Virus record (IMG/VR): IMGVR_UViG_3300023174_000033
Coordinates: 186,001-250,000 of that record
Length of the DNA: 64,000 bases
Strand: one strand, 5' to 3'
Shown: positions 1 through 64,000 of the stretch, piece by piece
How the letters are laid out: each line of letters starts with the position of its first letter
Position numbering within the stretch: position 1 is the stretch's first letter
Made by a program: the position numbers and the translations under genes
The notes under the pieces: generated by a model
The model's input: only the letters and a program-made list of their open reading frames with translations
Databases searched by the model: none
What the model was told of the DNA's origin: nothing

Positions 1-3000
1 TTGATGCTTGACTATGATGTGGCATCAAAGGTTAATTTCTTCACTGATGAGGGCGAGTATCGTCTTCCACAAATTGGTACATTTTCTTCTCAAGCTGCTT
101 TTACATCTGTTGCTGGAACACAGTTATTTATAGGATCAATTGCTGGTCAAAGAAGTTGGGTGAATTATTCAATGGACTCAACAAAGACTTTTAGGTATTA
201 CAGTATAATGAATGATGCCAATGCGGTTAGATTTAATGGGACATTCTCATACAGAACCACATCAGATCCGGTTGCGATTCCTGGTAATAGGATTGGTAGG
301 ACACAAAGTTTTTTTGGACCATCTACCGCACAGTCCTTGGCCCCAAGTGTTTATTCTACAACTCAATCAAAATACTTTCATCCAGATGCTGCTCAAGGTA
401 ATACTTGGAGACCCGCAACTGGAGTTGCTTATATGAGTGGTTTTCCTGGTGGGGCCTCTGCTGAAGAAACATATATAATGTTTTACGATGAAATTGGTAT
501 TGTGGTTAGAAAGTTTACATCACTTCCCTCTTGTAATACCAACAACAGAACAGAAGTTGGTGATGTTATACAAATAAGTTCTAAAGTAATCGACACTACC
601 TTCGTTGTTAACAGGATGGAGTGGTTTTCTGGGAACTTTGCAAACGCGGGCGCTTTAACTCAATATTTTGGTAGACCCGCTAATTTTCCAACCGTTGGTG
701 GTAATCTAATTTTTGAATTTCAATATTTTTATAATAATCTAAACTCATCTATTACTGCTGAATTAACGAATAGTAGTGCTAATTTAACATATAGAAACTT
801 AAACAATTATAAAACAATAACAGAATTATCCTCTAATATATCAAAACACCCAATAGGAGAGGCGTATGGATTGAGTTTTTCTCCAATATCCACTAGTGAG
901 CCTTTCATTTTTGGCAAATTCAATGATAAGACGGCTTATTATAATTTACAGGCTCAAGTTGGTTTTGTAAATGCTGGTGTGAATAATGTCTCAAAGCCGA
1001 TGGCTTACAAAGATACTTTTCTTGATTTCGGTTTTTCCCCAACTTATAATTTAAGTGATTACCTTAACAAAATCAATCCAAGTGTGTTTACCGCGACCAA
1101 AAGATTTGGTGTGTTAGCCACATTTTCTGTAACCGGTAGAGGCACTACTAATTGGACAAGAGATAAAGTTCATTTCAGCACAGCTCCGCTTTCAACCCAA
1201 ACACAGAGTAACCTTCTTTGGTTTGGTGAATATTTAAGAAATAGTTGGGAATCTTTATTAGATCATACCTTCTTGGATATAGTAGCGGTTGGTAACACAT
1301 CAACTTTCACCCTTACACAGTATTTGGTAACCGAAAAATATGAACAAAAGGTTTCTTTTAGTGATGGGGTCGGTGGGTTTATATCTGGAACAGCATATGT
1401 TTTACAATTAAATAAACAATTACCTATTACTCAAGGTATAAATTTATATCATATTTCTACAAGAAATTCTTTAGCAAATATAAGTACGGACTTACAATTA
1501 CTTAATAATATTCACCGGTCAGAAGTTGACAAAGTTGTACAAACTGGTGTTTCCTTTAAGAATCTACAATCTCCAAGAATTGGAAAGTTCCCAACTGAAT
1601 CTTATATGAAAGCATTAGTTTCTGATTATGATATACAGGAAAACATAAGTGCTATTATGTATACCGATAGAAATTTTGACATAGCTTTGAATGTAGTTAA
1701 TGTTGAAAAAGAATTGGTATTCAATGCTGATAATATACAAAGTGCCGTAATATCCGGATTTTCTGGGGGAAAGATGAGATTGAAACCAAAGATAGATTCC
1801 GCGACACAGAGTTTCAGTAGGGGAGATTTGATAAAAGTGGAATTTGGTGAAGTTGATAAAGTTTCTAGATTTAGTGGATATCAAACTGTTATCGCTACCG
1901 ATAATCAATACATCTATACTTCTAAAGATTACGCCACAACAGATCCTGCTTTTTCTACCGCAACTATATCTGTAATTAAAAGAGATCCTTTCTTTAATTA
2001 TGAACCAATTGATTTATTCAAAGCGGGATTAGATTTGAAAGTTTCAAGATCAATTGAAATATTACCAGAAAATACAATACAAAATTTAGGAACATATAGT
2101 TTGGTCAATGTTGATTTAAACAGATATAAATTTGAATTCCTTGACGGCTTGTCACTTGAGAAAGTTTTCAATAATAATCATTGGTTATTAGAGGCAGAAG
2201 TGAGAAATGCAAAGGTTGGTCAAAATATTGGAACAAATGACATTATATGGTATTCTGGCACTTGGAAGTGTGGAAGATGGTTCGGAACAAAATGGATTTC
2301 TGGCAGATGGATGGGTGGTGATTGGTATGAGGGTGAGTGGAATTCATTGCCTGTCAGAAATAATAAAATATATGATGATAGTCTTACAGATGAACAAAAT
2401 CCAAAGTTCTCTAAATGGTATGGTGGAAGATGGTTTGATGGAACTTGGAATGGTGGTAGTTGGTATAGTGGTAGGCGTTATGCTGGAGATTGGAATTCTG
2501 GTATCTGGTATAATGGAATTTGGAATGATGGAAACTGGAACAATGGCAAATTCCTTGGTGGAATTTGGGTACAAGGAAAATGGAAGACTGGAATACTAAA
2601 TTGTGATTCAAAACCTTCTTATTGGTTATATGGAGAATTCCAAAGTGGGGATTTTGAAAATGGAATGTGGTATAATGGTTTGTTTGGAAATGACCAAGGA
2701 TCATTATCAAGATTTGGAACTAGATCGTCCAACACAAGACCTTCAGTTTGGCATAGTGGTAGATGGATAAATGGTGAGTTTCATTCTGGATTGAATGTTG
2801 ATCAAACTACAAATATACCCGATGTATCAAGAGTTCATAAATATTCAATTTGGAGAACTGGACTTTGGAATAAAGGAGATTGGTATGGTGGAATAGCTTA
2901 CAATATTGATTTTAGGGGAGGTGTTTGGCACGGTGGAATTTTAGAGGAAATACAAGTAGTTGGTGTCGATCAAATTGCTGATTTAACTAACCCATCATTT

Positions 3001-3414
3001 GTTCCGACTAATAGAATTTATCTTAATGGCACATTCCGATTCAATCCTGGTGATGAAATTTGGATAATTGATGATGATCGTGGTATGACTTTTTCGGTTT
3101 TGGGAAGCAATACAATTCCTAGGAATTATAGAATAAACAAAATTTCAGAGCATACAACTACCTCTGGTCAGTATACCGGTTTATACTTAAATTATCAATT
3201 AAAAAGTTTACCATTCTCTCTGACTGAAAGGGCAGATGAAAAAGCTTTCACACCGGAGTTTGGAAATCTCGGTGAAATGGGTGTTAGAGTTGTTAGTAGA
3301 TTCAAAGACAGCAATTGGAAGACGGGTATTTGGACAAATGGTATAATGGAGGGAGGATCCTTTGAAACTGGTATCTGGTATAATGGTATAATGAATGGAA
3401 AATGGGGTCAATAA
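1..3414 (+). CDS. Large virion structural protein, 5'-truncated by the window edge, with C-terminal Trp/Gly pentapeptide repeats (W-x-x-G-x)
   Basis: ORF is open from base 1. The C-terminal third is tandem WxxGx units (WYSGTWKCGRWFGTKWISGRWMGGDWYEGEW...). It lies in a structural gene cluster. Confidence 0.6.
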   Translation: MMLDYDVASKVNFFTDEGEYRLPQIGTFSSQAAFTSVAGTQLFIGSIAGQRSWVNYSMDSTKTFRYYSIMNDANAVRFNGTFSYRTTSDPVAIPGNRIGRTQSFFGPSTAQSLAPSVYSTTQSKYFHPDAAQGNTWRPATGVAYMSGFPGGASAEETYIMFYDEIGIVVRKFTSLPSCNTNNRTEVGDVIQISSKVIDTTFVVNRMEWFSGNFANAGALTQYFGRPANFPTVGGNLIFEFQYFYNNLNSSITAELTNSSANLTYRNLNNYKTITELSSNISKHPIGEAYGLSFSPISTSEPFIFGKFNDKTAYYNLQAQVGFVNAGVNNVSKPMAYKDTFLDFGFSPTYNLSDYLNKINPSVFTATKRFGVLATFSVTGRGTTNWTRDKVHFSTAPLSTQTQSNLLWFGEYLRNSWESLLDHTFLDIVAVGNTSTFTLTQYLVTEKYEQKVSFSDGVGGFISGTAYVLQLNKQLPITQGINLYHISTRNSLANISTDLQLLNNIHRSEVDKVVQTGVSFKNLQSPRIGKFPTESYMKALVSDYDIQENISAIMYTDRNFDIALNVVNVEKELVFNADNIQSAVISGFSGGKMRLKPKIDSATQSFSRGDLIKVEFGEVDKVSRFSGYQTVIATDNQYIYTSKDYATTDPAFSTATISVIKRDPFFNYEPIDLFKAGLDLKVSRSIEILPENTIQNLGTYSLVNVDLNRYKFEFLDGLSLEKVFNNNHWLLEAEVRNAKVGQNIGTNDIIWYSGTWKCGRWFGTKWISGRWMGGDWYEGEWNSLPVRNNKIYDDSLTDEQNPKFSKWYGGRWFDGTWNGGSWYSGRRYAGDWNSGIWYNGIWNDGNWNNGKFLGGIWVQGKWKTGILNCDSKPSYWLYGEFQSGDFENGMWYNGLFGNDQGSLSRFGTRSSNTRPSVWHSGRWINGEFHSGLNVDQTTNIPDVSRVHKYSIWRTGLWNKGDWYGGIAYNIDFRGGVWHGGILEEIQVVGVDQIADLTNPSFVPTNRIYLNGTFRFNPGDEIWIIDDDRGMTFSVLGSNTIPRNYRINKISEHTTTSGQYTGLYLNYQLKSLPFSLTERADEKAFTPEFGNLGEMGVRVVSRFKDSNWKTGIWTNGIMEGGSFETGIWYNGIMNGKWGQ

Positions 3415-3417
3415 TTT

Positions 3418-3425
3418 AATATATA
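3418..3425 (+). promoter_or_regulatory. Phage promoter octamer AATATATA (representative copy)
   Basis: Lies 4 nt before ATG 3430. The same octamer precedes at least 22 genes in the correct orientation (listed in findings). Confidence 0.65.
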
Positions 3426-3429
3426 AATT

Positions 3430-3792
3430 ATGCGTTTCCAAAAGTTCTATGAATTCATTGCAGAAAAGAATGAAAATGAGTCAAATTACTCTGATGTAAT
3501 ACAAGAGTTGGACTCAATGATTGAGAAGTCTCTTAAAACTTCTGATGAAAAAACCAGAGAAGATTTTATTTCTGCTTATTTAAGAGATTCTGAAAAAAAT
3601 CAGATTGAAGGTTTGATAAATGATTCCGATGTTTATGAATTTTATTTGAAATATCGTAATGAAATAGATCAGAGATTATCAGAACTGAAGTTTTACGAAG
3701 AGAAACCATCTGATATGGATTCTTTCAGTCTTTATGATTATTTAGTAAAGGGTACAAAGAGAGCTATTAAGGATTTTTTAGAATCAAAATAG
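3430..3792 (+). CDS. Hypothetical protein with capsid-targeting-like leader (probable internal head protein)
   Basis: N-terminus MRFQKFYEFIAE closely matches the T4 IPII/IPIII capsid targeting sequence MKTYQEFIAE. Confidence 0.6.
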   Translation: MRFQKFYEFIAEKNENESNYSDVIQELDSMIEKSLKTSDEKTREDFISAYLRDSEKNQIEGLINDSDVYEFYLKYRNEIDQRLSELKFYEEKPSDMDSFSLYDYLVKGTKRAIKDFLESK

Positions 3793-4236
3793 TGAAATAG
3801 AAATCTTTTTTATTTCTTCAAATAAATCCATGTGTAGATGGAAGTGATTTATCACTAGCAATCCAATTGAAACTGTCATCAAAATTAATTTTAGAAAGTT
3901 AAAAGATTTTAAAAAAAGTTTATTATTTGATAGATTTAATAAAAAGTTGAAAATTAACATTATAGCAATTGTGAGTAGTGAAAATTTCCAATTGCTAGTT
4001 ATTATTCCAAAAAAAACCCAAAAGAAGTCAGCTAGAATTACTGAATTATAATTCATTAAATCTTTATATTGTTCGCTTTGCATATCAGACTTTTCAGGTT
4101 GTTTTTTTGTAACTTTTGAAAAAGCTCGTGACCATGATTGCACTTTCAAAATACTATTGATTTTTGTAAGCAATCCTATATTTGCAAGAAATAATAGCAA
4201 ACCAGAAAAATAAAACAAATGGCTGAGGAACATCAT
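3784..4236 (-). CDS. Hypothetical membrane protein
   Basis: 150-aa ORF with about four hydrophobic segments. Confidence 0.55.
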   Translation of the reverse strand: MMFLSHLFYFSGLLLFLANIGLLTKINSILKVQSWSRAFSKVTKKQPEKSDMQSEQYKDLMNYNSVILADFFWVFFGIITSNWKFSLLTIAIMLIFNFLLNLSNNKLFLKSFNFLKLILMTVSIGLLVINHFHLHMDLFEEIKKISISLF

Positions 4237-4320
4237 AGACCTTTTATGTATTCATGAATATAAAGTTTTATAAGAAATCTTTGATTTTTAATATATAAAA
4301 AAACTTCCAAAAAATTACCT

Positions 4321-7026
4321 ATGACTCCGTTATATAAGGCACTAAAAACAAATGGCACGTCTTTTTACGCGTTTCCTGGAGCAGCAGAAGATATATCAGC
4401 TGCTTATCAGAATTCAAATTATAAAATGTATTTTTCAAAATACGCACTTTTGAATTTTCCGAAGCAGGATACTCCATCAGCAAATGATCCAGCTTATTTT
4501 GACTTTGTAAATACATCCAGTTACGCTCTGGGAGCAGCTACTGTAAAAAGAGGATTGGGATTTCAAATGCCTTCCGCATATGTACAACCAACAACTTTCA
4601 AAGATCAACTGATTGAATCTTTAAGAAACTATGTGGCGAATCATGAAGTTTCTATGAAGGAGGCTAGATTGAATTCAACTGAATATTATTATGATAATAC
4701 TATTACAAGTACCCCAACTGAAAAAATATTTTGGAAGTGGTGTAGGAAATTAGGTTTGTTGAGTTTAGAGCCAGCAAACGACGGTGATGAATTTTTCGGC
4801 AATCTTGTTGAATTTAATGCCAATAATACATCAAATGATTATTTCCCTGAAATACTTTGGAGAGAAAGAGAAACAGTAGATTATTCAATTTTTCAATATA
4901 GTAGGAATGCAACTACAGGAACACTTGTAATCCAACTACAATCTGACGAATATGCTTATTTTCAAGTTGGTGATGTAATTGAGATTTCTGGAACTACCCC
5001 ACCGACTGGAATTACGATTCCTCGTAGAATGATCATAACTGCTATAACACCGAGAACGGCATCAGTTGGTATGATTATAACTACTAACCTTACCTACGGA
5101 GGAGCCACTGTTCTGACTAATAATGATACCACATTCGTAACTTTGGTTTACCACAGATTGGTTCAATACATTGGTGAGGTAAATGGTATAAATAACGTTC
5201 AACAATCAAACAGAGCCTATACAGAGGTTTATGCTCACATACCGGATTCAACTGGTAAAACTCCTGATATTTTATTTAGGATTAAGGATGATAAGAATTA
5301 TAAACCTTTGATGACTTTTCCAATCTTGCCTAGTCAAAATCAGCCAGAAATTGTCGGAGCGGAGTCATTTACAAATCCACTTGTTAGTAATCCGAACAGT
5401 TACCCTGGTGGTTATTATGGTCATTTTGATACTGCTGATTTTACTTACACAACCGCTGATGGCGATTCTACAAGGAGGTCCGGTGATTATTATGGTATAA
5501 GTGGAACAAGAGATATACCAAAGTCTGACTCAAGACTTATTGATGGGATGAGTTTGGATTTTGATCCTACACACTATGTGAAAATGAATATTGCTGGTCA
5601 AACAATCACTAATTTTGACCAATTCAATGCCATGATGATAAATGGTGAACCACCTGCTGATTTTGAATTCAATGCAATTTTGTGGTACTATACAATTGAG
5701 GACACTCTTGGAAATAAGACAAACAACCTTTATGGTATTTCATTTGTGGATAATCCAGATAATAACCCAATTCCAATTGAAACTGGAAAACGTATCGGAG
5801 CATTTAGAAAGTTAGCTGCTAATGACGTTCAAGATGGTGTTTCTTATGCCTTCTCCTTGAATTTAAATTTTAACATAATAAATGAAAATCCACAAGATAC
5901 TTACAATCCAGAAGCTATAAATTCACTTTTTAGCTTTAATCTATTCAACGATGCTATGCGTAGGATGGGTGAATTAGATGATGCTTTCATGAGAATTTTG
6001 AGTAGTCAGACCAAGTTACAATCTGATATAGGAAATATGAAACAACTTCTATACACACAGAATGATTTTCAAACAATAAATGCTAGAATAAATAATTTGG
6101 ACACATTACTAAAATTATACTCCACAAATCAAATTGATAGTACAGATAGTATTTTTGTTAGTAGAGACGATAGTCAAAGACCTCCAAGAATAAATTTAAC
6201 TAATGTTGATGCTAATTATGGTGTAGTTTATAACTTCAATACAACTGCATTGTATGGTGTGAATGGGATTATACCAGGTTATGTTTCTGTCCCTAAAAAT
6301 AAAAACTTTTTGATAAATGTTAAAAATGATGATGTTAATGATTTTGCTTTACCAAGCGACCAAAGGTTAACTTTAATACTAGACAAAGATTTGTCATATA
6401 GACAAACTGTGGATATTGTTGTAGATGGTTCTGCTAATTCAACTCAAAACAAACAATTAGACATTTTCATAAATTTCAAATTTGGAGACTCTCAAAACCC
6501 AGTTGAATCACAATTGGTTGAGACTATTAATTTACCGGTTTATTATAATAATAATTTGGGTTCGTTGAATACGGCAGCTACTCGCGAGAGATTTGCTTTT
6601 GATATAGACACCTATGAAAACATAAGACTAACGATTGGGGGATTATTGGAAGTGAAATTACAAGCAACAAGTAGTTTAGTTTATAATGCAATCAATAAAG
6701 GTGATGAAATTATCCTTGACGATTTTATAATTGGAACATCTTCAAGGTTGAATTTCTCTGGTCAGTATAAAGTTAATAGTGTTGGTAGCACTAATTCTTT
6801 AGTATCATTGGATGTTAATAATAATGATTCACTAATTAATTTTGGCAATCAATCAGGAATTACATTGCCTTATACATTTAATGATCCGAATAAATATTTA
6901 ATTTCAAGTGTGCCCTTCTTCAAATTAAATAAGGGGGTTAAATACAGAATTACCAGGATATCACCAAGTGATACTACTCAATTGGTTGATAGGTATTTTG
7001 TTGAGAAATATGATTTGGGTAATTAA
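4321..7026 (+). CDS. Large virion structural protein (baseplate/tail-associated, putative)
   Basis: 901 aa, beta-rich N/T/S composition, AATATATA at 4290..4297, located between structural genes. No enzyme motif recognised. Confidence 0.5.
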   Translation: MTPLYKALKTNGTSFYAFPGAAEDISAAYQNSNYKMYFSKYALLNFPKQDTPSANDPAYFDFVNTSSYALGAATVKRGLGFQMPSAYVQPTTFKDQLIESLRNYVANHEVSMKEARLNSTEYYYDNTITSTPTEKIFWKWCRKLGLLSLEPANDGDEFFGNLVEFNANNTSNDYFPEILWRERETVDYSIFQYSRNATTGTLVIQLQSDEYAYFQVGDVIEISGTTPPTGITIPRRMIITAITPRTASVGMIITTNLTYGGATVLTNNDTTFVTLVYHRLVQYIGEVNGINNVQQSNRAYTEVYAHIPDSTGKTPDILFRIKDDKNYKPLMTFPILPSQNQPEIVGAESFTNPLVSNPNSYPGGYYGHFDTADFTYTTADGDSTRRSGDYYGISGTRDIPKSDSRLIDGMSLDFDPTHYVKMNIAGQTITNFDQFNAMMINGEPPADFEFNAILWYYTIEDTLGNKTNNLYGISFVDNPDNNPIPIETGKRIGAFRKLAANDVQDGVSYAFSLNLNFNIINENPQDTYNPEAINSLFSFNLFNDAMRRMGELDDAFMRILSSQTKLQSDIGNMKQLLYTQNDFQTINARINNLDTLLKLYSTNQIDSTDSIFVSRDDSQRPPRINLTNVDANYGVVYNFNTTALYGVNGIIPGYVSVPKNKNFLINVKNDDVNDFALPSDQRLTLILDKDLSYRQTVDIVVDGSANSTQNKQLDIFINFKFGDSQNPVESQLVETINLPVYYNNNLGSLNTAATRERFAFDIDTYENIRLTIGGLLEVKLQATSSLVYNAINKGDEIILDDFIIGTSSRLNFSGQYKVNSVGSTNSLVSLDVNNNDSLINFGNQSGITLPYTFNDPNKYLISSVPFFKLNKGVKYRITRISPSDTTQLVDRYFVEKYDLGN

Positions 7027-7096
7027 TTGATTCTTTTTTCAATTGATAGATTTTTATATACGTTTTCTTAATATATAAGAAAATAAAATTTTCAAA

Positions 7097-8239
7097 ATGG
7101 GTTGCCCAATTGGACAGAATTCATTATTTTACACCACTACGGATAATTATATAAAATTTCAAAATAGTGATTTAATCGCCATTGAGGGAGTAAATACTGT
7201 TGAAAGACAGATGTTGAGTGGTTTAAAATTCCCATATAAGCAACTTCTCAAGGGAAGAATTGTTTTGAAGGCGGGTCAAGTTAATTACTTACTCAATCAC
7301 CTTGGTATGGGCGATAACGCAACATTTATTTCAATTACTGCTAAATATGATGCTAAATCAAAAGTTGAGGAAGATAATTATGTGAACTGGAGTTTCTATG
7401 ATGATTTAACTAAAGTTTATGCATTTGCTCAATATATGTGTTTGACTGGTAATTCTACCAATAGGGTCAAACAACTTTATTTAACAAATCCCAATCAAAA
7501 TTATCCAGTCATACTTGATGTGATGGTTGCTAATTTAGATGATGCCTATAATTACTTCGGTGATACAATTAATCAATCTGGCACAACATTTACTAATCTT
7601 GTATACACTGATATCAAGAAACACGTAATTGGTGAATCGTTTAAGATTGTGGATGTGAATGGAAAGGCTCTAATTTATATAATTATATCAAATATAGAAT
7701 CAATCCAAATTTCCGATAAAATTTTGACAATAGATGATTCAGCTTTGGGTACAATATTTTTAGCTTTTAAAACGGTAAATGATGCTAAACAAGCTAATTC
7801 AATATTAAATTACCTTTTGGAAAATCCAGATGCTGACATTGATAATTTACCGGAAGATGATGTTAATCCAGTTTTATATTGGTATAGCAATGTTGGCAAT
7901 ACTTCTTCTTATGGTTATGTAACTTTTGATGGAGCAACTGCTGGGCCATATTCAAGTACATATGGAACTACATTTTCAGCAACTATGTCATTAGACATTC
8001 ATGGTACAAATTCAGTGATTACTAAAAATAATTTAATTGAATTATTAATTAGTAATATTTATGATACTAGAGATGGTACTATGTCTCTAACCGGATCCTC
8101 AATAAACCTCACCGGTACATACGGAACTGTGGTTGAACAGATAAATGGAGTTGGTAGTTACTCAATGACCTTTAATCTGATGGATATAGCTGGTAATGGG
8201 CTTGATGGAGTAATTTTAAATTTAACAATAACACCCTAA
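7097..8239 (+). CDS. Putative virion structural protein
   Basis: 380 aa, beta-rich, Ig-like end (DIAGN). AATATATA at 7070..7077. First gene of the fibre operon. Confidence 0.5.
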   Translation: MGCPIGQNSLFYTTTDNYIKFQNSDLIAIEGVNTVERQMLSGLKFPYKQLLKGRIVLKAGQVNYLLNHLGMGDNATFISITAKYDAKSKVEEDNYVNWSFYDDLTKVYAFAQYMCLTGNSTNRVKQLYLTNPNQNYPVILDVMVANLDDAYNYFGDTINQSGTTFTNLVYTDIKKHVIGESFKIVDVNGKALIYIIISNIESIQISDKILTIDDSALGTIFLAFKTVNDAKQANSILNYLLENPDADIDNLPEDDVNPVLYWYSNVGNTSSYGYVTFDGATAGPYSSTYGTTFSATMSLDIHGTNSVITKNNLIELLISNIYDTRDGTMSLTGSSINLTGTYGTVVEQINGVGSYSMTFNLMDIAGNGLDGVILNLTITP

Positions 8240-8255
8240 TAAATAATTTTTGAAA

Positions 8256-11200
8256 ATGGCATTTAGTTACGATAAGTTTTTAAGACCAATAAGTATAGGA
8301 GATAAAAATCTATTCATTTATAATGATGATGGTGTTTTAGTTTATACTATAAATCCATATTCAGTAGTTAACACATTTACAAATAATAATTTACTAAAAA
8401 TTAGTTTGAAAAGTCAGAGGGTGATTACTTTGGATTTTTCAAATGCTGTACTTGCTAAAATAGCTTTAACTGAATTACAATCCCAAATTGATCATTTGAA
8501 GGCTAATAATCCTTTGGAAAAATTAGCAGGTCCAACTGGGGTACAAGGTTATAGTGGTCCACAAGGTCCACTTGGACCAGAGGGTGGGACCGGCCCTCCT
8601 ACAAGAAACGACGAATTCCTTAACGTAACATATTCAATAATCACCCATAGTACGGGTAAGTACCCAATAGTACAGGTTCTAGATGAACAAGGATTGATGA
8701 CCATATCTTATAATGTGAGGCATATATCCACACACTCGTTCATGGTTGAGTTTACCGAACCAACTTCTGGTACAATTATTACCGGTGGTGCTTTTGGCCC
8801 ACAAGGTGCTACAAGTTACGGTGACACTGGTCCACAAGGCCATACAGGACCACAAGGTGTTCAAGGTGGATACGGAGCTCCAGCATTGAAGACCACACTT
8901 GATGATGGGATTGGTGGCGCGACAAATTCAATAACAGTCAATCATAATTATGGTTCATATCCAATTATTCAAGCAATTTATGATGATGGTTCAAATATCT
9001 ACAGTATTCAACAAAGTTCTTATTCAATAACATATGTTGACCCAAATTCATACACGATAACTTTTGATTCTGATTATACGGGATTTGTTTTGAGTGGTGG
9101 TGGGTTAACTGGTCCACAAGGTGAATATGGATTCCAAGGTGATACTGGCCCTCAAGGTGACACAGGTCCACAAGGTGAGATTGGTCCCCAAGGTAATACT
9201 GGATTTCAGGGGGCCACTGGATTTCAAGGGGACACTGGTCCACAAGGTTTTCAAGGTTATGCTGGTACAACTGGTTTGCAGGGACCAGGTGCTCCTGGAG
9301 CATTGAATACAAAAATAATATCTTATCAGAATGGAGCAACGAATTCATTGTTGATAAATCACCAATTTGGAGCCTATCCTATAATTCAAGCAATTGATAA
9401 TTCTGGTAGAATAATAAATCCTGGTTCTTATTCAATACTTCATATAAACCAAAATTCTTATAGAATAACTTTTAATGATAATTATAGAGGTTGGGTTATA
9501 AGTGGGGGTGGACTTACTGGTCCACAGGGCCCAACTGTTGATAACGATAATCCATTATTTTTCGTACCTGGTTTCACAGCTATGTCATTTAATAGTGTCA
9601 ATACAAGTGGTACAATTTCTATATGGGGGGATATAATTCCAGCAACCGACTATACAGAGAGGGGTTACAATCTCGGTTCTCCAACAAATAGATGGGAAAA
9701 TGTCTATGTTAGAGATGCTATTGTATCATCACAATCTATTTATTTAGGGAATATTAAATTGAGTATGGGTAGCAATGTAAGTACTGGACAACCCTCGCTC
9801 GTAATTAACGATATTTTGAATGATAATTCAATAGAATTAGCACCAAATACATCAAACACCTTCTTGATTGGCTCAGCCACAATGGCTATGGAGGGTAACT
9901 TTATACCGGTAACCAGCTCTACATACGATCTTGGTACTAATGATAATCACTGGAACCATCTTTACACAAAAGATGTTGTCTTGTTAAAAGATGGTAAGTT
10001 ATTCTTTGAGTTTGACGAATCTCTATATGTTGCAGATGGTGTGTTATATGTGAACGATGTACCCTTTTCTGGGGGTGGTAGTGGATCTGGTACAATCGGC
10101 CCACAAGGTAGAACTGGTCCACAAGGTAGAACTGGCCCACAGGGTAGTACTGGACCACAAGGTAGAACTGGCCCACAGGGTAGTACTGGACCACAGGGAA
10201 TTTCTTATGAAATTGGAGAACCAATTTATTTCACTGGTGGTTCAACTGCTTTATCTTTCGATTCATCTACAATATCTTCTTGGTCAAATTTTGTTCCCGC
10301 AATTCCAAATTTGAATTTGGGATCGACAAGTTCGAGATGGTCAACATTATTCGCTGATAATATTTTTGCTAATGGTGATATCTATCTACCAGAGGGAAGT
10401 AATCTTTACATAGGTGGTCTTAAATTCTCCACTAGACTTACTGGCACTTCTGATGATTTGTTGACCGTACTAGACGCCGGGTATTATCTTGAATTAACAA
10501 CTCAAAAATATCTCTCATTTGAGAGGGGCACATCTGTAATTGTTAGTAATGGATTAGAAGATTTCTATGTTGATGATGATTATTACGAAGACACCAGTGG
10601 TGCTGTAATGTTAGCGATTGTAGATTCATACGACATAGAAACAGGAATATTGGGTTTGATCGTTGAGAGGCCAATTGGTCTCGGAAAAACTGCTAGTTCT
10701 TGGACAATAAACATTTCGGGCAGACAGGGAGTTTCTACAGGAACTGCTAGTGGTGGTGGTGGTGGTACACCAACTTTGAATATTGCTTTTTCCGCAGTTG
10801 GAAGTTATAGTGTATCACACAATAGTGGCTCTTATCCATTGATTCAGATTCTAGATAACACTGGTAATTTCTTCATACCTCATTCTATCCTGCACACTTC
10901 AACATCATCATTTGATGTATTTTTTGCGACGAGTTCTACTGGCACTATATTAGTTGGTGGTGGCAATGGGTCAATGGGGGACACTGGTCCACAGGGGGTA
11001 CAGGGATATCAAGGAGAAAATGGCCCACAAGGATTACCGGGCGAGACTGGTCCACAGGGACCAGAAGGTCCTTTTGGTGGTATGACTGCGACTGCTTCAT
11101 TTACTGAACTTACAGTCACTGGTACAACAATTTTACAACAAGTAGTTGAGAAGTTGAACACGTCTACACAATCATCAAATATTGTTTATGACTTTAACCT

Positions 11201-12128
11201 GGGTAGTATATGGTATCATAATGATTTAGCAAGTGACTATAATGCTGACTTTATAAATGTCCCAACTTATAGTAATACAGCTATTTCTACAAATATAATA
11301 ATTGAACAATCCGGAACAGGATATTTACCAACAACACTATCAATAAATGGCGCAACACAAAATATTACATGGATTGGTGGTACACCATCGATGGGGACTC
11401 CAAATGTGACTGAAATTGTTGGTTTTTCATTCATAAACTATGATGGAACTTTTGTTGATATTTTAGGACAAGTATCTAATGGTCTAGTAGCTGGTGGTGG
11501 ATCTCCTGGTCCACAAGGAAATCAAGGTCCTAAAGGTAGTACTGGTAACCAAGGTAATACTGGTCCACAAGGTGTTCAAGGAGGTGCTGGGGGTGCTACT
11601 GGTAACCAAGGTAATACTGGTCCACAAGGTTTCCAAGGTAATCAAGGAGTTCAAGGTGTGACTGGCCCACAAGGTTTTCAAGGTCTGCAAGGTCCACAAG
11701 GTAATCAAGGAGTTCAAGGTGTGACTGGCCCACAAGGGTTTCAAGGTATGCAGGGTCCTTCGATATCACCCATTGTGGGAAGTTGGAGCTTATCCGCAGG
11801 TGGAAATACTGTTAGCTTTACAGTTACTGCGGGTCAATCATATGTTATGTGGGTAAATGGAAATATCCCAAATGGTATTGTTAATTGGAATGCGACAGTT
11901 ACACTATCAAACACAAACGTACCCGCGATAGGTGCACAGTATGGGTGGTATTATATTGCAGGAAATGCTTTGGTTTTAACATCAATACCAAGTCAGATAG
12001 TTGGAAGTCCGGGAAGTATCAGTACCGCATCACCACCGATTACAAATTCAAATACCTTTACGTTTGGTATAAATAATAACAGTGGTTCATCTAAAGTAAT
12101 ATATTACGGATACACTCAAGTGAGTTAA
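8256..12128 (+). CDS. Collagen-like (Gly-X-Y) tail fibre protein
   Basis: Several GPQG/GxTG triple-helix tracts, four copies of an H-x-x-G-x-YP-x-(I/V)Q domain and three P...(Y)xLG(S/T)...W fibre motifs. ATG 8256 is preferred over TTG 8250. Confidence 0.8.
10098..10199 (+). repeat. 18-bp tandem repeat encoding GPQG(R/S)T
   Basis: Five-plus copies of ggNccacaRggtagWact inside the collagen gene. Confidence 0.8.
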
Positions 12129-12149
12129 AATAAAAATACGGAATATTTA

Positions 12150-14423
12150 ATGTTTAGTAGACTTTCTAATTTTTCCGGACCTCTTAGTCGTTTTTCTAGT
12201 GGGGGTTTAGGGGAGGCGCAACCAAATCTATTATTAAGTTTAGATTCATTCAACTATGATTTATATGGCAAATCATTTACTTTTGATCCAGTTAATAACT
12301 ATGGTGTAACTTTTAGTTCCAATACAGTAACAGCATTAATTTCTGAAGGATGGAATCCATATGCTCGTTCAGTCCAATCATATAATGGACCTGTTAAATT
12401 AAAATTTCAAAGGGGTTCAGTTTCTGGACCATTGATGTGTGGTTTATCTAATTTAAGCGAGGTTGTGACTTACACTAACGTAAATTTTGGGTTTTATATA
12501 CAAACTGATAATTTGGTAACAATAGTTGAAAATCAAAGTAATTTATCAAATGTTGTGCCTTTTTTTCAAATATATGAAATATCTGGAACATTTTCATCAT
12601 CTACTATTTATAGTATTATTTTTGATGGGATAAGGGTTAGGTATTATATTGATGATGTTTTAGTGTATACATCATATTCTAGTCCAATGGTTACTCCTTT
12701 ATACTTATTTGTAACATTTTTAAATACTGCTGGGTTAGGTTTGACTAATATTGAATTTGGTTCATTTTCTCCTGTTTGGAATGACACATCTGGTAATGAT
12801 AGAAACTTTACTCTTGTGGGCGCACCAAGATATGCGAATAATTCTTTTAAATTTGATAGTGATTCAAGTCAATATGCAACAGGTAGTGATCTTGGAACAT
12901 TAAATCAATTCACTGTTGATACTTGGTTTAAGTTAAATTCATTACCAGCAACTGAATTTAATATACCACAAATTGTAACCGATATTTATGAAGCTGGTGG
13001 CAATTTAAACTTTTCATTGGGCTTTCAAACCGATTTCAAAATATTTGGCGGTTTCTTTATCTTCCCAATTTGGTATTATACGGATGGGTTTACACCAGAA
13101 ATTGATACTTGGTATAATGTTACTTTAACATATGATCAAGAACATCTGAATTTATATTTAAATGGTAATATTTATTCTTCTACTAGTTATGCTCTACAAG
13201 TATCTTCAGGTGGATTGGGTATTAACATAGGAAAACGATTTGATTTATCAGAATTTATAGATGGTCAGATTGATGTTGTTAAGATATGGGATGGATCATT
13301 AACATCAACTCAAATTTTAAATAACTATAATAGTATCAATACAAGATATATCTCTGCCACTACTAGCATAGTATTAAATGGTAGTTCCGCCATTGAAGTT
13401 CCTAGAGGTAACGATTTAGCATTAGGTACTAGTTATACTATAGAATTTTGGAGTAAAGCTGCAACTATGAGTACCCCTGGTCGAATTTTCACTGTTATGG
13501 CTCAAAGAGATGGTGATTCCAATATAGATATATTCTACCAATCTGGTAATTTAATTATCAGAAATGGTCAGAATGTAACTGCTGAACCAACTCCTGGTGT
13601 TTGGACACACGTTGCTATAGTATCAAACAATACCACTCTATCAGTATATTACAATGGTGTTGCTCAATCTGTTTCTGGTAATGGTGGCAATCTACAAGAT
13701 AATAGATTTCCTTTAGCAATTGGTTCTAGAGGACCTTACAATAATTTCCAATATTTTAATGGTTCTTTATATGGTATAAGAATAAATAATACTGTAGTTT
13801 ATACAACAGATTTCAACCCATATGAAGTTGCCCTACCACCAGCTAATATTCCTGGCACAGTTCTATTAATTAATGAATATCAAGTTTCCACTGGTAACTT
13901 TATAGATTCAACTTATAATAAATCTTTAGTTAATAAGGGTGCCACACATTCTACAGATGTGCCAGAAATACCTCAGTATCGATATCTCAGATGGGTAATG
14001 ACTCAAACAAGAGGTGCTGATTTTTTAGCGGGTGCAATACAAGTTGCTAGTTTGGTTTTATTATACCAGGGAGCTACAGTTAGTTGGGGTCCATCCGCAA
14101 GTGCTAGTAACCCGGATGGAACTACATTCCCTAATGAAACACCAATAAAGATTTTAGATTCTAATATATATACAAAATGGTGTAATACAATTTTTGGAAC
14201 TACAAGTTTTGGAACAGCAAGTATCTACATAGATAATGTTAATCCATTAAGATTTGACTCTTATTATTATGTGACTGCTAATGATGAAGAAATAAGAGAT
14301 CCTGTCAGTTGGACCTTAGCTGTTTCAAATGATAATTCTACTTGGTCAATACTAGATACTCGGTCAAATGTTGGTATAACTTATAGTAGACAAGCAAACA
14401 CACAGATATTTAATATATCTTAG
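12150..14423 (+). CDS. Fibre/receptor-binding protein with concanavalin A/LamG-like lectin domains
   Basis: Two LamG-like signatures (FTVDTWFK...WYNVTLTYD...LYLNG...IG...FIDGQIDVVKIW and YTIEFW...WTHVAIV...YYNG) plus a C-terminal F5/8-like segment (DPVSWTLAVSND..TW..LD). Confidence 0.75.
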   Translation: MFSRLSNFSGPLSRFSSGGLGEAQPNLLLSLDSFNYDLYGKSFTFDPVNNYGVTFSSNTVTALISEGWNPYARSVQSYNGPVKLKFQRGSVSGPLMCGLSNLSEVVTYTNVNFGFYIQTDNLVTIVENQSNLSNVVPFFQIYEISGTFSSSTIYSIIFDGIRVRYYIDDVLVYTSYSSPMVTPLYLFVTFLNTAGLGLTNIEFGSFSPVWNDTSGNDRNFTLVGAPRYANNSFKFDSDSSQYATGSDLGTLNQFTVDTWFKLNSLPATEFNIPQIVTDIYEAGGNLNFSLGFQTDFKIFGGFFIFPIWYYTDGFTPEIDTWYNVTLTYDQEHLNLYLNGNIYSSTSYALQVSSGGLGINIGKRFDLSEFIDGQIDVVKIWDGSLTSTQILNNYNSINTRYISATTSIVLNGSSAIEVPRGNDLALGTSYTIEFWSKAATMSTPGRIFTVMAQRDGDSNIDIFYQSGNLIIRNGQNVTAEPTPGVWTHVAIVSNNTTLSVYYNGVAQSVSGNGGNLQDNRFPLAIGSRGPYNNFQYFNGSLYGIRINNTVVYTTDFNPYEVALPPANIPGTVLLINEYQVSTGNFIDSTYNKSLVNKGATHSTDVPEIPQYRYLRWVMTQTRGADFLAGAIQVASLVLLYQGATVSWGPSASASNPDGTTFPNETPIKILDSNIYTKWCNTIFGTTSFGTASIYIDNVNPLRFDSYYYVTANDEEIRDPVSWTLAVSNDNSTWSILDTRSNVGITYSRQANTQIFNIS

Positions 14424-14496
14424 TATTATTTTTACCCATTTTTAGAAAAAAACATATTGTTAAAAGTAATATATAAAACAAAAAAATAATATAATC

Positions 14497-14730
14497 ATGG
14501 AAATTACATTAAATTCGCCTAAAAAAATTGTTCTCCAAGAAGAGAAAAGCAAAAATATCACCAAATTGACTGTATCTAGAGTTGTTGATTTACCAAAGCA
14601 GAAAGTAGTAAGATGTTTCATCGAAGAATTGGAAGAGCCAGTTGTTCTTTGGGAAGGTGCTGCTTATGATGCTGCTGGACAGTGGACTGATGCTGATGTT
14701 GAAGCTAGATTAGCTGCTTTATACGCTTAA
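14497..14730 (+). CDS. Small hypothetical protein (fibre-associated)
   Basis: 77-aa ORF with its own AATATATA at 14468..14475. Confidence 0.55.
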   Translation: MEITLNSPKKIVLQEEKSKNITKLTVSRVVDLPKQKVVRCFIEELEEPVVLWEGAAYDAAGQWTDADVEARLAALYA

Positions 14731-14781
14731 TATTAAACTTCTATACCACTTTTCAATATCATAAAGAAAAGAATAATTTAA

Positions 14782-15657
14782 ATGTATTCAATCTTTCACT
14801 GTGAGGGTGGTATAGGCAAAAATATTTTAGCTACTGCAGTCGTATCATCACTCAAAAGCTCAGATCCTGACAGACAAATTATAGTTGTTTCTGCTTGGCC
14901 ACAAGTTTGGTTTAATAATCCTGATGTCCATCAGATTTACCCAATGGGTCAAGTTGCAAACTTCTATAAAAATTACGTAAAGGACAAAGATACTAAAGTC
15001 TATCGTCTTGAACCATACCACACAGAGGATTATATCCTCAACAAGAAACACTTAATTAAAATTTGGTGTGATTTACTTGGAGTGGATTGGAATGGTTCAG
15101 GACCTAGACTTTATTTTTCGCCCCTAGAACTAGAGTATATAAAAATAAAAATGCTGAATGGTGTTACTAAACCAATATTTTTATTACACACAAACGGTGG
15201 CGGTGGTCAAGGTCGACCATATTCTTGGTACAGGGATTTGCCAACACCAAATGCTTTAGATGTAGTTGAACACTTTAAAAGTGATTACCATATCTATCAC
15301 ATTGGTTATGAGGGTCAGCAAGTCTTAAATGGTTGCCATAAACTAACATTAGAAACAAGGGAAATATTAGCAGCTATCAATTTTTCACAAAAAAGACTTT
15401 TAATTGATTCATTCTCCCAACATGCCTCAGCAGCATTTGATTTAAAATCTGTTGTTTGTTGGGTTGGTAATGATTCATCAGTTCTTGGATATAATACAAA
15501 CGTGAATATCAAACCAAATATTGAACCTAAGTTTGATACATTACATTCATCTTATCTTGATGATTTTGATATTGGTGGTAATCCAGTTCAATTTCCTTAT
15601 GATAAATTAAGACTATTCGACTCAAATGAACTAATAAAAGAACTAAATAATTTATGA
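14782..15657 (+). CDS. GT-B glycosyltransferase, GT9/heptosyltransferase-like
   Basis: N-terminal GGIGK..(S)LK...PD..IIV...P..FNNP pattern, R(D)LP motif, and C-terminal IDSFSQHASAAF matching the GT9 DS..MHLAAA motif. Confidence 0.65.
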   Translation: MYSIFHCEGGIGKNILATAVVSSLKSSDPDRQIIVVSAWPQVWFNNPDVHQIYPMGQVANFYKNYVKDKDTKVYRLEPYHTEDYILNKKHLIKIWCDLLGVDWNGSGPRLYFSPLELEYIKIKMLNGVTKPIFLLHTNGGGGQGRPYSWYRDLPTPNALDVVEHFKSDYHIYHIGYEGQQVLNGCHKLTLETREILAAINFSQKRLLIDSFSQHASAAFDLKSVVCWVGNDSSVLGYNTNVNIKPNIEPKFDTLHSSYLDDFDIGGNPVQFPYDKLRLFDSNELIKELNNL

Positions 15658-16472
15658 GAAAAATCCATTACATATCTGGATTGCCAAGAAGTGGTTCAAC
15701 CCTTCTAACAAATATCCTTCTCCAAAACCCAAAAATCCAAACAACGGCAACTTCTTCTTTATTGGAGTTCATGTTGCAGGTCAGGGACAATTGGACAAAA
15801 CTAGAAGGACATACAGCACATCCAGATGGTCAAGATAAGTGGGCTGTTATTAAAAGTATTATGCAAACTTATCACAAAACAGATAAGGAAATTATTATTG
15901 ATAAAAACAGAGGATGGTCAAACCATATTGAGTTTGTTGAAAAGGTTACTGGTGAACCAGCGAGGATAATTGCTTGTGTTAGAAATCTTGAAGAAGTATG
16001 TGCTTCATTTGAAAAACTTTATAGGAAAAATAGAGCTAGTGGTGAAATTCATGGTGAGTTCTCAAACCCTAAAATGAAAACAATTGATGGTCGTGTATCT
16101 GTATGGACTTCTGACGAAGGCGTACTCGGTAGACCTTATGTATCTTTATTGGATACTGTTCAGAGAGGACTTGGTGATAGAATTTTATTCTTCCCATATG
16201 AGGAGTGGACAAATCAACCAAACAAATGGTTTAAAGCTCTTTATGATTTCCTTGGTGAAGAATATTATCAACATGACTTTGATAACATCGAACAAACTAT
16301 TAGGGAAAACGATGCTGGGTATGGTTGGGGATCTGATCTACATGAAATTAAAACTGGTAAGTTAAGACCAGCTGCATCTGAAGCTATTCAAGTAATTGGT
16401 AGAGATTGGTCTACAAAACTCCACAACACCGAGTTTTGGAAAAAGAAGAACGAAAAAAAGAGTATCATTTGA
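15654..16472 (+). CDS. PAPS-dependent sulfotransferase
   Basis: 5'-PSB loop SGLPRSGSTLL, DKNR, 3'-PB motif IACVRNLEEVCASF, YEE...P...LYDFLG. Overlaps the upstream GT (ATGA). Confidence 0.85.
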   Translation: MRKIHYISGLPRSGSTLLTNILLQNPKIQTTATSSLLEFMLQVRDNWTKLEGHTAHPDGQDKWAVIKSIMQTYHKTDKEIIIDKNRGWSNHIEFVEKVTGEPARIIACVRNLEEVCASFEKLYRKNRASGEIHGEFSNPKMKTIDGRVSVWTSDEGVLGRPYVSLLDTVQRGLGDRILFFPYEEWTNQPNKWFKALYDFLGEEYYQHDFDNIEQTIRENDAGYGWGSDLHEIKTGKLRPAASEAIQVIGRDWSTKLHNTEFWKKKNEKKSII

Positions 16473-16484
16473 TACTCTTTTTTT
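16453..16484. terminator. Bidirectional intrinsic terminator
   Basis: aaaaaaagagtatc-attt-gatactcttttttt between convergent genes. Confidence 0.8.
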
Positions 16485-16924
16485 TATCTACCAAGTTTAC
16501 CAAACTTAAACCACAATCTCTCATGGAAGAAATATAGTATCATTTTGGTTAGGACTTCTGTACCACCAATGGCCATTCCGATTTTCCAATCACCAGTGAT
16601 TAGCGCACTTAATATCATAGTATCAATAGTCCCAACGATTCTCCAAGTTATAGTTTTAGCTAGGTGTCTAGCTACAAAGTTATCAGGCTTCTTATAATCT
16701 ATATGAGCTACCCCATCTTTAATTGTCAGTACTCCTTTACAGGTAACATGCCATTTTTCACCAACACCTTCAATATAATCTTTGGTTGTTTTGGTCTCAG
16801 CATTGATAATAATATCAGATACTTGGATTTCTTCACCATCACGAAGTAATCTCCATCTGTTAGAATCATCAGTAGATACTGTGTTGTACCTAATTTGAAA
16901 TACTTGTTCTTTATTAGAGTTCAT
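16484..16924 (-). CDS. DUF2061-type membrane protein fused to an unknown N-terminal domain
   Basis: C-terminal RHLAKTITWRIVGTIDT...E..TK..LYFFHERLW is the DUF2061 pattern. Start moved to MNSNKEQ (16924) because the ORF-track start lies in the promoter region. Confidence 0.7.
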   Translation of the reverse strand: MNSNKEQVFQIRYNTVSTDDSNRWRLLRDGEEIQVSDIIINAETKTTKDYIEGVGEKWHVTCKGVLTIKDGVAHIDYKKPDNFVARHLAKTITWRIVGTIDTMILSALITGDWKIGMAIGGTEVLTKMILYFFHERLWFKFGKLGR

Positions 16925-16942
16925 AATTAATATATAAATCAT

Positions 16943-17827
16943 ATGAATAATGTTGTAATTTATTGTATAAAAAATATATTAACAGAAAAAGTTTACATTG
17001 GATCAGCGATTGATTACAAATCAAGATGGAGAAATCACAAGAACCAATTGAAGAATAATTTCCACCATAATATCAAATTACAAAATTCTTGGAATTTATA
17101 TGGTGATAATTCTTTTCTATTTGAAATATTAGAATATGTTGAAGATAAAAATATATTGATAGAAAGAGAACAATACTATTTAAACACAATATTATTTGCT
17201 TCAGAAAATGATGATAGATTTGATAAGTTGGGATATAATATATTGCGAGAAGCTGGAAATTCTATGGGTTATAGACATAGTACTGAAACTATTCTAAAAT
17301 TAAAAGGTGAAAATAATCCAATGTTTGGTAAATCTGTTTGGATTGGTAGGAACCACACTGAAGAATCAAAGGAATTAATATCTTTATCAAAGAAAGGTAA
17401 GTTAATAAAAAGTGATAACCACTTTTATAATAAAAATCATACTGATGAATCTAAAATAAAAATGTCCTTTAGTAGTAAAAGATTGTCTGGTTCTGATAAT
17501 CCAAATTTTGGTAAAGAATCCAAAAACAGAAAAATAGTAATACAACTTGATAAAAGTGGAAAAATAATAAAAGAGTGGTCACATGCTGGAGAAGCATCCA
17601 AAGCTTTGAGTATAAACTCACAGAATATAGGAGCTTGTTGTTTGGGTAAACAAAAAACTTATAAAGGTTTTATGTGGCAATATAAAATTGAAAAAGTAAA
17701 GAGTGACTCTGAAATCCAATTAGAAATTATATCATTGTATAACGAGACAAATATTACACAAAGAGAGATTTGTAAATTATACAAAATGTCTCCAAATAAA
17801 GTATCAAAACTATTAAAGACAACTTAA
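16943..17827 (+). mobile_element. Free-standing GIY-YIG homing endonuclease with NUMOD3/NUMOD1-like DNA-binding motifs
   Basis: VIYCIKN...KVYIGSA...RW..H...L...H.N..LQ.SW..YG...E..REQYYL...GYN, repeated H(T/S)xE(S/T)K..(I/M)S and NPMFGK motifs, and a C-terminal A.K.L.I....I..CC.GK.KTYKGF.W segment. Inserted antisense within the cysC operon. Confidence 0.85.
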
Positions 17828-17843
17828 GTTGTCTTTAATAGTT
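17808..17843. repeat. Perfect 36-bp palindrome at a convergent gene junction
   Basis: aactattaaagacaacttaagttgtctttaatagtt. Both flanking ORFs end in LLKTT* and share the central TTAA. Confidence 0.9.
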
Positions 17844-18243
17844 CTACTAAACTCTCATGTATTGATTCACTAACAAATTCTTTCCAAGAATCGTCATCAT
17901 TTCTAATTTTATACCTAATTTCCGTGGCTGAAATATTCGCAATATTTGAATCAACAATTATTTCTTCGACTCGATATCCCACGCCCCTTCCGTAATTAAC
18001 AGACGCAATATCTGGTATGATAATTATCTTAACCAATCCCCTTTCTATTTCATTTCCATATACTTTTTCCCAAAGTGATTTAACTTCTTCTGGTGTGAAT
18101 GGGTTTTTTTCATCTGTTGGTACATCTCGTATCATTATTAATACGGGTTCATTAATGTCCAAAAATTTAGAAAAAATTGTTTGATGTCCTTTGTGTGGAG
18201 TTTGGTACCTTCCTATAAATGCGTTGTATGGTTTTGTGTTCAT
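17824..18243 (-). CDS. HIGH/HxGH-family nucleotidylyltransferase (cytidylyltransferase-like); candidate minimal ATP sulfurylase
   Basis: FIGRYQTPHKGH, NPF, YGRGVGY and ISATEIR motifs. Overlaps the cysC stop codon. Confidence 0.7.
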   Translation of the reverse strand: MNTKPYNAFIGRYQTPHKGHQTIFSKFLDINEPVLIMIRDVPTDEKNPFTPEEVKSLWEKVYGNEIERGLVKIIIIPDIASVNYGRGVGYRVEEIIVDSNIANISATEIRYKIRNDDDSWKEFVSESIHESLVELLKTT

Positions 18244-18827
18244 TTTATATAATTTTTATTTTTTAGATATTGTATTAAAAAATCAACATTCTTTTCAATA
18301 TCTTCTTCTACATTATTTTCCAAATGGATAGCATTTTTTGGAATCTCAAATGGTGATGAAATACCCGTGAAATCTTTAATCTCACCAGCTCTTGCTTTTT
18401 TGTACAAACTTTTTGGATCTCTTGTCTCACAAGTCTCAAGTGATGCATCCACAAAAACCTCTGCAAATCTTTCACCAATAATTTCTTTTGATAATTGTCT
18501 ATTTGATTCAAAGGGTGAAATAAAAGAACAAATAACAATAAGTCCAGCATCATTCATAAGTTTACAAACTTCGGCGACTCTTCTTAGGTTTTCAATTCTA
18601 TCTTCATCTGAAAATCCAAGGTTTTTATTCAAACCAAGTCTTGTGTTATCACCATCCATTATGTAAGTGTGGTGACCCATTTCAAAGAGTTTTGATTCGA
18701 GTACATTTGCAATTGTGGATTTTCCAGAGCCAGAAAGGCCAGACATCCATATAGTGCAGGATTTTTGATTTTTCAAAGTTTCTCTGTCTACTTTGGATAC
18801 TTTGAAATCGTGCTTAGTTATATTCAT
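18240..18827 (-). CDS. cysC: Adenylyl-sulfate (APS) kinase
   Basis: IWMSGLSGSGKST P-loop, DGDN.R.GL..NLGFS.EDR.EN.RRVAEV, FISP, RDPK.LYKKARAGEIK.FTGISSPFE.P. Confidence 0.95.
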   Translation of the reverse strand: MNITKHDFKVSKVDRETLKNQKSCTIWMSGLSGSGKSTIANVLESKLFEMGHHTYIMDGDNTRLGLNKNLGFSDEDRIENLRRVAEVCKLMNDAGLIVICSFISPFESNRQLSKEIIGERFAEVFVDASLETCETRDPKSLYKKARAGEIKDFTGISSPFEIPKNAIHLENNVEEDIEKNVDFLIQYLKNKNYIK

Positions 18828-18914
18828 ACATAAAAGTATATTTAATTTGAATTTTTTGTTTAAAAATAAATTGGAGTTTTAATATATACGATAATAAAAC
18901 TATACTCATAAAAT

Positions 18915-21900
18915 ATGTCAACTTACAGTTTAACCCTTAGACAAGATGTGGGAAGGAAATTAACGATTCAAGAACTGGATCATAACTTTCTATATCTTGA
19001 AGATCTCACATCAGAAGGTGGTGGTTCAGTAAATTTACCAAAAGGATATGTGGTCATTGGTGGTGGTCTGACAGGATCAGCAACTGGATCAGAATCGTTC
19101 ACATTTGATAGTACAAAACAAAATATAATAGTTGGTTATAGCTCCAATATTACTGGAACTACATCGTATTCATCTATCGTGGGTGGTACGGATAACACAA
19201 TAGATTTATCTTCTAAATCTGGTATATTTTCTGGTGTTAGTGCTAAAATTTGTAATAATTCAGAAAGGTCTGTAATTATTGGTGGTTCACAAGATAAGAT
19301 TTTAGATTATTCTTGTAGGTCAACTGTTATTGGCGGTTTTAGAAACTGTATTACTGATTTTTCTTGTAATTCTTCTGTAATGGCTGGATGTTGTAATAAA
19401 GTTCAATGTAATTCTTGTAATTCATCTATTATGGGTGGATGTTGCAATACAATTTGTGATAATTCTTGTGCTTCAAGTATAGTAGGGGGATATAGAAACA
19501 CCATCTGTTACGAATCTGATTATTCATCAGTAATTGGTGGGTGTTGTAATAGAATCTGTGATTACTCTGACCACTCAGGTATATTCTCAGGTGGTTGGAA
19601 TAAGATACAATATTCTGACAAATCAGTTGTATTAGGTGGTAATAACAACCACATATGTATTTATTCTGATAGGTCTGGTGTTTTAGCTGGACGATGTAAT
19701 CAAATCATTGGTTTTTCTAATTATTCAACAATTGTGGGTGGATGTTGTAATGGAATAGCTTACTATTCTTGTTCATCAACCATCACTGGTGGTAGTTGTA
19801 ATTTTATTGTTGGTAGAATTGGTGGTCCATCTGCATCTTGTTATGGATCTTGTGATTCATCAATAATTGGTGGGTGTTGTAACCATATTTATGACCAATC
19901 TATGGCTTCTTCAATATTGGGTGGATGTTGTAATTCAATTACTTGTCAAACTTGTAATTCAAGTGTGTTAGGTGGTATATGTAACACAATTACTTGCCAA
20001 AGTTGTAACTCATCAGTTATTGGTGGGTGTTGTAATACTATTTACTATTCAAGTCAATCCACAATAGTTGGTGGTCAATGTAACCAAATCTGTGGATATT
20101 GGGATAGTAATTGTGAACCTAATTATAATTCAATCATTGGTGGTTGTAGAAACTGTATAGTTACTTCTGACTACGCTTCTATTATTGGTGGATATTGTAA
20201 TTGTATAATGGGATATGATGGTGATTACTCATCTATCATTGGTGGTGGTTATAATACCATTTGTTATAACTCACAACATTCTTCTATAGTTGGTGGGCAT
20301 TATAATACAATTTATACTTCTAACTTCTCATCTGTGATTGGTGGATGTTGTAACTGGATTTGTGACTATAGTTGCAGCTCAATAATTGCAGGTGGCCACT
20401 ATAACTACATTTTTAATTCTTGTTGTTCAGCAATGGTTGGTGGATATGAAAGTTGTATCTGTGACGAATCTTGTCTTTCAACTGTTATTGGGGGTTCTAG
20501 AAACTGTGTTATTGACAATTCTTGTGGATCATCTATTTTAGGCGGTAATTGTAATAGAATCTGCTGTTCTAATAATTCTGTAATTATTGGTGGTTCAAAC
20601 TTAACATTAGCTACTCAAAGTAACACAGTTTTAGTTCCCTATCTAAAAATTAATAATTTAGATCAGTGTAACGCTAATACGAAAATCCTAGTCGTTGATA
20701 GTCAAGGTAATGTAAATTACAGAACTGCTGAGTCTTTAGGTGGTGGTGCTTCTCTATATGGAATTAATAATATTTTGACTGATACTACATTTTCAAACAT
20801 ATTGGGTGGTAATGCAAATAGAATAACCTGTGTTTTTTCATCTTCAATATTAGGTGGTTATCAGAACTCTATTTGTTGTTATTCTGATAATTCAACAATA
20901 GTTGGTGGTTCTGCTAACCTAATCAGTGAAAATTCTGATTCTTCAACAATAGTTGGTGGTTATGAGAATTCTATTTGTTGTTTTTCATCCTATTCTTCAG
21001 TAATAGGTGGAGCCAATAACAGAATATGTGATAATTCTTGTCAATCAAGTATAGTAGGTGGTGGTTGTAATGTGATTTATTTTGATTCAGGGTATTCATC
21101 TGTGATTGGTGGGTGTTGTAATAGAATCTGTGATAATTCTTGTAATTCTGGTATATTCTCAGGTGGTTGGAATAAGATACAATATTCTAGTAAATCAGTT
21201 GTATTAGGTGGTAATAATAACCACATATGTTACTATTCAGATAGGTCTGGTATATTAGCTGGTCGTTGTAATCAAATTAAAGATTATTCTTATTATGCAT
21301 CAATCGTTGGTGGTAGATGTAATAAAATTTGTGGAAAGGAATGTCTTTGTGACCCAGGGTTCTTGTATGGTTCCTGTGAATCTACTATAATTGGTGGATG
21401 TTGTAACAGTATTTGCGATACATCTTTTAGGTCATCTATCTTAGGAGGGTCTTGTAACACAATCACTTGTCAAAGTTGTAATTCCACTATTATGGGTGGT
21501 TATGAAAATGATATTAAAGAAAGGTCTAAAAATAGTACCATAATTGGTGGTGGATGTAACACAATTGGTGTTTGTTACACAAATCCAGTTTGTAATTCAG
21601 CTATTATATCTAGTTATGGAAGCTGTATAGAAAACTATACTTGTAATTCAACTATACTAGGTGGTGCTAATAATAAAATTTCTGGTGACTATGTAGTTGG
21701 CCCAACTGGAGATAGATCTAATGGTGATACTGTAATAGGTGGATATCGTAATACAATATGTTATAATTCATGTTACTCATCAATTGTTGGTGGTAGATGT
21801 AACCTAATCTGTGATAATTCTGATTCTTCTTCAATTGTTGGTGGATGTTGTAATAGAGTTTATTGTTCTGATAATTCAACAATCACTGGTGGTTGTTTCA

Positions 21901-24371
21901 ATGTAATTGAACAAAACTCATTTAGATCAACAATATCTGGTGGTGATTGGAACTCAATCGAAAGTTGTTCTAATAAGTCTGGTATCTTTGCTGGTGCTGG
22001 TAACCACATCTGTGATTACTCACAGAGGTCAGTAATTGTTGGTGGACACTGTGCTAGAATAACACAAGATTCGTGTAGATCAACAGTATCTGGTGGTTTT
22101 AGAAACTGTATCAGAGTTGACTCTTGTGATTCAGCTATTGTTGGTGGATACTGTGGTCAAATCTGTGAATCTAGCTGCAAAGCAACTATTATTGGTGGTG
22201 AATGTAATGAAGTACTTTATAATTCAAACAACTCTTCAATAATTGGAGGTCGTTGTAATACCATCTACAGTGCTGTTAATTCAGCAATAGTTGGTGGTTG
22301 TAACTTATACTTAAGTACTTCTAACACTGTATTGGTTCCTAAATTGAGAATTAATAGTGTTATAAACTCACCATCTGATGATACAATCTTAACAAGAGAT
22401 AATTCAGGAAATGTAAACTTTAGGTCAGTTGCTTCATTACAACCAAGTTTTGGTGGTATAATTAATGGTGCTACTGAATCAATGACTGGTTTTATGAACC
22501 AGATTTGTAACTCAAATAACTCATCAGTTATTGGTGGTTCTTATAACTGTGTTTGTTGTTCTTCTAATCAATCATCAATAATTGGTGGTTACAGTAATGC
22601 AATTAATTTTTACTCAGTAAACTCAACAGTATTAGGTGGTACTGATAATAAAATTTGTTGTTCAGTCGTATCATCTATAATTGGTTCATATGTTTCTATT
22701 ATAACAAAATCAGTTGCTTCCAATATTATGGGTGGGGCTGGAAATCAAATACGTTGTTGTTCTAGTGGTTCATCCATTATTGGCGGACAAGGTAACGGTG
22801 TTTTATACTACTCTTGTGGTTCATCTGTAGTTGGTGGATGTTGTAATGCGGTAGTTTATGGGTCTAATGTATCATCAGTAATTGGTGGTTCTTGTAACAT
22901 AATCTATTCTAGTGACCATTCATCAATAGTAGGTGGTTCGTGTAATTGTGTTACTTACTGTTCTGATAGAAGTTCCATTTTAGGTGGATGTTGTAATAAA
23001 GTATGTAGCTATTCTTGTTACTCATCGATAATTGGTGGTGCGTGTAATCAAATTTGTGGAGCATTCTATGGTTATGGTTATGGTCCAGGAGGTTATCAAT
23101 ATGGTTCTTGTTATTCATCTATAGTAGGTGGAAAGTGTAATAGAGTAATGTTTGACTCAAGCTATTCATCTGTAATTGGTGGGTGTAGAAATGAAATTTG
23201 TACATACTCTGACAACTCATCAATTTTTGGTGGATGTAGTAACTACATAGGTTGTGAAGTTAATATGTCCTCAATAATTGGTGGATATGAAAACAATATC
23301 TACTGTCGTTCTTGTAGATCTACTATTGTTGGTGGATATAGTAATAACATATCATATGGTTCATGTGATTCAACTATAGTAGGTGGATATGATAACTACA
23401 CTACTTCTTACAGTAAATATTCAACTATAGTTGGTGGTTATAATAACTCTATTTGTGCATATTCTTGTAATACAACAATCTCAGGTGGTTGTGGAAATCA
23501 AATTTGTTCATACTCTTGCAACTCATCTATATTTGGTGGTAGTTGTAACTGTATCTGTGGTTGGAATGGACCTGGTCCAACGTTTGTTTTTGGATCTTGT
23601 AATTCTACTATTGTCGGTGGGTGTTGCAATAGAATTCAAAGAGATTCTAGTTTCTCAAGTATTATTGGTGGGTGTTGCAATACGGTTGATTATTACGCCG
23701 ATTTTTCAACAGTTATTGGGGGTTATAGAAATATAGTAAACGATGGTTCATGTTATTCATCTGTAATAGGTGGTTGTTGTAATAGAATCTGTTATAGTTC
23801 AGAACACTCCGGTATATTTGGTGGTGGTTGGAATAAAATTGAACGTTCAGACAAATCTGTTGTGTTGGGTGGTAATAATAACCACATATGCCAAAATTCT
23901 GAAAGGTCTGGCATCTTAGCTGGTCGTTCCAATCTAATTAAAGATTATTCTTGTTATGCATCAATCGTTGGTGGTTGTCGTAATAATGTTTGTTACTACT
24001 CTTGTTCTTCTGCTGTGATAAGTGGTTGTTGTAATATGATATGTGACTATAGTTATACTTCAACTATAATTGGCGGAGCTTGTAACTGTATTTGTAACTC
24101 TTGTTGTTCAACTATAATTGGTGGATGTTGTAATACAATAAATCAAGATACAAATAACTCAGTCATACTTGGTGGTGTTGGACTTTGTTTAACATCAAGC
24201 AATAGTAATACTGTTTATGTTCCAACACTTATGACTACTACTATTTCAAATGTGAACCCTGTTTCTTGGAAACTCGGTACAACAGCTTCTGGTTCAGTAA
24301 CTGTTGATACGACACAATATATTGAAGTTTCGATAAATGGTGTTATATACAAACTGGCAGTTGTTCAATAA
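18915..24371 (+). CDS. Very Cys-rich beta-helix/beta-roll fibre protein (about 15-aa S-S-I-I-G-G-C-C-N repeat)
   Basis: 1818 aa. N-terminal LRQ..GR.LT..ELD.NF.YL fibre anchor, then three long repeat blocks separated by NTV(L/Y)VP.L linkers. AATATATA at 18881..18888. Confidence 0.75.
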   Translation: MSTYSLTLRQDVGRKLTIQELDHNFLYLEDLTSEGGGSVNLPKGYVVIGGGLTGSATGSESFTFDSTKQNIIVGYSSNITGTTSYSSIVGGTDNTIDLSSKSGIFSGVSAKICNNSERSVIIGGSQDKILDYSCRSTVIGGFRNCITDFSCNSSVMAGCCNKVQCNSCNSSIMGGCCNTICDNSCASSIVGGYRNTICYESDYSSVIGGCCNRICDYSDHSGIFSGGWNKIQYSDKSVVLGGNNNHICIYSDRSGVLAGRCNQIIGFSNYSTIVGGCCNGIAYYSCSSTITGGSCNFIVGRIGGPSASCYGSCDSSIIGGCCNHIYDQSMASSILGGCCNSITCQTCNSSVLGGICNTITCQSCNSSVIGGCCNTIYYSSQSTIVGGQCNQICGYWDSNCEPNYNSIIGGCRNCIVTSDYASIIGGYCNCIMGYDGDYSSIIGGGYNTICYNSQHSSIVGGHYNTIYTSNFSSVIGGCCNWICDYSCSSIIAGGHYNYIFNSCCSAMVGGYESCICDESCLSTVIGGSRNCVIDNSCGSSILGGNCNRICCSNNSVIIGGSNLTLATQSNTVLVPYLKINNLDQCNANTKILVVDSQGNVNYRTAESLGGGASLYGINNILTDTTFSNILGGNANRITCVFSSSILGGYQNSICCYSDNSTIVGGSANLISENSDSSTIVGGYENSICCFSSYSSVIGGANNRICDNSCQSSIVGGGCNVIYFDSGYSSVIGGCCNRICDNSCNSGIFSGGWNKIQYSSKSVVLGGNNNHICYYSDRSGILAGRCNQIKDYSYYASIVGGRCNKICGKECLCDPGFLYGSCESTIIGGCCNSICDTSFRSSILGGSCNTITCQSCNSTIMGGYENDIKERSKNSTIIGGGCNTIGVCYTNPVCNSAIISSYGSCIENYTCNSTILGGANNKISGDYVVGPTGDRSNGDTVIGGYRNTICYNSCYSSIVGGRCNLICDNSDSSSIVGGCCNRVYCSDNSTITGGCFNVIEQNSFRSTISGGDWNSIESCSNKSGIFAGAGNHICDYSQRSVIVGGHCARITQDSCRSTVSGGFRNCIRVDSCDSAIVGGYCGQICESSCKATIIGGECNEVLYNSNNSSIIGGRCNTIYSAVNSAIVGGCNLYLSTSNTVLVPKLRINSVINSPSDDTILTRDNSGNVNFRSVASLQPSFGGIINGATESMTGFMNQICNSNNSSVIGGSYNCVCCSSNQSSIIGGYSNAINFYSVNSTVLGGTDNKICCSVVSSIIGSYVSIITKSVASNIMGGAGNQIRCCSSGSSIIGGQGNGVLYYSCGSSVVGGCCNAVVYGSNVSSVIGGSCNIIYSSDHSSIVGGSCNCVTYCSDRSSILGGCCNKVCSYSCYSSIIGGACNQICGAFYGYGYGPGGYQYGSCYSSIVGGKCNRVMFDSSYSSVIGGCRNEICTYSDNSSIFGGCSNYIGCEVNMSSIIGGYENNIYCRSCRSTIVGGYSNNISYGSCDSTIVGGYDNYTTSYSKYSTIVGGYNNSICAYSCNTTISGGCGNQICSYSCNSSIFGGSCNCICGWNGPGPTFVFGSCNSTIVGGCCNRIQRDSSFSSIIGGCCNTVDYYADFSTVIGGYRNIVNDGSCYSSVIGGCCNRICYSSEHSGIFGGGWNKIERSDKSVVLGGNNNHICQNSERSGILAGRSNLIKDYSCYASIVGGCRNNVCYYSCSSAVISGCCNMICDYSYTSTIIGGACNCICNSCCSTIIGGCCNTINQDTNNSVILGGVGLCLTSSNSNTVYVPTLMTTTISNVNPVSWKLGTTASGSVTVDTTQYIEVSINGVIYKLAVVQ

Positions 24372-24384
24372 AATTTGAATAAGT

Positions 24385-25326
24385 ATGATTATTAGTTACA
24401 GAGATTTCATAAAAGAATCATACGGTGGTTTTAAAACTATTGGTGAGTATATCGAAAATTTATCCAAAGATAATGATTATGCTTTGAATATAATTTCTCA
24501 ATATACACAGGACTTCGATCCAAAGGTTCGACTCGCTAATGTGGTTAATACCCTACCAAAGTCAACTCAAGATTTGATTTTGAAATTGATTATAGATGAG
24601 AAATCTGGAAAAGAGGAACCAAAAGATGCTGATGTTATCGCTTATACCAGTGTGAATCTAAATGAGTCCACGACAGTAGTTGGTGGCAAACAAGTATTGC
24701 AATGTTTCCTTAAAGTAATTACAGCTCTTGGTCAAAAGAGTATTTCTTACAATCCAGAGAACACACCAAAAGATTTTATATTTTATTTCGAGACTTCTTT
24801 ACTTCAAGTTGACGATGTGAAGTCGGTGATGAGTAGATATCAATTTTTTGATAAAGTAGTTAATGAAATTGATTATACTTTTAACTTCTGTAATTTATAT
24901 TACGGAATTAAAACTGATGGTAAATTTGAATACGGTATAAAGACGGAAACAGAGATGTTGATAATAGGTCAATTTGATTTGACAGTTGGTGTCTTGAAAT
25001 ATTTACTTTTATTGAATTCGCCTTCAGCTAATGGTTTGAAAAAACAAATAGCGACTCTAAATATGAATCAACTTAAATTACTTGGTAAAATTAAAAACTC
25101 AATGGGAGATTTCAATCCTGGAACTTTCCAAAAGAAAATGAAACCTGTAATTACTGATAATATTATATCATATTCATATCATGATGAAAATATAGATATT
25201 AATGAAATTGAAAACATAAAAAGCAATTTCAAATCCTTTCTTATCCCAAACAGATGGTCGGATAAGGTACAGGTAAGTGTGTCTATAAATGGTAATTATC
25301 TTTTTCTAAATATAAAGATTAAGTAA
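24385..25326 (+). CDS. Hypothetical protein with capsid-targeting-like leader
   Basis: N-terminus MIISYRDFIKE/S and an internal LNES site. Confidence 0.55.
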   Translation: MIISYRDFIKESYGGFKTIGEYIENLSKDNDYALNIISQYTQDFDPKVRLANVVNTLPKSTQDLILKLIIDEKSGKEEPKDADVIAYTSVNLNESTTVVGGKQVLQCFLKVITALGQKSISYNPENTPKDFIFYFETSLLQVDDVKSVMSRYQFFDKVVNEIDYTFNFCNLYYGIKTDGKFEYGIKTETEMLIIGQFDLTVGVLKYLLLLNSPSANGLKKQIATLNMNQLKLLGKIKNSMGDFNPGTFQKKMKPVITDNIISYSYHDENIDINEIENIKSNFKSFLIPNRWSDKVQVSVSINGNYLFLNIKIK

Positions 25327-25328
25327 TC

Positions 25329-27215
25329 TTAATATTTGAAATTCTTGAAAGATTTGAATCTGATAGATTCACCAACTGGCGTACTTCCTAAATTAACACG
25401 ACTCCAATCCATTATTGACTTCACCATCTCTGATTTGTGCTTTTCATCAATGATGTCTGAATTGGTAATATAAGTAATTATATCTCTGGTGAATACCTCA
25501 GGATCCTCCATAGATTTATCCTTCAATCTTTTTAATTGATCAAATATAAATAATACGGAATCAATTTTACCAGCGGCAGCCGCCCATTTTAAAGCCATCC
25601 ATCTTCTTTCAGTTACGATTGTTAATTGTTTTTGTTCAATTGACAATTTATCACCTGGCATGTTATCTGCATATTTAAGTAATAATTTCATTGATTCTAC
25701 ATCTCCCGCTTTCGAAGCTGCTCTGAAAGGATACCCCCTGTCAAAATTCGGGTCTAGACCAGCTTTCAAAAGATATTCAACAGCTTCTGTGTTAGTCGCT
25801 AGATTTCTAAAGACACTTGAATTTAGTGTGGCGCCATGAGAAACCAATAGTTTTACCATTTCCAAATCTTTAGCATATGACACTGCGGTGTCCGCACTAC
25901 TACCATCTGTAATGTTTGGCATTGCCCCCCTCTTTAAAAGGATACTCACAAGTTCTTTGTTATCAGACTTTACTGCATTTTTCAATGGTAATCCACCTCT
26001 TGAATTCGGATCAGCTCCATTTTCCAAGGCCTCTTGGGCTTCTTCAATAGTAATGTTTGTTTCAACAATTTTTCTTGATGCTAGAATCCTTTTTCTTTTT
26101 ATCTCTTGCTCCTCTTTTGACATAGGTCCAAAGACATCCATCGGTAAACCCCAGTCTTTTATTATAGTTTTAAATGAACTTTGAACACTAGCATCCAACT
26201 TGTCATGTGCTGCACTTATATCACCATTTGGTTTTATGGTCATTCCAATTACAGATCTGGAATTAGTTGGATCTAAATTGAAGTTATATACGTAGTATTG
26301 TTTATTGTATTCCTGTAAATAATTATCCCAATAACCCTGGCTTCTAGCAATACAATGAGAGGTGTGACCATTTAATTCTCTATTTGCGATATAAGTAAAT
26401 ACTTCTATCACTAAATATCCATCTTTATCATATACAATTTTTGCACCATTTTGAGGGCCAAATTTGGTATTTACTTCATCAATTTTCTGCATGAATTTAC
26501 TAAATTGGCCGTTGTTTAAAGATTTCAAATAATTTAAGGCATAATCAATAAGTTCATCCAACTTCTTAAAGTCTTTAAGTTTTGAATAGAAAACTCTTTG
26601 AAGAGATTTTTGTGACTTCTCATCAACTTTGCCACTTTCATCTCTCCCCATCTCACCAAAAGCTATACCGATTTCTCTAATCTTTTCCTTTTGTTGATTA
26701 ATTGCCTCATCAATCCATTTCTTTTGATTTGGTAATAATTCGTTATAGAATTTCTTATAAGATTTTTCAAGTAATAATTTATCAATATCATCTGAAATTC
26801 TTTCAGAAATCGGCCTTTGATCGTCATCAGTTGGTTTAATCGCTGCGTATCTATCCAATGCCATAGGTAAATCCTTGACCATAGTTCCTAGTGATTTTAC
26901 TCTGTCGAATAAACTTTGCAATTCAAGAAACTTTTCTTGATCTGAATAATCTTGATTTGGATCTAATTCTTCAAAAAATATTTTGGTAAAAAGAAAGGTA
27001 TATCCTGGCGCATCTTTACACAAATCTTTTATTTTTAAAAACTTTGGATTTGTTTCAGCTGCTCTTACCTCATCGGCGGATAAACTCACAGGTTGATCTG
27101 TCTCACCAGCTTCTGCTTTTTTCTTTTTAAATGCGAGATTTTTTAAATATACTTTAGCTTGTTGGACATTCTCATTTAAGCTATCTTTGAAATCAAAATA
27201 TTTTTTCTGTAACAT
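25329..27215 (-). CDS. Ankyrin-repeat protein with capsid-targeting-like motifs at both termini
   Basis: Ankyrin repeats (GADPN...PLKNAV...ELVSILLKRGA; EMVKLLVSHGA; YLLKAGLDPN...PFRAA). N-terminus KKYFDFKDSLNE, C-terminus GESIRFKSFKNF. Confidence 0.75.
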   Translation of the reverse strand: MLQKKYFDFKDSLNENVQQAKVYLKNLAFKKKKAEAGETDQPVSLSADEVRAAETNPKFLKIKDLCKDAPGYTFLFTKIFFEELDPNQDYSDQEKFLELQSLFDRVKSLGTMVKDLPMALDRYAAIKPTDDDQRPISERISDDIDKLLLEKSYKKFYNELLPNQKKWIDEAINQQKEKIREIGIAFGEMGRDESGKVDEKSQKSLQRVFYSKLKDFKKLDELIDYALNYLKSLNNGQFSKFMQKIDEVNTKFGPQNGAKIVYDKDGYLVIEVFTYIANRELNGHTSHCIARSQGYWDNYLQEYNKQYYVYNFNLDPTNSRSVIGMTIKPNGDISAAHDKLDASVQSSFKTIIKDWGLPMDVFGPMSKEEQEIKRKRILASRKIVETNITIEEAQEALENGADPNSRGGLPLKNAVKSDNKELVSILLKRGAMPNITDGSSADTAVSYAKDLEMVKLLVSHGATLNSSVFRNLATNTEAVEYLLKAGLDPNFDRGYPFRAASKAGDVESMKLLLKYADNMPGDKLSIEQKQLTIVTERRWMALKWAAAAGKIDSVLFIFDQLKRLKDKSMEDPEVFTRDIITYITNSDIIDEKHKSEMVKSIMDWSRVNLGSTPVGESIRFKSFKNFKY

Positions 27216-27224
27216 AAAATCTTA

Positions 27225-28604
27225 TTATTTTAAATATTGGGATAACATTCTTACTTTCTCAAAATCACCAGCATCAATAGCATCATCTATTAACTCTTGG
27301 ATTTCACTCTGTGACATATCTTCAATTGACTTTTCTTTTTGTTGAAGTTGTTGGATTTCAGATGGTTTTTCAGTAGTTCCACCACTTTTTTGTGATTCTT
27401 CCCACTCTTTCATCTTTCTCTCATAATCTTTCATCTCCTCTTCGTATCTCCTCATCTGACCTTCGTAATCTAAATCATTAATCAAGTCATCAATCATAGA
27501 ATCAACTTTAGCTCTAGCTTCTGGTGTTTTTGTTAAAATACCTTTAACCAACTCTAAGAAATCTTTAGTTTCCATTGTTTCTCTGTCTAAAAGAGTTCTG
27601 AAGAATTCTTCTCTGAGATTTGGGATTTCATCAATCCTTTCATTTTCATTTAGAAATGCAGTTAAATCTTTTGCAATTCTTGGACCATATTTCCAATCTT
27701 CAGGCTCATCTGATAAACCAGTATTTATTAATACAGTTTGAGCAACTGATTCTTCTTCTGGAAGACCAGGTGCTGATAATAACTCATAAATACCTTTAAC
27801 GGTCTCATGTAATAACATAGGAAAATCAACACCAACAGCTTTGATAACAGGAGTTGTTTTTAACTCATCCATTTCCATATCAAACATATCATCTTCTGAT
27901 TCATCACCGGTATATTCTTTATATTCTTCCTCTGATTCCTCTTCCTCTTTTGGTTTCCAAGCTACATAAGAAGCTCCAGCAAATCCTTCTGGATTCACTT
28001 CCATCATCGCTGCTCTTTGTTGTGGGTCTGCTAACCAATCTAATTTGTCAGCACTATCCGTCATCCTTTTCCAAATAGTTAAAATCTGTTCCGATTGGTC
28101 GCCAAAAATATCTCTAACACCATCTTGAACGATTGAAGATTCCAATAAATCTTTTATCCCTTTAGCTTTTCCTTGGATGAGTAAGTTAGCAATCTTTCTT
28201 TTGTGAATTTCATCCTTAACATCCTCATCAGTTATTTCTCTGAATGATTCCATATCTGGTTCTGATTCTTCAGCTTCATCCATGAAATTTTTAACTTCTC
28301 TTGGTTTAACAAGTTTAAGGTCAAGTTCTATTTCATATCTTTTTAGTAAGTCTTGGTAGATTGATGTTATCAAATCAGTGGCTAGTTTGGAAAGTTCTTC
28401 CTCTTTACCCTGTGTTAATCTCTGAGACTCTCCTAAATCACGCATGAGTTGCATACCAACTTGCATTTCTTGTCCTCTATCTCCTTGTCTAACACCCATT
28501 CTTTGTTGCTCTTCTCTTTCAATACCTGATTTGTATCCACCAGGCACGGCTGGATTGTCTTCAATCGATGCTTCCTTTAAAAATGTTGTATATTTCTTTA
28601 ACAT
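27225..28604 (-). CDS. Acidic hypothetical protein with capsid-targeting-like leader
   Basis: MLKKYTTFLKE/A, central FPMLLHETVKGIYE motif, C-terminal IDDAIDAGDFEKV. Confidence 0.6.
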   Translation of the reverse strand: MLKKYTTFLKEASIEDNPAVPGGYKSGIEREEQQRMGVRQGDRGQEMQVGMQLMRDLGESQRLTQGKEEELSKLATDLITSIYQDLLKRYEIELDLKLVKPREVKNFMDEAEESEPDMESFREITDEDVKDEIHKRKIANLLIQGKAKGIKDLLESSIVQDGVRDIFGDQSEQILTIWKRMTDSADKLDWLADPQQRAAMMEVNPEGFAGASYVAWKPKEEEESEEEYKEYTGDESEDDMFDMEMDELKTTPVIKAVGVDFPMLLHETVKGIYELLSAPGLPEEESVAQTVLINTGLSDEPEDWKYGPRIAKDLTAFLNENERIDEIPNLREEFFRTLLDRETMETKDFLELVKGILTKTPEARAKVDSMIDDLINDLDYEGQMRRYEEEMKDYERKMKEWEESQKSGGTTEKPSEIQQLQQKEKSIEDMSQSEIQELIDDAIDAGDFEKVRMLSQYLK

Positions 28605-28606
28605 AA

Positions 28607-28849
28607 TTATTTAATATATTTTTCTACAGATTCACCTGCTTTTGACATTTCAGCGATGAAAGTATAAGCTACTTCCTCGGAAAGTTCCTTTTCAGCTTTT
28701 GGACCTGGTTTAACTTTTGGTTCTTTGATAGTTCTATCCTTTCTCTCTGGTTTAACAGGTGCTATTGGCTTAGAAGGAGCGATTTTTGGTTTTGATGGAG
28801 CTATTGTATTCTCTTTTAGGAATTTATGATAAGTTTTGAGACGTTTCAT
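28607..28849 (-). CDS. Small Pro/Lys-rich protein with capsid-targeting-like leader
   Basis: MKRLKTYHKFLKE/N followed by IAPSKP repeats. AATATATA on the minus strand at 28867..28874. Confidence 0.6.
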   Translation of the reverse strand: MKRLKTYHKFLKENTIAPSKPKIAPSKPIAPVKPERKDRTIKEPKVKPGPKAEKELSEEVAYTFIAEMSKAGESVEKYIK

Positions 28850-28922
28850 AGAATATTGAGTTTTTTTATATATTAAAAATTGAAATTAAAAATAAATATA
28901 TACAGAAATATAAAATAGAATT

Positions 28923-29417
28923 ATGAAGAAATTCTCTACATTTAAATTCAAACATCTACGTGTTTTTGAACAAGACGAACAAAATAATATCCAAACTATT
29001 GAACCTCAACAACCTGAGATTCAAAATACTGAGGTTTCTGGAGCTTCAAAATTCTTTTCAAAGTTGTTTGAATCGAGAGAAATGGCACACGTATATCATT
29101 TATCCGTAAAGGGTGATATGGGATCATATGCAGCTCATGTTGCTTTAGGATCGTATTATGACAGTATTCTTGGCCAGATAGATAGCTTAATTGAAACATA
29201 TCAGGGCCAATATGGATTGGTTGAAAATTTTGAGATTATCAACACCGCTGATACAAAAACAAAAGAGCCAATAGCATATTTTGAAGAATTAGTTGAGTTT
29301 GTCAAAACTGAAAGACACACTTGTTTGAAAGATGAAGATACACATCTTCAAAATATGGTTGATGAAGTTATCGCTTTGATTTATCAAACACTTTATAAAT
29401 TGAAGTTCAACAAGTAA
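28923..29417 (+). CDS. Dps/ferritin-like four-helix protein (DUF5856-type)
   Basis: H..H.......Y..H.AL..YY.......D.L.E.YQG..G pattern and C-terminal N..DE......TLYKL. Promoter at 28895..28902. Confidence 0.65.
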   Translation: MKKFSTFKFKHLRVFEQDEQNNIQTIEPQQPEIQNTEVSGASKFFSKLFESREMAHVYHLSVKGDMGSYAAHVALGSYYDSILGQIDSLIETYQGQYGLVENFEIINTADTKTKEPIAYFEELVEFVKTERHTCLKDEDTHLQNMVDEVIALIYQTLYKLKFNK

Positions 29418-29421
29418 TCAA

Positions 29422-29841
29422 TTATATTAATTGATTTAACTTTTCGTTTCTCGTATATGACTTTTTATACTGGTCATAATCAATTTCTGCAGTTTGGAAC
29501 ACTTTTGGCAAAGAAGCCCATCCATTATTGTTTGTAATTTGTTCGTAGGTAAAGCTTAAAACTTTCCCCTTTTTTCTTTGTGAGAATTTTAAATCCTCAC
29601 CATGTAAATCCAATTGCAATTGAAAAGTTTTATCTTCTTGAAATATCTGAACTGTTAGTGACCAATCTTTTGATTTCGTTTTCTTGATATTGAAATCAAA
29701 AAAGTCATCAGAATAGATAATCTCTATTTTTTTAACTTTATTTTTACCTCTCTCTACAAGATTGATGTCAACAATATCATCGTATTTTAAAATAAGAAAA
29801 TTTGGGGAACTATAAAAATATACCTTATAAAGATTTTTCAT
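29422..29841 (-). CDS. Hypothetical protein
   Basis: 139-aa ORF directly downstream of the 29843..30148 gene. Confidence 0.5.
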   Translation of the reverse strand: MKNLYKVYFYSSPNFLILKYDDIVDINLVERGKNKVKKIEIIYSDDFFDFNIKKTKSKDWSLTVQIFQEDKTFQLQLDLHGEDLKFSQRKKGKVLSFTYEQITNNNGWASLPKVFQTAEIDYDQYKKSYTRNEKLNQLI

Positions 29842-29842
29842 A

Positions 29843-30148
29843 TCAGTATAAATATTTTCTCCCGTTATCCTTATAGTCCTCTAAATTTTTATATACTGTA
29901 TCTAATAAACTCAAAGCATCAAGAAGATTTGTATCAACTTTTTCAAAATTTAAAATTGAATCATCAATCTGGTCGTTTTTTTTCTTTTTCTTATCTGAAA
30001 AAGCAGATAAATCGGTTGAAATCTTCTTTATTTCCTTTTTCTTCTCGTCAATTATTTCGGAAATATCTTTCAAATTCTTTATCATTTCTTCAACCTTTTC
30101 AGAAGAAATATCTTGTACCATGTCTTCACTAATTTTTCTTATTCGCAT
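29843..30148 (-). CDS. Small coiled-coil hypothetical protein
   Basis: Start moved to MRIRKISED (30148), downstream of minus-strand AATATATA at 30174..30181. The ORF-track extension overlaps the divergent gene. Confidence 0.55.
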   Translation of the reverse strand: MRIRKISEDMVQDISSEKVEEMIKNLKDISEIIDEKKKEIKKISTDLSAFSDKKKKKNDQIDDSILNFEKVDTNLLDALSLLDTVYKNLEDYKDNGRKYLY

Positions 30149-30188
30149 ATGATTTGAAAATTTTAATATATAGTATATATTACAATCA

Positions 30189-30869
30189 ATGAAGAAGAAA
30201 ACTAAACTTATACTTGAATTTACCGAATTCAATGCTCAAAGACTTAATCCGGATTCGGCTCAAATGGGAATTGCGGTTGATAACCCACAATTATCTATAA
30301 ATGCCTTTGACAAACACGAAGATGCCATCAGAGCAGGAATTTCAAAAATAAACTCTATAATTCACTCACTTGCAAATAGTTCTGGTTATAGATCCTTGAA
30401 ATCAAAATTAGCCCTTGAAGATCAGAAGATTCAATCCATGAAAATTCAAAGAATTATAAAATCAAATGAAGTAGATTATAATATTTATTTCAGTTTTGTG
30501 ATTGGTGATGAGGAGTATTATGGAGTTTTAAAGAATCTATTCAATAGAAATCCGATCTTACAATCGGAAGTTTTCAAAGATTCAGATTTAATTCAAACTA
30601 AAGAATGGGTCATCAGAACTAGGGGGTTACTTTTGAAAGCTATTAAAATGTGGATGAAACCCGAAAGGGGGATTTACAAGGTTTTGAATGATAAAGTTTA
30701 TTGTTATTCACAAAAAACTGGCAATATGATTGAAATTGAAAAGGGAGAAGAAGTTGAGGTTATAAATTCTTCAGATCGTAAGATAATTATTACTTACGAT
30801 GGTGAACAGTATAATCTACTCAATGACAACTTTGTCTACTTCAATTGGTGGTTTGAGAAAATATCTTAA
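30189..30869 (+). CDS. Hypothetical protein (capsid-targeting-like leader, SH3-like C-terminus possible)
   Basis: 226 aa, N-terminus ..LILEFTEF, promoter at 30165..30172. Confidence 0.5.
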   Translation: MKKKTKLILEFTEFNAQRLNPDSAQMGIAVDNPQLSINAFDKHEDAIRAGISKINSIIHSLANSSGYRSLKSKLALEDQKIQSMKIQRIIKSNEVDYNIYFSFVIGDEEYYGVLKNLFNRNPILQSEVFKDSDLIQTKEWVIRTRGLLLKAIKMWMKPERGIYKVLNDKVYCYSQKTGNMIEIEKGEEVEVINSSDRKIIITYDGEQYNLLNDNFVYFNWWFEKIS

Positions 30870-32455
30870 ACATTTGAAATCAATTCGTTTGAATATTCAG
30901 TTCTCCACACACCACTTCTTAATACAGAAAATATTACCGAAGGGGCAGATACAGTTCCGAATGCAAAATCTGGAGTAAAGTCATTTCTAAATCTAAATTT
31001 CACTTTGAAATCCATATTTGCTGGAACTATCGCAGAGTTTGAATAGTATCTCATAGCGTAGCTTGAAGTTGCACCTGACTCATTGTTGTAGTTATCTAAA
31101 TTGCCAGTTTCGGAGATTCCTATTTTTTTCCAATTAACTCCATCATCATTGCTTAAATACCAAGTTAATTCATGTGTTATGTGATACCCACCCGATTCAT
31201 TGTGGAAATAAAATATTCTATCATATGGTTTTTTTGTAGATGTCCAAGAACTGATAGCATCCTTTGAAGTGTACCCATTTGTTATGAACATAAATTGAGT
31301 GTCTTGTGAAGTCTCCGTGGTATTTATAAAAACCCTAACACCACCGGTCTCTGATGAATCGTTATAGGAATCTCCAACTAGGGGCAATCTATGCCAATAA
31401 TTATCCGATTGACTAGTTGGACCATTTGAGTCTACATTAAAAGAGTTGTCCCACAAATTGGTTTTATTTTTCGTTTGAAAATTTCCCAAAACAGAAAATG
31501 TTGAACCTAGGTCTGTCTGAATTGTATAGTCACTCGACCCAATAAGAATTGATTTGTCACTGATAACAAAAGATCTTGTATTATTATTATTGAAAATACT
31601 AAATTCTTCAAGTCCTTTTGTGATACCTATTCCAATTCCTTGATTAGCCACCGACATAAATGTGTCGTATGGTCCTAAAACTACACCCATTGTTCTAACT
31701 ACACCATTTACATCCATAGTGAATTCATGGTCAGTATTGTAAAATATCACAGAATGTGTGAAGCTATTTGAATTAGTCGCTATGTGGTTGATACTCAAAA
31801 CCTGGTTAGTGAATCTGATAAAGGATGATCCGATTGATTGGTAATCTTTTACACCAACCCAATTATACCCAAAATTAACACTTTCAGAAGAATTACTTAT
31901 GTTTAATGAAGCTGTCAGAGATGGTGTTGGCTTAAACCTAATAACCCCATTTGAATCTATCTTAAATCTTTCATATGTATCTATGAGACCAGTGCCAATA
32001 GCTAATCCTCCTCTAAAAGTTGGTAATAGTGGATCATCACCAGGATTGAATTCAATATAAGGACCACTGAAAGTTCCAATCAAAAAACTATTTCTATATC
32101 TTACATCGCCAATACTATTCCTAGAAAAATTTGATACGTAATTAAACACTTCATTTGATGAAGAAGCACTCAATATAAATTTATATGTTTCGTCAGTAGA
32201 ATTTGTTCCAATAAATCCACCGTCAATGTGTGTATCTCCAATCAGGCTACCACTACCACCATATATACCATTTGATGAAATTTCCCATGTAGAACCATCC
32301 CAAACATATTGTAGTTGAGTATCTGTTCTATATACAGTTAATCCGGCATATTTATACTCCATATTATTCAAACCATCTGGTCCGGTCGCTACCAACCTTG
32401 TGTCAATTGGTTTATCTGAATTAATCTTGAAATTTGTTATTAATGATATTGACAT
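30866..32455 (-). CDS. Putative tail fibre/structural protein
   Basis: N-terminal NF.I....PID.R...Y.GL.VY..D....Y.WDG..W and ERF.I.S.G motifs typical of phage fibres. Confidence 0.6.
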   Translation of the reverse strand: MSISLITNFKINSDKPIDTRLVATGPDGLNNMEYKYAGLTVYRTDTQLQYVWDGSTWEISSNGIYGGSGSLIGDTHIDGGFIGTNSTDETYKFILSASSSNEVFNYVSNFSRNSIGDVRYRNSFLIGTFSGPYIEFNPGDDPLLPTFRGGLAIGTGLIDTYERFKIDSNGVIRFKPTPSLTASLNISNSSESVNFGYNWVGVKDYQSIGSSFIRFTNQVLSINHIATNSNSFTHSVIFYNTDHEFTMDVNGVVRTMGVVLGPYDTFMSVANQGIGIGITKGLEEFSIFNNNNTRSFVISDKSILIGSSDYTIQTDLGSTFSVLGNFQTKNKTNLWDNSFNVDSNGPTSQSDNYWHRLPLVGDSYNDSSETGGVRVFINTTETSQDTQFMFITNGYTSKDAISSWTSTKKPYDRIFYFHNESGGYHITHELTWYLSNDDGVNWKKIGISETGNLDNYNNESGATSSYAMRYYSNSAIVPANMDFKVKFRFRNDFTPDFAFGTVSAPSVIFSVLRSGVWRTEYSNELISNV

Positions 32456-32470
32456 TATTGATTAATTTTT

Positions 32471-34117
32471 TTATGATGATGTTGCAAAGATGAATTGCCA
32501 TTTGTTATAAGATACTGGAACACTTGTAGATGCTGATGAAACATAGAATAAATATTCAATGTCTGACCACCATCCATTAGGACTAGTTATTGGGAAAGAT
32601 TGAGTATAGAAATCAGAAGACACACTTCCAATTTGTTGTTCAAATCCATTTTGGTCAAGTATTTGCACCAATTGTGGATAAGAAGAAGGATATCCAAAAT
32701 ATATGAACCCCTTTCCATCACCACCAGAACCGACACCATTTGTCGTAATATATTCTAATTTGTTTACCCCTGATGTAGGTGTCCCAACTATTGGTTCATA
32801 AAGTGTAGGTGTTAACTTATTCAGTTCGGGACCAGTTCCTAAAATTGAATTCATCATAGTTGAGTAGGTTGCCTCTGTTGTGCTACACCCGTGAAAAAAT
32901 GGCAATACCATCATCAAAGTTGATGTGGAATCCTTTGCAGTTGGGTATCCATCAATTAGTGATAAAGTCCAACTTTGAATTAAATAGCTCTGTGAAGTTC
33001 CCAAAAATGGACCACCATTTGCATTCAAACTTACTGTGCCGGTTGTTTGACCATCTGGAATAAGTACTGGGGTTGGCAATGATCCCACATATGCAGGAGA
33101 ACCAGTAGCAAAATCCAAATAGTTTATTGAATAAGTTGCATTTCTAGTTATTGAGTAGTGTAGATTAAGTGAATAATAGGTAGATGAATCACCTGCCTCA
33201 ATTTTGGATACCTTATTACTATTTAAAAGGATATCTGTTGTTAGGACTGGTTGTACATATGTGTAGATAATTCTTCTCAACATATCCAAAACCTCAACAT
33301 CACTGAATGTTTCTCCAGCTTGAATACCACCGATCGAAGTGGCAACAACCCTTTCATCAGAAAATCTATACCCACTTATTAGAACAGGATTTCCGATTAT
33401 ACTAACTGTAGCAGCTGAAACCATTGAGGTTATTGACTGGCTGTAAGCATCCTCCCAAAATCCATAGGCTTTTCCAGAAATCCATCTATATCTTAAAACT
33501 TTTCCCTCATGTGATGATGTTATTTGATTTGTCTTTGGGAAATGAAAGTTATTTATAACCACATATCCATTTTCACTTTTCACATTTATATCACCACCAT
33601 AATAATTACTTTGGGTATCACCCACAAATGAGGGGTTTGTTATGTTGAAATTTATGTAATTACCATCAACAGTTGATTCAACCTTTGATTGGATATATGG
33701 TGTAACTAAAGAACCATTTGACCAATAGGAAGAAGAACCAGCTAAAAAACTAACCTTTGTATCATAATTACCACCGCTAGTATCTTTTGTCGTGAAGAAA
33801 AAGAAATCTACATCACTGCCTAGTAAATCATTAGACATGATTGGGTTACTGTCAACTTGTTTTTGACCGAAATATATTTTCGGGTACCAATTTATGTCAT
33901 TGAGAATTAAAGTTGATTGGTCAATTCCGATGTAACTAGTACCTAGTCCCGTCGCGGTAGTGGGCTTAAATGCGGTATTTTCCCAAAGAGTATAATACCC
34001 ATCACGGAAGTTTTTTGGTACAATTACGCCAGTACTATTATCAGGGATATAGTTTATTACATCTTGTATTCCATTTAATTTATTAGCTATAGTGCTACCT
34101 GAGCTAAAAGTACTCAT
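32471..34117 (-). CDS. Putative virion structural protein
   Basis: S/T/G-rich 548 aa with PDN.TG.I.P...RD N-terminus, GGI.AG.TF motif and C-terminal YFGYP..Y..L..I.DQNGF. Confidence 0.55.
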   Translation of the reverse strand: MSTFSSGSTIANKLNGIQDVINYIPDNSTGVIVPKNFRDGYYTLWENTAFKPTTATGLGTSYIGIDQSTLILNDINWYPKIYFGQKQVDSNPIMSNDLLGSDVDFFFFTTKDTSGGNYDTKVSFLAGSSSYWSNGSLVTPYIQSKVESTVDGNYINFNITNPSFVGDTQSNYYGGDINVKSENGYVVINNFHFPKTNQITSSHEGKVLRYRWISGKAYGFWEDAYSQSITSMVSAATVSIIGNPVLISGYRFSDERVVATSIGGIQAGETFSDVEVLDMLRRIIYTYVQPVLTTDILLNSNKVSKIEAGDSSTYYSLNLHYSITRNATYSINYLDFATGSPAYVGSLPTPVLIPDGQTTGTVSLNANGGPFLGTSQSYLIQSWTLSLIDGYPTAKDSTSTLMMVLPFFHGCSTTEATYSTMMNSILGTGPELNKLTPTLYEPIVGTPTSGVNKLEYITTNGVGSGGDGKGFIYFGYPSSYPQLVQILDQNGFEQQIGSVSSDFYTQSFPITSPNGWWSDIEYLFYVSSASTSVPVSYNKWQFIFATSS

Positions 34118-34158
34118 TCAGTTTTATTCCTTTTGAAATATATATAAAAATTTAGAGA

Positions 34159-34560
34159 TTACAAATTGAAAAGAAACTCCAATTTCATTAAATCTCTAAC
34201 TTTTATTGAAGGTAAATCTAATGAATCGGCATCCAATCTTTCAAACGGTAGTTCGGTTTCAATTGAATTAAGTTCTTCCATTTCCGAATTGAAAGCCGCC
34301 ATATCATTAATTTTGAATGTGTTAGGGATTGGATTTCCATTTTGGTCTTGTCCTAGGATCGGATTTCCTTCAAGATCTCTTTCAACATACTTATCAAGAA
34401 TTTTCTTTTCTAGCTTAATTTTGTCGTCTATGATTGAAGATAGTTCTTTCATAATTCTTACTAATGAGAAAGCGGTTTTTGTAGGGAGATCCAAGTCTAA
34501 AAGTAAATTTAGTGATTTGATGGTATCTTGACCCAATTGTGCATTTATTACGGTGATCAT
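34159..34560 (-). CDS. Small helical hypothetical protein (possible fibre chaperone)
   Basis: 133 aa with L...DLP.K.AF.L.R...K...KY...D..GNP pattern, directly upstream of fibre-like genes. Confidence 0.45.
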   Translation of the reverse strand: MITVINAQLGQDTIKSLNLLLDLDLPTKTAFSLVRIMKELSSIIDDKIKLEKKILDKYVERDLEGNPILGQDQNGNPIPNTFKINDMAAFNSEMEELNSIETELPFERLDADSLDLPSIKVRDLMKLEFLFNL

Positions 34561-34587
34561 TTTTTTTTTTATTATTTTTATTTATAT

Positions 34588-35283
34588 TTAATTTTTTTGT
34601 TTAACTCTCTTTTGTATCATTTCAAAAAATACTTGGTTATTTTCCATTATGACAAAATTTCTTCCACTATTTATACAAGATATCGCGGTTGTTCCGCTTC
34701 CGCCAAACGGGTCTAATATAGTATCTCCAATGTTTGAATGTTTCAATATGAGATTATCAATTAATTTTAAAGGTTTTTGTGTTGGGTGTTCCAACCTTTC
34801 CTTTCCGTGACAGAGTGGATAATGATAGATACCTTTATCATATTCTGAATTGAAGGTTGGTTTACCACCTTTTACAAATGTGTAAAAGTATTCAAGAGCA
34901 TTTGATAAGTAATTTATTTTTGAATTTATTGGAACAGGATTAGTTTTAACCCACTGGCAAATTCTTAATTGTTTGAATTTCCATTTTTCTGCATAAAATT
35001 TTATTGTGTTAGATTTCCAAACATCATAAAAAATTATACAAGTGCCCCCTTTTTTAAGGACACGTTTGAATTCGGAAAAAAGTGGATCTAAATCAATTTC
35101 TTCTTTATCCCATTCCCCAAACTCCAATGATATATTATTATATTTTTTGTTATTGGAACCGTTCTTAAAATTTGATTCCCTTGAAATATTATAAGGTGGA
35201 TCTGTTAGAATCAGATCAATTGATTCTGATTCAAGTTCTTTTAGTAATAAATAACAATCTCCAAATAATATTTTATTGGACAT
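34588..35283 (-). CDS. Amino (N6-A/N4-C) DNA methyltransferase, beta class
   Basis: GDC, DLILTDPPY catalytic motif, HPTQKP, then LDPFGGSGTT SAM-binding motif. Confidence 0.92.
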   Translation of the reverse strand: MSNKILFGDCYLLLKELESESIDLILTDPPYNISRESNFKNGSNNKKYNNISLEFGEWDKEEIDLDPLFSEFKRVLKKGGTCIIFYDVWKSNTIKFYAEKWKFKQLRICQWVKTNPVPINSKINYLSNALEYFYTFVKGGKPTFNSEYDKGIYHYPLCHGKERLEHPTQKPLKLIDNLILKHSNIGDTILDPFGGSGTTAISCINSGRNFVIMENNQVFFEMIQKRVKQKN

Positions 35284-35297
35284 TAGTTATATATTAG

Positions 35298-36071
35298 TTA
35301 TGACTTCTGCCAGATTTTTTCTAAATTTAGATTGGTCTTAACATCTATAAGATTATTATTAAATTTGAGCTGATATCCAATCATTCCAATAAACGAATTA
35401 ATAATTGATTTGATTTTGTTTTTTTCATGATCGTCAATATCAAAATTAAAAATAGTAATAAGATTTTCAATCTCGGAGAATGTTAAAGTGTTTTTTACCC
35501 CTAGGAAAAAAAGGAAGTCATAGGAATAATTGGTGAAACTTTCCGAATCTTCTTTATTTGATTTTGAAAGCAAGAACTGTGATAAGCAGTTTTCCACACC
35601 AACCGATGGCATTGAAAATTTATAACCTTCAATTTCAAAAACCCTTTCTTCTTCATTATAAAGTTTTTTTAAATTTTCAAAATTGAAATAGTTAAAGTTA
35701 TTTGAGGAAAATTCAATAAAATCAATTTTACTCATTTCATCATTGAAAAACTCAATCTGTATTTGTCTATTTGTAGTAAATTTTACAATTTCTAAAAATA
35801 TAAAAATTATATCAACACTTTTTAAATCTTCAAAATTGTAAGAATTACTAAATATAGTATTCTTTTGTACTATATTTTTCACACACTCAACAATTTCCAT
35901 TAAATTATCAGAGTCATATTTCAACTCATATTCAATGATATCTTCATCTTTTGCTTTCTTAATCTTTATAAGAAAGTCTTTGGGATAGAAATATCCTTTC
36001 GTTGGTAAAGAATTTACTTCTAAACCTTTGGAACCATCAATAAGATTTCTGATTAGAGAAATTAAACTCAT
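35298..36071 (-). CDS. Baseplate hub assembly protein, T4 gp26-like (putative)
   Basis: LP(T/S)KG.FYP N-terminal motif and L...D...IFL.I segment. Promoter at 36078..36085. Confidence 0.5.
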   Translation of the reverse strand: MSLISLIRNLIDGSKGLEVNSLPTKGYFYPKDFLIKIKKAKDEDIIEYELKYDSDNLMEIVECVKNIVQKNTIFSNSYNFEDLKSVDIIFIFLEIVKFTTNRQIQIEFFNDEMSKIDFIEFSSNNFNYFNFENLKKLYNEEERVFEIEGYKFSMPSVGVENCLSQFLLSKSNKEDSESFTNYSYDFLFFLGVKNTLTFSEIENLITIFNFDIDDHEKNKIKSIINSFIGMIGYQLKFNNNLIDVKTNLNLEKIWQKS

Positions 36072-36134
36072 TCAAAATATATATTTTTTAAAAATATAAT
36101 ATTTTATATCAAATAATTAATAAATGTTTAAATG

Positions 36135-36196
36135 TGGGAGTAGATGGACTCGAACCACCGGTATCAATTCTGCAATAGCCACTATGCGATACTCCC
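36135..36196 (-). ncRNA. tRNA-like RNA lacking the anticodon arm (62 nt)
   Basis: Perfect 7-bp acceptor stem GGGAGUA/UACUCCC plus A73, D arm GCAUAGUGGCUAUUGC, canonical T arm GGUGG-UUCGAGU-CCAUC, but only 12 nt (AGAAUUGAUACC) between the D and T arms. Confidence 0.75.
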
Positions 36197-36202
36197 AGTT
36201 TT

Positions 36203-36412
36203 CCCCACAATGAGATTACTTGTGAGTAGTTAATTCGGTTTTCTTTCTTTCAATAAACCTGTGGGGCATCCCCCGTGAAATTAGTCAAACTACTTGGAGC
36301 CTCTGTTACCTAGCTTTATCCCAACGAGACTGGCGTTTAAGGATGTCCAGTCCAATACCCTACCCATTGTTTAAGTCTTGGATTAAAGACTCTGAGTATC
36401 TCTTACTCATTG
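36203..36412 (-). ncRNA. Structured ~210-nt RNA with predicted pseudoknots in the tRNA array
   Basis: GC-enriched, no ORF, at least seven complementary pairs, two of them crossing (see findings). Confidence 0.55.
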
Positions 36413-36483
36413 TTATCCGACAAGGATTCGAACCTCAACTAACTCCGTCAAAGGGAGGTGTGCTACCGCTACACTATCGGACA
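36413..36483 (-). tRNA. tRNA-Gln(UUG)
   Basis: Cloverleaf: acceptor UGUCCGA/UCGGAUA, D arm GUGU-AGCGGUA-GCAC, anticodon loop CU-UUG-AC, T arm UGAGG-UUCGAAU-CCUUG. CCA is not encoded. Confidence 0.92.
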
Positions 36484-36489
36484 ATTTAG

Positions 36490-36558
36490 TGGAGCGTCAT
36501 CTTTCGATTATCCACTTCTGTTACGTTACCCGAAGATAAGAGGCTTTACAGAGCTCCA
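36490..36558 (-). ncRNA. Small (69 nt) structured RNA between two tRNAs
   Basis: Terminal helix UGGAGC/GCUCCA, internal UCUGU/ACAGA, a cUUCGg hairpin and a GAAA-tetraloop hairpin. Confidence 0.5.
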
Positions 36559-36562
36559 TTTG

Positions 36563-36634
36563 TAGTCCCACGGGTAGTCGAAACCCGATTGCCAGGATGA
36601 AAACCTGGATTCCTAACCATTAGAAGATGGGACC
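36563..36634 (-). tRNA. tRNA-Glu(UUC)
   Basis: Acceptor GGUCCCA/UGGGACU, anticodon arm CCAGG-UU-UUC-AU-CCUGG, T arm CGGGU-UUCGACU-ACCCG. CCA is not encoded. Confidence 0.93.
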
Positions 36635-36638
36635 ATGT

Positions 36639-36676
36639 GTAACTTTTTTTATGTCAGTGGGTAAGTTACCAACCCA
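36639..36676 (-). ncRNA. H-type pseudoknot 4 nt upstream of tRNA-Glu (the RNA may extend to ~36750)
   Basis: S1 UGGGU/ACCCA, S2 GUAACUU/AAGUUAC, L1 2 nt, L2 0 nt, A-rich L3 12 nt. Confidence 0.45.
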
Positions 36677-36753
36677 TCCTACTTACGATTAGGCTCCCAA
36701 CTTGAGATTTCTCACAGAGGTTAGAGGAACTACGATCCTGCCGCGGACAGACT

Positions 36754-36948
36754 CTACGGTCTTTCTTGTTCTGTGTAATGGTCCAATTGGTCCTCATTAA
36801 AAATATGAAGAAGACCATAATCATCCATTTCAGCAACTACTCTCACATTACCACCAACAGTTTTAAAAACTGAAACTATTGTACAAGGAAATTTATATCC
36901 TTTTGGTTTGTGAGCTTTATCTCCCACTTGAAATTTTGTTTCATTCAT
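36754..36948 (-). CDS. Small hypothetical protein (KOW/SH3-like)
   Basis: 64 aa with KFQVGD..K..GYKF motif, heading the tRNA array. Confidence 0.6.
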   Translation of the reverse strand: MNETKFQVGDKAHKPKGYKFPCTIVSVFKTVGGNVRVVAEMDDYGLLHIFNEDQLDHYTEQERP

Positions 36949-36952
36949 AATA

Positions 36953-36960
36953 CAAAGGTA
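36953..36960 (-). promoter_or_regulatory. Bacteroidota primary-sigma -7 element TAnnTTTG (TACCTTTG)
   Basis: Exact match 4 nt upstream of ATG 36948. It would drive the 64-aa gene and the tRNA array. Confidence 0.55.
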
Positions 36961-36968
36961 AGATTAAA

Positions 36969-37184
36969 TTATTTTACTTCCAAATTTTTTTCTACTTTTT
37001 CCTCTTGGATTTCGTAGGTTTTCTTTGCCAAAATATCCTTTATGATATTCTTGATATCATTCACATCGTTATATAGGTTCACCAAACTATCTTGGTTTTT
37101 AACAATCTTTTTCCGATTTAGTTTTGAAACTAAATTGATTGTTTTTTTCAACTCTTTCTTGATTTGCTTCTTTTTAAGTTTCAT
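36969..37184 (-). CDS. Small basic hypothetical protein
   Basis: 71-aa Lys-rich ORF filling the gap in a minus-strand run. Confidence 0.45.
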   Translation of the reverse strand: MKLKKKQIKKELKKTINLVSKLNRKKIVKNQDSLVNLYNDVNDIKNIIKDILAKKTYEIQEEKVEKNLEVK

Positions 37185-37231
37185 AATAATTTTATTTAAG
37201 TGAAACTTATATTCCCCAAAGACTAGATTGT

Positions 37232-38164
37232 TTATAGTGGTAAGTTATATCCACCAAATTTTTCTATGTATTCCGTGATTGGAGTTCCGTACCCATCTTT
37301 GGTCACAATTCCATGGTCTAGGAATTTTTTCACGTTAGATGGTCCTAACAAGTGAGCGCCAGCTAGTAGACCAGATTTAGTTATCTTAACACCTTTCTTG
37401 GTTTTCCCAACCCACTTATCAATATAATCTCCTAAATAAGCTTTATTATTTTTGAGGAGTTGTTTCATAGCCAAGTCTTGCTTATGTTCTGGCCAAAAGT
37501 CGGTCCCTTTATTACTGAATTTAGATTTGAAAAAATTATAGTCAGCCTCAGTTTTCACCAGTCCAAAGTTTTTCGGCCAAAATGTTTTGATTCGTGACTT
37601 ATATTGATCTTCGGTTTCTCCTGGTTGTTTTTTCAAAATGTCTCTCAAAGCAACTTCACCGAATTGATATTTACCCATATATCCCAAACTATTTATAGTA
37701 TCAGCTCTTCCGGTTGATTCCTTATCAGCCATAGCTTTTAGGAATTTTTTCGCACTACCACTAATCGGTGCATTGTATTTCACAACATCCTCCGATTCAC
37801 CTTCTTCTTCTTCAATCCAAGAATCTGGTAAAGATTCATCCATTGATCTTTGATATAATTCTTCAGCGGAAACTACTGTGTCTTGTGGAATCATCCCAAT
37901 CAATTCTTGCTTGGTGAAATGATGCTTAGCTGCTAAAAGACCTATCACAAAAATAAGAACTTTAGGATTTGCTTTGAAATATCTAAATATTTTAACAGCG
38001 ACGGTTGTGAGAAACCTATCTCCTTTTTTAGCAGCTTCTTCTATGTAGTGGAATATCTTCTCACTAAGTTCCTCCCAATCAAAACCTTCGTTCAATCTTT
38101 CAAAATGATTTTGCCAGTTTTTCAATTCTTCTTGGATTAAAAAGTCAGTGTAATTATTAATCAT
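37232..38164 (-). CDS. Lysozyme-like/lytic transglycosylase-fold protein with capsid-targeting-like leader
   Basis: Catalytic-like KESTG, GYMGKYQFG, AGAHLLG, DGYGT..T.Y. Start moved to MINNYTDFLIQE (38164) because the longer ORF runs through the terminator and promoter. Confidence 0.7.
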   Translation of the reverse strand: MINNYTDFLIQEELKNWQNHFERLNEGFDWEELSEKIFHYIEEAAKKGDRFLTTVAVKIFRYFKANPKVLIFVIGLLAAKHHFTKQELIGMIPQDTVVSAEELYQRSMDESLPDSWIEEEEGESEDVVKYNAPISGSAKKFLKAMADKESTGRADTINSLGYMGKYQFGEVALRDILKKQPGETEDQYKSRIKTFWPKNFGLVKTEADYNFFKSKFSNKGTDFWPEHKQDLAMKQLLKNNKAYLGDYIDKWVGKTKKGVKITKSGLLAGAHLLGPSNVKKFLDHGIVTKDGYGTPITEYIEKFGGYNLPL

Positions 38165-38190
38165 ACAAATATATATAAGATTATTGAAAT

Positions 38191-38223
38191 AAAAAAGGAC
38201 TCTAATCAAAAGAGTCCTTTTTT
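38191..38223 (-). terminator. Intrinsic terminator after nrdA
   Basis: aaaaaaggactct-aatcaaa-agagtcctttttt. Confidence 0.8.
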
Positions 38224-38243
38224 AACTTTAGAAAAAAACATAA

Positions 38244-40802
38244 TTATCCAGAGCACGAAATGCAAGAATCTGGATCATCCAAGGAACAACTGATTTCAGA
38301 TAACATTTCTTCTTGTGTCTTAACTGCAACTTCTTCTTTCTGAACTGTGAACTTCACCGCATCGGCCGCAGACTTTGTCCTCAAGTAGTACATACCTGTT
38401 TTTAAGTTGTATTTATTGTCTCTGTAAAATTTTGGACTCCCATCTTTATCGTATGTAATTTCAATACCATCCCCATTTGGTATAATTGTCTCACCATTTG
38501 GACCGGATAAAAAGGATCTTCTTCCCCATCCATAAAAGTGCATTGAAGTTAGTTTAGCAAAGTTTACATTTTCCATGAAGATATTCATTGATTGTGTTTG
38601 GTCTATGAAAGCTCCTCTGTCAGCAGCTAGTTCAATCACATCTTTTTGTTTTACCTCCCAAACGGTTTTGAAAATCTCCTTTAGATTTGTTGGTATTTCT
38701 GGAATGTTTTGAACTGAACCATTTTGATTCATAATTTTTGATTTTATAGAATCTGTCCAAATACCTAATTTAACTAATTCTTTCACAAGATATTTGTTTA
38801 CACAAATAAATTCTCCAGATATAACACGCCTTACATAGAGATTTGAAGTTTGTGCTTCGCATGAAGCTTCATTTCCTAAAATTGATGCGGTTGATGCGGT
38901 TGGCATTATACAAGTTGTTAGTGAATTTCTAACACCCCACTTTTGAATGTCTTCTCTTAATTTTTTCCAATCCCATCTATCAGATGTGGTTGCTCCCCAT
39001 AAATCAAATTGAAATTTTCCTTGAGAGATTGGACTTCCTTGGTAAGTTGCATAAGCACCTTTTTCTTTTGCCAAATCACAAGACGCTCTCATTGATGCAA
39101 AGTAAATTGTTTCAAAAATCTGTTTGTTTAGAGATTTTGCTTCAGTTGAGTCGTAAGAAACACCAGTCAAGAAGAAAACATCTGCTAGACCTTGTACTCC
39201 CAATCCAATTGGTCTGTGTAGCACGTTTGAAAACTTTGCGGCCTTTGAGGGGTAGTAATTAACATCAATTACATTATTTAAATTTACAACTGCCTGATAA
39301 GTAACATCATAAAGTTTATTATAATTATAAGTCTTATTTTTATTTACAAACTTTGTTAAAGATATTGATGCTAGGTTACAAACAGCAGTTTCATTAACCA
39401 ACTCTTCTCCATAAAATTCACCAAGTCCTAAAGACTCCAAAAGTTCTTTATTGTTTAGAATCTCCTTCTGTGTTTTGGTCACACCAGTGGCTTCTACAAT
39501 TTCAGCACACAAATTAGATGATTTTATGATACCGATATTTTTTTGATTGGATTTTTCATTGATAGAATCTTTATAAAGAATATATGGTGTTCCTGTTTCA
39601 ATCTGTGATTCAAGAATCTTATTCCATAAGTCCCTAGCTTTCACAGTTTTTTTACCATACCCTCTTGATTCATAATCTAGATATAAAGTATTGAACTCAT
39701 CACCATAGGTTTCATTCAAACCAGGACATTCGTGTGGACACATTAAAGTCCAATCTTCATCCAAATCAACTCTTTTCATGAAAATGTCATTAGTCCAAAG
39801 TGCTAAAAATAAATCTCTAGCCCTCAATTCTTCCTTACCTTGATTTTTACGTAGATCTAAAAAATCATAAATATCAGCGTGCCAAGGCTCCAAATAAATC
39901 GCGATTGAGCCCTTACGCTTCCCACCACCTTGGTCAACCGCTCTTGCGGTCTCATTATAAATTTTTAGGAATGGGATAATACCATTTGAAGTGCCGTTAG
40001 TTCCAGCAATATAAGTATTCTTGGACCTTACTTTATTGAAGCTAATTCCAATACCCCCAGCATTTTTAGATATCTGTGCTGATTCTTTTAGTGTGTTGAA
40101 GATTCCCTCAATTGAATCATCTTCAACATCTAATAAGAAACAAGATGAAAGTTGGGGTCTATTAGTTCCAGAATTAAAAAGAGTAGGGGTGGCGTGTGTA
40201 TAGTATCCTTCCGAAAGAAGATTATAAGTTTCAACCACCTTTTCAATATTATCTCCCCAAATTTGGATAGCAGTCCTCATATACATATATTGAGGTCTTT
40301 CTGCTACTTTCCCATTTAGTTTCAGGAGATAACTTCTTTCTAACACCTTGTATCCGAAATAGTCAAAATTGTGATCTCTTGAGTGAACGATAGCTGAATT
40401 AAGTTGGTCCGCATATTTCATAACTAATTTATAAAATGATTCAGAAACTACTGGAGAGCTTTTTCTTGTTTTCGGATCAACGTAATTGAACAAGTCCTTC
40501 ACAGTTTCAGAGAAACTTTTTTTAGTTTCTTTGTGGAGAGAAGTGATGGCAATTCTCGCGGCGAGCGTTGCGTAATCAGGATGCTTAACAGTCAATGCGG
40601 CAGCTGTCTCCATTGAAAGTGTATCCAAAACTCTAGTTTCTATGTCTGGTGTGATTCCCTCAATAACTTTTTGAGCAACGTCAAAGGATTGGATCCACTT
40701 TGAATCAAGTCCATAAGTTTGTTGATTAATTCTATCCAATATTTTATCGAGCATTAGAGGCTCTTTTTTACCATTCCTTTTTGTTACTTTTATGTTCATC
40801 AT
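38244..40802 (-). CDS. nrdA: Class Ia ribonucleoside-diphosphate reductase alpha subunit with ATP cone
   Basis: VTKRNG ATP cone, ATPTLFNSG, LSSCFL, SNLCAEI, VCNLAS, MPTAST, KTGMYYLR, C-terminal CISCSG. Confidence 0.97.
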   Translation of the reverse strand: MMNIKVTKRNGKKEPLMLDKILDRINQQTYGLDSKWIQSFDVAQKVIEGITPDIETRVLDTLSMETAAALTVKHPDYATLAARIAITSLHKETKKSFSETVKDLFNYVDPKTRKSSPVVSESFYKLVMKYADQLNSAIVHSRDHNFDYFGYKVLERSYLLKLNGKVAERPQYMYMRTAIQIWGDNIEKVVETYNLLSEGYYTHATPTLFNSGTNRPQLSSCFLLDVEDDSIEGIFNTLKESAQISKNAGGIGISFNKVRSKNTYIAGTNGTSNGIIPFLKIYNETARAVDQGGGKRKGSIAIYLEPWHADIYDFLDLRKNQGKEELRARDLFLALWTNDIFMKRVDLDEDWTLMCPHECPGLNETYGDEFNTLYLDYESRGYGKKTVKARDLWNKILESQIETGTPYILYKDSINEKSNQKNIGIIKSSNLCAEIVEATGVTKTQKEILNNKELLESLGLGEFYGEELVNETAVCNLASISLTKFVNKNKTYNYNKLYDVTYQAVVNLNNVIDVNYYPSKAAKFSNVLHRPIGLGVQGLADVFFLTGVSYDSTEAKSLNKQIFETIYFASMRASCDLAKEKGAYATYQGSPISQGKFQFDLWGATTSDRWDWKKLREDIQKWGVRNSLTTCIMPTASTASILGNEASCEAQTSNLYVRRVISGEFICVNKYLVKELVKLGIWTDSIKSKIMNQNGSVQNIPEIPTNLKEIFKTVWEVKQKDVIELAADRGAFIDQTQSMNIFMENVNFAKLTSMHFYGWGRRSFLSGPNGETIIPNGDGIEITYDKDGSPKFYRDNKYNLKTGMYYLRTKSAADAVKFTVQKEEVAVKTQEEMLSEISCSLDDPDSCISCSG

Positions 40803-40908
40803 CTATAGCTTTTAATTTTTTCGTAAGAGTATATATATGGTCCGATTTTAAAGGTTTGTATCAGACCGAAAAAAATTTGAGATTTTTTATTGACCAAATA
40901 ATATTTTT

Positions 40909-41832
40909 TTATAAGAAGTCAATATTATTTAATTTGTTTAAATTATACTTAAATTTGGTGTTATTGAGTATTTGTGTAACATAATCTATGGTTATATCAT
41001 AGACCCTTTCATAAGAATCAACTCTGAATACATAACTCTCATAGTCAACTTCTACCACAACACCGGTTATGTGTATTGGATTTTCTAATTGATCAAAAGG
41101 ATCGGGGTGTAAAAATTCAATTTCTGTACCGATGTGAATATTTCTATTTCTTAATTCTTTTGAGTAGTGTTGTTTTCCAATATGATCTTGTAGTTCGGTA
41201 ATTATCATATTCCTCCATTTATTATCTAAAAGTTTAAACATATTAAATAAGTTATCGGAAAAGTAAACAGCTAATTCATTGAATAATTCAACATTTGTAA
41301 AATTGTCATCTTTGAGATTTGATTTGAGTAAGAAATAATAATGGTTGAAATCAGAACGGGACGGCTTTCTGCGATTATTCATGAAGTTTAAATCAGTCTT
41401 TTCTGCTAGAACTTCATAGACTCTCTCCTTAATTCTTTTTTCTTTAATATAATTTTCGTTATCAACTGATTCATGCCAGTAAATTGAAGATTTATCAACT
41501 TCAAATGTTTCATTGAAAGATCCAATGTTTTCATAGTGATCCTCTGTTAAGGGGTCTTCTTTTCTACCCTTGAATATTGAATCGTAATTTAAACTGTGTT
41601 TTTTGTGTATTGAATGTTTAGAGAAAACCGCATCATCCGTATTTGATTCACTTGAGATTTGTTCAACTTCTGATTTATCTTCAGTTTGAATTTCATCATC
41701 ATCTATAAATTCCTCTTCTATAATTTCATCGTCAACTTCTAAAATAATATCTTCAAAATCTTGTTCAGATTCTTCCGTGAAATTTTCTTCATTTTGAGGC
41801 TCATCTTCTAGGTTGAGTTCTTTGTTCTCCAT
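40909..41832 (-). CDS. Hypothetical protein with acidic N-terminus
   Basis: 307-aa ORF between the helicase and nrdA on the same strand. Confidence 0.55.
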   Translation of the reverse strand: MENKELNLEDEPQNEENFTEESEQDFEDIILEVDDEIIEEEFIDDDEIQTEDKSEVEQISSESNTDDAVFSKHSIHKKHSLNYDSIFKGRKEDPLTEDHYENIGSFNETFEVDKSSIYWHESVDNENYIKEKRIKERVYEVLAEKTDLNFMNNRRKPSRSDFNHYYFLLKSNLKDDNFTNVELFNELAVYFSDNLFNMFKLLDNKWRNMIITELQDHIGKQHYSKELRNRNIHIGTEIEFLHPDPFDQLENPIHITGVVVEVDYESYVFRVDSYERVYDITIDYVTQILNNTKFKYNLNKLNNIDFL

Positions 41833-41848
41833 CTTTACTTGTTTTTTT

Positions 41849-43183
41849 TTAAATATCTAAAAATTGATCATTTTCAAGTGTTAGATATGTTGGGTTCAAA
41901 TCCAACTTTACTTGGGATTTCAAAAAATCTCCATCCCTCTGTTTAAGCAATTTGAACCTATAAATATTCTGTCTTCTCATTTCTTCCGTTCTAATGATAC
42001 CAAAAAAAGTATCACAAGTTTCAACAATAGCCTTTGATTCTGGTACAGATTCTAAAGTTAAATCAGCAGAATTCCAAGCATCTTTAGCTAATTGAACCGC
42101 GGTAATGATGGGGAAGTTCCATTTGGCCGCTAAAGCTCTCAATCCCTCGGCTACATATTTTCCCTTTGTGTATAAATTATCACCACCAGAATTTCTAGGC
42201 AAAGCGATCAAAGCAATATAGTCTACAACCAATAAATGTATTTTTATACCTTTTTTCTCTTTGAGTTTTTGTATATAATTATCAATGTCAGATATCTGAA
42301 CTGTACCAGCTGCCCAAAATTTAGTTATTATTTTTCCTATTTTTTTATCAAATAAATCGGCACCTGAGGCAGACTTACTTAAAGAAGCAATTTTTTTCCT
42401 TATCATTTCAGTATCTTTTGATAATCTGTCATAATCATTAATTGGTATTGATAATCTCATTGATCCCAATCTTTTCATTACCTTTTTTTCAGACATTTCC
42501 AGCGTAACATATAATACATTATATCCCAAGTTAGCTGTTCTGACTGCAAAGTTTTGCATCCATAAACTTTTACCAGCATTAGACATTCCCATGATTATGT
42601 TAAGAGTTTGTACATCCCAACCTCCACCTAGTATATGATCTAAACTTGTGAATCCGGTTTGAACTTTGAACTTTGAGGAATCTTGTAAGTGTTGCTCGGG
42701 ATCGTCAAAATCAGATCCTAAATCTTCATCATCAGAAGCAAAGTCAGTTTTGGCCATGTTGTCAACAATAGTTCTTATTTTGTTAGCAGCTTCCATAACT
42801 TCATCAAATTCACTTATTTGATCCAAATTTCTAGTTTCGTCAATTATGTCAACGGTACCACTTTTTAATTTATTGGTCAGTATCCAAGCATTCATTTTTG
42901 GAACAATAAAATTCTTTTCGTCGTAGTCTAAAAGATTAACTGTCAGCATTGACTTTAAGATGTCTTTGGTTATCAAACCATCTTTATCTTCTAATTGAAC
43001 CATTTCCAAAATTTGTTTTGGGTGTGGAACTTCTGCTTCAGTATTTTTCTGAAAGTATTTCTTGATTATATTATAAACGAATTGAATCTCTTGATTTTTA
43101 TAAAATTGCGGTTCCACGATTGAAAAATATTTTTTATTTTTCAGAATGTAAGCGAAAAATATCTTTTCTAGGGAGATTGTCAT
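41849..43183 (-). CDS. Replicative DNA helicase, DnaB/T4 gp41-like
   Basis: Walker A GMSNAGKS, LYVTLEMSE, Walker B LLVVDY, AEGLRALA, TAVQL, K.R arginine finger. Confidence 0.9.
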   Translation of the reverse strand: MTISLEKIFFAYILKNKKYFSIVEPQFYKNQEIQFVYNIIKKYFQKNTEAEVPHPKQILEMVQLEDKDGLITKDILKSMLTVNLLDYDEKNFIVPKMNAWILTNKLKSGTVDIIDETRNLDQISEFDEVMEAANKIRTIVDNMAKTDFASDDEDLGSDFDDPEQHLQDSSKFKVQTGFTSLDHILGGGWDVQTLNIIMGMSNAGKSLWMQNFAVRTANLGYNVLYVTLEMSEKKVMKRLGSMRLSIPINDYDRLSKDTEMIRKKIASLSKSASGADLFDKKIGKIITKFWAAGTVQISDIDNYIQKLKEKKGIKIHLLVVDYIALIALPRNSGGDNLYTKGKYVAEGLRALAAKWNFPIITAVQLAKDAWNSADLTLESVPESKAIVETCDTFFGIIRTEEMRRQNIYRFKLLKQRDGDFLKSQVKLDLNPTYLTLENDQFLDI

Positions 43184-43254
43184 CGTATAAAAATTTGTAA
43201 AATATATACGAAGGAAAGTACATTAAGTTTAATAAATAGCGTTTTTGCATAGAC

Positions 43255-44004
43255 TTACTGTTCCTTGATCAATTTATTGCCGTCAGAGTCAATATGTCCT
43301 AAATCCTCAACATCAGACAGTATTGTATCCTTTGGAGATTTATTTTTGGTGTGATTTTTTATAAAGTCTAAAATAGTTTTACCTGATATAGTAGCAACGC
43401 CAGTAGCTAATGATATGAGATTTCCAGATAAGTTTTCTGGTGTTATGTGATAAGTTCCAACCAAAGAGGAAATTGCATTCATTACTGGTTGTAGGATTGC
43501 AGTGTAGGCAAACATATCAATAATATTATTTAAAGCAACCCCAAATAATTTTTGGAATTTTTTAATGAATAGAAATATTGATTGGAAACATTTTATCAAT
43601 TTATCAATTAATATTCTCGGATTTCCAAATTTCATTTGGATTTCCGCGTTCAACTTATGTTTAATATCCTCTGCCGGTATAGGTGGATTTCTGTTATTTT
43701 CCAAATAGATTATTGATAACATAGTTATGCAGAGTAAAACTATATCTTCTTGTGATGGTCTTATTTCCAATTCCATGTTTTCAATTAATTTGAAAACGAT
43801 CGGATACATTAATTTTACCCCAGTTCCAAAGGTTAACACTAAACTCATGTTGAATCCGAACTTATTAAGAATTGACTTTATTACATCAGAAAGATGATTT
43901 TCTTCACCAGATTCATGTAAAATTTCTGAATCTATCTCATTGAGAAAATTGTAAGCTATTTCTTGCCAATTTTGATAATCAGAAAATTTTAAAATATTAT
44001 TCAT
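43255..44004 (-). CDS. Hypothetical protein with hydrophobic helices and capsid-targeting-like leader
   Basis: Start moved to MNNILKFSDY (44004). Contains LNE/LHES sites and several hydrophobic segments. Confidence 0.5.
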   Translation of the reverse strand: MNNILKFSDYQNWQEIAYNFLNEIDSEILHESGEENHLSDVIKSILNKFGFNMSLVLTFGTGVKLMYPIVFKLIENMELEIRPSQEDIVLLCITMLSIIYLENNRNPPIPAEDIKHKLNAEIQMKFGNPRILIDKLIKCFQSIFLFIKKFQKLFGVALNNIIDMFAYTAILQPVMNAISSLVGTYHITPENLSGNLISLATGVATISGKTILDFIKNHTKNKSPKDTILSDVEDLGHIDSDGNKLIKEQ

Positions 44005-44073
44005 AGATATGAAATATATATAAAAAATCAAATTAAAATTTAATATATAATACAAATATTATAATTATTTCTT

Positions 44074-44586
44074 ATGAAACATCTTAAAACTTTTGAATTC
44101 TTCTCCTTTGGTCAACCAGATATGGGTAGAGAAGAAGACGACGATAACGTTTACCTCTCACATGAGTCTGAAGAGGAAATTACTGTACCACCTTTTGGAG
44201 AAGAAGAGGGAGAAGGATGTGAATCCTGTGGTTGTGAAGAATGTGAATGTGGTTCACCAAATTCTGGACAAATGGGATATCCAAATAAATGGTCTGGTGA
44301 AGAAGAGGAGGAGGAAGAAATGATGCCATCTGAAATGGAGATTATGAAATTCGAGGCAAAGAAAACCTCTAAAAAAGCTAAACCAGATTTCTTAGATTTA
44401 GATAAAGATGGTGATAAAAAAGAAACTATGAAGAAAGCTGCTGCTGATAAGAAGAAATCAGAGAAGGGTAAAGATTCAAAAGATGCTAAAAAAGATGAAA
44501 AGGCCCCAAAAGGTAAACTTTCAAAAGCACAGGAAAAACTACCACCGGCTCTAAAAAAGGCAATAGCTCAAGGAGTAAGAGATTAA
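44074..44586 (+). CDS. Low-complexity acidic/basic protein, probable head-internal protein
   Basis: MKHLKTFEFF leader, CESCGCEECEC cluster, KPDFLDLDKDGDKKETMKKAA motif, Lys-rich tail. Promoter at 44042..44049. Confidence 0.6.
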   Translation: MKHLKTFEFFSFGQPDMGREEDDDNVYLSHESEEEITVPPFGEEEGEGCESCGCEECECGSPNSGQMGYPNKWSGEEEEEEEMMPSEMEIMKFEAKKTSKKAKPDFLDLDKDGDKKETMKKAAADKKKSEKGKDSKDAKKDEKAPKGKLSKAQEKLPPALKKAIAQGVRD

Positions 44587-44589
44587 AAT

Positions 44590-44618
44590 AAAAAATCATC
44601 CTAAACGGATGATTTTTT
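44590..44618. terminator. Bidirectional intrinsic terminator
   Basis: aaaaaatcatcc-taaac-ggatgatttttt between convergent genes. Confidence 0.7.
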
Positions 44619-46277
44619 TTTCACATTAACATCTACTTTATTTATTGAGTCTAAAAACCACTTTGGAAAATAGTTTGAACTAAACCTTAACAAGTCGGAA
44701 AAAGACCCATCCAATATTATAGTATCCGCCCAATCAGTTTTACTCCTTATAGATCTACCACACATTTGTAAAAGACCAGCTACCGTCTTCCAAGAATACC
44801 ATTCTGGGTTATTCTTTTGCCTTAATTTGTTTTTCTGTGAATTTAAACTTGGATAGGGGATTTTTGAAATAACCTGAAACCTACTTTTTTCATGGTCAAA
44901 TGAAACCCCAGTGGCGACAGAAGGACTAACAAATACAAAAGGGTCTTTACTATCCATGTGTAGTTTAAGCATTTCATCTCTCGTTGAAGAATCGTGAAAT
45001 AAAAGTCTTGAATTCTCAACATCACGTTTTATCCATTCGGAAAGTTCAAACGAATTTGTGTGGATTATCCCTTTTTGCATCTCATACTTTTTTAATATCT
45101 TATGTAAGTAGGGAACATAATTTTTGAAAGTCTCTTCCTTTTTTGTAAAAGACATTTTGCCCAAAGGCATATAATAAACTTTACGGTTTTCTTGCTCAAA
45201 AGGTGAGTCAACTGAATAATAAACACTTCGGTCTGGATCAAGACCATTCAATTCTGAAAAGAGTTTTTTGTCCAAGATTGTCCCAGACATTAGAATTACC
45301 ACATCGTAATTGGACCAAACATATTTGTCCAAGTAATCATAAGCCCAAATTGGCTCAAGAGATAATTCTTTTTGTTTTGTTTTTTCGTTATAATTTGATT
45401 CTAAAACCCAATTATCTGGATTCGCATCATATTCCTTTAGAAAGATATCAATTTTGATTAGATATTGTTTCAAGTCTGAAATTATCTGCATCATTTTGAC
45501 ATCTTTGTTTGGACTATTTGTAAGAGTGGATATTTTTAGATCTCTTTTATCGGATGTTATATCTCTATTTGGGACCATTGAACCATCAATAGTTGCTATT
45601 GTAGTCTTTATTTCATTGTTGAAATATTTTAAAAACTCAATATAATTTTCAATTGACTTTACTTTTGATAGGGCTTTTACTATTTGATACTCATTGGTAA
45701 ATTTCAAACGCTTAACTAATGACTCTGTTATCTTGATTGTGATAAAGTCACTCATTACATCATCAAATTCATGACATTCGTCAACTATTAAAACGTTTGA
45801 TTCTCTTTGTTCAAACATTTTTTGATTATAGATTGCGTAAATAAGATATAGATGGAAATTTGTGAGACTAACTTTACCCCCCCAATACCCATTTTTTGAT
45901 TCATCATATGGGCAAAAATCACAAGTGGTTTTATTGAGACGATTAAATTCTTTACCATTCGAGCAAGATGTTGAATAAGATTTACAAGAGTAATTTTCTT
46001 TCCCCTTTAGATTTTTTATTGATTCGTATGTCACATCGTATTGGTCTTGTAGGATTTTACCAGCGGTTATAATATCAACCTTGGCACTCTTATCAACTTT
46101 TGATGTGTACCAATCTGAAATCATCATAGCCAAGTGGCTTTTTCCACTACCAACCGGCATATTCATCAAATAGAATTTCGTACTTGGTGATTCACTATGA
46201 GTCTTCATAATAAATTCTAGAGCCTCGTTCTGTTCAGCTCTTGGGGTATATTTGATAAGGTCTTTTTTTAACGACAT
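44601..46277 (-). CDS. DinG/YoaA/XPD-family Fe-S helicase
   Basis: Q motif PRAEQ, PVGSGKS, LQDQY, KG..NY.C with further Cys, DECH, MSGT, K.PYP, Q..GR.IRS..D......LD. Confidence 0.9.
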   Translation of the reverse strand: MSLKKDLIKYTPRAEQNEALEFIMKTHSESPSTKFYLMNMPVGSGKSHLAMMISDWYTSKVDKSAKVDIITAGKILQDQYDVTYESIKNLKGKENYSCKSYSTSCSNGKEFNRLNKTTCDFCPYDESKNGYWGGKVSLTNFHLYLIYAIYNQKMFEQRESNVLIVDECHEFDDVMSDFITIKITESLVKRLKFTNEYQIVKALSKVKSIENYIEFLKYFNNEIKTTIATIDGSMVPNRDITSDKRDLKISTLTNSPNKDVKMMQIISDLKQYLIKIDIFLKEYDANPDNWVLESNYNEKTKQKELSLEPIWAYDYLDKYVWSNYDVVILMSGTILDKKLFSELNGLDPDRSVYYSVDSPFEQENRKVYYMPLGKMSFTKKEETFKNYVPYLHKILKKYEMQKGIIHTNSFELSEWIKRDVENSRLLFHDSSTRDEMLKLHMDSKDPFVFVSPSVATGVSFDHEKSRFQVISKIPYPSLNSQKNKLRQKNNPEWYSWKTVAGLLQMCGRSIRSKTDWADTIILDGSFSDLLRFSSNYFPKWFLDSINKVDVNVKKKSSV

Positions 46278-46324
46278 AGTGGTTATATGTTTTTACTAAA
46301 TTTAGTTTTTGAATATATACTTGG

Positions 46325-46984
46325 ATGAAATATCTCAAGCTTTTTGAAAATTTTGGCACCAATGACACCCTTTATATCTTTGATTTTGATGATACATTGG
46401 TGGATACACCTAGTTTTGAAGAGTTGGCTATACAATATTTGACTGAAAGTCAGAACATTGGAGATTTGATAAAAAGATCTTTACAATTTGTTAATAAAGA
46501 ACAGAAAGACTTGAAGATTGAAAATGGTAGGATATACATTGAAGATCCAAATCAAACTATTGATCCAAAGGGTAATTGGGTTAGAAAGGGGTTGAGAGTT
46601 TATATGGTCACTCCAAACGTTTATCACTTTTTAGATATTTCACTACCGACAAAAGTAAAAGAACTTTCTGAACTATATAAACAAGTCCAAAATAAGTCAA
46701 TTGTAACAGGCAGAATGGTTGACTTGAAAGAAAAAGTAATAGAATCATTGGAAAAATTTGGATTAGAATTACCTAATCATGGTTTGTTTTGTTATCCATC
46801 AAAAGATGATAGAACAGATAGAGTTGCTGAATGGAAAGCTAAAACTATAGTTCAACTTCTAAAAGATACTGGGTTTAAAAAAGCTAAGTTCTATGATGAT
46901 AAACCAAAATGGGTTAAGAAAGTAGTAACAGCAGTAAGAACAGAATTACCAGAGGTTGAATTTGAAGGTATAAGAGTTCATTAA
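46325..46984 (+). CDS. HAD-superfamily phosphatase (RNA-repair-like HAD) with capsid-targeting-like leader
   Basis: FDFDDTL motif I, VTGR motif II, K motif III, FYDD motif IV. N-terminus MKYLKLFENF. Confidence 0.75.
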   Translation: MKYLKLFENFGTNDTLYIFDFDDTLVDTPSFEELAIQYLTESQNIGDLIKRSLQFVNKEQKDLKIENGRIYIEDPNQTIDPKGNWVRKGLRVYMVTPNVYHFLDISLPTKVKELSELYKQVQNKSIVTGRMVDLKEKVIESLEKFGLELPNHGLFCYPSKDDRTDRVAEWKAKTIVQLLKDTGFKKAKFYDDKPKWVKKVVTAVRTELPEVEFEGIRVH

Positions 46985-48474
46985 AGCTCTGCTTCCAAAG
47001 CTTTAATTTCATCCATGACTTTTTTCAATTCCTCTTTTTTCTGCATCATTATCTTTTTATTCTTTTTCCTATCTGAATAAACATCCTTTAACATTTTAAT
47101 AGTTGGTGAATTTCTTTTTCTGAAAACAACACCATTAACACAAACCACATGGTCATCTTTATCAATCTTAGCACCATTATCACAAAATTCAGGATTTTTT
47201 GGATCTCGTACTCCAATAAAATTCTCAGGAGCTATAAACCATTGAATTTGACTTGTTGGGTAAAGCGAAGCGAAGTCATACGTTACGCACCACTGGTTCA
47301 TACCAACAATTGGATCTTTTACCCAACCACCAGCAATACCAACATTTTCCTCAGTATTTTTCTCACCTTTAAAAAGTACTATATTTTCTTGTTCCCTAAA
47401 TCTATTTCTCAATACACCCTCGGTAATTGCCAGCGATGCAAGCGCATTATTCATTTGGGACACAACATCAACAATTTTTATTTGAGCGAGTGATGAAATC
47501 GCATAGATGATTGAGATATAATTTTTAGATTCGTGTATCTTTTGAACAAGAACTGAGTCAACCGCGTTATAGTACATAAATGTTTCAAAATCATCTTCAT
47601 ATAACTTTTGAAGTGAGCCGGCATATTTAATCTTTTCAACCCCCACCAACTTACTTGAAACAAAGTCAAGTGAAGAAGATTCTTTTACTTTAATAGTAGT
47701 ATCACACACTTCATAAAGTTGCATATAATCAAAAATCATTCTATGTGCTGGCATTTCATAATCGGTCATCCATACTTTATTCATTCTTTTTGTTAAGGAT
47801 GAAACAGCGGGGTCAATTTTATATTCCTTACCATTTACTACTTTTTTTAATTTCTTTGCCCTATTAACAAGATACAACCAGTCATAGTTTACAAAGTTCC
47901 ACCCTGTAATCATTGGCATTTTTGGGATCATTTTGTAAAAGAAATTATACATCATGTCAAATTCATCATCATATTTGATATATTTGAACTTGTAATCAGC
48001 ATTGAATTTCTTAAAATACTTATTTGTATTATCTTTTATTCTTTGCTGCATATCTTCGGGCATCTCCCTTAATCCAAGTAGTATGATTTTATCTTCATAA
48101 ACAATTGAAATTGATAAAACTTGAGTTGGGGCCGTTTCGGCATCTGGAAACCCATCAACAATCTCAGTTTCAATATCCACAAAATATATTTTAGGAGTAT
48201 TGTATTCAAATATTTCATTTTTTTCATCATCGGGTAGAGAATCCAAAAACTCATAAATTGAATATCTATCCGGATGGCTTACAGGTTCTAACTTAACTGA
48301 TTTACCATCCCACGATTTAAAGACTTTATGCCTATCGGAATCACTATCATCGCATATTACATACTTCATTGGATTATCCCAATTGTAATATTTCAATTTT
48401 ATATCTCCGGATTTGTCAACGTAACTTACGATTAGTTTTTTACTACTTGAAAGGTATTGGGTATCTACTAACAT
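46981..48474 (-). CDS. Family B DNA polymerase, N-terminal subunit only (3'-5' exonuclease, palm motif A, first finger helix)
   Basis: ExoI DIETE, ExoII GWNFVNYD, ExoIII YNAVD, motif A YDFASLYP. Ends before motif B (K...NS.YG) and motif C (YGDTDS). Confidence 0.85.
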   Translation of the reverse strand: MLVDTQYLSSSKKLIVSYVDKSGDIKLKYYNWDNPMKYVICDDSDSDRHKVFKSWDGKSVKLEPVSHPDRYSIYEFLDSLPDDEKNEIFEYNTPKIYFVDIETEIVDGFPDAETAPTQVLSISIVYEDKIILLGLREMPEDMQQRIKDNTNKYFKKFNADYKFKYIKYDDEFDMMYNFFYKMIPKMPMITGWNFVNYDWLYLVNRAKKLKKVVNGKEYKIDPAVSSLTKRMNKVWMTDYEMPAHRMIFDYMQLYEVCDTTIKVKESSSLDFVSSKLVGVEKIKYAGSLQKLYEDDFETFMYYNAVDSVLVQKIHESKNYISIIYAISSLAQIKIVDVVSQMNNALASLAITEGVLRNRFREQENIVLFKGEKNTEENVGIAGGWVKDPIVGMNQWCVTYDFASLYPTSQIQWFIAPENFIGVRDPKNPEFCDNGAKIDKDDHVVCVNGVVFRKRNSPTIKMLKDVYSDRKKNKKIMMQKKEELKKVMDEIKALEAEL

Positions 48475-48478
48475 TTTA

Positions 48479-49024
48479 TTAAAAGTCTATGTCAAAGTAA
48501 TCAATTAATTCTCCTTTTTCTGTTGTTAGAGTCAAATCACTTCTGTGATAAACGGTTACTTCATAATTCCTTCCGAGTTTAAAAAGTTTTTTTATGAAAG
48601 GAATATCAATATTGTTTTTGTTTACTCTTTCCTCGTCAACCATTACACACAGTACTCTTTTATCATCTTCATCTGTATAGTTTACCACTTCGTCTAAATG
48701 ATCTTTTTCAAGACCCTTTTTGGCAAAGCAAATAAATTTAGCTTCCATTTTCTCGTTACCTGGTAGGTAATTAAAGAAAATCGTTGTATTTGGTTCAATT
48801 TCTACTTCCTCCTTTGTGTAAATTCTTACCCACAAAAAAACAGCTTGCTTTTGAACAATTTTTGATTTAGGTATGAAATCTTCTTTTTCAAAATCTATAG
48901 TGTCCAATTCTATTTTTTGAGATTGTTCAACAATATCCTGATACATTAATTTGTCATCGGATACAATTTTCTTTAAATCCTTTCTATCCGGGAAGATTTC
49001 GTTATCAAAAAATAAGGCAGACAT
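48479..49024 (-). CDS. Hypothetical protein
   Basis: Start moved to MSALFFD (49024). Directly upstream of the polymerase gene. Confidence 0.5.
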   Translation of the reverse strand: MSALFFDNEIFPDRKDLKKIVSDDKLMYQDIVEQSQKIELDTIDFEKEDFIPKSKIVQKQAVFLWVRIYTKEEVEIEPNTTIFFNYLPGNEKMEAKFICFAKKGLEKDHLDEVVNYTDEDDKRVLCVMVDEERVNKNNIDIPFIKKLFKLGRNYEVTVYHRSDLTLTTEKGELIDYFDIDF

Positions 49025-49119
49025 AGTAAATTTTTTATTTTTTATATAAATCAAGCTTAAATTGTTTTCTTTCTTTTTATACTTGATTTTTAATATATAT
49101 CCTATAAATTATTTGTTTC

Positions 49120-49866
49120 ATGTTTATTAAAATTTTTGAAGAATTCACACAGGCTCAATTTGAACCAATAAAATCTTTCAGGTTACAAGATGATTTGAAC
49201 TCTGAATTTTGGGATGATTTTAATTTAGACTCTGAAATAAAATCCGAGTTGCTGAATTTAGCAAATGATTATTTTGAGAATTTAGATTTGGGTAATGTAG
49301 AATTAAAAGATGTGATTTTCACTGGATCCTTGGCTAATTACAATTGGAGCAAATACTCTGATATTGATTTGCACCTAGTTTTTGATTTTTCTGACGTGAA
49401 TGAGGATGTTGATTTGGTTAGAAAATACTTGGATGCTATTGAGAAGAGTTGGAAACTGCAACATGATATTCAAATAAAGGGATATGATGTAGAAATCTAT
49501 TGTCAAGATTCTAATCAGGAACATCATTCAACTGGCATTTATTCACTAATAAATGATGAGTGGATTAAGAAGCCAACCAAAGAAGATTTTGAACCTGATG
49601 AAGATTCAATAAAAAAGAAAGCTTCAATCTATATGGGTTCAATAAATGACCTTGAAAAAGACGTAGAATCTGGTAAATCTTATAATATTCTCAAATCCAA
49701 GATTAAAAAGATATGGAAAAAAATAAAAGATGCCAGACAAGCTGGACTTGAAAGAGAGGGTGAATTTTCTGTAGAAAACCTCGTTTTTAAATTGATGAGA
49801 AGGAATGGATACATAGAGAAATTTATGAATCTAAAAGCTAAATCTTATGATAAACAATACAAATAA
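49120..49866 (+). CDS. Pol-beta-superfamily nucleotidyltransferase with capsid-targeting-like leader
   Basis: FTGS.ANYNW...SDIDLH signature (GS...DxD) and third acidic residue in VEIY. N-terminus MFIKIFEEF. Confidence 0.8.
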   Translation: MFIKIFEEFTQAQFEPIKSFRLQDDLNSEFWDDFNLDSEIKSELLNLANDYFENLDLGNVELKDVIFTGSLANYNWSKYSDIDLHLVFDFSDVNEDVDLVRKYLDAIEKSWKLQHDIQIKGYDVEIYCQDSNQEHHSTGIYSLINDEWIKKPTKEDFEPDEDSIKKKASIYMGSINDLEKDVESGKSYNILKSKIKKIWKKIKDARQAGLEREGEFSVENLVFKLMRRNGYIEKFMNLKAKSYDKQYK

Positions 49867-49868
49867 AT

Positions 49869-50555
49869 ATGATTAGAATTTCAGAAATAGAACAAGTATT
49901 TAAAGATTTATTTGATGAGGAAGAGGGTAAAGTAGGTTCGGTTGAAACTGTTTATGAACTTTCCAAAGATGAAGAATTTTATAAACTAGTTATTTCATTA
50001 CAAAATTTAATGACCGAAAATACTATTCTCATTCATACAAAATTTATATTCAAGTGTGACATAGATAAAAAACATCTAATTGATAGCTCCTTTATTTATT
50101 TATATGACATAAATTGTGTTTACAATAAAGTTGACTTCAAAAACACAATTGAGTTAAAACAGAAAATTGAAGATATTATTGATTCAAATGATTTTGGAGA
50201 GGATATTCAAATATTGTCAGACTTCATAGAAGCTCCGGCCATGTTCTTGAATTATTATCTAAAAAGGTCAAAGATAACAGAATATAGTGTCCATAATGTA
50301 AAATATGACCCGAAATTTAAGACTACTCCTTGTGATAGAGTAAGTTTTGATTTTGAAATCAATATTAATAATAACTATGATATTGATTTATCCATAACAA
50401 AAAAAGAAAAGACTGATCCAGAATCCAATGATGTTTATACTTTTCAATTCAAATTCTTTGAAGAATACAAAACTGTTGAATCTGATTCACTAAAAAATAT
50501 ACATTATATAATTGGTAGTAACATAGCCAAGATACTGGATGAAAAATTGAAATGA
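49869..50555 (+). CDS. Hypothetical protein
   Basis: 228-aa ORF starting 2 nt after the nucleotidyltransferase. Confidence 0.55.
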   Translation: MIRISEIEQVFKDLFDEEEGKVGSVETVYELSKDEEFYKLVISLQNLMTENTILIHTKFIFKCDIDKKHLIDSSFIYLYDINCVYNKVDFKNTIELKQKIEDIIDSNDFGEDIQILSDFIEAPAMFLNYYLKRSKITEYSVHNVKYDPKFKTTPCDRVSFDFEININNNYDIDLSITKKEKTDPESNDVYTFQFKFFEEYKTVESDSLKNIHYIIGSNIAKILDEKLK

Positions 50556-50594
50556 TTTCTAAATATATAGAAACATATAAAATAATAGATTTTT

Positions 50595-51359
50595 ATGAGA
50601 AACGATAGTAGTCAAAATTATAAAACACCTTATAGTAATATTTCTAATTTTAGAGAGTTCACAGATAATGTCCGTAAAGAAAAGGATGAATTGAAAAAAT
50701 TAGATAGAAAATTGAAGAAGCAAGATAGGGAAATTACAAACCCGCATCCGGATGGTATGAATTTTAATACTATAACTCATAAAATGGATAAAAATATCAC
50801 AAAGAAAGATTTAGAAGATAGAATCAAAGCTTTGGAAGATGATGGTGTTGAAGATACTGACCACAAATATAAAATTTCAGAGTCCAAAAGAAGGGTGAGA
50901 ACCTTTGAACATATGGATATGGAACACCATCACGAAGAAACACCATCCCATATGGATCACTCTGGTGAGACTACTTCATATATGTTCTTCACAAATATAA
51001 AAACAATACATCGTTTAGTTAGCGAAATGTTACAATTTGACAAACAATCAGTTAATACCCTATTGAACGATGGTCACAATTGGGCCGAAGATCATTTATC
51101 CGTAGCAAAAGAAAGTGTTAGTCACGTTTTCAATTTCCTTACAAACAAAACAATTAAGGAAAACCACCAAGGATTTAATTATATGTTCTTTGAAAATATT
51201 GAATCAATTCATAAAATGTGTGAGAAAATTTTACAAATGGGTGAATCTGAAATTGATATGATTCTACAAGATGGTCACGATTGGGCAGAGGATCATATAT
51301 CCGCCGCTAAAGAAAATGTGGAACAAGTCCACGATTTCCTAGAAAATGAAATGATGTAA
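50595..51359 (+). CDS. Hypothetical protein with a duplicated ~65-aa domain
   Basis: Two copies of YMFF.NI..IH.......DGH(N/D)WAEDH(L/I)S.AKE.V..V..FL.N. Confidence 0.6.
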   Translation: MRNDSSQNYKTPYSNISNFREFTDNVRKEKDELKKLDRKLKKQDREITNPHPDGMNFNTITHKMDKNITKKDLEDRIKALEDDGVEDTDHKYKISESKRRVRTFEHMDMEHHHEETPSHMDHSGETTSYMFFTNIKTIHRLVSEMLQFDKQSVNTLLNDGHNWAEDHLSVAKESVSHVFNFLTNKTIKENHQGFNYMFFENIESIHKMCEKILQMGESEIDMILQDGHDWAEDHISAAKENVEQVHDFLENEMM

Positions 51360-52867
51360 TGAAACTTAGAAGATACATTGATTTTTTATTACCTATTAAC
51401 GAATCTGAATTAGTTTATTCAGATAGATTCAGAAAACTATTAAGTAAAATAGATTCACCAGTCGCTCAAGGTCTAATAGATTTGGAGAAAAAAGACCATG
51501 AATTTCCTAATAACTATATTGATATCGGAGATAATAAGAATCAAATTACTTTTATCACAGACAGAAAGGCAAAAGAATTGATTTCAAGTACAGAATCTAA
51601 AAAAGTCACACATATGGGTTCTGGTCATTTAACACACTCAGAATCCAATAATAATATTTTTGATGCTCTGGGATATACACCAGAAGGTCCACAAACATAT
51701 CATCCGCAACCAAATGAGGAAGGTGTTATAGAATCAGAATATACATCCCCAACATCAGGTAATGTATACTGTAAAGTTGTGTTCCCTGGTGGTATTTCTA
51801 TTATCAATAAAAGTAGATTGAGAACTGTTGATTTGTCAAAATTACCATTTACTAAAAATAGACAACCAGGTAGGGTTGGAGCTTCAATTCAAACTTTATT
51901 AAGAACTGCGAATGTTAGTTTTTCAAATGCTGAAATTGAACAGTTTGTGAATAAATATAAATCTGAATTTGATAAATTCAATGATGCTTTCAGAAACTTT
52001 GAATTAGTTTCTGGAAATGCAATTCACCATTGGTATCAATATGAAAATTATCTACATGGTAGATCAAAAGGACAATTAAGTAACTCATGTATGTGTTCAG
52101 CATCGGAAAGATGGTTACAAATCTATACACAAAATCCTGATGTCTGTCAATTACTTATCTTAAAAGATGATGACCAACAAGATAAAATAAAAGGGAGAGC
52201 TCTTGTTTGGAAATTATCATTACCTAAAGACATCACTTATGTTGATAGAATTTACACACATGATGATTCTGATTTGGAACTTTTCAAACAATATATTGCA
52301 CAACAAGGATGGTATTTGAAAAAGAGATATACAAGTTCTACTAATGATACCACGATGATCGCGCCAGATGGTTCGGAATCAAGACCAGCAATGTTGGAAG
52401 TCAGATTAAAGGATAAAGAATATGGTAGTTATCCATATTTGGATACTTTAAAATTCTATTCACCTACAAATGGTATATTATCTTCAGAGGGTGGTGAATA
52501 CCAATTAGAAGACACTGGTGGTGGATATTCTAACCAAGAATGTGACTACTGTGGTGGAGATGGTTATGTAGAGTGTGGTGATTGTTATGGTAGAGGTAGA
52601 TTGAGATGTGATGAGTGTAGCAATGGAAAGATTGAATGTCCAGAATGTGAGGGTGCTGGTGAACTTGAATGTAGTACCTGTGATGGTAAAGGTGTAGATG
52701 ATGAAGGAAACCCCTGTGAAGATTGCAATGGCGATGGTACAAAAAAGTGTGAAGACTGTTTCGGTAATGGTGAAAGAGATTGCCCAGATTGCGATGGTGA
52801 AGGTTATGTAGAATGTCCCAACTGTGATGGTAACGGACAGAATTCTTGCCACGAATGTAATTACTAA
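51359..52867 (+). CDS. Protein with SCM/GRALVW/DRIY/YPYLDT core (PcfJ-like) and C-terminal DnaJ-type CxxCxGxG zinc-finger repeats
   Basis: Motifs read from the translation: about nine CxxCxGxG units plus a terminal CHEC. Leader MKLRRYIDFLLPINE/S. Confidence 0.65.
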   Translation: MKLRRYIDFLLPINESELVYSDRFRKLLSKIDSPVAQGLIDLEKKDHEFPNNYIDIGDNKNQITFITDRKAKELISSTESKKVTHMGSGHLTHSESNNNIFDALGYTPEGPQTYHPQPNEEGVIESEYTSPTSGNVYCKVVFPGGISIINKSRLRTVDLSKLPFTKNRQPGRVGASIQTLLRTANVSFSNAEIEQFVNKYKSEFDKFNDAFRNFELVSGNAIHHWYQYENYLHGRSKGQLSNSCMCSASERWLQIYTQNPDVCQLLILKDDDQQDKIKGRALVWKLSLPKDITYVDRIYTHDDSDLELFKQYIAQQGWYLKKRYTSSTNDTTMIAPDGSESRPAMLEVRLKDKEYGSYPYLDTLKFYSPTNGILSSEGGEYQLEDTGGGYSNQECDYCGGDGYVECGDCYGRGRLRCDECSNGKIECPECEGAGELECSTCDGKGVDDEGNPCEDCNGDGTKKCEDCFGNGERDCPDCDGEGYVECPNCDGNGQNSCHECNY

Positions 52868-52870
52868 ACT

Positions 52871-53053
52871 ATGGAAAATATACTCTCATACGAAGATTTC
52901 ATTACAGAAGGATATAACAAACCAAGAAAGGGTATGAAATCTAGATGGTCTGTTAAATACAAGAAGAAGATAAATTGTAGTAGTCCCAATCTTGGATTTT
53001 CACAAAAGCAATATTGTAAAAGAAAGAGAAAGGGTGGAAAATATAAGTCATAA
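52871..53053 (+). CDS. Small basic protein with capsid-targeting-like leader
   Basis: MENILSYEDFITE/G then WS.KYKK.INC..P..GFSQKQYC. Confidence 0.6.
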   Translation: MENILSYEDFITEGYNKPRKGMKSRWSVKYKKKINCSSPNLGFSQKQYCKRKRKGGKYKS

Positions 53054-53081
53054 AAAAACCCACCAAATTTGGTGGGTTTTT
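53052..53081. terminator. Bidirectional intrinsic terminator (ends the tmRNA and the convergent operon)
   Basis: aaaaaaacccacc-aaattt-ggtgggttttt. Confidence 0.85.
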
Positions 53082-53086
53082 ATTTG

Positions 53087-53437
53087 TGGAGATGCGGGGC
53101 TCCGACTCCCCGGTCTTCCTCGACTAGACCTAAAATATCCTTCACAGACTTAGTCAAGTTTTTCTAAACTGACAAAATATTCAATTTGATTTTACGATTC
53201 TAACTGACAGATAACATCGTGAGTTTTACAGACTCAATACTGTTGAAAACAATTAAGCTACAGAAGCTACCTCGTTTGTCTTGAGGATGTTGTTTTGTAG
53301 GGCAAATACTAATTCTTCTTTGCTAGCTACTTCGTTTGTGTTGCCATTTACAGCTTTGATACCTTATTTAATTGGTCGATATCACCCAATGCCTGCTATT
53401 TTAACCCTACGACGCGAATCAATTCCATTTCATCCCC
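53087..53437 (-). ncRNA. ssrA: Transfer-messenger RNA (351 nt)
   Basis: 5' GGGGAUGAAAUGGAAUUGA; 3' GAC-CGGGG-loop-CCCCG-CAUCUCC-A. Acceptor stem has the G3:U70 alanine identity pair and A73. Internal tag ORF 53345..53253. Promoter at 53450..53457 and a terminator directly downstream. Confidence 0.9.
53253..53345 (-). other. tmRNA tag reading frame (A)GNTNEVASKEELVFALQNNILKTNEVASVA*
   Basis: Resume codon GGC after GUAAAU, inferred by analogy with Bacteroidota tags that begin with Gly. 30 codons to UAA. Confidence 0.7.
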
Positions 53438-53474
53438 ATTAGAGTATGTTATATATTAAAAAGAAAATAAAAGT

Positions 53475-53915
53475 TTAAAAAGGAAGGTCATCATCAAAAT
53501 CAAAACTTTTTTTACCACTACTTTCTTTGTAGTAAAAATCGAATGTAATCAATGGTTTTTTGTCCTTGGTATACCAAAGGTCCACTGCTGGCTCGTATGA
53601 TACGAGTATATCTTTATGGATTTTTTTCATCAATCCAATTAAGGAAGAAAATGTGGAAAATTTTCTATCTTGTTCTAAAATAAACTCCATAACAAAATCT
53701 TTATCATGGACAGTCACAGTGTAATTCTTTACACCAGAGTTCCTAATCATCTGTCTTATGGTGGAAGCTAAATGTTCAAATGCAACCTTCACCTCATCAT
53801 TATCATCTTCTGTCTCTTGACTTTTGGGAGATAATTCCGAATTGAAGTCAAAGTCAAACTCATCATCTGATTCATCATATTTTTCAAAAGTTCTTATGTG
53901 TTTATTCCAATTCAT
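53475..53915 (-). CDS. Hypothetical protein with capsid-targeting-like leader and SSB-like C-terminal tail
   Basis: N-terminus KHIRTFEKY, C-terminus FDFDDDLPF. Confidence 0.55.
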   Translation of the reverse strand: MNWNKHIRTFEKYDESDDEFDFDFNSELSPKSQETEDDNDEVKVAFEHLASTIRQMIRNSGVKNYTVTVHDKDFVMEFILEQDRKFSTFSSLIGLMKKIHKDILVSYEPAVDLWYTKDKKPLITFDFYYKESSGKKSFDFDDDLPF

Positions 53916-55288
53916 TAGTCGAAGCGAATTTTTATTGTATTTTCACTAAATGAAATACTAGGTTGATATCTATGTTCAGCGAATAACTTTTCTAACATTT
54001 TCACATCGTCATGGAAATCATTTAATTCACCATTTATAATTTCCATACTCATAACAAGTTTACCTTCTTCACTTGTATATTTTATTTGATTATAGGTGCG
54101 CAATCTTCTTGCTTCACCCACCATTCTAGAATACTTTTTGGAAACTTCCTCATCAATTCCAATTTTTCTTTTAACCGATAAACTGTTCCAATTGCAAGAC
54201 ACTGAAGCTTTGCAAAGTTTCTCAAGATAGGTTATATTTTGAGATTCCGAGTTTCTATGTTCATCAAAATACCCAACAGATATATTTGTACATTCTGGTA
54301 CCAAGTCAATAAAGTTTGCTGAATCGGTAAATACTCCAGTTGGGTCTAAATTCAATTTCATCCCATAATTGTTCATCTCATCACAGAGAGATTTAGCAAA
54401 CTCATTTGAGCAACACTGAACCCCCATCTGTTGGGTAATTACTGAAAAATAATTTCTTCTATCAAACGAGACTACTTTCTTTATATCTTTCATGAAAGAG
54501 TAATTTCCATAATTATTAGCAACCGCTCTAGAACCAATACCACCTCTTTCTTCTCCTATGAAGAACCAATAAACACCCGGTACATTGTTGTGGATCATGT
54601 ACATCAATACCGTGACACCAGCTTTGTCATCAGCTCCTAGAATTGATTTACCATCTGTTGCTATAAATGTCTGACCATCTTTCTCAAACTCAATAAGGTT
54701 TATTTCATTCTTTGATCTTGATGCAGTATCAAGGTGGCAAGTGAAAGCTGTATCGGACTTACCTATAACGTGGTAATAGTTACCATGTCCGTCTTTTTTC
54801 AAAAAGTTGGGTAAATACTTAACCACCTCTTCTTCATATCCGTGTGGATAAGTTTCAGTGACTAATGATAAAAATGTGCCTTTTATATCACTTGGGTCAT
54901 ATTGAAACTCTGGTATATCTACAAATTCATATTCATCCCCCTCGTCCTCACCACCGGTATCCAATAATTTATTATATGCGGTAACAAATTTCTGAATTTG
55001 TTCATCTGAAAATTGAGTTCCAAAATAGTTTTTTAAAAATGCGGTTATCCTAACATCTATGTTGTGACCTGATATAGTTACTGTAAACCTACCTTCTTTA
55101 TCCGATAGGTCAACTTTTTCTACACGCATTACGTTCCGGATAGTAGGATTTGAATCCAAGTCGTAAAGGGACCAAGCCACTTCAGAGTTCTGTGTTTGTG
55201 CTAGTTTATCTAACATAATCCAGAAATCATCGGAAAATTTAATTAGTGGATCGGGTTTATAATTTTTCCCCTTTTTATCTTTAGCCAT
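53915..55288 (-). CDS. M28/M20-clan zinc peptidase/amidohydrolase
   Basis: CHLDT, LGADDKAG, GEERGGIGS, SFDRR, FTDS, NISVGY..EH metal-binding motifs. Confidence 0.85.
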   Translation of the reverse strand: MAKDKKGKNYKPDPLIKFSDDFWIMLDKLAQTQNSEVAWSLYDLDSNPTIRNVMRVEKVDLSDKEGRFTVTISGHNIDVRITAFLKNYFGTQFSDEQIQKFVTAYNKLLDTGGEDEGDEYEFVDIPEFQYDPSDIKGTFLSLVTETYPHGYEEEVVKYLPNFLKKDGHGNYYHVIGKSDTAFTCHLDTASRSKNEINLIEFEKDGQTFIATDGKSILGADDKAGVTVLMYMIHNNVPGVYWFFIGEERGGIGSRAVANNYGNYSFMKDIKKVVSFDRRNYFSVITQQMGVQCCSNEFAKSLCDEMNNYGMKLNLDPTGVFTDSANFIDLVPECTNISVGYFDEHRNSESQNITYLEKLCKASVSCNWNSLSVKRKIGIDEEVSKKYSRMVGEARRLRTYNQIKYTSEEGKLVMSMEIINGELNDFHDDVKMLEKLFAEHRYQPSISFSENTIKIRFD

Positions 55289-55299
55289 GGACTTATATA

Positions 55300-55689
55300 T
55301 TAACTTTTGGAAACAAATATCTCGTAAGAGTTATTGTAATCTACCTTTACTTGACCAGGATTTAATTCTGGTGTCTTTTTTACATATTTCTTTTTACAAT
55401 AAACAACACAAATTTGGTCTTCCTTTGATTTTGAATTTTTTGCGGCTATTTGTGCGACCTTTTTTATAGTAAGCTCCATTGGGACTTTATCCTTAATTTT
55501 AATTAAAACATGGCTACCTGGTACACCTTTAGCATGGAACCATAAATCCTCATCTTGCCCCATTTCAAAAGTCAGATAATCGTTGGAATTTGCGTCCTTT
55601 CCCTGTAATATTAAAAACCCATCAATTTCATGTTTTTTAATCTTTGGTCGTTCTTCACTTGACTCAAAAAAAGATTTTAAATGTTTCAT
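55300..55689 (-). CDS. Stand-alone NFACT-R (RqcH/FbpA C-terminal, DUF814-type) RNA-binding domain protein with capsid-targeting-like leader
   Basis: DGF.I..GK.A..ND.LT......DLWFHA.GVPGSHV.I...A..AA..SK.....V.Y...K.V.K.....PG.V. N-terminus MKHLKSFFES. Confidence 0.85.
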   Translation of the reverse strand: MKHLKSFFESSEERPKIKKHEIDGFLILQGKDANSNDYLTFEMGQDEDLWFHAKGVPGSHVLIKIKDKVPMELTIKKVAQIAAKNSKSKEDQICVVYCKKKYVKKTPELNPGQVKVDYNNSYEIFVSKS

Positions 55690-55794
55690 CTGTTTCGGTA
55701 ATACTTATGGACAATTTTAATATATAATATATATTTTAATATTAAAATAAATAGTTATTTGTAAGCGAAAAATTTAACTCTTTATCAAAAATTT

Positions 55795-57105
55795 ATGTCC
55801 AAATTGATGAATTTGAATGATGTCCAAGATGAAAAATATTTAGAAGAGCTTCTAAATAATGAATTAGTAATAATTGAGGATATACAAGGTAGTAAAATTT
55901 TTGTCAATTGGGATGGTGAAAATTTCATAATCAAGTCAAAGTCTATAAACTCTGACCCAATAAACTTGGTTGATTTAGCTATGCAAAATTATTACAATTT
56001 CGCAATTGATTTTTTTGAGGGATTTGGGGATAGAATTAAAGGATTGATGAATAAGAAATGGTGGTTTGGATTTGAATATTTTCCAGATACTCAACCTGCA
56101 AATATTATATACAATCGTATTCCAAAAAACCATTTAGTATTGAGTTCAATTTGCAAAGGTAACAAATTCTCATATACGGTTGAGGAGTTGGATGAATATT
56201 CAAGGCTATTTGACACAGATGTTGTTCCGGTAATTTTTAAAGGCACATTGGATGAACAAGCAAAGGAAGCTATCAAATACTTCCTAAACACAAGTGAAGA
56301 AGATTTAGAGTATGTTTTCGGTGAGAACTCATTTACATTCTTCTTTTATAAACTTTTGAATCCAAATATGGAGGGTTCTTTTCTAATGGGAGATTCATAT
56401 CAAGACAACCTTGAAAAGCTAATCATAAGAACCCCTAGTAGTGATATATCATTCCAAATACTAAACCCTTTATATAAAAAAATGTCTGAAACAAATTCAA
56501 CTGAATTTGTTGAAGTCTATACTCTAATCTTGGTAAACTTCTTGAATTTTTGCCAGAGTGTTGATTTGTCTAAAATGAAAGTTACTGGAAATAGAAGAGA
56601 TGAAATTTATTTATATTTGATATGTAAAATGTTCAATATTTATTTGTCTGAAATAAAAGAAGATTTGCTGAATTTTGATTTTATAGTGCCGGAGTTTTTT
56701 GACAAGGATAAATTTAGAATAAATTCTGAACTCATACCCAATAAATTGACAAGGAACTATATAAAAGAAGACAAGAAAATTGAATATTGTTTCAAAGTTA
56801 TTTTAGGGTCTTTTAATAAAAAGAGAAAAAAACCTTTGGGTATTTTTACCGAATCTACTATTGATATATTCAATCGTTTTGTTGACTTGATACAAAAGAA
56901 GATTGATGAGCATTTGAATAAGAAGAGTGAGGTTGAATTGACTAAAAGTGGACTTGTTGACTTTGGTGAGTTCTTTGATATAAAGTATGATACCGATAGT
57001 GAGGATAAAGTCTATCCAGACGTTTATAAAGAAATAGAGGCTGGGGCAGAGAATAAAGAAAAGAAAAAGGGTGATAAATTTTCATCCAAGATCACAACAA
57101 AATAA
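55795..57105 (+). CDS. RNA-ligase-like (Rnl2-type fold) protein, apparently lacking the catalytic lysine
   Basis: Motif-I-like EDIQGS (cf. EKxDG), FGFEYF, VVPVIFKG and EKLIIR occur in the expected order. Confidence 0.5.
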   Translation: MSKLMNLNDVQDEKYLEELLNNELVIIEDIQGSKIFVNWDGENFIIKSKSINSDPINLVDLAMQNYYNFAIDFFEGFGDRIKGLMNKKWWFGFEYFPDTQPANIIYNRIPKNHLVLSSICKGNKFSYTVEELDEYSRLFDTDVVPVIFKGTLDEQAKEAIKYFLNTSEEDLEYVFGENSFTFFFYKLLNPNMEGSFLMGDSYQDNLEKLIIRTPSSDISFQILNPLYKKMSETNSTEFVEVYTLILVNFLNFCQSVDLSKMKVTGNRRDEIYLYLICKMFNIYLSEIKEDLLNFDFIVPEFFDKDKFRINSELIPNKLTRNYIKEDKKIEYCFKVILGSFNKKRKKPLGIFTESTIDIFNRFVDLIQKKIDEHLNKKSEVELTKSGLVDFGEFFDIKYDTDSEDKVYPDVYKEIEAGAENKEKKKGDKFSSKITTK

Positions 57106-57146
57106 TTTGAAACTAATTAATTTGGCTAATTATAATTTCGGATAAA

Positions 57147-58361
57147 ATGTCTGATTATAATATCAAATACCTCCATAATTACTTACCTGAAATTCTTGAA
57201 AGTGAATCAACGGCAGATTCGGTTTTGTATAAATCAAACAATCTTAAAACTTCTTATTTAATTGACCTTTCAAGTTATTTCATATCGCAATACCTTTTTT
57301 TGGGGAATGATGAAGTCCCACTATCTAGTAAAATAACCAGAGAGAAATATGGTGAAAACTATAAATTCTACATTGATTATTTAGTTGAGAAACAAATAAT
57401 ACACCTTTATAAAAATTATGTGAAGGGGAAAAGGACTAGATTATATAAATTCAATAAAAATATATTGAATGGTGAAATCGTTGGTTATAAAAACCATGAT
57501 AAATTTCTGATTAAAAAATATCTGAAAACATTTGGTAGATTGGACTCAAATAACAATTCAGATAAAATAGACTATGAAGTTAAAGAAAAACTTGTAAAAT
57601 ATTTATTTTCGGGAGAATTGGAAAAAGAATCTACTGAATATTTACTTAATATCCTCAAAGTTGATAAAGAAGTTTATTTAAGAAATAAACATAGCATTGA
57701 TTGTATAAATCAGAAACAAATCTTTTTCCACTTTGATAATTTTGGAAGAATGCATACAAATTTCACAAACTTGAAATCAATCATTCGTAAAAACTGTCTT
57801 TATATTGATGGTGAAAAATCCCAAGAAATTGATATAAAAAACTCACAACCCCTTTTTCTGAATAAATTAATTCAAGATTACAAATCAACATTTGAGTTTA
57901 ATGAAGAAGAATTACAATTATATCAATACTTGACCATGGGTGGGAAATTCTACAACTATTTGACCGATAACCTCCAAATTGAAAATAAGAAAAAATTAAA
58001 AGATGATGTTTATAAAGTGCTTTTTGGTAGGAATTTTCCAAACAGTTTTGAGAAAAAATTCTCCAAACTCTTCCCTTCAATTTATAACTTTATAAAATTC
58101 TACAAAAAAACAACTGGTAATTATAAAAATTTATCTTATAAATTACAAGAACTTGAGTCTGATTTGATATTTAACAATATAGTTAAGGAGATAATCACAA
58201 AGTACCCTAATATGCCGATAATTACAGTACACGATAGTATTCTATGTGGAAACTCATCCCTACCTTTGGTGTCTGATATATTTAATGAAAAACTTTCAAA
58301 TTACTTTAATATTAACAAAAATACAGAATTTGAAAGTAAATTTCATTTTAATATATACTAA
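57147..58361 (+). CDS. Minimal family-A-like polymerase (TV-Pol-like) with N-terminal winged-helix-like region
   Basis: FGRMHT, motif A EIDIKNSQP, motif B K...KVLFG, LQ..ES, motif C TVHDSI. Confidence 0.65.
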   Translation: MSDYNIKYLHNYLPEILESESTADSVLYKSNNLKTSYLIDLSSYFISQYLFLGNDEVPLSSKITREKYGENYKFYIDYLVEKQIIHLYKNYVKGKRTRLYKFNKNILNGEIVGYKNHDKFLIKKYLKTFGRLDSNNNSDKIDYEVKEKLVKYLFSGELEKESTEYLLNILKVDKEVYLRNKHSIDCINQKQIFFHFDNFGRMHTNFTNLKSIIRKNCLYIDGEKSQEIDIKNSQPLFLNKLIQDYKSTFEFNEEELQLYQYLTMGGKFYNYLTDNLQIENKKKLKDDVYKVLFGRNFPNSFEKKFSKLFPSIYNFIKFYKKTTGNYKNLSYKLQELESDLIFNNIVKEIITKYPNMPIITVHDSILCGNSSLPLVSDIFNEKLSNYFNINKNTEFESKFHFNIY

Positions 58362-58362
58362 T

Positions 58363-58941
58363 ATGCTTAATCTAAAAGATAATAATTTTTCCTGTATAAT
58401 TTTTGACTTGAACTATGGGGATCTTCCATCTTCCGACCGACTGAAATTAATGGAAAAGGCGACGAGTATACTCTATTCAAAGGAATTTACTGTTTATGAC
58501 TTATTCAGAACAAATCTAGAAAAAACTGAAAAATCTTTATTTGGGGTATCAGAAAATTTGGATAATGAGTCACTTCGCCGAAATGCAATCTATATTCTTG
58601 AGACATTTCATTTGGAAAAAGTTATGGTCAAATATCTCGGTGAAAATAATTACACCGAGATAAAGTCAGATGGTTCAGAATATAGATTTGAGTTAATAAC
58701 TAATATTTTGGACGAAGGAGTTGATAATTATTTTATCAATGGGTTTACATTTAGATTTGAAAGAATGAAAAGATACAATTACCCAAGACTAAAACAAAAT
58801 TTGAAAGCTGGCATGGTTGTGGAATATCTTGACAATAATAATAGATGGAAACAAAAAACTATCGTAGACTTGGAAAAAGAATACAATAGTCTTTATAGTT
58901 TGTTGATAAAATATAATAAACTGAGGTACGAAGTATATTAA
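58363..58941 (+). CDS. Hypothetical protein
   Basis: Start moved to MLNLKDN (58363), 5 nt after AATATATA at 58350..58357. Confidence 0.5.
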   Translation: MLNLKDNNFSCIIFDLNYGDLPSSDRLKLMEKATSILYSKEFTVYDLFRTNLEKTEKSLFGVSENLDNESLRRNAIYILETFHLEKVMVKYLGENNYTEIKSDGSEYRFELITNILDEGVDNYFINGFTFRFERMKRYNYPRLKQNLKAGMVVEYLDNNNRWKQKTIVDLEKEYNSLYSLLIKYNKLRYEVY

Positions 58942-59681
58942 TACTGGTACTTGTTTAAAAATCCGGATCTCGGAACAGTGGTAGATATATGAGTTTGTAA
59001 ATCACTCATAGGGTTACTATAATGTTCTAATATTTTTGAATTTCTTTCAACTAATCCGTTTTCTGGGAATTCAGGTCTATGAAACATATGGAAAGCATAA
59101 AAATCCATTTGCTTATAGTTTAACATTTTTTTAACTTTCATGTCTTGGAACCGGTTTACAAAACCATGTCCGAGTATATCCTCGTTCCATCCACCAATTT
59201 TTTCTATAGCAGTTCTTTTGAAAATAGATATACCATCCGTAAGATTTATTTTTGGAGAGAATCTTTTTTGAGAAAAAATTGTTTGAATATCATTGCTACT
59301 TTCAGGTGGAGAAAGTTGTACAATATTTGAGGTTGGGATGATACATTCGTGAGACTCTAAAGCTTTTAATGATTCAATTAAATCATTCGGATGCATAATT
59401 ACATCTGCATCACCAAATACCAAAACCGGTGACATAGTTCTTCTGATAGCCACATTGTAAGCCCAAGCTTTATTAAAAGGATATTCACTTTCAACAAAAA
59501 TGTGTCTACATTTTAAAGTTAAGGTATCAATTTTAGAATGTTTGTCTTGTTCTACGACAAGTATTTCAATTCCGTTAAAACCACTCAACCATTCTACTAC
59601 TCTTTTTAAAGCGATTACCCTATCAGGTCTGTATCTGAATGGTATAACATAAGTGAATTTGGGAACAACAGTATTTTTCAT
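58938..59681 (-). CDS. GT-A glycosyltransferase (GT2/GT7 galactosyltransferase-like)
   Basis: VIPFR...R, VVEQ, FNKAWAYN, DAD (DxD), GGWNE...G.G, H..H. Confidence 0.8.
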   Translation of the reverse strand: MKNTVVPKFTYVIPFRYRPDRVIALKRVVEWLSGFNGIEILVVEQDKHSKIDTLTLKCRHIFVESEYPFNKAWAYNVAIRRTMSPVLVFGDADVIMHPNDLIESLKALESHECIIPTSNIVQLSPPESSNDIQTIFSQKRFSPKINLTDGISIFKRTAIEKIGGWNEDILGHGFVNRFQDMKVKKMLNYKQMDFYAFHMFHRPEFPENGLVERNSKILEHYSNPMSDLQTHISTTVPRSGFLNKYQY

Positions 59682-59732
59682 TAAATAAAGTTTTTTTATA
59701 TTATATTGATGAAGAATGATTAGTTCTTTTGA

Positions 59733-59924
59733 TTATGATAATATAAGCCCTGGGTTTTTGTATCCACCTTGTTGAGCAATTTCTAACATTTGTGTTGGTG
59801 ATAAATTTTCTTTATCCCATCCTTTTCTTCTAGAGTAGTCCGATATGAATCTCTCTCTTAACATATTTGTATCTTCTTGAGAAAGCTTATCATTCTTGAT
59901 CATTTTTTCGTCGTCGTTTTGCAT
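59733..59924 (-). CDS. Small hypothetical protein
   Basis: 63-aa ORF with a TATATATA-type motif upstream. Confidence 0.5.
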   Translation of the reverse strand: MQNDDEKMIKNDKLSQEDTNMLRERFISDYSRRKGWDKENLSPTQMLEIAQQGGYKNPGLILS

Positions 59925-59949
59925 AAGTTTGATATTTTTTTGTATATAT

Positions 59950-59981
59950 AAAAAAAACCTCCCATTTGGGAGGTTTTTTTT
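59950..59981 (-). terminator. Intrinsic terminator after the major capsid gene
   Basis: aaaaaaaacctccc-attt-gggaggtttttttt. Confidence 0.85.
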
Positions 59982-59996
59982 ATAATCAGTTGAAGA

Positions 59997-61787
59997 TTAG
60001 TTAAGAAGATTCTTGCTATCTACAACGGAGATAGTCATGAATTGCTTCTGTGGATACCAACCAACTTCAGCTACTGCGTATCTTGAACGAAGTAACATTC
60101 TTGGAGCGAAAGTTGCTTCAGAGATAAGGTTGATTGATTGAGCCATTAGATAAGGTACGAAAATGATACCAGGTTGATCAGGATTATTCTTCCTACCAAT
60201 AACAATTCTGTTATCATTATACTTCATAAATGGATCTACATAAATCTGAATATCACCAATTTGACCAACTGGATAGAGTTGACCAGAACCGTTGATTTTA
60301 GATTTGGTTGGGTTAATAGTGTAACCAGCGATATCCATAAGAGCTGCTGCGAGACCTCCATTAGTTACTGCGAATTGAGCAGGTCCAACACGACCCTCAG
60401 TTGCAACGTAGTTAGAAGCATGTACCATTTTAGTGATAAGCTTTCTTTGTACAGCGTGGGTAGTTTCACCAGTAACCGCAGTGCTTGCATATGCGGTGTC
60501 AAGGTCAAAAATAGTGTTAGCTGTAGCACCCGGAGTTCCATATGCAGTCTGTGTTGTCATTAATGGAGCGCTCTTTCTGTTTAGATCACCCATTTCAAAA
60601 ATCTTTGAAACAATTTGCTTGGAGATTGTTTGAGATAGTTCATTCACAAGAATAGATTCCATTTTCTGAACGATGTCCATACCGGTGTTAGCTTTGATGT
60701 CTTCAATTTCAGTCCTTCTAAGAGCAGAAGATACTTCGATAGTACCAACAGCAATTGATTTGGAGGAAATTTTAGGACCGATATTACCAGGATAAGTAGC
60801 ATCATCGTCACTTCTCTTCATTGGATAAGAACCAGCAGCATTTTTGGTATCATCTGGACCACCAGCCCAGTTAGATGAGAAACCAGGGATATGATCTTCA
60901 AGAGCAGAAATTAGTTCAATGTTGGTAGCAGTGATTGACTGTGTTCCAATACATTTAATTTGTTGGAGCATTGAAGATGTAGCACTAGTGAAAGTATTTT
61001 GACTAGGATCAAAAGTATAAGCATATGATGGAGAGTTCACTCTTTCAGAATTAGCTTGTCTGTAAGCTCTGAAAATTGGATATCCATCAATACGAGAGAA
61101 TCCTAAAAATTCTGCAGCACCTCCATAAACTGGATTAGTAACCGAACCAGGATCGGTCTGACTAATTTGTCCTAAACCAGCAGTACTAACTCCAGTACCC
61201 CAGAAATTAGCAGCAGAACCAGTAGCTAATGTTAGCCACATTCTACCACCCTGAAGACCATCAGCAGTTTCTCTTATACCATAAGAGGTAAGGAAAGTAC
61301 GTAGGTGAGCTTCTACTTGATCAGTTGTTAAACCAGTTGAAGCTGTGAGTTTGAATACTTGAGGACGACCAGTTGATCCACCGTTAGCAACATCATCATA
61401 TTGGAAGTCAATATAAAGAAGGTCTAATTTTGGTCCTGGTGAAGGTTTTACAGCTACAAGGTCAAGACCGATAGTTTGAGCAGCAATCTTCATAGCAACT
61501 GGAAGAAGGTTTTGGCCTAAATCTCCAGAACCGAAGTTACCTCTATTGTCATAACTTGTACTAGTTTGTGTTGTTTGGTTAAAACCAGGGTATGCAGATG
61601 GTTGTGGTGAAAGTACACTACCCATACCAGCGATGGTAGCGTTTGCGTAAGCATTTTCATTGATTGAGTGGTACTCCGCATATTCTGACATCCAATCTAG
61701 TCTATCTTCGCCCTCAACACCCATGTTTTCTAAAACAGGTGACCACTTTTTAAGTGCTTTCTGTTTGTCAATTCTAATGTGTGACAT
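59997..61787 (-). CDS. gp23: Major capsid protein, T4 gp23-like
   Basis: KKWSPVLE N-terminus, probable maturation site SINE/N, DLVAVKP..GP, EDIKA..G.D, G..FVPY, TFAPR...RSRY. Flanked by a promoter (61813..61820) and a terminator, downstream of the prohead protease. Confidence 0.88.
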   Translation of the reverse strand: MSHIRIDKQKALKKWSPVLENMGVEGEDRLDWMSEYAEYHSINENAYANATIAGMGSVLSPQPSAYPGFNQTTQTSTSYDNRGNFGSGDLGQNLLPVAMKIAAQTIGLDLVAVKPSPGPKLDLLYIDFQYDDVANGGSTGRPQVFKLTASTGLTTDQVEAHLRTFLTSYGIRETADGLQGGRMWLTLATGSAANFWGTGVSTAGLGQISQTDPGSVTNPVYGGAAEFLGFSRIDGYPIFRAYRQANSERVNSPSYAYTFDPSQNTFTSATSSMLQQIKCIGTQSITATNIELISALEDHIPGFSSNWAGGPDDTKNAAGSYPMKRSDDDATYPGNIGPKISSKSIAVGTIEVSSALRRTEIEDIKANTGMDIVQKMESILVNELSQTISKQIVSKIFEMGDLNRKSAPLMTTQTAYGTPGATANTIFDLDTAYASTAVTGETTHAVQRKLITKMVHASNYVATEGRVGPAQFAVTNGGLAAALMDIAGYTINPTKSKINGSGQLYPVGQIGDIQIYVDPFMKYNDNRIVIGRKNNPDQPGIIFVPYLMAQSINLISEATFAPRMLLRSRYAVAEVGWYPQKQFMTISVVDSKNLLN

Positions 61788-61864
61788 AATTTTTTTTATT
61801 TTTTTTGTTATCTATATATTATCCTTAAAAAACTAAATTATTTTCAACCTGGATTTTTTATAGA

Positions 61865-63937
61865 TTATAGATTTTTGAATCTTTCTAAAATTGATTTCAT
61901 TTCATTGTCTGCTAACTTATCTTCTTGTATAACAGGATCCATTGAAACTAATTTCTTTGTACCGGATTCTTTTTTCTTGAGACTTCTAGTCATCCAAAAA
62001 TGTTCAATGTTAGCCTCGGAAGTTAATTCCGGATATAGCCTAGCTTGAGACATGATTGATTTTTTAGAAGACTCATTGAGTTGGGACCAGATTGGCTTTA
62101 TGTTTTCGGGCATCAATCTAATCAATCTTTCTTCTAGGGTTTCATCCTTAGTTGAAAGAGATTCTTGTATTAGTCTTAAAACGTCAGACTGTGAGAAGTA
62201 ACTTTTTTCGTTTATATAAAGTTTAACTTGCTCTTGCTCATCAATTGATAGATTATAAAAATCATCAGATTGACGCTTGCTTAAGAATTTCAAAAAATGC
62301 ATTTCATTTGTTTCGGAAACTTTACGCTTGGTTGCTTCCTGAATTAATTTATCAATTTGCTTGGATAAGTCAGTGTCAGAATTTTTCTCATATGTATGAG
62401 CTTCCTCTTCTTCTTCAGAACTCCAAGCCTCCTTTTCTTCTTCACTTTCTTCGGCCATATCCATATCGGTTGGGTCCATTTCCATGTTGTTGGTTTCCTC
62501 TTCCTCTGTAGCCATCAAATGTGGTAATTCTTCCTCTTCACTTTCTTCAACTTCCATAGGATTCATTTCAAATCCCATTTCCTCTAAAGTTGGAAGTGGT
62601 TTTTGAGATTTACTTTCATTGATTTTACCAGAATTCAAATGCTCGGAAATCATACCAGTGTAAGAAACTGCCTTATCTAAATTTTCAGCAATATACTCTG
62701 AATAAGCGATGTTGTCATCTAGGTGTTCAGCAATATACTCTGAATAAGCAATATTACCCTCAATGTGTTCAGCTAAATACTCTGCATATGCAATTGAGTT
62801 ATCTAGGTGTTCAGCAATGTACTCGGAGTAAGAAATACCTCTATCTAAATTTTCAGCGATATATTCTGAATAAGCAATGTTCTTATCTAAATTTTCAGCG
62901 ATATATTCTGAATAAGCAATGTTCTTATCTAAATTTTCAGCAAGATACTCAGAGTAAGAAATATTCTTATCAAGGTTCTCGGCTAGGTATTCAGAATAGT
63001 CAATATTCTTATCAAGGTTCTCGGCTAAATATTCTGTATAGTTGATAGCCTTCTCTAGGTTTTCAGCTAAATAATCATTATGAGAAATTAATTTCTGTGC
63101 AGTGGATTTCAAATTAGAATTTTCATTTACTACTAATTGTACCTTTTCAGCTAAATAATCAAGATATTTAACGATTTGAGAATTAGTACTATTTAGTTCC
63201 TCATAGTATTCTAAAAGTTGCTCTAATTTCTTTGGATTAATACTACCGCTCTTTACAGCACTTTTTACTTGATTTTTAGTGGTAGATATCTCATTGATGA
63301 GATATTTTGAATAATCCGTCAGTTGTTGTTTGGTAACGAATTCGCTCTTGTTCATATTGAATATATCATTTATTTTGGACTCATCGGACATTTCATATAT
63401 CCTAAAGTTAGCTTTGCCTGAATAGTTTAGAGACTCATTTATTGAACTCATTTTAGCTGACGCGAATCCTGGATCGGCAACAATATCATATGTGAATAAT
63501 TTCTTCAAAGTTACTGTTCCGTCGGCCTCAGTCACACCAGCTGCTCTTGAAGATACAAATACTGGACAGTTATCCTCAACTAGAGCTTTTGCTTCTTTTC
63601 CCCAATAAGTATTGAGTAATTTGATTTGACCCTCAACTCTGTTAGCTTCTTTCACAAATTTTACATTACGTACAATGTGTGAAGATCTAGATAAAGAGGT
63701 GTCAAAAACATCAGGGTGATCAAATTCACCGTATACAACACCCATTGTGTTAATTCTTTCATTTAGTTCCTGTAAACATGGAATAAATTTTTCAGCAGTA
63801 TAAATTCTTTCATTGCGGTTTTTTTTATCAAACTCTGTGAAAATACCCCCTAAAACATACTCCTTTTTACCGTTTTGATTGCTAATACTCTCCTTCAAAG
63901 GATTGGTATTATTTTCAACGATCAAGATTGGTTTCAT
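61865..63937 (-). CDS. gp21: Prohead core protease (T4 gp21-like) fused to a coiled-coil scaffold region
   Basis: GIF......NRNERIY, GEFDHP, VSSRAAG, YDIVADPGF..A, followed by 14-aa repeats and an acidic tract. Confidence 0.88.
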   Translation of the reverse strand: MKPILIVENNTNPLKESISNQNGKKEYVLGGIFTEFDKKNRNERIYTAEKFIPCLQELNERINTMGVVYGEFDHPDVFDTSLSRSSHIVRNVKFVKEANRVEGQIKLLNTYWGKEAKALVEDNCPVFVSSRAAGVTEADGTVTLKKLFTYDIVADPGFASAKMSSINESLNYSGKANFRIYEMSDESKINDIFNMNKSEFVTKQQLTDYSKYLINEISTTKNQVKSAVKSGSINPKKLEQLLEYYEELNSTNSQIVKYLDYLAEKVQLVVNENSNLKSTAQKLISHNDYLAENLEKAINYTEYLAENLDKNIDYSEYLAENLDKNISYSEYLAENLDKNIAYSEYIAENLDKNIAYSEYIAENLDRGISYSEYIAEHLDNSIAYAEYLAEHIEGNIAYSEYIAEHLDDNIAYSEYIAENLDKAVSYTGMISEHLNSGKINESKSQKPLPTLEEMGFEMNPMEVEESEEEELPHLMATEEEETNNMEMDPTDMDMAEESEEEKEAWSSEEEEEAHTYEKNSDTDLSKQIDKLIQEATKRKVSETNEMHFLKFLSKRQSDDFYNLSIDEQEQVKLYINEKSYFSQSDVLRLIQESLSTKDETLEERLIRLMPENIKPIWSQLNESSKKSIMSQARLYPELTSEANIEHFWMTRSLKKKESGTKKLVSMDPVIQEDKLADNEMKSILERFKNL
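62663..63082 (-). repeat. Ten tandem 42-bp repeats encoding YSEY(I/L)AE(N/H)LDKNIA
   Basis: 420 nt = 10 x 42, read from both the translation and the DNA. Confidence 0.9.
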
Positions 63938-64000
63938 TTATAGCAATTTATTTTTATTATATATCTTCTCTAAAAAACCACTATTTTTCAAGAGGGATTT

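What the first reader, a model, noticed from the sequence alone, without database searches (positions are those of the whole stretch)
18915..24371. 1818-aa fibre with an extreme cysteine load
Seen: on the order of 100 ~15-aa repeats S-(S/T)-(I/V)-(I/V/L)-GG-C-C-N-x-I-C-x-x-S-C, with roughly one residue in ten Cys (estimated by eye). Three solenoids end in NTV(L/Y)VP.L linkers (~20620, ~22325, ~24210). A ~60-aa block (YSSVIGGCCNRIC...GGWNKI...GGNNNHIC...) occurs three times (~19520, ~21090, ~23750). Cys falls at the variable positions of the repeat. It is divergently transcribed from cysC. Inference: disulfide ladders forming after lysis, a metal-binding surface, or acceptor sites (Ser/Cys) for the adjacent transferases.
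Basis: partly seen in the sequence, partly recalled or inferred. Interest (0 to 1): 0.6.

Follow-up and report, generated by a model that had tools for sequence, protein, structure and literature searches.

The report
Cysteine-studded trimeric megaphage tail fibre
A 1818-residue tail fibre of a 465-kb lake-water phage is predicted to be a three-stranded beta-helix rod with about 500 cysteines per trimer, mostly on its outer surface, and it always sits beside a phage-encoded sulfation gene set, a pairing I found in no paper in the library searched.

Summary
Window 18915-24371 (+) is one 1818-aa gene with 171 Cys (9.4%), against 1.0% for the phage's other ORFs. It has about 85-90 coils, three homologous solenoid modules, NTV.VP.L necks and a triplicated 62-aa block. 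One correction: the period is 17 residues, not 15.

It belongs to a large family of GGxxN-repeat beta-helix fibres (394 hits). Many relatives carry the trimer-chaperone domain Peptidase_S74. Models give a confident beta-helix (pLDDT 95) and support a homotrimer.

In the trimer model, repeat position 4 lines the axis and positions 8-15 are free of inter-chain contact. Most Cys (positions 8, 12, 13, 10, 16) are therefore outside the contacts, and C7 lies in the subunit seam.

Cys sites are not paired, not more conserved than average, and 41 of 85 coils hold an odd number. A regular disulfide ladder is therefore unlikely. High Cys density, rather than particular sites, is kept across relatives.

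cysC serves sulfation, not cysteine synthesis. The module (ORF291, sulfotransferase, DUF2061, adenylyltransferase-like protein, APS kinase) abuts a Cys-rich fibre in every related megaphage, in at least four gene orders. A second sulfotransferase, unrelated by BLAST, flanks Cys-bearing fibres in smaller phages.

The chemistry is unresolved. Candidates are oxidative cross-bracing, sulfation or metal binding.

The parts
18915..24371 (+). Fibre gene, 1818 aa, 171 Cys (P0001)
   Evidence: 394 homologues
18915..19169 (+). N-terminal ~85 aa. The start motif (MSTYSL.LR...GRKLTI.E.D.NF.YL) is shared with orthologues and is the presumed attachment end.
19170..20621 (+). Solenoid module 1 (aa 86-569), 17-aa coils
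20622..20792 (+). Neck 1 (aa 570-626): NTVLVPYL, a beta-hairpin, then a Gly hinge. Lake populations show length variants (+2 or +3 codons) at 20738.
20793..22322 (+). Solenoid module 2 (aa 627-1136)
22323..22520 (+). Neck 2 (aa 1137-1202), starting NTVLVPKL
22521..24206 (+). Solenoid module 3 (aa 1203-1764). Residues 1564-1748 were modelled at pLDDT 95.3, and residues 1500-1818 as a trimer.
24207..24371 (+). C-terminal tip (aa 1765-1818, starting NTVYVPTL) plus the stop codon. It is densely inter-chain in the trimer model. The same tip type occurs in P0010 and in the L016 fibre, while most orthologues carry a different tip.
19521..19706 (+). 62-aa conserved block, copy 1 (aa 203-264)
21093..21278 (+). 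62-aa conserved block, copy 2 (aa 727-788)
23754..23939 (+). 62-aa conserved block, copy 3 (aa 1614-1675)
18828..18914 (.). 87-bp AT-rich divergent intergenic region between cysC and the fibre. It holds only weak promoter-like matches.
18240..18827 (-). APS kinase (cysC), the PAPS supply
   Evidence: Pfam PF01583, E 1.3e-63
17824..18243 (-). 139-aa adenylyltransferase-like protein (CTP_transf_like, NMNAT-like, below cut-offs). It is fused to the APS kinase in L021.
16943..17827 (+). GIY-YIG/NUMOD3 homing endonuclease lying inside the module. Relatives whose called genes were inspected have no gene at this point.
16484..16942 (-). DUF2061 protein, a module member
15654..16472 (+). PAPS-type sulfotransferase (Sulfotransfer_3 and Sulfotransfer_1), the only one in the genome
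14782..15657 (+). ORF291, a conserved module member. It may be GT9-like, but that is a lead only.
24385..25326 (+). ORF313, starting 13 bp after the fibre. It has no family assignment. It is 35-49% identical to ORFs that lie near the fibre in relatives.

Best explanation
SHOWN OR MODELLED
- The gene encodes a homotrimeric tail fibre of a roughly 465-kb freshwater megaphage.
- Each chain is a thin parallel beta-helix of 17-residue coils.
- The chain is built as three homologous modules joined by NTV.VP.L necks and Gly hinges.
- About 85-90 coils at the usual 4.8 A rise per beta-helix coil (textbook value, not measured on the model) give a rod of roughly 40-45 nm.
- Ser1, Ile3, Asn9, Ile11 and Ser15 are invariant or nearly so. 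They are inferred to fill each chain's core.
- Position 4 (Ile/Val) lines the threefold axis. Positions 1, 2, 4-7 and 17 make the inter-chain contacts.
- Positions 8-15 make no inter-chain contact.
- Three quarters of the Cys in the modelled part lie outside those contacts. C7 sits in the seam between subunits.
- In total there are 171 Cys per chain, or 513 per trimer.

INFERRED
- What selection keeps is a high density of exposed thiols, not particular sites.
- The fibre folds with reduced thiols in the cytoplasm.
- After lysis into lake water, neighbouring thiols oxidise into an irregular, short-range net of disulfides along and between coils, and possibly across the seams. This net stiffens the rod and protects it.
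- By a crude lattice count, 88% of Cys have another Cys within one coil and two positions.
- The adjacent PAPS-sulfation module probably acts on the same fibre, either on the protein or on a sugar attached to it. It may cap or charge this surface.
- The two ideas are compatible.
For: FAMILY AND FOLD
- 394 homologues, many carrying Peptidase_S74 or named tail fibre.
- AF2 monomer models: the solenoid part at pLDDT about 90 and a 185-aa piece at 95.3.
- Structure matches to beta-helix tailspikes and adhesins at Z 13-16, rmsd 2.3-3.1 A.

TRIMER
- Score 0.89; best of 3 controls 0.00.
- That mark was reached by 21 of 30 proteins solved as pairs of one chain and by 0 of 23 solved as single chains. 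The calibration used two copies, not three.
- The runs share at least 95% of their contacts, and partner pLDDT is at least 83.

INTERFACE BY REPEAT POSITION
- Positions 1, 2, 4, 5, 6 and 7 touch in 14 of 14 coils, and position 17 in 11 of 12.
- Positions 3 and 8-15 touch in 0 of 14.
- 25 of 33 Cys lie outside the contacts.

SELECTION FOR DENSITY
- Genome background is 1.0% Cys.
- Eleven close relatives listed by the homologue search (P0002-P0012) have 3.6-6.1% Cys, and fibres beside the module reach 8.2%.
- In six orthologues aligned in full, individual Cys are only 40-46% conserved at 42-51% overall identity.
- Cys-free family members sit in bacterial chromosomal contexts.

NETWORK FEASIBILITY
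- 51% of Cys have a Cys stacked directly above or below.
- 88% have a Cys within one coil and two positions, against a null of 128.5 +/- 4.5 of 156.

LINK TO THE MODULE
- The fibre abuts the module in every related locus, in at least four gene orders.
- A sulfotransferase unrelated by BLAST lies next to GGxxN fibres with 2.0-4.4% Cys in all 7 loci that have upstream sequence.

HABITAT
- Lake water and freshwater metagenomes.
Against: - No coordinates could be read, so no S-S distances were measured. Exposure rests on interface lists and conservation patterns only.
- No pair of positions is coupled in this protein beyond a weak C7-C8 signal (p = 0.003 over 40 tests).
- Stacks of even length are not enriched, and 41 of 85 coils hold an odd number of Cys. 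Many thiols would therefore stay unpaired.
- The genome encodes no DsbA. The Erv1 search was uninformative because its control also failed.
- Free surface thiols could also make virions clump.
- The oxygen state of the source water is unknown.
- The link to the module is by gene neighbourhood only. Four Cys-rich relatives on contigs of 8-20 kb show no module in view.
Confidence: 0.4

Rival explanations
1. The fibre is the substrate of the adjacent module. The APS kinase, perhaps with the small adjacent adenylyltransferase-like protein, makes PAPS. The sulfotransferase then sulfates exposed residues of the coil (Tyr, Ser or Cys) or a sugar added by ORF291. This gives a polyanionic surface. Cys is either an acceptor or is capped this way. 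This reading is not exclusive of oxidative bracing.
For: - The module abuts a fibre with 4.1-8.2% Cys in every related megaphage locus, in at least four gene orders.
- A second sulfotransferase lineage shows no BLASTP similarity to ours (E 0.69). It lies next to fibre homologues with 2.0-4.4% Cys in 7 of 7 informative loci of 17-116-kb phage contigs.
- The genome has no PAPS reductase and no ATP sulfurylase, so cysC is not there for Cys synthesis.
- Tyr shares the exposed positions 7, 13, 14 and 17. DY pairs number 12, against 4.0 +/- 1.9 in shuffles.
- The nearest solved sulfotransferases include TPST1/2, though only at E 0.07-0.15.
- Precedent for a hyper-modified beta-helix: TibA heptosylated on Ser by TibC (PMC4358343). 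The TibA fold matches at Z 14.1, rmsd 3.1 A.
Against: - No sulfotransferase acting on protein Cys is known to me.
- The acceptor could equally be a host or phage glycan.
- The GT9 assignment of ORF291 failed every alignment-based test.
- Four Cys-rich relatives show no module in the 8-20 kb in view.
- The related megaphage loci are kin, so they are not independent observations.
Confidence: 0.3
2. The exposed thiolates form a metal-binding surface for Zn, Fe or Cu. This would serve stability or contact with a host receptor, by analogy with the His-bound iron sites of the T4 long tail fibre tip.
For: - Motif counts: 26 CC, 31 C...C and 9 C.C.
- CC-over-CC stacks give four-Cys clusters in several places.
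- In orthologues, Cys exchanges mostly with Tyr, Asp, Asn and Ser, which are also metal ligands.
Against: - The arrangement is irregular, with no recurring three- or four-Cys site.
- No metal-site family matched.
- There is no comparative or structural support.
Confidence: 0.12
3. There is no specific thiol function. Cys is merely tolerated at unconstrained surface positions of a protein that folds in the reducing cytoplasm, and it drifts there by single-base steps (TGT from TAT, AGT, GGT).
For: - Cys sites turn over as fast as other residues and swap with Tyr, Ser, Gly, Asp and Asn.
- 161 of 171 Cys codons are TGT.
- Cys occupancy at the different positions is nearly independent.
Against: - 30-48% Cys at four positions contrasts with 1.0% genome-wide.
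- The phage's other large ORFs (900 aa or more), apart from the paralogue, have 0-0.7% Cys.
- In Cys-poor relatives the same positions are filled mainly by Gly, Asn, Ser and Asp.
- High density is kept across orthologues that are only 42-51% identical, and it recurs in other phage lineages.
Confidence: 0.1

Closest known systems
Phage and bacterial 'tail fiber domain-containing' proteins with GGxxN beta-helix repeats, many ending in the Peptidase_S74 intramolecular chaperone
   Same: Significant homology (E down to 1e-127), 16-18-residue GGxxN coils, and a trimer. The second sulfotransferase-linked group ends in what reads as an S74-like tail (by eye, not scanned against Pfam).
   Different: This protein has no S74 domain. 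It has three tandem modules and 9.4% Cys, against 0-7.3% in the 120 relatives listed. It also has a linked sulfation module.
Right-handed parallel beta-helix tailspikes and autotransporter passengers (AlgE4 A-module 2pyg, TibA 4q1q, Ag43 7kob, phage tailspikes)
   Same: Best structural superpositions: Z 13-16 at rmsd 2.3-3.3 A. An Asn ladder sits before the third strand. Three helices pack side by side in the trimer model.
   Different: The coil is much thinner at 17 residues. There are no catalytic loops and no sequence similarity (3-12% identity). The Z scores form a plateau typical of repeat folds, so this shows the fold class only.
Trimeric autotransporter adhesin heads (YadA, UspA1, BpaC) and the ryegrass antifreeze beta-roll (LbR_Ice_bind)
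   Same: Similar repeat wording (S.I.GG..N.I). These give the highest sequence identity among the structure hits (15-24%). Relatives P0064 and P0070 hit PF21300. Atlas neighbours carry UspA1_rep, YadA_head and LbR_Ice_bind. TAA heads are trimers.
   Different: No Pfam hit for this protein (UspA1_rep E 0.28). The period is 17 rather than 14-15 (the family periods are recalled from the literature, not measured here). Superposition is poor at rmsd 8.1-8.4 A. There is no membrane anchor.
Disulfide-braced insect antifreeze beta-helices (Tenebrio type) and Cys-rich surface coats such as Giardia VSPs
   Same: A Cys-rich extracellular repeat protein on a beta-helix scaffold. This comparison is from my own recall of the literature.
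   Different: Those proteins have fixed, conserved Cys pairs in each repeat. Here there are none, and the Cys lie outside the core rather than inside it.
TibC/TibA and AAH/AIDA-I: a beta-helix adhesin hyper-heptosylated on Ser by a GT9-like enzyme (PMC4358343)
   Same: A repeat beta-helix encoded next to a dedicated modifying enzyme. TibA is among the best fold matches. ORF291 resembles viral clusters that carry Glyco_transf_9.
   Different: The GT9 membership of ORF291 is unproven. Here the clear enzymes are a sulfotransferase and an APS kinase. The client is a phage fibre, not an autotransporter.

Membership tests
GGxxN-repeat tail-fibre family (homologues) | Significant sequence homology over the repeat region | tested here: met
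   394 proteins at E <= 1e-3; best hit 3.4e-127 at 40% identity
GGxxN-repeat tail-fibre family (homologues) | 16-18-residue coil with conserved GG..N | tested here: met
   Spacing of 17 in 44-56 cases and 16 in 13-14 cases. The same spacing modes occur in relatives.
GGxxN-repeat tail-fibre family (homologues) | C-terminal Peptidase_S74 chaperone | tested here: not met
   No Pfam hit in the whole protein or in the C-terminal piece. The domain is present in P0026, P0047 and P0070. It is not universal in the family.
GGxxN-repeat tail-fibre family (homologues) | Homotrimer | tested here: met
   Model only. Score 0.89 against best control 0.00. The mark was reached by 21 of 30 solved one-chain pairs and 0 of 23 single chains. 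At least 95% of contacts are shared between runs, and pLDDT is at least 83.
GGxxN-repeat tail-fibre family (homologues) | Presence in the virion | not testable with these tools
   Supported only by context: a collagen-like tail fibre (phrog_819) and a Laminin_G_3 virion protein lie upstream.
Trimeric autotransporter adhesin head (YadA_head / Hep_Hag) | Match to the family profiles | tested here: not met
   No hit. UspA1_rep scores E 0.28 on one piece.
Trimeric autotransporter adhesin head (YadA_head / Hep_Hag) | Left-handed beta-roll of 14-15-residue turns | tested here: inconclusive
   The period here is 17. UspA1 and BpaC heads give Z 11.5-11.8 but rmsd 8.1-8.4 A. Handedness could not be read from the model.
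Trimeric autotransporter adhesin head (YadA_head / Hep_Hag) | C-terminal membrane anchor and stalk | tested here: not met
   Pfam finds no domain. The C-terminus is a 54-aa tip.
Grass antifreeze beta-roll (PF21300 LbR_Ice_bind) | Profile match | tested here: not met
   None in P0001. Relatives P0064 and P0070 match at E 5e-7 and 4e-8.
Disulfide-braced beta-helix (insect antifreeze type) | Fixed Cys pair in every coil, conserved across relatives | tested here: not met
   No coupled pairs. Coils with an odd Cys count: 41 of 85. Cys conservation is 40-46%, about equal to overall identity.
Right-handed parallel beta-helix (tailspike / pectate-lyase-like class) | Three short strands per coil, with an Asn ladder at the turn before the third strand | tested here: met
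   DSSP gives strands at positions 2-4, 7 and 10-12. N9 is 93-95% conserved. Superpositions give Z 13-16, rmsd 2.3-3.1 A. This shows fold class only.
PAPS sulfation pathway (the neighbouring module) | APS kinase and a PAPS-dependent sulfotransferase | tested here: met
   PF01583, E 1.3e-63; PF13469, E 2.9e-15; PF00685, E 6.3e-11
PAPS sulfation pathway (the neighbouring module) | ATP sulfurylase to make APS | tested here: not met
   PF01747 is absent from the genome, and the search's control genomes responded. The 139-aa adenylyltransferase-like protein is an untested candidate.
PAPS sulfation pathway (the neighbouring module) | The fibre is the acceptor | not testable with these tools
   Gene neighbourhood only
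GT9 heptosyltransferase (ORF291) | Profile or structural match to Glyco_transf_9 | tested here: inconclusive
   Atlas feature score 0.98, with 213 shared features, to viral clusters in which 45% of members carry PF01075. No Pfam hit. No PDB profile hit. hhalign against WaaC/F/Q/U gives probability 2%, E 0.024, over 51 N-terminal columns.

The most novel reading that the evidence does not exclude
A phage makes its own PAPS and sulfates its own tail fibre, either on exposed Tyr, Ser or Cys or on a sugar added by ORF291. The thiol-rich beta-helix surface would then be a purpose-built acceptor or redox-switchable face. In the boldest form, Cys is capped as S-sulfocysteine, which keeps about 500 thiols per fibre from cross-linking until the fibre meets a reducing surface. 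My paper searches found no description of virion-protein sulfation in phages.
Probability: 0.25. Interest if true: 0.8.

Novelty: new variant of a known kind. Interest (0 to 1): 0.55.

Why it matters
Tail fibres decide host range and must survive outside the cell. This fibre family is very common in lake-water metagenomes. Its megaphage branch has pushed exposed cysteine to 5-9%, and it keeps a five-gene sulfation set beside the fibre.

If the thiols cross-link, this would be a simple chemical way to harden a long fibre after release. If the fibre is sulfated, it would be the first phage-encoded sulfation of a virion protein that I could find. It would also reassign a 'sulfur-metabolism auxiliary gene' (cysC) to virion chemistry.

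That reassignment bears on how viral cysC genes are read in metagenome surveys. Here cysC comes with a sulfotransferase and without PAPS reductase. More distant phage cysC genes have no homologue of this sulfotransferase, and all but one (L035) no such fibre, within the flanks fetched.

Tried and rejected
SEARCHES ON THE FIBRE THAT FOUND NOTHING
- Pfam, PHROGs and NCBIfam, on the whole protein and on seven pieces.
- PDB by sequence.
- tblastn and megablast against INPHARED.
- IMG/VR pattern scans with P0001, P0021 and P0017.

STRUCTURE SEARCHES
- Foldseek with the 627-aa model gave only long, poor beta-helix matches.
- The atlas shape search gave nothing useful.

IDEAS REJECTED
- cysC feeds the fibre's cysteine demand. 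Rejected: the genome has no PAPS reductase and no ATP sulfurylase, and a sulfotransferase lies in the same module.
- A regular stacked or intra-coil disulfide ladder. Rejected by the pair, run-length and parity counts.
- Inter-chain C17-C7 disulfides. In relatives these two never co-occur (0 of 23).

IDEAS LEFT OPEN
- A dedicated phage oxidase. No DsbA was found. The Erv1 search was uninformative because its control also found nothing. The genome does have a thioredoxin.
- Diversity-generating mutagenesis as the source of the C/Y/S/N/D/G pattern. This was considered from the codon table. No test for a reverse transcriptase or template repeat was run, and the pattern spans 5.4 kb rather than a short variable region, so I dropped it untested.
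- ORF291 as a GT9 enzyme. Tested four ways without confirmation.
- The sulfotransferase as a TPST. Only the PAPS-binding loop matches, at E 0.07-0.15.
Full report
WHAT IS THERE

Window 18915-24371 (+) is a single open frame of 1818 codons. The window is bases 186001-250000 of a 464,605-bp virus record rated 98% complete, so this is a megaphage.

The product has 16.2% Ser, 13.7% Gly, 10.9% Ile, 10.0% Asn and 9.4% Cys, which is 171 residues. Across 416 non-overlapping ORFs of the same genome, Cys is 1.0% overall with a median of 0.88%. This protein is the extreme outlier. The only other large Cys-rich ORF is a 594-aa paralogue with the same repeat (5.05% Cys, outside the window). The phage's other large ORFs (900 aa or more) have 0-0.7% Cys.

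THE REPEAT

The period is 17 residues, occasionally 16, and not about 15. A strict pattern finds 83-85 coils, and about 90 fit the solenoid length.
- Conserved positions are S1, S/T2, I3, I/V/L4, G5, G6, N9, I11 and S15.
- Cys occupies position 8 (48% of coils), 12 (40%), 16 (33%), 7 (28%), 13 (18%) and 10 (12%). It never occupies a conserved position.
- Tyr shares positions 7, 13, 14 and 17.

The three solenoids align end to end at 36-46% identity, so the gene is an internal triplication of a module of roughly 550-600 aa. At the DNA level only short 51-bp arrays of 2-2.5 copies survive. The periodicity is therefore old and held at the protein level.

FAMILY

Family libraries and the PDB sequence search are blank for this protein. 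The word-indexed protein search, however, finds 394 relatives in its length band.
- The closest (P0002-P0012, 32-45% identity) are unnamed metagenome proteins.
- Further out, many carry the Peptidase_S74 intramolecular chaperone of trimeric fibres. Some carry the grass-antifreeze beta-roll profile.
- The few source names are 'tail fiber domain-containing', 'beta strand repeat-containing' and 'trimeric autotransporter adhesin'.

Among the 120 listed, Cys ranges from 0 to 7.3%, so ours is the highest. Fibres beside the module in two IMG/VR megaphage contigs reach 8.2% and 7.8%. Three Cys-free members that I located sit among housekeeping genes of bacterial contigs. They therefore appear to be bacterial proteins, not phage ones.

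FOLD AND ASSEMBLY

AlphaFold2 on module 2, with a 13-row alignment, gives a solenoid at pLDDT about 90 with disordered insertions and necks. A 185-aa piece with a 25-row alignment gives pLDDT 95.3 and pTM 0.89. DSSP shows three short strands per coil, at positions 2-4, 7 and 10-12, with the Asn ladder just before the third strand.

Structure searches return a plateau of beta-helix proteins at Z 13-16 and rmsd 2.3-3.1 A. These include tailspikes, alginate epimerase, TibA, Ag43 and a bacterial antifreeze. The TAA heads and the ryegrass antifreeze show the highest sequence identity (15-24%) but superpose poorly at rmsd 8.1-8.4 A. This fixes the fold class only.

A three-copy model of residues 1500-1818 supports a homotrimer.
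- The score is 0.89 and the best of 3 controls is 0.00.
- That mark was reached by 21 of 30 proteins solved as pairs of one chain and by 0 of 23 solved as single chains. The calibration used two copies.
- The runs share at least 95% of their contacts, and partner pLDDT is at least 83.

I mapped the listed contacts onto the repeat.
- Positions 1, 2, 4, 5, 6 and 7 touch a neighbouring chain in all 14 coils, and position 17 in 11 of 12.
- Positions 3 and 8-15 never touch.
- Position 4 meets its own copies across chains, so it lines the axis.
- Of the 33 Cys in that stretch, 25 lie outside the contacts. The other 8, mostly C7, lie in the seam.

Positions 3, 9, 11 and 15 are invariant, so they are presumably core. 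That leaves C8, C10, C12, C13 and C16 on the outer surface by inference. I could not read coordinates, so I measured no distances.

WHAT THE CYS PATTERN SAYS

Three counts argue against a designed disulfide ladder.
- In this protein, Cys occupancy at different positions is nearly independent. Only C7-C8 co-occur weakly (p = 0.003 over 40 tests).
- Stacks of Cys at one position in successive coils show no excess of even lengths. Forty-one of 85 coils hold an odd number of Cys.
- Against six orthologues of 42-51% identity, only 40-46% of our Cys are matched by Cys. The rest face Tyr, Asp, Asn, Ser, Gly or Thr.

Cys is thus no better conserved than an average residue, unlike structural disulfides. 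Yet the density is kept throughout the clade, and it recurs in other phage lineages at the same non-core positions. In Cys-poor relatives the same positions hold Gly, Asn, Ser and Asp.

The trait under selection therefore looks like a thiol-rich surface rather than particular bonds. The array is dense: 51% of Cys have a Cys directly above or below, and 88% have one within one coil and two positions. An irregular oxidative net is therefore conceivable.

THE NEIGHBOURS

Upstream lie a collagen-like tail fibre and a Laminin_G_3 virion protein. A module follows, in this order:
- ORF291 (no family assignment);
- a sulfotransferase (PF13469, E 2.9e-15);
- a DUF2061 protein on the minus strand;
- a GIY-YIG homing endonuclease;
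- a 139-aa adenylyltransferase-like protein on the minus strand;
- the APS kinase on the minus strand (PF01583, E 1.3e-63), 87 bp from the fibre start.

The genome has no PAPS reductase, no ATP sulfurylase and only this one sulfotransferase. cysC here therefore points to sulfation, not to cysteine synthesis.

CO-OCCURRENCE

Every locus I could fetch that carries the module at 70-79% identity also carries an abutting GGxxN fibre with 4.1-8.2% Cys. These loci come from ENA, JGI and IMG/VR contigs of 47-643 kb. The gene order differs among them:
- divergent, as in this window;
- fibre on the opposite strand with the whole module co-directional (L018);
- module followed by the fibre (L016);
- fibre followed by the module, with the transferases inverted (L013).

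Phage APS kinases at only 40-47% identity have no homologue of this sulfotransferase (BLASTP, E <= 1e-4) within the flanks fetched. All but one have no such fibre there either. The exception is L035, with a 1.1%-Cys fibre about 2 kb from its kinase.

A more distant homologue, P0113 (4.4% Cys), is followed directly by a sulfotransferase with no BLASTP similarity to ours (E 0.69). Relatives of that second enzyme in IMG/VR contigs of 24-116 kb have a GGxxN fibre with 2.0-4.4% Cys just upstream. This holds in all seven loci where upstream sequence exists.

Two separate sulfotransferase lineages therefore sit next to Cys-bearing members of this fibre family. On the other side, four Cys-rich relatives on contigs of 8-20 kb show no module in view.

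ORF291

ORF291 is at least 70% identical to more than 100 metagenome proteins. A language-model search places it next to viral clusters in which 45% of members carry Glyco_transf_9. Three alignment-based tests gave no confirmation:
- Pfam;
- a profile search of the PDB;
- a profile-profile comparison with E. coli WaaC/F/Q/U, which gave probability 2% and E 0.024 over the N-terminal 51 columns only.

It stays a lead.

HABITAT

The gene's words occur in lake-water and freshwater metagenomes. Twenty listed runs from 13 studies hold at least part of it. Three runs from two studies hold almost all of it, and two of those three may be the source sample.

Laid contigs show an identical copy in another sample. 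They also show diverged, rearranged variants elsewhere, including length variants of the Gly hinge at 20738. No RNA run is on record.

HOW IT MOST LIKELY WORKS

Shown or modelled: a trimeric beta-helix rod in three modules, with its Cys mostly on the outside.

Inferred: the fibre folds with reduced thiols in the cytoplasm. Once released into lake water, neighbouring thiols oxidise into an irregular net that stiffens and protects the rod (my leading reading, about 0.4).

The chief rival, which is compatible with the first, is that the fibre is the client of the sulfation module (about 0.3). The gene-neighbourhood evidence for that link is the firmest comparative result here, but the acceptor residue is unknown. 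Metal binding (about 0.12) and mere tolerance of Cys (about 0.1) are weaker.

COMPARISON AND NOVELTY

The protein is a member of the GGxxN-repeat fibre family by homology, but it lacks the S74 tail. It works like a slim tailspike-type trimer. It is not a TAA head by profile or period, and not a disulfide-braced antifreeze-type helix.

Seven paper searches were run. None of the Cys-rich-fibre or sulfation queries turned up a paper on a Cys-rich phage fibre or a phage sulfation module beside a fibre. Two further searches were for precedents on virion glycosylation and the TibA/BAHT system.

I rate it a new variant of a known kind.

Noticed in passing
window 16943-17827 (+): A GIY-YIG/NUMOD3 homing endonuclease sits inside the sulfation module, between the DUF2061 gene and the adenylyltransferase-like gene. 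In relatives whose called genes were inspected (L008, L009, L011, L013), those genes are adjacent with no endonuclease between them.
   Followed up: partly
window 17824-18243 (-); L021:9986-11056: A 139-aa NMNAT-like adenylyltransferase (all hits below family cut-offs) always travels with the APS kinase. In L021 the two are fused into one 357-aa ORF. The phage has no ATP sulfurylase, so this could be a minimal sulfate adenylyltransferase or a sugar-nucleotide enzyme. Its substrate is unknown.
   Followed up: partly
window 14782-15657 (+): ORF291 has no family assignment but is remarkably conserved. The best 120 of its 425 metagenome hits are all 70-89% identical. That is far more conserved than the fibre next to it.
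   Followed up: partly
G000:C1:26753-28537 (-), outside the window (L002-L007): A 594-aa paralogue with the same 17-aa repeat and 5.05% Cys lies about 176 kb away from the main fibre. It is the only other large Cys-rich ORF in the genome. Only the sizes and Cys content of its neighbouring ORFs were listed.
   Followed up: partly
window 20738: Lake populations carry insertions of 6 or 9 bases (extra Gly codons) in the Gly hinge after neck 1. Many contigs join distant repeats of the gene. This suggests fibres of different coil number coexist.
   Followed up: no
window 24207-24368; L016:10885-13389; P0010: The 54-aa C-terminal tip is shared with only a few relatives. Most orthologues that share the N-terminus end in a different domain (ending ...GQMGTFA). 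This looks like tip swapping between fibres.
   Followed up: partly
L050, L051 and the contig of P0047: Cys-free family members with S74 tails lie among housekeeping genes of bacterial contigs. One lies beside a gene with a Por_Secre_tail signal. The family is therefore shared between bacterial surface proteins (0% Cys) and phage fibres (2-9% Cys).
   Followed up: partly
window 8250-12128 (+) and 12150-14423 (+): A 1292-aa collagen-like tail fibre with 0.0% Cys and a 757-aa Laminin_G_3 / F5_F8-type-C lectin-like protein precede the module. The same order is kept in relatives.
   Followed up: partly
window 36412-36634 (-): tRNA-Gln(TTG) and tRNA-Glu(TTC) genes
   Followed up: no
window 25329-27215 (-): A 628-aa ORF with weak ankyrin-repeat-like matches to Legionella Ank effectors. 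All hits are far below cut-off.
   Followed up: no

What the first reader, a model, noticed from the sequence alone, without database searches (positions are those of the whole stretch)
36135..36196. A tRNA with intact acceptor, D and T arms but no anticodon arm
Seen: GGGAGUA-UC-GCAUAGUGGCUAUUGC-AGAAUUGAUACC-GGUGGUUCGAGUCCAUC-UACUCCC-A. The elbow elements (D-loop GG, UUCGA T-loop, U8) and a perfect acceptor stem are kept, while the anticodon and variable arms are replaced by a 12-nt linker. It ends like the real tRNAs of the array. Inference: either a very recent clean deletion, or a functional mimic that cannot decode and cannot be cut by anticodon nucleases. A mimic could be a decoy for tRNA-targeting toxins or uncharged-tRNA sensors, or an aminoacyl carrier for non-ribosomal use.
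Basis: partly seen in the sequence, partly recalled or inferred. Interest (0 to 1): 0.7.

Follow-up and report, generated by a model that had tools for sequence, protein, structure and literature searches.

The report
Truncated tyrosine tRNA in a megaphage
A 62-base remnant of a tyrosine tRNA gene in a 465-kb freshwater phage lost its anticodon and variable arms through a recent 22-base deletion, so it cannot decode; it lies where related phages nearly always keep some tRNA-shaped element, probably as an RNA-processing cut mark.

Summary
On the minus strand, 36196..36135 is a 62-nt tRNA-shaped element with a 7-bp acceptor stem, a D arm, a T arm and discriminator A. A 12-nt linker stands where the anticodon arm should be (Rfam tRNA model 39 bits, cut-off 29).

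It derives from a class-II tRNA-Tyr(GUA). Its first 26 and last 25 nt are identical to full-length tRNA-Tyr genes of related phage contigs and of freshwater Bacteroidota, the likely hosts. One close relative (L037) has the same upstream 216-nt RNA with 9 differences, followed by an 84-nt tRNA-Tyr in the same place. A contig from another run shows the same arrangement. The short form was found only in the source sample.

Context tempers that verdict. The element directly follows a conserved, covarying 216-nt structured RNA. In 19 of 20 related loci that RNA is followed within 1-5 nt by a tRNA-shaped frame of 46-152 nt, and only three or four of these look decodable.

I therefore read the element as dead for decoding but probably still serving as an RNase P / 3'-end processing mark. 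That last step is inferred, not shown.

The parts
36135..36196 (-). 62-nt truncated tRNA-Tyr-derived element. Acceptor 5' strand 36196-36190; U8-C9 36189-36188; D arm 36187-36172; 12-nt linker 36171-36160; T arm 36159-36143; acceptor 3' strand 36142-36136; discriminator A 36135. No encoded CCA.
   Evidence: Rfam tRNA 39 bits, anticodon arm deleted; alignment to five full-length tRNA-Tyr genes, with one 22-nt gap.
36197..36412 (-). 216-nt conserved structured RNA of unknown family, abutting tRNA-Gln on its 5' side and the truncated tRNA on its 3' side.
   Evidence: No Rfam match. Found in 16 IMG/VR contigs by a 21-mer and in more loci by nhmmer. Consensus structure has compensatory changes in 11 of 51 pairs and in 14 of 31 pairs with 18 sequences. 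Part of it lies on a metatranscriptome contig of a relative (X15 record 1).
36413..36483 (-). tRNA-Gln(UUG), canonical.
   Evidence: 56.1 bits.
36484..36562 (-). 79-nt spacer between tRNA-Glu and tRNA-Gln, relatively G+C-rich. Role unknown.
   Evidence: fold not better than shuffles.
36563..36634 (-). tRNA-Glu(UUC), canonical.
   Evidence: 51.9 bits.
36635..36780 (-). 146-nt leader upstream of tRNA-Glu. Its 5' end overlaps the end of a 64-aa ORF (36754-36948). A related sequence lies on a metatranscriptome contig.
   Evidence: (X15 record 5 covers 36558-36755).
36072..36134 (-). 63-nt A+T-rich spacer between the truncated tRNA and the next gene. No terminator-like site.
35298..36071 (-). Downstream 257-aa ORF of unknown function, followed by a DNA methylase. 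Its homologues were used to find syntenic relatives.

Best explanation
The element is a tRNA-Tyr(GUA) gene of host (Bacteroidota) type. In this phage lineage it recently lost 22 nt, comprising the whole anticodon stem-loop and the 5' part of the long variable arm. It cannot read a codon. It also lacks two of the elements that bacterial TyrRS uses, the anticodon and the long variable arm, so it is probably charged poorly or not at all (textbook knowledge, not tested here). Acceptor stem, D arm, T arm and elbow are untouched. If the array is transcribed as one precursor, RNase P should still cut at G1, which also makes the 3' end of the upstream 216-nt RNA. The 3' end should still be trimmed after the discriminator, which frees the downstream mRNA. 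The phage's own CCA-adding enzyme could then add CCA. So it is a dead decoder that most likely survives as a processing mark, comparable to a plant-mitochondrial t-element or to mascRNA behind MALAT1. Shown: its structure, its descent from tRNA-Tyr, the deletion, its rarity, and the conserved 'tRNA-shaped slot' in relatives. Inferred: transcription, RNase P and 3' processing, CCA addition, lack of charging.
For: Origin. The exact 25-nt 3' half occurs in four IMG/VR contigs, always inside a full tRNA-Tyr(GUA). The 5' 26 nt are identical in L002 and L037. Nineteen Bacteroidota genomes carry the same D and T arms in an 82-nt tRNA-Tyr, nine of them with the identical acceptor stem.
Recency. L037 has the same upstream 216-nt RNA (9 differences of 216) followed by an 84-nt tRNA-Tyr. 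The X4 contig (4 substitutions and 2 indels over 243 nt) runs from the same 26 nt into an anticodon arm with a CUGUAAA loop and a long variable arm. The short-form 31-mers occur only in run X1, the probable source. No short copy was found elsewhere.
Real sequence. A Logan contig built by a different assembler (L097) carries the identical short form.
Slot. In 19 of 20 distinct loci holding the 216-nt RNA, a frame with a 6-7-bp acceptor stem and a T arm starts 1-5 nt after that RNA. Lengths run from 46 to 152 nt. Only three are clearly decodable: L025 Leu, L031 Gly and L037 Tyr. A fourth, L028, is called tRNA-Leu(AAG) by ARAGORN, but its anticodon stem does not pair. Syntenic relatives L098, L100 and L102 have a conserved 46-nt mini tRNA-like there, with neither D arm nor anticodon arm. 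In 18 of the 20 loci a tRNA 3' end abuts the 5' end of the 216-nt RNA.
Other points. The phage encodes a CCA-adding-enzyme homologue. There is no terminator between the array and the next gene. Precedent for non-canonical tRNA-like elements directing RNase P and RNase Z cuts: PMC1920247.
Against: There is no RNA evidence for this element. No metatranscriptome run holds its 31-mers, and no Logan contig of the runs laid covers 36104-36170. The frame is 100% identical to full-length copies, so there has been no time for selection or decay to show; conservation of the frame here says nothing. One locus of the 20 (L029) has only a 5' half behind the 216-nt RNA, so a complete frame is not strictly required. 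The frames were searched for by requiring pairing, which favours finding them, although the start point was fixed independently by the nhmmer hit. The array may simply tolerate debris from frequent recombination.
Confidence: 0.6

Rival explanations
1. A plain pseudogene: a neutral, recent deletion in a dispensable phage tRNA-Tyr gene, with no remaining role. The tRNA-shaped elements behind the 216-nt RNA in relatives are likewise debris from recombination in tRNA arrays.
For: Singleton status. Full-length copies in close relatives. Cores of related frames contain fragments of other T arms and direct repeats, which looks like illegitimate recombination. L029 keeps only half a frame. Homing endonucleases are known to break and rearrange phage tRNA arrays (PMC13096335).
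Against: 19 of 20 loci keep an intact acceptor stem and T arm exactly at the 3' end of the 216-nt RNA, although the cores differ completely. The 46-nt mini element is conserved across three relatives whose neighbouring protein is only 73-84% identical to the window's. Acceptor stems of non-decodable frames change in a compensated way, for example AGTCAGG/CCTGACT, AGTCAAG/CTTGACT and AGGGTGG/TCATCCT.
Confidence: 0.25
2. A selected trans-acting mimic: an uncleavable copy of the host tRNA-Tyr frame that soaks up a tRNA-Tyr-directed defence nuclease (Septu or retron PtuAB cutting the variable loop, OLD-type anticodon-stem amputation, or anticodon nucleases), or another tRNA-binding factor.
For: The frame is identical to the host-type tRNA-Tyr. 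[quoted passage not shown] Phage copies of this tRNA-Tyr each carry a different, compensated anticodon stem and variable arm, while the hosts keep GCAGA/TCTGT. This suggests pressure on that region.
Against: The form is unique to one sample. The identity of the frame is explained by descent. In the tested T5-family case, changing the anticodon or the stems of the phage tRNA-Tyr abolished rescue, so decoding was needed (PMC11555353). There is no expression evidence.
Confidence: 0.08
3. An assembly or sequencing artefact, or a minority variant promoted to the consensus.
For: I could not lay reads or contigs of the source run on the locus (laid nothing for X1). The neighbouring A+T-rich repeat breaks contigs.
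Against: Two assemblies hold the identical junction: the JGI contig and Logan contig L097 of 15 kb. All 3 sampled 31-mers of the 62-nt stretch, each of which spans part of the linker, are in X1. A clean 22-nt internal loss is not a typical short-read error.
Confidence: 0.04
4. An attP-like core for integration into the host tRNA-Tyr gene.
For: Long exact identity with host tRNA-Tyr.
Against: Both the 5' and the 3' parts of the tRNA are present, where an att core has only the 3' part. It sits inside a tRNA array. No integrase was detected among the neighbours. The record is a 465-kb phage genome with no prophage signature.
Confidence: 0.02

Closest known systems
Truncated tRNA genes (tRNA pseudogenes) in phage and bacterial tRNA arrays
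   Same: Clear descent from a functional tRNA gene, loss of an essential arm, and an intact orthologue in relatives.
   Different: The loss is a single clean internal deletion that leaves a perfect acceptor/D/T frame, and the element sits where a tRNA shape seems to be required for another reason.
t-elements of plant mitochondria (PMC1920247)
   Same: Non-canonical tRNA-like structures with the GGTTCRANYCC T-arm motif, whose ends coincide with the ends of neighbouring transcripts. They are thought to direct RNase P and RNase Z cuts.
   Different: Those are organellar and flank mRNAs. Here a phage element directly follows a 216-nt non-coding RNA. Cleavage is not shown here.
mascRNA behind MALAT1 (from my own knowledge, not checked in the library)
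   Same: A roughly 61-nt tRNA-like RNA whose RNase P cleavage makes the 3' end of the upstream non-coding RNA and which receives CCA.
   Different: That is a eukaryotic nuclear system. mascRNA keeps a small anticodon-like stem and is conserved, whereas this element is a singleton.
YrlA-type bacterial and phage Y RNAs (PMC4201824)
   Same: tRNA mimics with D arm, T arm and acceptor-like stem and no decoding loop. M. smegmatis YrlA is cut by RNase P and receives CCA.
   Different: YrlA is permuted: the acceptor-like stem is closed by a loop, and the Ro60-binding stem carrying the RNA ends stands at the anticodon position. YrlA lies next to a Ro60/TROVE gene, and this genome has no TROVE gene. 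There was no Rfam match other than tRNA.
Phage anti-defence tRNA-Tyr (T5 against retron-Eco7; T6 against Septu): PMC11555353, PMC13096335
   Same: A phage-borne tRNA-Tyr of host type, with a variable region that differs from the host's.
   Different: Those tRNAs decode, and they rescue by restoring translation. This one has neither an anticodon nor a variable loop.
tRNA-like domain of tmRNA
   Same: An acceptor stem plus T arm without an anticodon arm.
   Different: tmRNA has a large mRNA-like insert and pairs its own 5' and 3' ends. The phage has a separate tmRNA at 53084-53437.

Membership tests
Elongator tRNA-Tyr (bacterial class II) | 7-bp acceptor stem, discriminator A73, G1-C72 | tested here: met
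Elongator tRNA-Tyr (bacterial class II) | D arm with G18-G19 and T arm with the UUCRA loop | tested here: met
   Identical to host tRNA-Tyr.
Elongator tRNA-Tyr (bacterial class II) | Anticodon arm: 5-bp stem and 7-nt loop with GUA | tested here: not met
   Rfam alignment deletes model positions 27-43. ARAGORN makes no call. 22-nt gap.
Elongator tRNA-Tyr (bacterial class II) | Long variable arm | tested here: not met
   Only about 10 nt remain between position 26 and the T stem.
tRNA pseudogene / truncated tRNA gene | Sequence descent from a functional tRNA gene | tested here: met
   51 of 62 nt are identical to full tRNA-Tyr genes.
tRNA pseudogene / truncated tRNA gene | Intact orthologue at the same position in close relatives, and truncated form not conserved | tested here: met
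   L037 and X4 are full length. The short form occurs only in the source sample.
tRNA pseudogene / truncated tRNA gene | No function left | not testable with these tools
   Context argues for a remaining cis role, but there are no RNA data.
t-element-like processing signal | tRNA-like fold with acceptor stem and T arm, not decodable | tested here: met
t-element-like processing signal | Its ends coincide with the ends of neighbouring RNAs, and the position is conserved | tested here: inconclusive
   It abuts the conserved 216-nt RNA. 19 of 20 related loci have a frame 1-5 nt behind that RNA. The true RNA ends are unknown.
t-element-like processing signal | Cleavage by RNase P and a 3' endonuclease | not testable with these tools
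   Needs end mapping or an in-vitro assay.
YrlA / Y RNA | Ro60 (TROVE) gene in the genome, usually adjacent | tested here: not met
   PF05731 is absent from the 464,605-bp genome. It is present only next to the tRNA-Tyr of relative L037.
YrlA / Y RNA | Permuted topology with the Ro-binding stem at the anticodon position | tested here: not met
   Normal tRNA topology and a 12-nt unpaired linker. Definition taken from PMC4201824.
Phage anti-defence tRNA | Decodes the codons of the targeted host tRNA | tested here: not met
   No anticodon. The requirement is shown in PMC11555353.

The most novel reading that the evidence does not exclude
The armless tRNA-Tyr is not debris. It would be a newly arisen member of a selected class of non-decoding tRNA mimics in freshwater Bacteroidota phages. 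It copies the host tRNA-Tyr frame exactly while lacking the anticodon stem-loop and variable loop that defence nucleases cut. In this reading it acts in trans as an uncleavable decoy or sponge for a tRNA-Tyr-directed nuclease or another tRNA-binding factor, in addition to any role as a processing mark.
Probability: 0.08. Interest if true: 0.8.

Novelty: new member of a known kind. Interest (0 to 1): 0.35.

Why it matters
Taken alone, the element is a freshly truncated tRNA gene and is ordinary. What matters is what it led to. In a group of freshwater phages that probably infect Flavobacteriales, tRNA arrays are full of tRNA-shaped elements that cannot decode. These include 46-nt minis, 61-63-nt armless frames, and frames with hypervariable cores. 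They flank a conserved 216-nt structured RNA and small ORFs. If these act as RNase P / 3'-end processing marks, phages would be using the tRNA-punctuation logic known from organelles. Automated tRNA counts in large phages would then miss a whole class of tRNA-derived elements. The window's element would show how such an element can arise in one step from a working tRNA.

Tried and rejected
(1) Read-level check of the junction. The second read-laying run laid nothing for the source run X1. In the first call no contig of X2, X4 or X6 covered 36104-36170. So allele frequencies are unknown.
(2) Searches for other short copies all found none besides the source: a Tyr-frame pattern with a short gap in IMG/VR, the window-specific downstream junction in IMG/VR, the end of the 216-nt RNA plus the Tyr 5' half in JGI metagenomes (source plus full-length L037 only), and the frame with a 6-36-nt gap in 185,579 genomes (all full length).
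(3) The X4 anticodon-arm variant is not in IMG/VR.
(4) Y-RNA idea. There is no TROVE gene in the genome or in 20 related records, the topology is wrong, and Rfam finds nothing but tRNA.
(5) Thermodynamic significance. Folds of the element, the two spacers and the 216-nt RNA are no better than shuffles, so the case rests on the covariance model and on covariation.
(6) Neighbouring proteins gave no useful family. In particular, no homing endonuclease, integrase, TyrRS or RtcB was found.
(7) Promoter and terminator scan: nothing above chance.
(8) blastn against 50,697 cultured-phage records found only the tRNA-Glu.
(9) I tried to derive the linker AAUUGAUACC from the L037 variable arm. Only 5-7 of 10 positions agree, so the exact deletion end points cannot be fixed. 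The motif UGAU(U)AC also occurs before the T stem in the 46-nt mini elements and in an L022 frame. That may be chance or may point to recombination, and it is not resolved.
(10) attP reading: rejected (see rivals).

Full report
OBSERVATION. The window is bases 186001-250000 of a 464,605-bp virus record of 32% G+C, judged 98% complete. The feature lies on the minus strand, 36196 to 36135. It does so by deleting the 17 positions of the anticodon arm. ARAGORN does not call the element. It is the last member of a minus-strand array. The order is a 146-nt leader, tRNA-Glu(UUC), a 79-nt spacer, tRNA-Gln(UUG), a 216-nt RNA, this element, and a 63-nt A+T-rich spacer before a 257-aa ORF. None of the three tRNA-shaped genes encodes CCA.

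WHAT IT DERIVES FROM. The last 25 nt occur exactly in four IMG/VR contigs, each time as the 3' part of a full tRNA-Tyr(GUA) with a long variable arm (ARAGORN calls). The first 26 nt are identical in L002 and L037. The same D and T arms occur in an 82-nt tRNA-Tyr of 19 bacterial genomes, nearly all freshwater Bacteroidota (Schleiferiaceae, Cryomorphaceae, other Flavobacteriales, Chitinophagales). Nine of them have the identical acceptor stem. The element is therefore a host-type class-II tRNA-Tyr that lacks its anticodon stem-loop and most of its variable arm. MAFFT places one 22-nt gap. The genome has no other tRNA-Tyr and no TyrRS.

HOW OLD AND HOW COMMON.
- A JGI contig (L037) carries the same 216-nt RNA with 9 differences of 216, two of them a compensated double change in one helix. 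Directly behind it is an 84-nt tRNA-Tyr(GUA) whose 26-nt 5' part and 25-nt 3' part equal the window's.
- A contig of an independent run (X4) matches 36171-36413 with 4 substitutions and 2 indels. Below 36171 it continues into a 5-bp anticodon stem, a CUGUAAA loop and a long variable arm.
- Every 31-mer of the 62-nt stretch overlaps the linker. The three sampled ones are held only by run X1, the probable source, out of a set in which 20 runs hold parts of the surrounding kilobase.
- Pattern scans of IMG/VR, JGI metagenomes and one genome per prokaryote species found no second short copy.
- The junction is not an assembler product, because a 15-kb Logan contig (L097) has it letter for letter. 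That run may be the same sample, so this is not independent biological support.
- I could not obtain read-level allele frequencies.
Conclusion: this is a real, recent, lineage-specific deletion.

THE SURROUNDINGS CHANGE THE READING. The 216-nt RNA in front of the element has no Rfam match and no blastn match in cultured phages. A 21-mer from it hits 16 IMG/VR contigs, and a profile finds more. Its consensus structure has compensated changes in 11 of 51 pairs across 13 sequences and in 14 of 31 pairs across 18 sequences. One clade has a 53-nt insertion in a hairpin loop. It is a structured RNA family.

In 18 of 20 distinct loci a tRNA 3' end (T arm, acceptor strand, discriminator) abuts its first base. 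In 19 of 20 a frame with a 6-7-bp acceptor stem and a T arm begins 1-5 nt after its last base. Only three of those downstream frames are clearly decodable: tRNA-Leu in L025, tRNA-Gly in L031 and tRNA-Tyr in L037. A fourth, in L028, is called tRNA-Leu(AAG) by ARAGORN, but its anticodon stem does not pair. The others are 46 to 152 nt long and have no usable anticodon arm.

I also found relatives through the downstream 257-aa protein (84% and 73% identity). They share gene order with the window. In this slot they carry a conserved 46-nt mini element with an acceptor stem and a weak T arm but neither a D arm nor an anticodon arm. L037 has the same flanks as these relatives but carries the full tRNA-Tyr. 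So the occupant of the slot is exchanged, while its tRNA shape is nearly always kept.

A WIDER CLASS (seen in passing). Many of these frames share one Leu-like scaffold: 5' AGTCAGG-TG-GCGGAAT..GACGC, and 3' ACAGG-TTCGAAT-CCTGT-CCTGACT-A. One pattern for short versions hit 39 IMG/VR contigs. The cores between the D arm and the T arm range widely:
- 11-13 nt in L052, L054 and L072. These are 61-63-nt elements with the same architecture as the window's.
- Mini-hairpins capped by tetraloops, with structure-preserving changes, in L039, L058, L067, L068 and L070.
- Inserts of 36-100 nt.
L052 and L054 hold homologous armless copies in unrelated flanks. Several frames bracket small ORFs with only 4-23 nt to spare. 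The window's genome has none of these Leu-type frames, so its armless Tyr arose independently.

MECHANISM.
- Shown: the anatomy, the descent, the deletion and the conserved slot.
- From established knowledge: RNase P and CCA-adding enzymes act on the acceptor/T-arm half of tRNA. Bacterial TyrRS relies on the discriminator and first pair plus the anticodon and the long variable arm. Non-canonical tRNA-like t-elements direct RNase P and RNase Z cuts that make mRNA ends in plant mitochondria (PMC1920247).
- Inferred: the array is transcribed through, since there is no terminator before the next gene. RNase P cuts at 36196, which also finishes the 216-nt RNA. The 3' end is trimmed at 36135, and the phage's own CCA-adding-enzyme homologue adds CCA. 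The product does not decode and is probably hardly charged.
I put 0.9 on the origin and non-decoding part. I put about 0.5-0.6 on a retained processing role, and 0.6 on the statement as a whole.

RIVALS.
- Pure debris (0.25). This fits the singleton status and the scrambled cores. It does not explain why the frame is kept at exactly this place in 19 of 20 loci.
- Trans-acting decoy (0.08). The missing parts are the ones cut by Septu or retron PtuAB (variable loop of tRNA-Tyr, PMC13096335) and by OLD (anticodon stem, PMC12445682). Phage copies of this tRNA-Tyr each have a different compensated anticodon stem and variable arm, while the hosts keep one. However, the tested phage tRNA-Tyr needed its anticodon to rescue (PMC11555353), and this form is not conserved.
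- Artefact (0.04).
- attP core (0.02).

COMPARISON AND NOVELTY. As an object it is a truncated tRNA gene, which is a known kind. As a working part it most resembles t-elements and the mascRNA arrangement. It is not a YrlA Y RNA: there is no TROVE gene, the topology is normal rather than permuted (PMC4201824), and Rfam gives no such hit. It is not a tmRNA domain either, since a separate tmRNA lies at 53084-53437. I found no paper in the library describing tRNA-shaped processing marks in phages. That is an absence in a limited library, not proof of novelty.

LIMITS.
- There are no RNA data for the element.
- The exact deletion end points cannot be fixed, because the variable arm differs between all relatives.
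- The frame search required pairing.
- Logan contigs show presence only.
- Host assignment rests on tRNA identity alone.

Noticed in passing
window 36197-36412 (-); also L020-L035, L037, L046, L057, L069, L098, L100, L102: A conserved 216-nt structured RNA with no Rfam match, always inside phage tRNA arrays and bounded by tRNA-shaped elements. Compensatory changes occur in 14 of 31 consensus pairs across 18 sequences. One clade has a 53-nt insertion in a hairpin loop. Part of it lies on a metatranscriptome contig of a relative. It is a candidate new phage ncRNA family.
   Followed up: partly
L022 13814-14555; L052 11981-12041; L054 6456-7253; L072 8538-9285; L039 1673-1742; 39 loci L038-L076: A widespread family of non-decoding tRNA-shaped elements with a constant Leu-like frame (AGTCAGG...CCTGACTA) and a hypervariable core of 11 to about 100 nt. 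Often several occur per contig, bracketing small ORFs or the 216-nt RNA within a few bases. ARAGORN does not call them. Rfam tRNA scores are 30-43 bits with the core left unaligned.
   Followed up: partly
L098 485-530; L100 1054-1099; L102 1053-1098: A conserved 46-nt mini tRNA-like element (GGTTAGG acceptor stem and a weak T arm, with no D arm and no anticodon arm) in the slot behind the 216-nt RNA in syntenic relatives of the window phage.
   Followed up: partly
L001 5233-5314, L002 7039-7120, L003 19-98, L037 1305-1388, against host loci L077-L095: Phage copies of this tRNA-Tyr keep the host acceptor, D and T arms exactly or nearly so, but each has a different, compensated anticodon stem and variable arm. 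Eighteen of the 19 host genes share the stem GCAGA/TCTGT, which contains paired CNG motifs of the kind that P2-OLD cuts. This is consistent with nuclease-evasion pressure on that region.
   Followed up: partly
L037 1-1032 (-): A Ro60/TROVE-family gene lies 270 nt downstream of the full tRNA-Tyr in relative L037. It is split by one in-frame TAG into 200-aa and 141-aa ORFs, both of which hit PF05731. No TROVE gene was found in the window's genome or in 20 related records.
   Followed up: partly
window 53084-53437 (-): A phage-encoded tmRNA (Rfam RF00023, 58 bits). ARAGORN did not report it.
   Followed up: no
genome C1 59585-59953 (-), outside the window: A 390-aa ORF with a PolyA_pol / CCA-adding-enzyme domain (PF01743, E=8e-33). 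This fits the fact that the phage tRNA genes lack encoded CCA.
   Followed up: no
genome C1 95929-96708 (-), outside the window: With introns allowed, ARAGORN proposes a tRNA-Leu(UAA) carrying a 695-nt intron. This may be a group I intron in the anticodon loop or a false call.
   Followed up: no
window 36484-36562 and 36635-36780 (-): The two other spacers of the array are G+C-richer than the genome. A relative's version of the 146-nt leader lies on a metatranscriptome contig together with tRNA-Glu (X15 record 5). Their folds are no better than shuffles, and their role is unknown.
   Followed up: no
genome C1 1-60 and 464546-464605: Both ends of the record lie in similar G+C-rich repeats (GGxCCxTGG.., collagen-like periodicity). 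The contig probably breaks inside a repetitive gene rather than at true genome ends.
   Followed up: no

What the first reader, a model, noticed from the sequence alone, without database searches (positions are those of the whole stretch)
36203..36412. ~210-nt multi-pseudoknot RNA starting exactly at the 3' end of tRNA-Gln
Seen, complementary pairs: 36208-14/36406-12 (closing), 36393-98/36404-09, 36374-79/36386-91, 36328-33/36347-52 whose loop (36341-45) matches 36267-71, and the crossing helices 36203-09/36260-66 and 36225-31/36288-94. The region is GC-rich relative to the genome and has no ORF. Inference: a discrete ncRNA released by processing of the flanking tRNAs. Its size and tRNA-array context recall the manA RNA motif, but I cannot confirm that match. 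It is much longer than tRNA-associated theta ribozymes.
Basis: partly seen in the sequence, partly recalled or inferred. Interest (0 to 1): 0.62.

Follow-up and report, generated by a model that had tools for sequence, protein, structure and literature searches.

The report
Triple-pseudoknot RNA in phage tRNA arrays
A ~212-base stretch between tRNA genes of a 465-kb lake phage belongs to an unannotated, phage-only family of intricately folded RNAs with three pseudoknots; host tRNA-processing enzymes probably cut it out, and its job is unknown.

Summary
The RNA lies on the minus strand at 36412-36201. It starts directly after the discriminator base of tRNA-Gln. It ends 4 nt before a tRNA-Tyr derivative that has lost its anticodon arm.

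On its own the sequence is not special: the folding z-score is -0.5 and complementary 6/7-mers are at chance level. Two short patterns from it, however, retrieved over 100 IMG/VR phage contigs. A covariance model found 88 full-length copies, one per locus (73 unique, 39-99% identical).

Covariation supports eight hairpins or helices and three pseudoknots: 90.5% of cells are paired, and 44 of 54 pairs show compensatory changes. A kissing contact between the 5' and 3' terminal loops is likely.

Its closing helix, loop-loop contact and two crossing helices are not.

No Rfam family matches, including manA, GOLLD, ROOL, HDV-like ribozymes and tmRNA. The two patterns found nothing in 185,579 prokaryotic genomes, and BLAST found nothing in GenBank phages. 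Ten related megaphages lack the RNA.

The spacing to the flanking tRNAs is nearly invariant. This argues that RNase Z and RNase P release the RNA. Function is unknown, and no transcript ends were seen.

The parts
36562..36634 (-). tRNA-Glu(UUC), first gene of the cluster
   Evidence: ARAGORN; Rfam tRNA 51.9 bits
36484..36561 (-). ~70-nt structured unit between tRNA-Glu and tRNA-Gln. It has an acceptor-like stem UGGAGC/GCUCCA and no T arm. It is a neighbour in the same array, not part of the 212-nt RNA.
   Evidence: An 85%-identical homologue at L283:13291-13362(-) shows compensatory changes. It shares an AUCGAAAGAU hairpin with an 87-nt tRNA-like gene of related megaphages.
36413..36483 (-). 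tRNA-Gln(UUG). Its discriminator base (36413) is model position 1 of the RNA family.
   Evidence: Rfam tRNA 56.1 bits; ARAGORN
36201..36412 (-). The structured RNA itself, 212 nt. The unpaired tail AAACU continues to 36198.
   Evidence: Covariance model R1 scores 228 bits, E 1.6e-56, model positions 1-216. It is the only copy in the 464.6-kb genome.
36394..36408 (-). P1, the 5' terminal hairpin (GAGUA / UACUC). Its loop AAGAGAU is the 5' partner of the kissing contact.
   Evidence: 97.8-98.1% of cells paired; 4 of 5 pairs show compensatory changes
36374..36391 (-). P2 hairpin (AGUCUU / AAGACU). Its loop 36380-36383 pairs with 36362-36365 to form pseudoknot PK1.
   Evidence: P2 is 96-97% paired. 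All 5 PK1 pairs show compensatory changes, e.g. AU 36 / GC 12 / GU 7, on an alignment not fitted to structure. PK1 pairs are among the top mutual-information pairs.
36327..36360 (-). PK3 plus P3. Bases 36357-36360 pair with the P3 loop at 36341-36344. The P3 stem is 36347-36353 / 36327-36333. P3 is the variable, insertion-tolerant arm.
   Evidence: All 7 P3 pairs covary. The first PK3 pair is GC 24 / CG 17 / AU 3 on A1 and GC 30 / CG 26 / AU 7 on A2. Insertions of 50-100 nt occur in L244, L253, L221, L225 and L364.
36288..36324 (-). P4 (36321-36324 / 36294-36297) encloses hairpin P5 (36312-36315 / 36298-36301). The P5 loop 36305-36307 pairs with 36288-36290 to form pseudoknot PK2.
   Evidence: A P4 pair holds the top mutual-information score: GC 30 / UA 18 / AU 14 / CG 5. 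P5 and PK2 pairs covary, e.g. CG 55 / UA 9.
36263..36274 (-). P7 hairpin GGGG[GAUG]CCCC
   Evidence: All 4 pairs show compensatory changes (GC to AU or UA)
36237..36259 (-). P8, an A/U-rich hairpin with a purine-rich loop
   Evidence: 97.9-98.7% paired, mostly invariant, 2 pairs with compensatory changes
36204..36226 (-). P9, the 3' terminal hairpin (CUCACAA / UUGUGGG). Its loop GUAAUCUCA is the 3' partner of the kissing contact (36212-36215 with 36399-36402).
   Evidence: 95.5% paired, 5 of 7 pairs compensatory, including a triple change in L208. The kissing contact is paired in 56 of 56 sequences with 13 wobble-compatible one-sided changes. There is one compensatory U-A to C-G change, in L360.
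36135..36197 (-). tRNA-Tyr derivative without anticodon and variable arms. It keeps acceptor, D and T arms. It is the likely RNase P handle that would define the RNA's 3' end.
   Evidence: Rfam tRNA 39 bits, with 6 nt in place of the 17-nt anticodon arm. It aligns with tRNA-Tyr of relative L177:1502-1582. In run X4 an intact tRNA-Tyr(GUA) stands at the same place (loose end at 36171).

Best explanation
The stretch is one member of a phage-specific family of ~210-225-nt non-coding RNAs that no annotation known to me describes. These RNAs sit inside tRNA gene arrays.

Fold, shown by covariation:
- Terminal hairpins P1 and P9, whose loops probably kiss and close the molecule in place of a terminal helix.
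- Hairpin P2, whose loop pairs downstream (PK1).
- Directly after PK1, a strand that pairs into the loop of the variable hairpin P3 (PK3).
- A P4-P5 stack whose loop pairs downstream (PK2).
- Two further hairpins, P7 and P8.
- Many invariant unpaired bases.

Biogenesis, inferred from anatomy: the RNA is transcribed with the tRNAs on the minus strand. RNase Z (or an equivalent activity) cutting after the discriminator of the upstream tRNA would free its 5' end. RNase P cutting at the 5' end of the downstream tRNA or tRNA-like element would free its 3' end. A compact stable RNA then acts in trans.

Action, which is speculation: the most likely role is binding or sequestering a host or phage factor linked to tRNA or translation, for example as a decoy against a tRNA-directed defence. 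No partner was identified.

The unit behaves as a cassette that moves between phage tRNA arrays.
For: Shown:
- Family size. Pattern scans found the element's sequence in 21 and 115 IMG/VR stretches. Model R1 finds 88 full-length copies, one per locus, among 91 matches. After removing identical rows, 73 unique sequences remain, 39-99.5% identical (median 65%) and 208-273 nt long. Six more divergent members turned up in another set of loci.
- Structure. On a MAFFT alignment not fitted to any structure, 87.3% of cells are paired, against 77.4% in shuffles and 34-51% when partners are slid. 36 of 50 pairs show compensatory changes, and the covariation score is 0.293 against 0.130 (0 of 500 shuffles reach it). 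With all three pseudoknots on the model alignment: 90.5% paired, 44 of 54 pairs compensatory, score 0.332 against 0.119.
- An independent mutual-information scan recovers P3, P4, P5, P7, P9, PK1 and PK3 among its top pairs.
- Strand. Conserved G-U pairs (for example U189-G209 in 75 of 76 sequences) would be A-C mismatches on the other strand.
- tRNA punctuation. In 26 of 28 cases with an ARAGORN-called upstream tRNA, the tRNA ends at exactly the same model position as in the window. In 33 of 33 cases a downstream tRNA starts 3-6 nt after the model end. Neighbouring tRNA identities vary.
- Where no normal tRNA flanks it, a non-canonical tRNA-like element with acceptor and T arms usually does. 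The window's own anticodon-less tRNA-Tyr is one example.
- Cassette behaviour. There is one copy in this genome and none in ten related megaphage records, six of them at least 91% complete. A copy differing by only 4 substitutions and 2 indels lies between different flanks in another lake metagenome.
- No terminator or above-chance promoter lies inside the cluster.
Against: - No transcript ends or abundance were measured. The one metatranscriptome contig carrying a family member is short and shallow, and coding DNA from the same phage region appears in that library too, so it does not show expression.
- No partner protein was found. The commonest neighbouring protein family occurs in only 14 of 79 loci.
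- The function is not supported by any test.
- About a quarter of upstream flanks and a seventh of downstream flanks showed no tRNA-like signature in a crude check.
- The kissing contact rests on invariant bases plus one compensatory change.
- The family may already be listed, unnamed, among about 8,500 IMG/VR candidate RNAs of PMC10690425. That paper's tables were not available.
Confidence: 0.7

Rival explanations
1. It is a cis-acting self-cleaving or processing ribozyme. It would cut at its own 5' edge to mature the 3' end of the upstream tRNA, as HDV-like theta ribozymes are proposed to do.
For: It starts with zero spacer after the discriminator base in 26 of 28 cases. The unpaired first bases CAAU are conserved, with A4 invariant in 56 sequences. 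Its size and its many invariant unpaired bases fit a catalytic core.
Against: No Rfam ribozyme family matches. RNase Z and RNase P already explain release. Conservation extends over all 212 nt and across the 3' junction, more than cleaving one site should need.
Confidence: 0.12
2. It is an RNA-only assembly unit. The complementary loops of P1 and P9 would pair between molecules, not within one, building multimers as the tRNA-island RNAs ROOL and GOLLD do.
For: The loop-loop complementarity is kept in 56 of 56 sequences and through one compensatory change. The genomic context matches that of ROOL and GOLLD, which form cages (PMC12286853). No protein partner was found.
Against: Nothing distinguishes intermolecular from intramolecular pairing. 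The RNA is 3-4 times smaller than ROOL or GOLLD and shares no homology with them.
Confidence: 0.1
3. It is a cis-acting structured spacer that insulates or times processing and decay of the tRNA precursor. Under this reading it has no life of its own.
For: It always sits inside arrays, on the tRNA strand, at fixed spacing.
Against: A block to nucleases needs no 212-nt fold with three pseudoknots and dozens of invariant unpaired bases. Most phage tRNA arrays, including those of the close relatives, do without it.
Confidence: 0.06
4. It is decayed tRNA genes or chance complementarity in a degenerating array, with no function.
For: This genome's array is degenerate. It has only 7 tRNAs, an anticodon-less tRNA-Tyr and a T-arm-less unit beside the element. 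The single-sequence statistics are at chance.
Against: There are 88 full-length homologues in other phages with strong compensatory covariation. No tRNA-model match falls within the element.
Confidence: 0.01

Closest known systems
Phage T4 species 1 and species 2 stable RNAs (rnaC, rnaD)
   Same: They are small stable RNAs of unknown function encoded inside a phage tRNA cluster. They directly abut a tRNA gene: in the T4 record, tRNA-Arg, rnaD and rnaC are separated by 1-6 nt. From my own knowledge, they are co-transcribed and processed with the tRNAs.
   Different: They are shorter (139 and 119 nt). There is no homology: model R1 scores -0.8 bits on rnaC and gives no match on rnaD, even with filters off. 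I know of no triple-pseudoknot fold described for them.
GOLLD and ROOL RNAs (Rfam families)
   Same: They are ornate, pseudoknotted RNAs of phages and prophages, typically next to tRNA islands. Their function is unknown and no protein partner is known (PMC12286853, PMC5737381).
   Different: They are about 580-800+ nt against 212 nt. No Rfam hit to either falls on the element. They also occur in bacterial genomes as prophages, whereas the two patterns from this family found nothing in 185,579 genomes.
manA RNA motif (RF01745)
   Different: No match at E<=10 in the window or E<=5 in ten members. From memory, manA has two tandem three-stem junctions, which does not resemble the fold found here.
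HDV-like theta ribozymes (PMC10879173)
   Same: They sit immediately 3' of phage tRNAs.
   Different: They are a several-fold smaller nested double pseudoknot (from memory) whose P1 starts at +1. Here a +1 helix is not conserved, and no HDV-family hit appears.
freshwater-1 RNA (RF02979)
   Same: It is a small RNA known only from freshwater metagenomes. One copy (71 bits, gathering score 72) lies 27 nt upstream of a family member at L241:295-356.
   Different: It is a 62-nt unrelated motif. It is a neighbour in the array, not a homologue.

Membership tests
manA RNA motif (RF01745) | Match to the Rfam covariance model at or near its gathering score | tested here: not met
   No manA match at E<=10 in 36000-36900, or at E<=5 in ten other family members
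HDV-like / theta ribozymes | Nested double pseudoknot whose P1 helix begins at the first nucleotide after the cleavage site | tested here: not met
   The only helix that starts at +1 (36406-12 with 36208-14) is unpaired at two positions in 46 and 51 of 56 homologues and shows no covariation. No HDV-family Rfam hit.
HDV-like / theta ribozymes | Self-cleavage at the 5' edge | not testable with these tools
   Needs an in vitro cleavage assay
GOLLD / ROOL | Match to the Rfam models | tested here: not met
   No hit at the gathering threshold in the window, or at E<=10 or E<=5 on the element
T4 rnaC / rnaD | Sequence and structure homology | tested here: not met
   R1 against the T4 tRNA cluster with filters off: -0.8 bits over rnaC and no match on rnaD. 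The best hit, 13.5 bits, lies inside segB.
T4 rnaC / rnaD | Encoded within a tRNA cluster, directly abutting tRNA genes on the same strand | tested here: met
   Window. Family-wide spacing. T4 layout.
tRNA / tRNA pseudogene | Match to the tRNA model within 36201-36412 | tested here: not met
   tRNA matches fall only at 36413-36483, 36563-36634 and 36135-36196
Group I intron in a tRNA gene | Interrupts a tRNA (usually in the anticodon loop) and matches the intron model | tested here: not met
   Both flanks are complete tRNAs or tRNA-likes with their own acceptor strands. No group I Rfam hit.
tmRNA | Match to RF00023; tRNA-like domain plus tag reading frame | tested here: not met
   The genome's tmRNA is elsewhere, at 53084-53437. 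No tmRNA hit on the element.
The family defined here (model R1) | Full-length match to R1, with P1-P9 and PK1-PK3 able to form | tested here: met
   228 bits, model positions 1-216. Every listed pair except one PK1 end pair (A-A) is a standard pair in the window sequence. The window was itself part of the seed alignment.

The most novel reading that the evidence does not exclude
It is a new class of large functional RNA. It could be a ribozyme or an RNA-only machine that acts on tRNAs or on the non-canonical tRNA-like scaffolds that often flank it. Alternatively it could self-assemble through its conserved complementary terminal loops. On this reading, freshwater phages spread it between their tRNA arrays as a mobile cassette.
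Probability: 0.15. Interest if true: 0.85.

Novelty: new variant of a known kind. Interest (0 to 1): 0.62.

Why it matters
Structured RNAs over 200 nt with several pseudoknots and many invariant unpaired bases are rare. Those whose function has been worked out have mostly proved to be ribozymes, ligand sensors or ribonucleoprotein cores.

This one is abundant in uncultivated freshwater phages: more than 100 contigs were found with two exact patterns alone. It is missing from Rfam 15, from GenBank phages (by BLAST) and from prokaryotic genomes (by the two patterns).

It adds a third, much smaller and more tractable example to an old puzzle. Phages keep elaborate stable RNAs inside their tRNA clusters, such as T4 species 1 and 2, GOLLD and ROOL, and nobody knows why.

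The exact abutment to tRNAs, with degenerate tRNA-like elements kept as neighbours, also suggests that tRNA folds are retained purely as processing handles.

At 212 nt, with a well-defined covariation model, it suits chemical probing, cryo-EM and cleavage assays.

Tried and rejected
- Single-sequence folding on either strand gave z-scores near zero. This was uninformative.
- BLASTN of the 701-nt cluster against 50,697 GenBank phage records matched only the tRNA parts.
- Synteny. The two flanking ORFs and the nearby ribonucleotide reductase led to about 35 related megaphage contigs. None has tRNAs at that position. BLAST of 15 related records, and the covariance model on 10 of them, found no copy.
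- An exact 23-mer from the tRNA-Gln 3' half found nothing in IMG/VR.
- The two element patterns found nothing in 185,579 prokaryotic genomes.
- Neighbouring proteins. Clustering ORFs within 6 kb in 79 loci gave no common partner. The top clusters are an RNase H-like protein (14 loci), an HNH endonuclease and a weak sigma-70 region-2 match.
- I tested whether the RNA is coupled to the Leu-type tRNA-like scaffolds with variable middles that often flank it. Only 6 of 78 further scaffold loci hold the RNA nearby, so there is no tight link.
- T4 rnaC and rnaD show no homology.
- Literature. Three full-text searches and four papers turned up no description. The supplementary tables of the IMG/VR candidate-RNA catalogue were not available.
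- I considered and dropped several chance resemblances seen by eye, without running a dedicated test for any of them: RNase P conserved regions, the SRP Alu UGUAAU motif, the 23S GTPase-centre sequence, the T-box AGAGA bulge, and a short reading frame from the conserved AUG (the frame is not kept between subtypes).
- The metatranscriptome contig (run X20) cannot show expression, because coding DNA of the same phage region is in that library too.
The large protein searches were not used.

Full report
**Where the window is.** The window is bases 186001-250000 of a 464,605-bp IMG/VR virus record estimated 98% complete. It is a megaphage from lake water with about 32% GC. It carries a tmRNA and only seven ARAGORN tRNAs.

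**Layout of the cluster.** The finding lies in a non-coding gap (36072-36753) with no ORF of 60 aa or more. All RNA genes there are on the minus strand. In transcription order they are:
- tRNA-Glu, 36634-36562
- a 78-nt structured unit, 36561-36484
- tRNA-Gln, 36483-36413
- the element, 36412-36201
- a 5-nt tail
- a 62-nt tRNA-like gene, 36197-36135. It scores 39 bits on the tRNA model but has 6 nt where the 17-nt anticodon arm should be.

**The observation itself.** As one sequence it is unremarkable. The MFE z-score is -0.52 or -0.72 depending on strand. Complementary 6-mers number 11 against 5.9 +/- 3.5 expected, and 7-mers 3 against 1.5. Rfam 15 has no family for it at the gathering threshold or at E<=10.

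**Finding relatives.** GenBank phages matched only the tRNAs. Flanking proteins and the nearby ribonucleotide reductase led to about 35 related megaphage contigs (72-87% reductase identity). These have no tRNAs at that position. Their tRNA arrays elsewhere have tRNA-Glu directly followed by tRNA-Tyr. The window's anticodon-less tRNA-like is clearly derived from that tRNA-Tyr.

The breakthrough came from laying contigs of other lake metagenomes on the region. Diverged copies of the element (88-98% identical) appear with other flanks. One variant has a different upstream tRNA and an intact tRNA-Tyr(GUA) downstream. The block 36326-36364 was the best conserved.

An exact 21-mer from that block hit 21 IMG/VR contigs. 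A degenerate 3' pattern hit 115 stretches. Neither hit any of 185,579 prokaryotic species genomes.

**The family.** The first alignment already showed a ~215-nt conserved unit bounded on both sides by tRNA sequence. I aligned 56 members below 97% identity with MAFFT (A1). I then built covariance model R1 and searched all fetched loci. This gave 91 matches, 88 of them full length, one per locus. The window scored highest, at 228 bits. After removing identical rows, 73 unique sequences remain. They are 39-99.5% identical (median 65%) and 208-273 nt long.

Six more divergent members (63-170 bits) turned up in an unrelated set of loci. The window's own genome has exactly one copy. Ten related megaphage records, six of them at least 91% complete, have none. 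Ten members scanned against Rfam at E<=5 show nothing on the element.

**Structure.** RNA position i equals 36414 minus the window coordinate. Covariation supports:
- P1, 6-10/16-20
- P2, 23-28/35-40
- PK1, 30-34/49-53
- PK3, 54-57/70-73
- P3, 61-67/81-87
- P4, 90-93/117-120
- P5, 99-102/113-116
- PK2, 107-109/124-126
- P7, 140-143/148-151
- P8, 155-159/173-177
- P9, 188-194/204-210

On the structure-blind MAFFT alignment (without PK3), 87.3% of cells pair, against 77.4% in shuffles and 34-51% when partners are slid. 36 of 50 pairs carry compensatory changes. The covariation score is 0.293 against 0.130, and 0 of 500 shuffles reach it.

On the model-based alignment with all three pseudoknots, which the model does not fit, the figures are 90.5% paired, 44 of 54 pairs compensatory, and 0.332 against 0.119. 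An independent mutual-information scan puts pairs from P3, P4, P5, P7, P9, PK1 and PK3 at the top. Conserved G-U pairs fix the strand as that of the tRNAs.

**The terminal loops.** The loops of P1 (AAGAGAU) and P9 (AAUCUCA) are complementary in 56 of 56 sequences, with 13 one-sided changes that all keep a wobble pair. In the divergent member L360, U16-A198 becomes C-G. So a kissing contact that closes the molecule is likely but rests on thin variation.

**The variable arm.** P3 is the variable arm and tolerates 50-100-nt insertions.

The other four do not:
- The 'closing' helix fails at two positions in 46 and 51 of 56 sequences, and it competes with P1.
- The loop-loop contact 36341-45/36267-71 is no better than shuffles. 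That P3 loop pairs instead with 36357-60 (PK3).
- The crossing helix 36203-09/36260-66 is at shuffle level. Its 3' strand belongs to P9.
- In 36225-31/36288-94 only three to five invariant pairs exist, which says nothing either way.

**Relation to tRNAs.** Among 69 unique members, 28 have an ARAGORN-called tRNA upstream. In 26 of those the tRNA ends at the same model position as in the window. 33 have a called tRNA downstream, and all start 3-6 nt (mode 5) after the model end. The neighbouring tRNAs are of many kinds: Asp, Gln, Thr, Tyr, Leu and Met upstream; Pro, Ser, Arg and Gly downstream.

About 40% of flanks are tRNA-like elements that ARAGORN does not accept. Many are a Leu-type scaffold with constant acceptor, D and T arms and a middle of very variable length. 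No terminator and no above-chance promoter lie inside the window's cluster.

This anatomy is what one expects if RNase Z (upstream) and RNase P (downstream) release the RNA. That step is inferred, not observed. The only RNA-library contig with a family member is uninformative.

**Mobility.** Three facts indicate transfer as a cassette between phage tRNA arrays: presence in this phage but not its relatives, near-identical copies between different flanks, and 92% identity to copies in unrelated contigs.

**Function.** No neighbouring protein is shared by more than 14 of 79 loci. The Leu-type scaffolds are not specifically linked to it, since only 6 of 78 further scaffold loci hold the RNA nearby. 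I therefore commit only to this: a stable trans-acting structured RNA, matured by tRNA punctuation. Binding of a tRNA- or translation-related factor is the most likely but untested mode of action. A self-cleaving ribozyme, an RNA-only multimer and a cis-acting spacer are the rivals.

**Comparison with known RNAs.** The closest analogue in context is the pair of T4 stable RNAs rnaC and rnaD, which abut tRNA-Arg in the same way but are not homologous. GOLLD and ROOL share the tRNA-island, phage and unknown-function context, but they are far larger and unrelated.

I found no description in the searchable literature. An unnamed entry in the IMG/VR candidate catalogue cannot be excluded.

**Verdict.** This is a real, conserved, triple-pseudoknot phage RNA family absent from Rfam 15. 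Its detailed fold is mostly wrong, and the manA link is wrong.

Noticed in passing
window 36135-36197 (-): A tRNA-Tyr gene that has lost its anticodon and variable arms but keeps acceptor, D and T arms. A near-identical population in another lake metagenome has the intact tRNA-Tyr(GUA) at the same place. No independent contig confirmed the deletion in this assembly.
   Followed up: partly
window 36484-36561 (-); L283:13291-13362 (-): A ~70-nt structured unit between tRNA-Glu and tRNA-Gln, with an acceptor-like stem, two hairpins and no T arm. An 85%-identical copy with compensatory changes lies in another phage's array about 90 nt from that phage's copy of the 212-nt RNA. It may be a second small array RNA or a conserved tRNA relic.
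   Followed up: partly
window 36635-36753 (-): A GC-rich non-coding stretch upstream of tRNA-Glu. It has no Rfam hit, no folding signal and no homologue in the fetched loci. It is about 95% conserved in another lake metagenome.
   Followed up: partly
L265:603-709, L278:397-499 and 1767-1886, L287:1115-1235 and 1694-1791, and loci L321-L398: Leu-type tRNA-like scaffolds: constant AGTCAGGTGGCGGAA... 5' part and ...CAGGTTCGAATCCTGTCCTGACTA 3' part, with a middle of very variable length. There are 86 unique units of 54-181 nt, and ARAGORN accepts only 19 as tRNAs. They occur in more than 120 IMG/VR contigs, often several per array. What the variable middles encode is unexplained.
   Followed up: partly
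L241:295-356 (-): A freshwater-1 RNA (RF02979, 71 bits against a gathering score of 72) lies 27 nt upstream of that locus's copy of the 212-nt RNA. Several orphan freshwater RNA motifs may therefore share phage tRNA arrays.
   Followed up: no
window 53084-53437 (-): The megaphage encodes a one-piece tmRNA (Rfam 58 bits) that ARAGORN missed.
   Followed up: no
whole genome G000; L177, L178, L183, L190: This 465-kb phage has only 7 tRNAs. Related megaphages carry dense arrays of 7-10 tRNAs per 3 kb. Those arrays include tRNAs with D-loop insertions, an 87-nt tRNA-Glu-like gene, and a repeated unit consisting of a glycine-rich mini-ORF followed by a hairpin-plus-U-tract that looks like a terminator.
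   Followed up: no
L244:3324-3590, L253:924-1190, L221:863-1130, L225:2542-2814, L364:7861-8124: Some family members carry 50-100-nt insertions in the P3 loop, so P3 is a peripheral, expandable arm.
   Followed up: no
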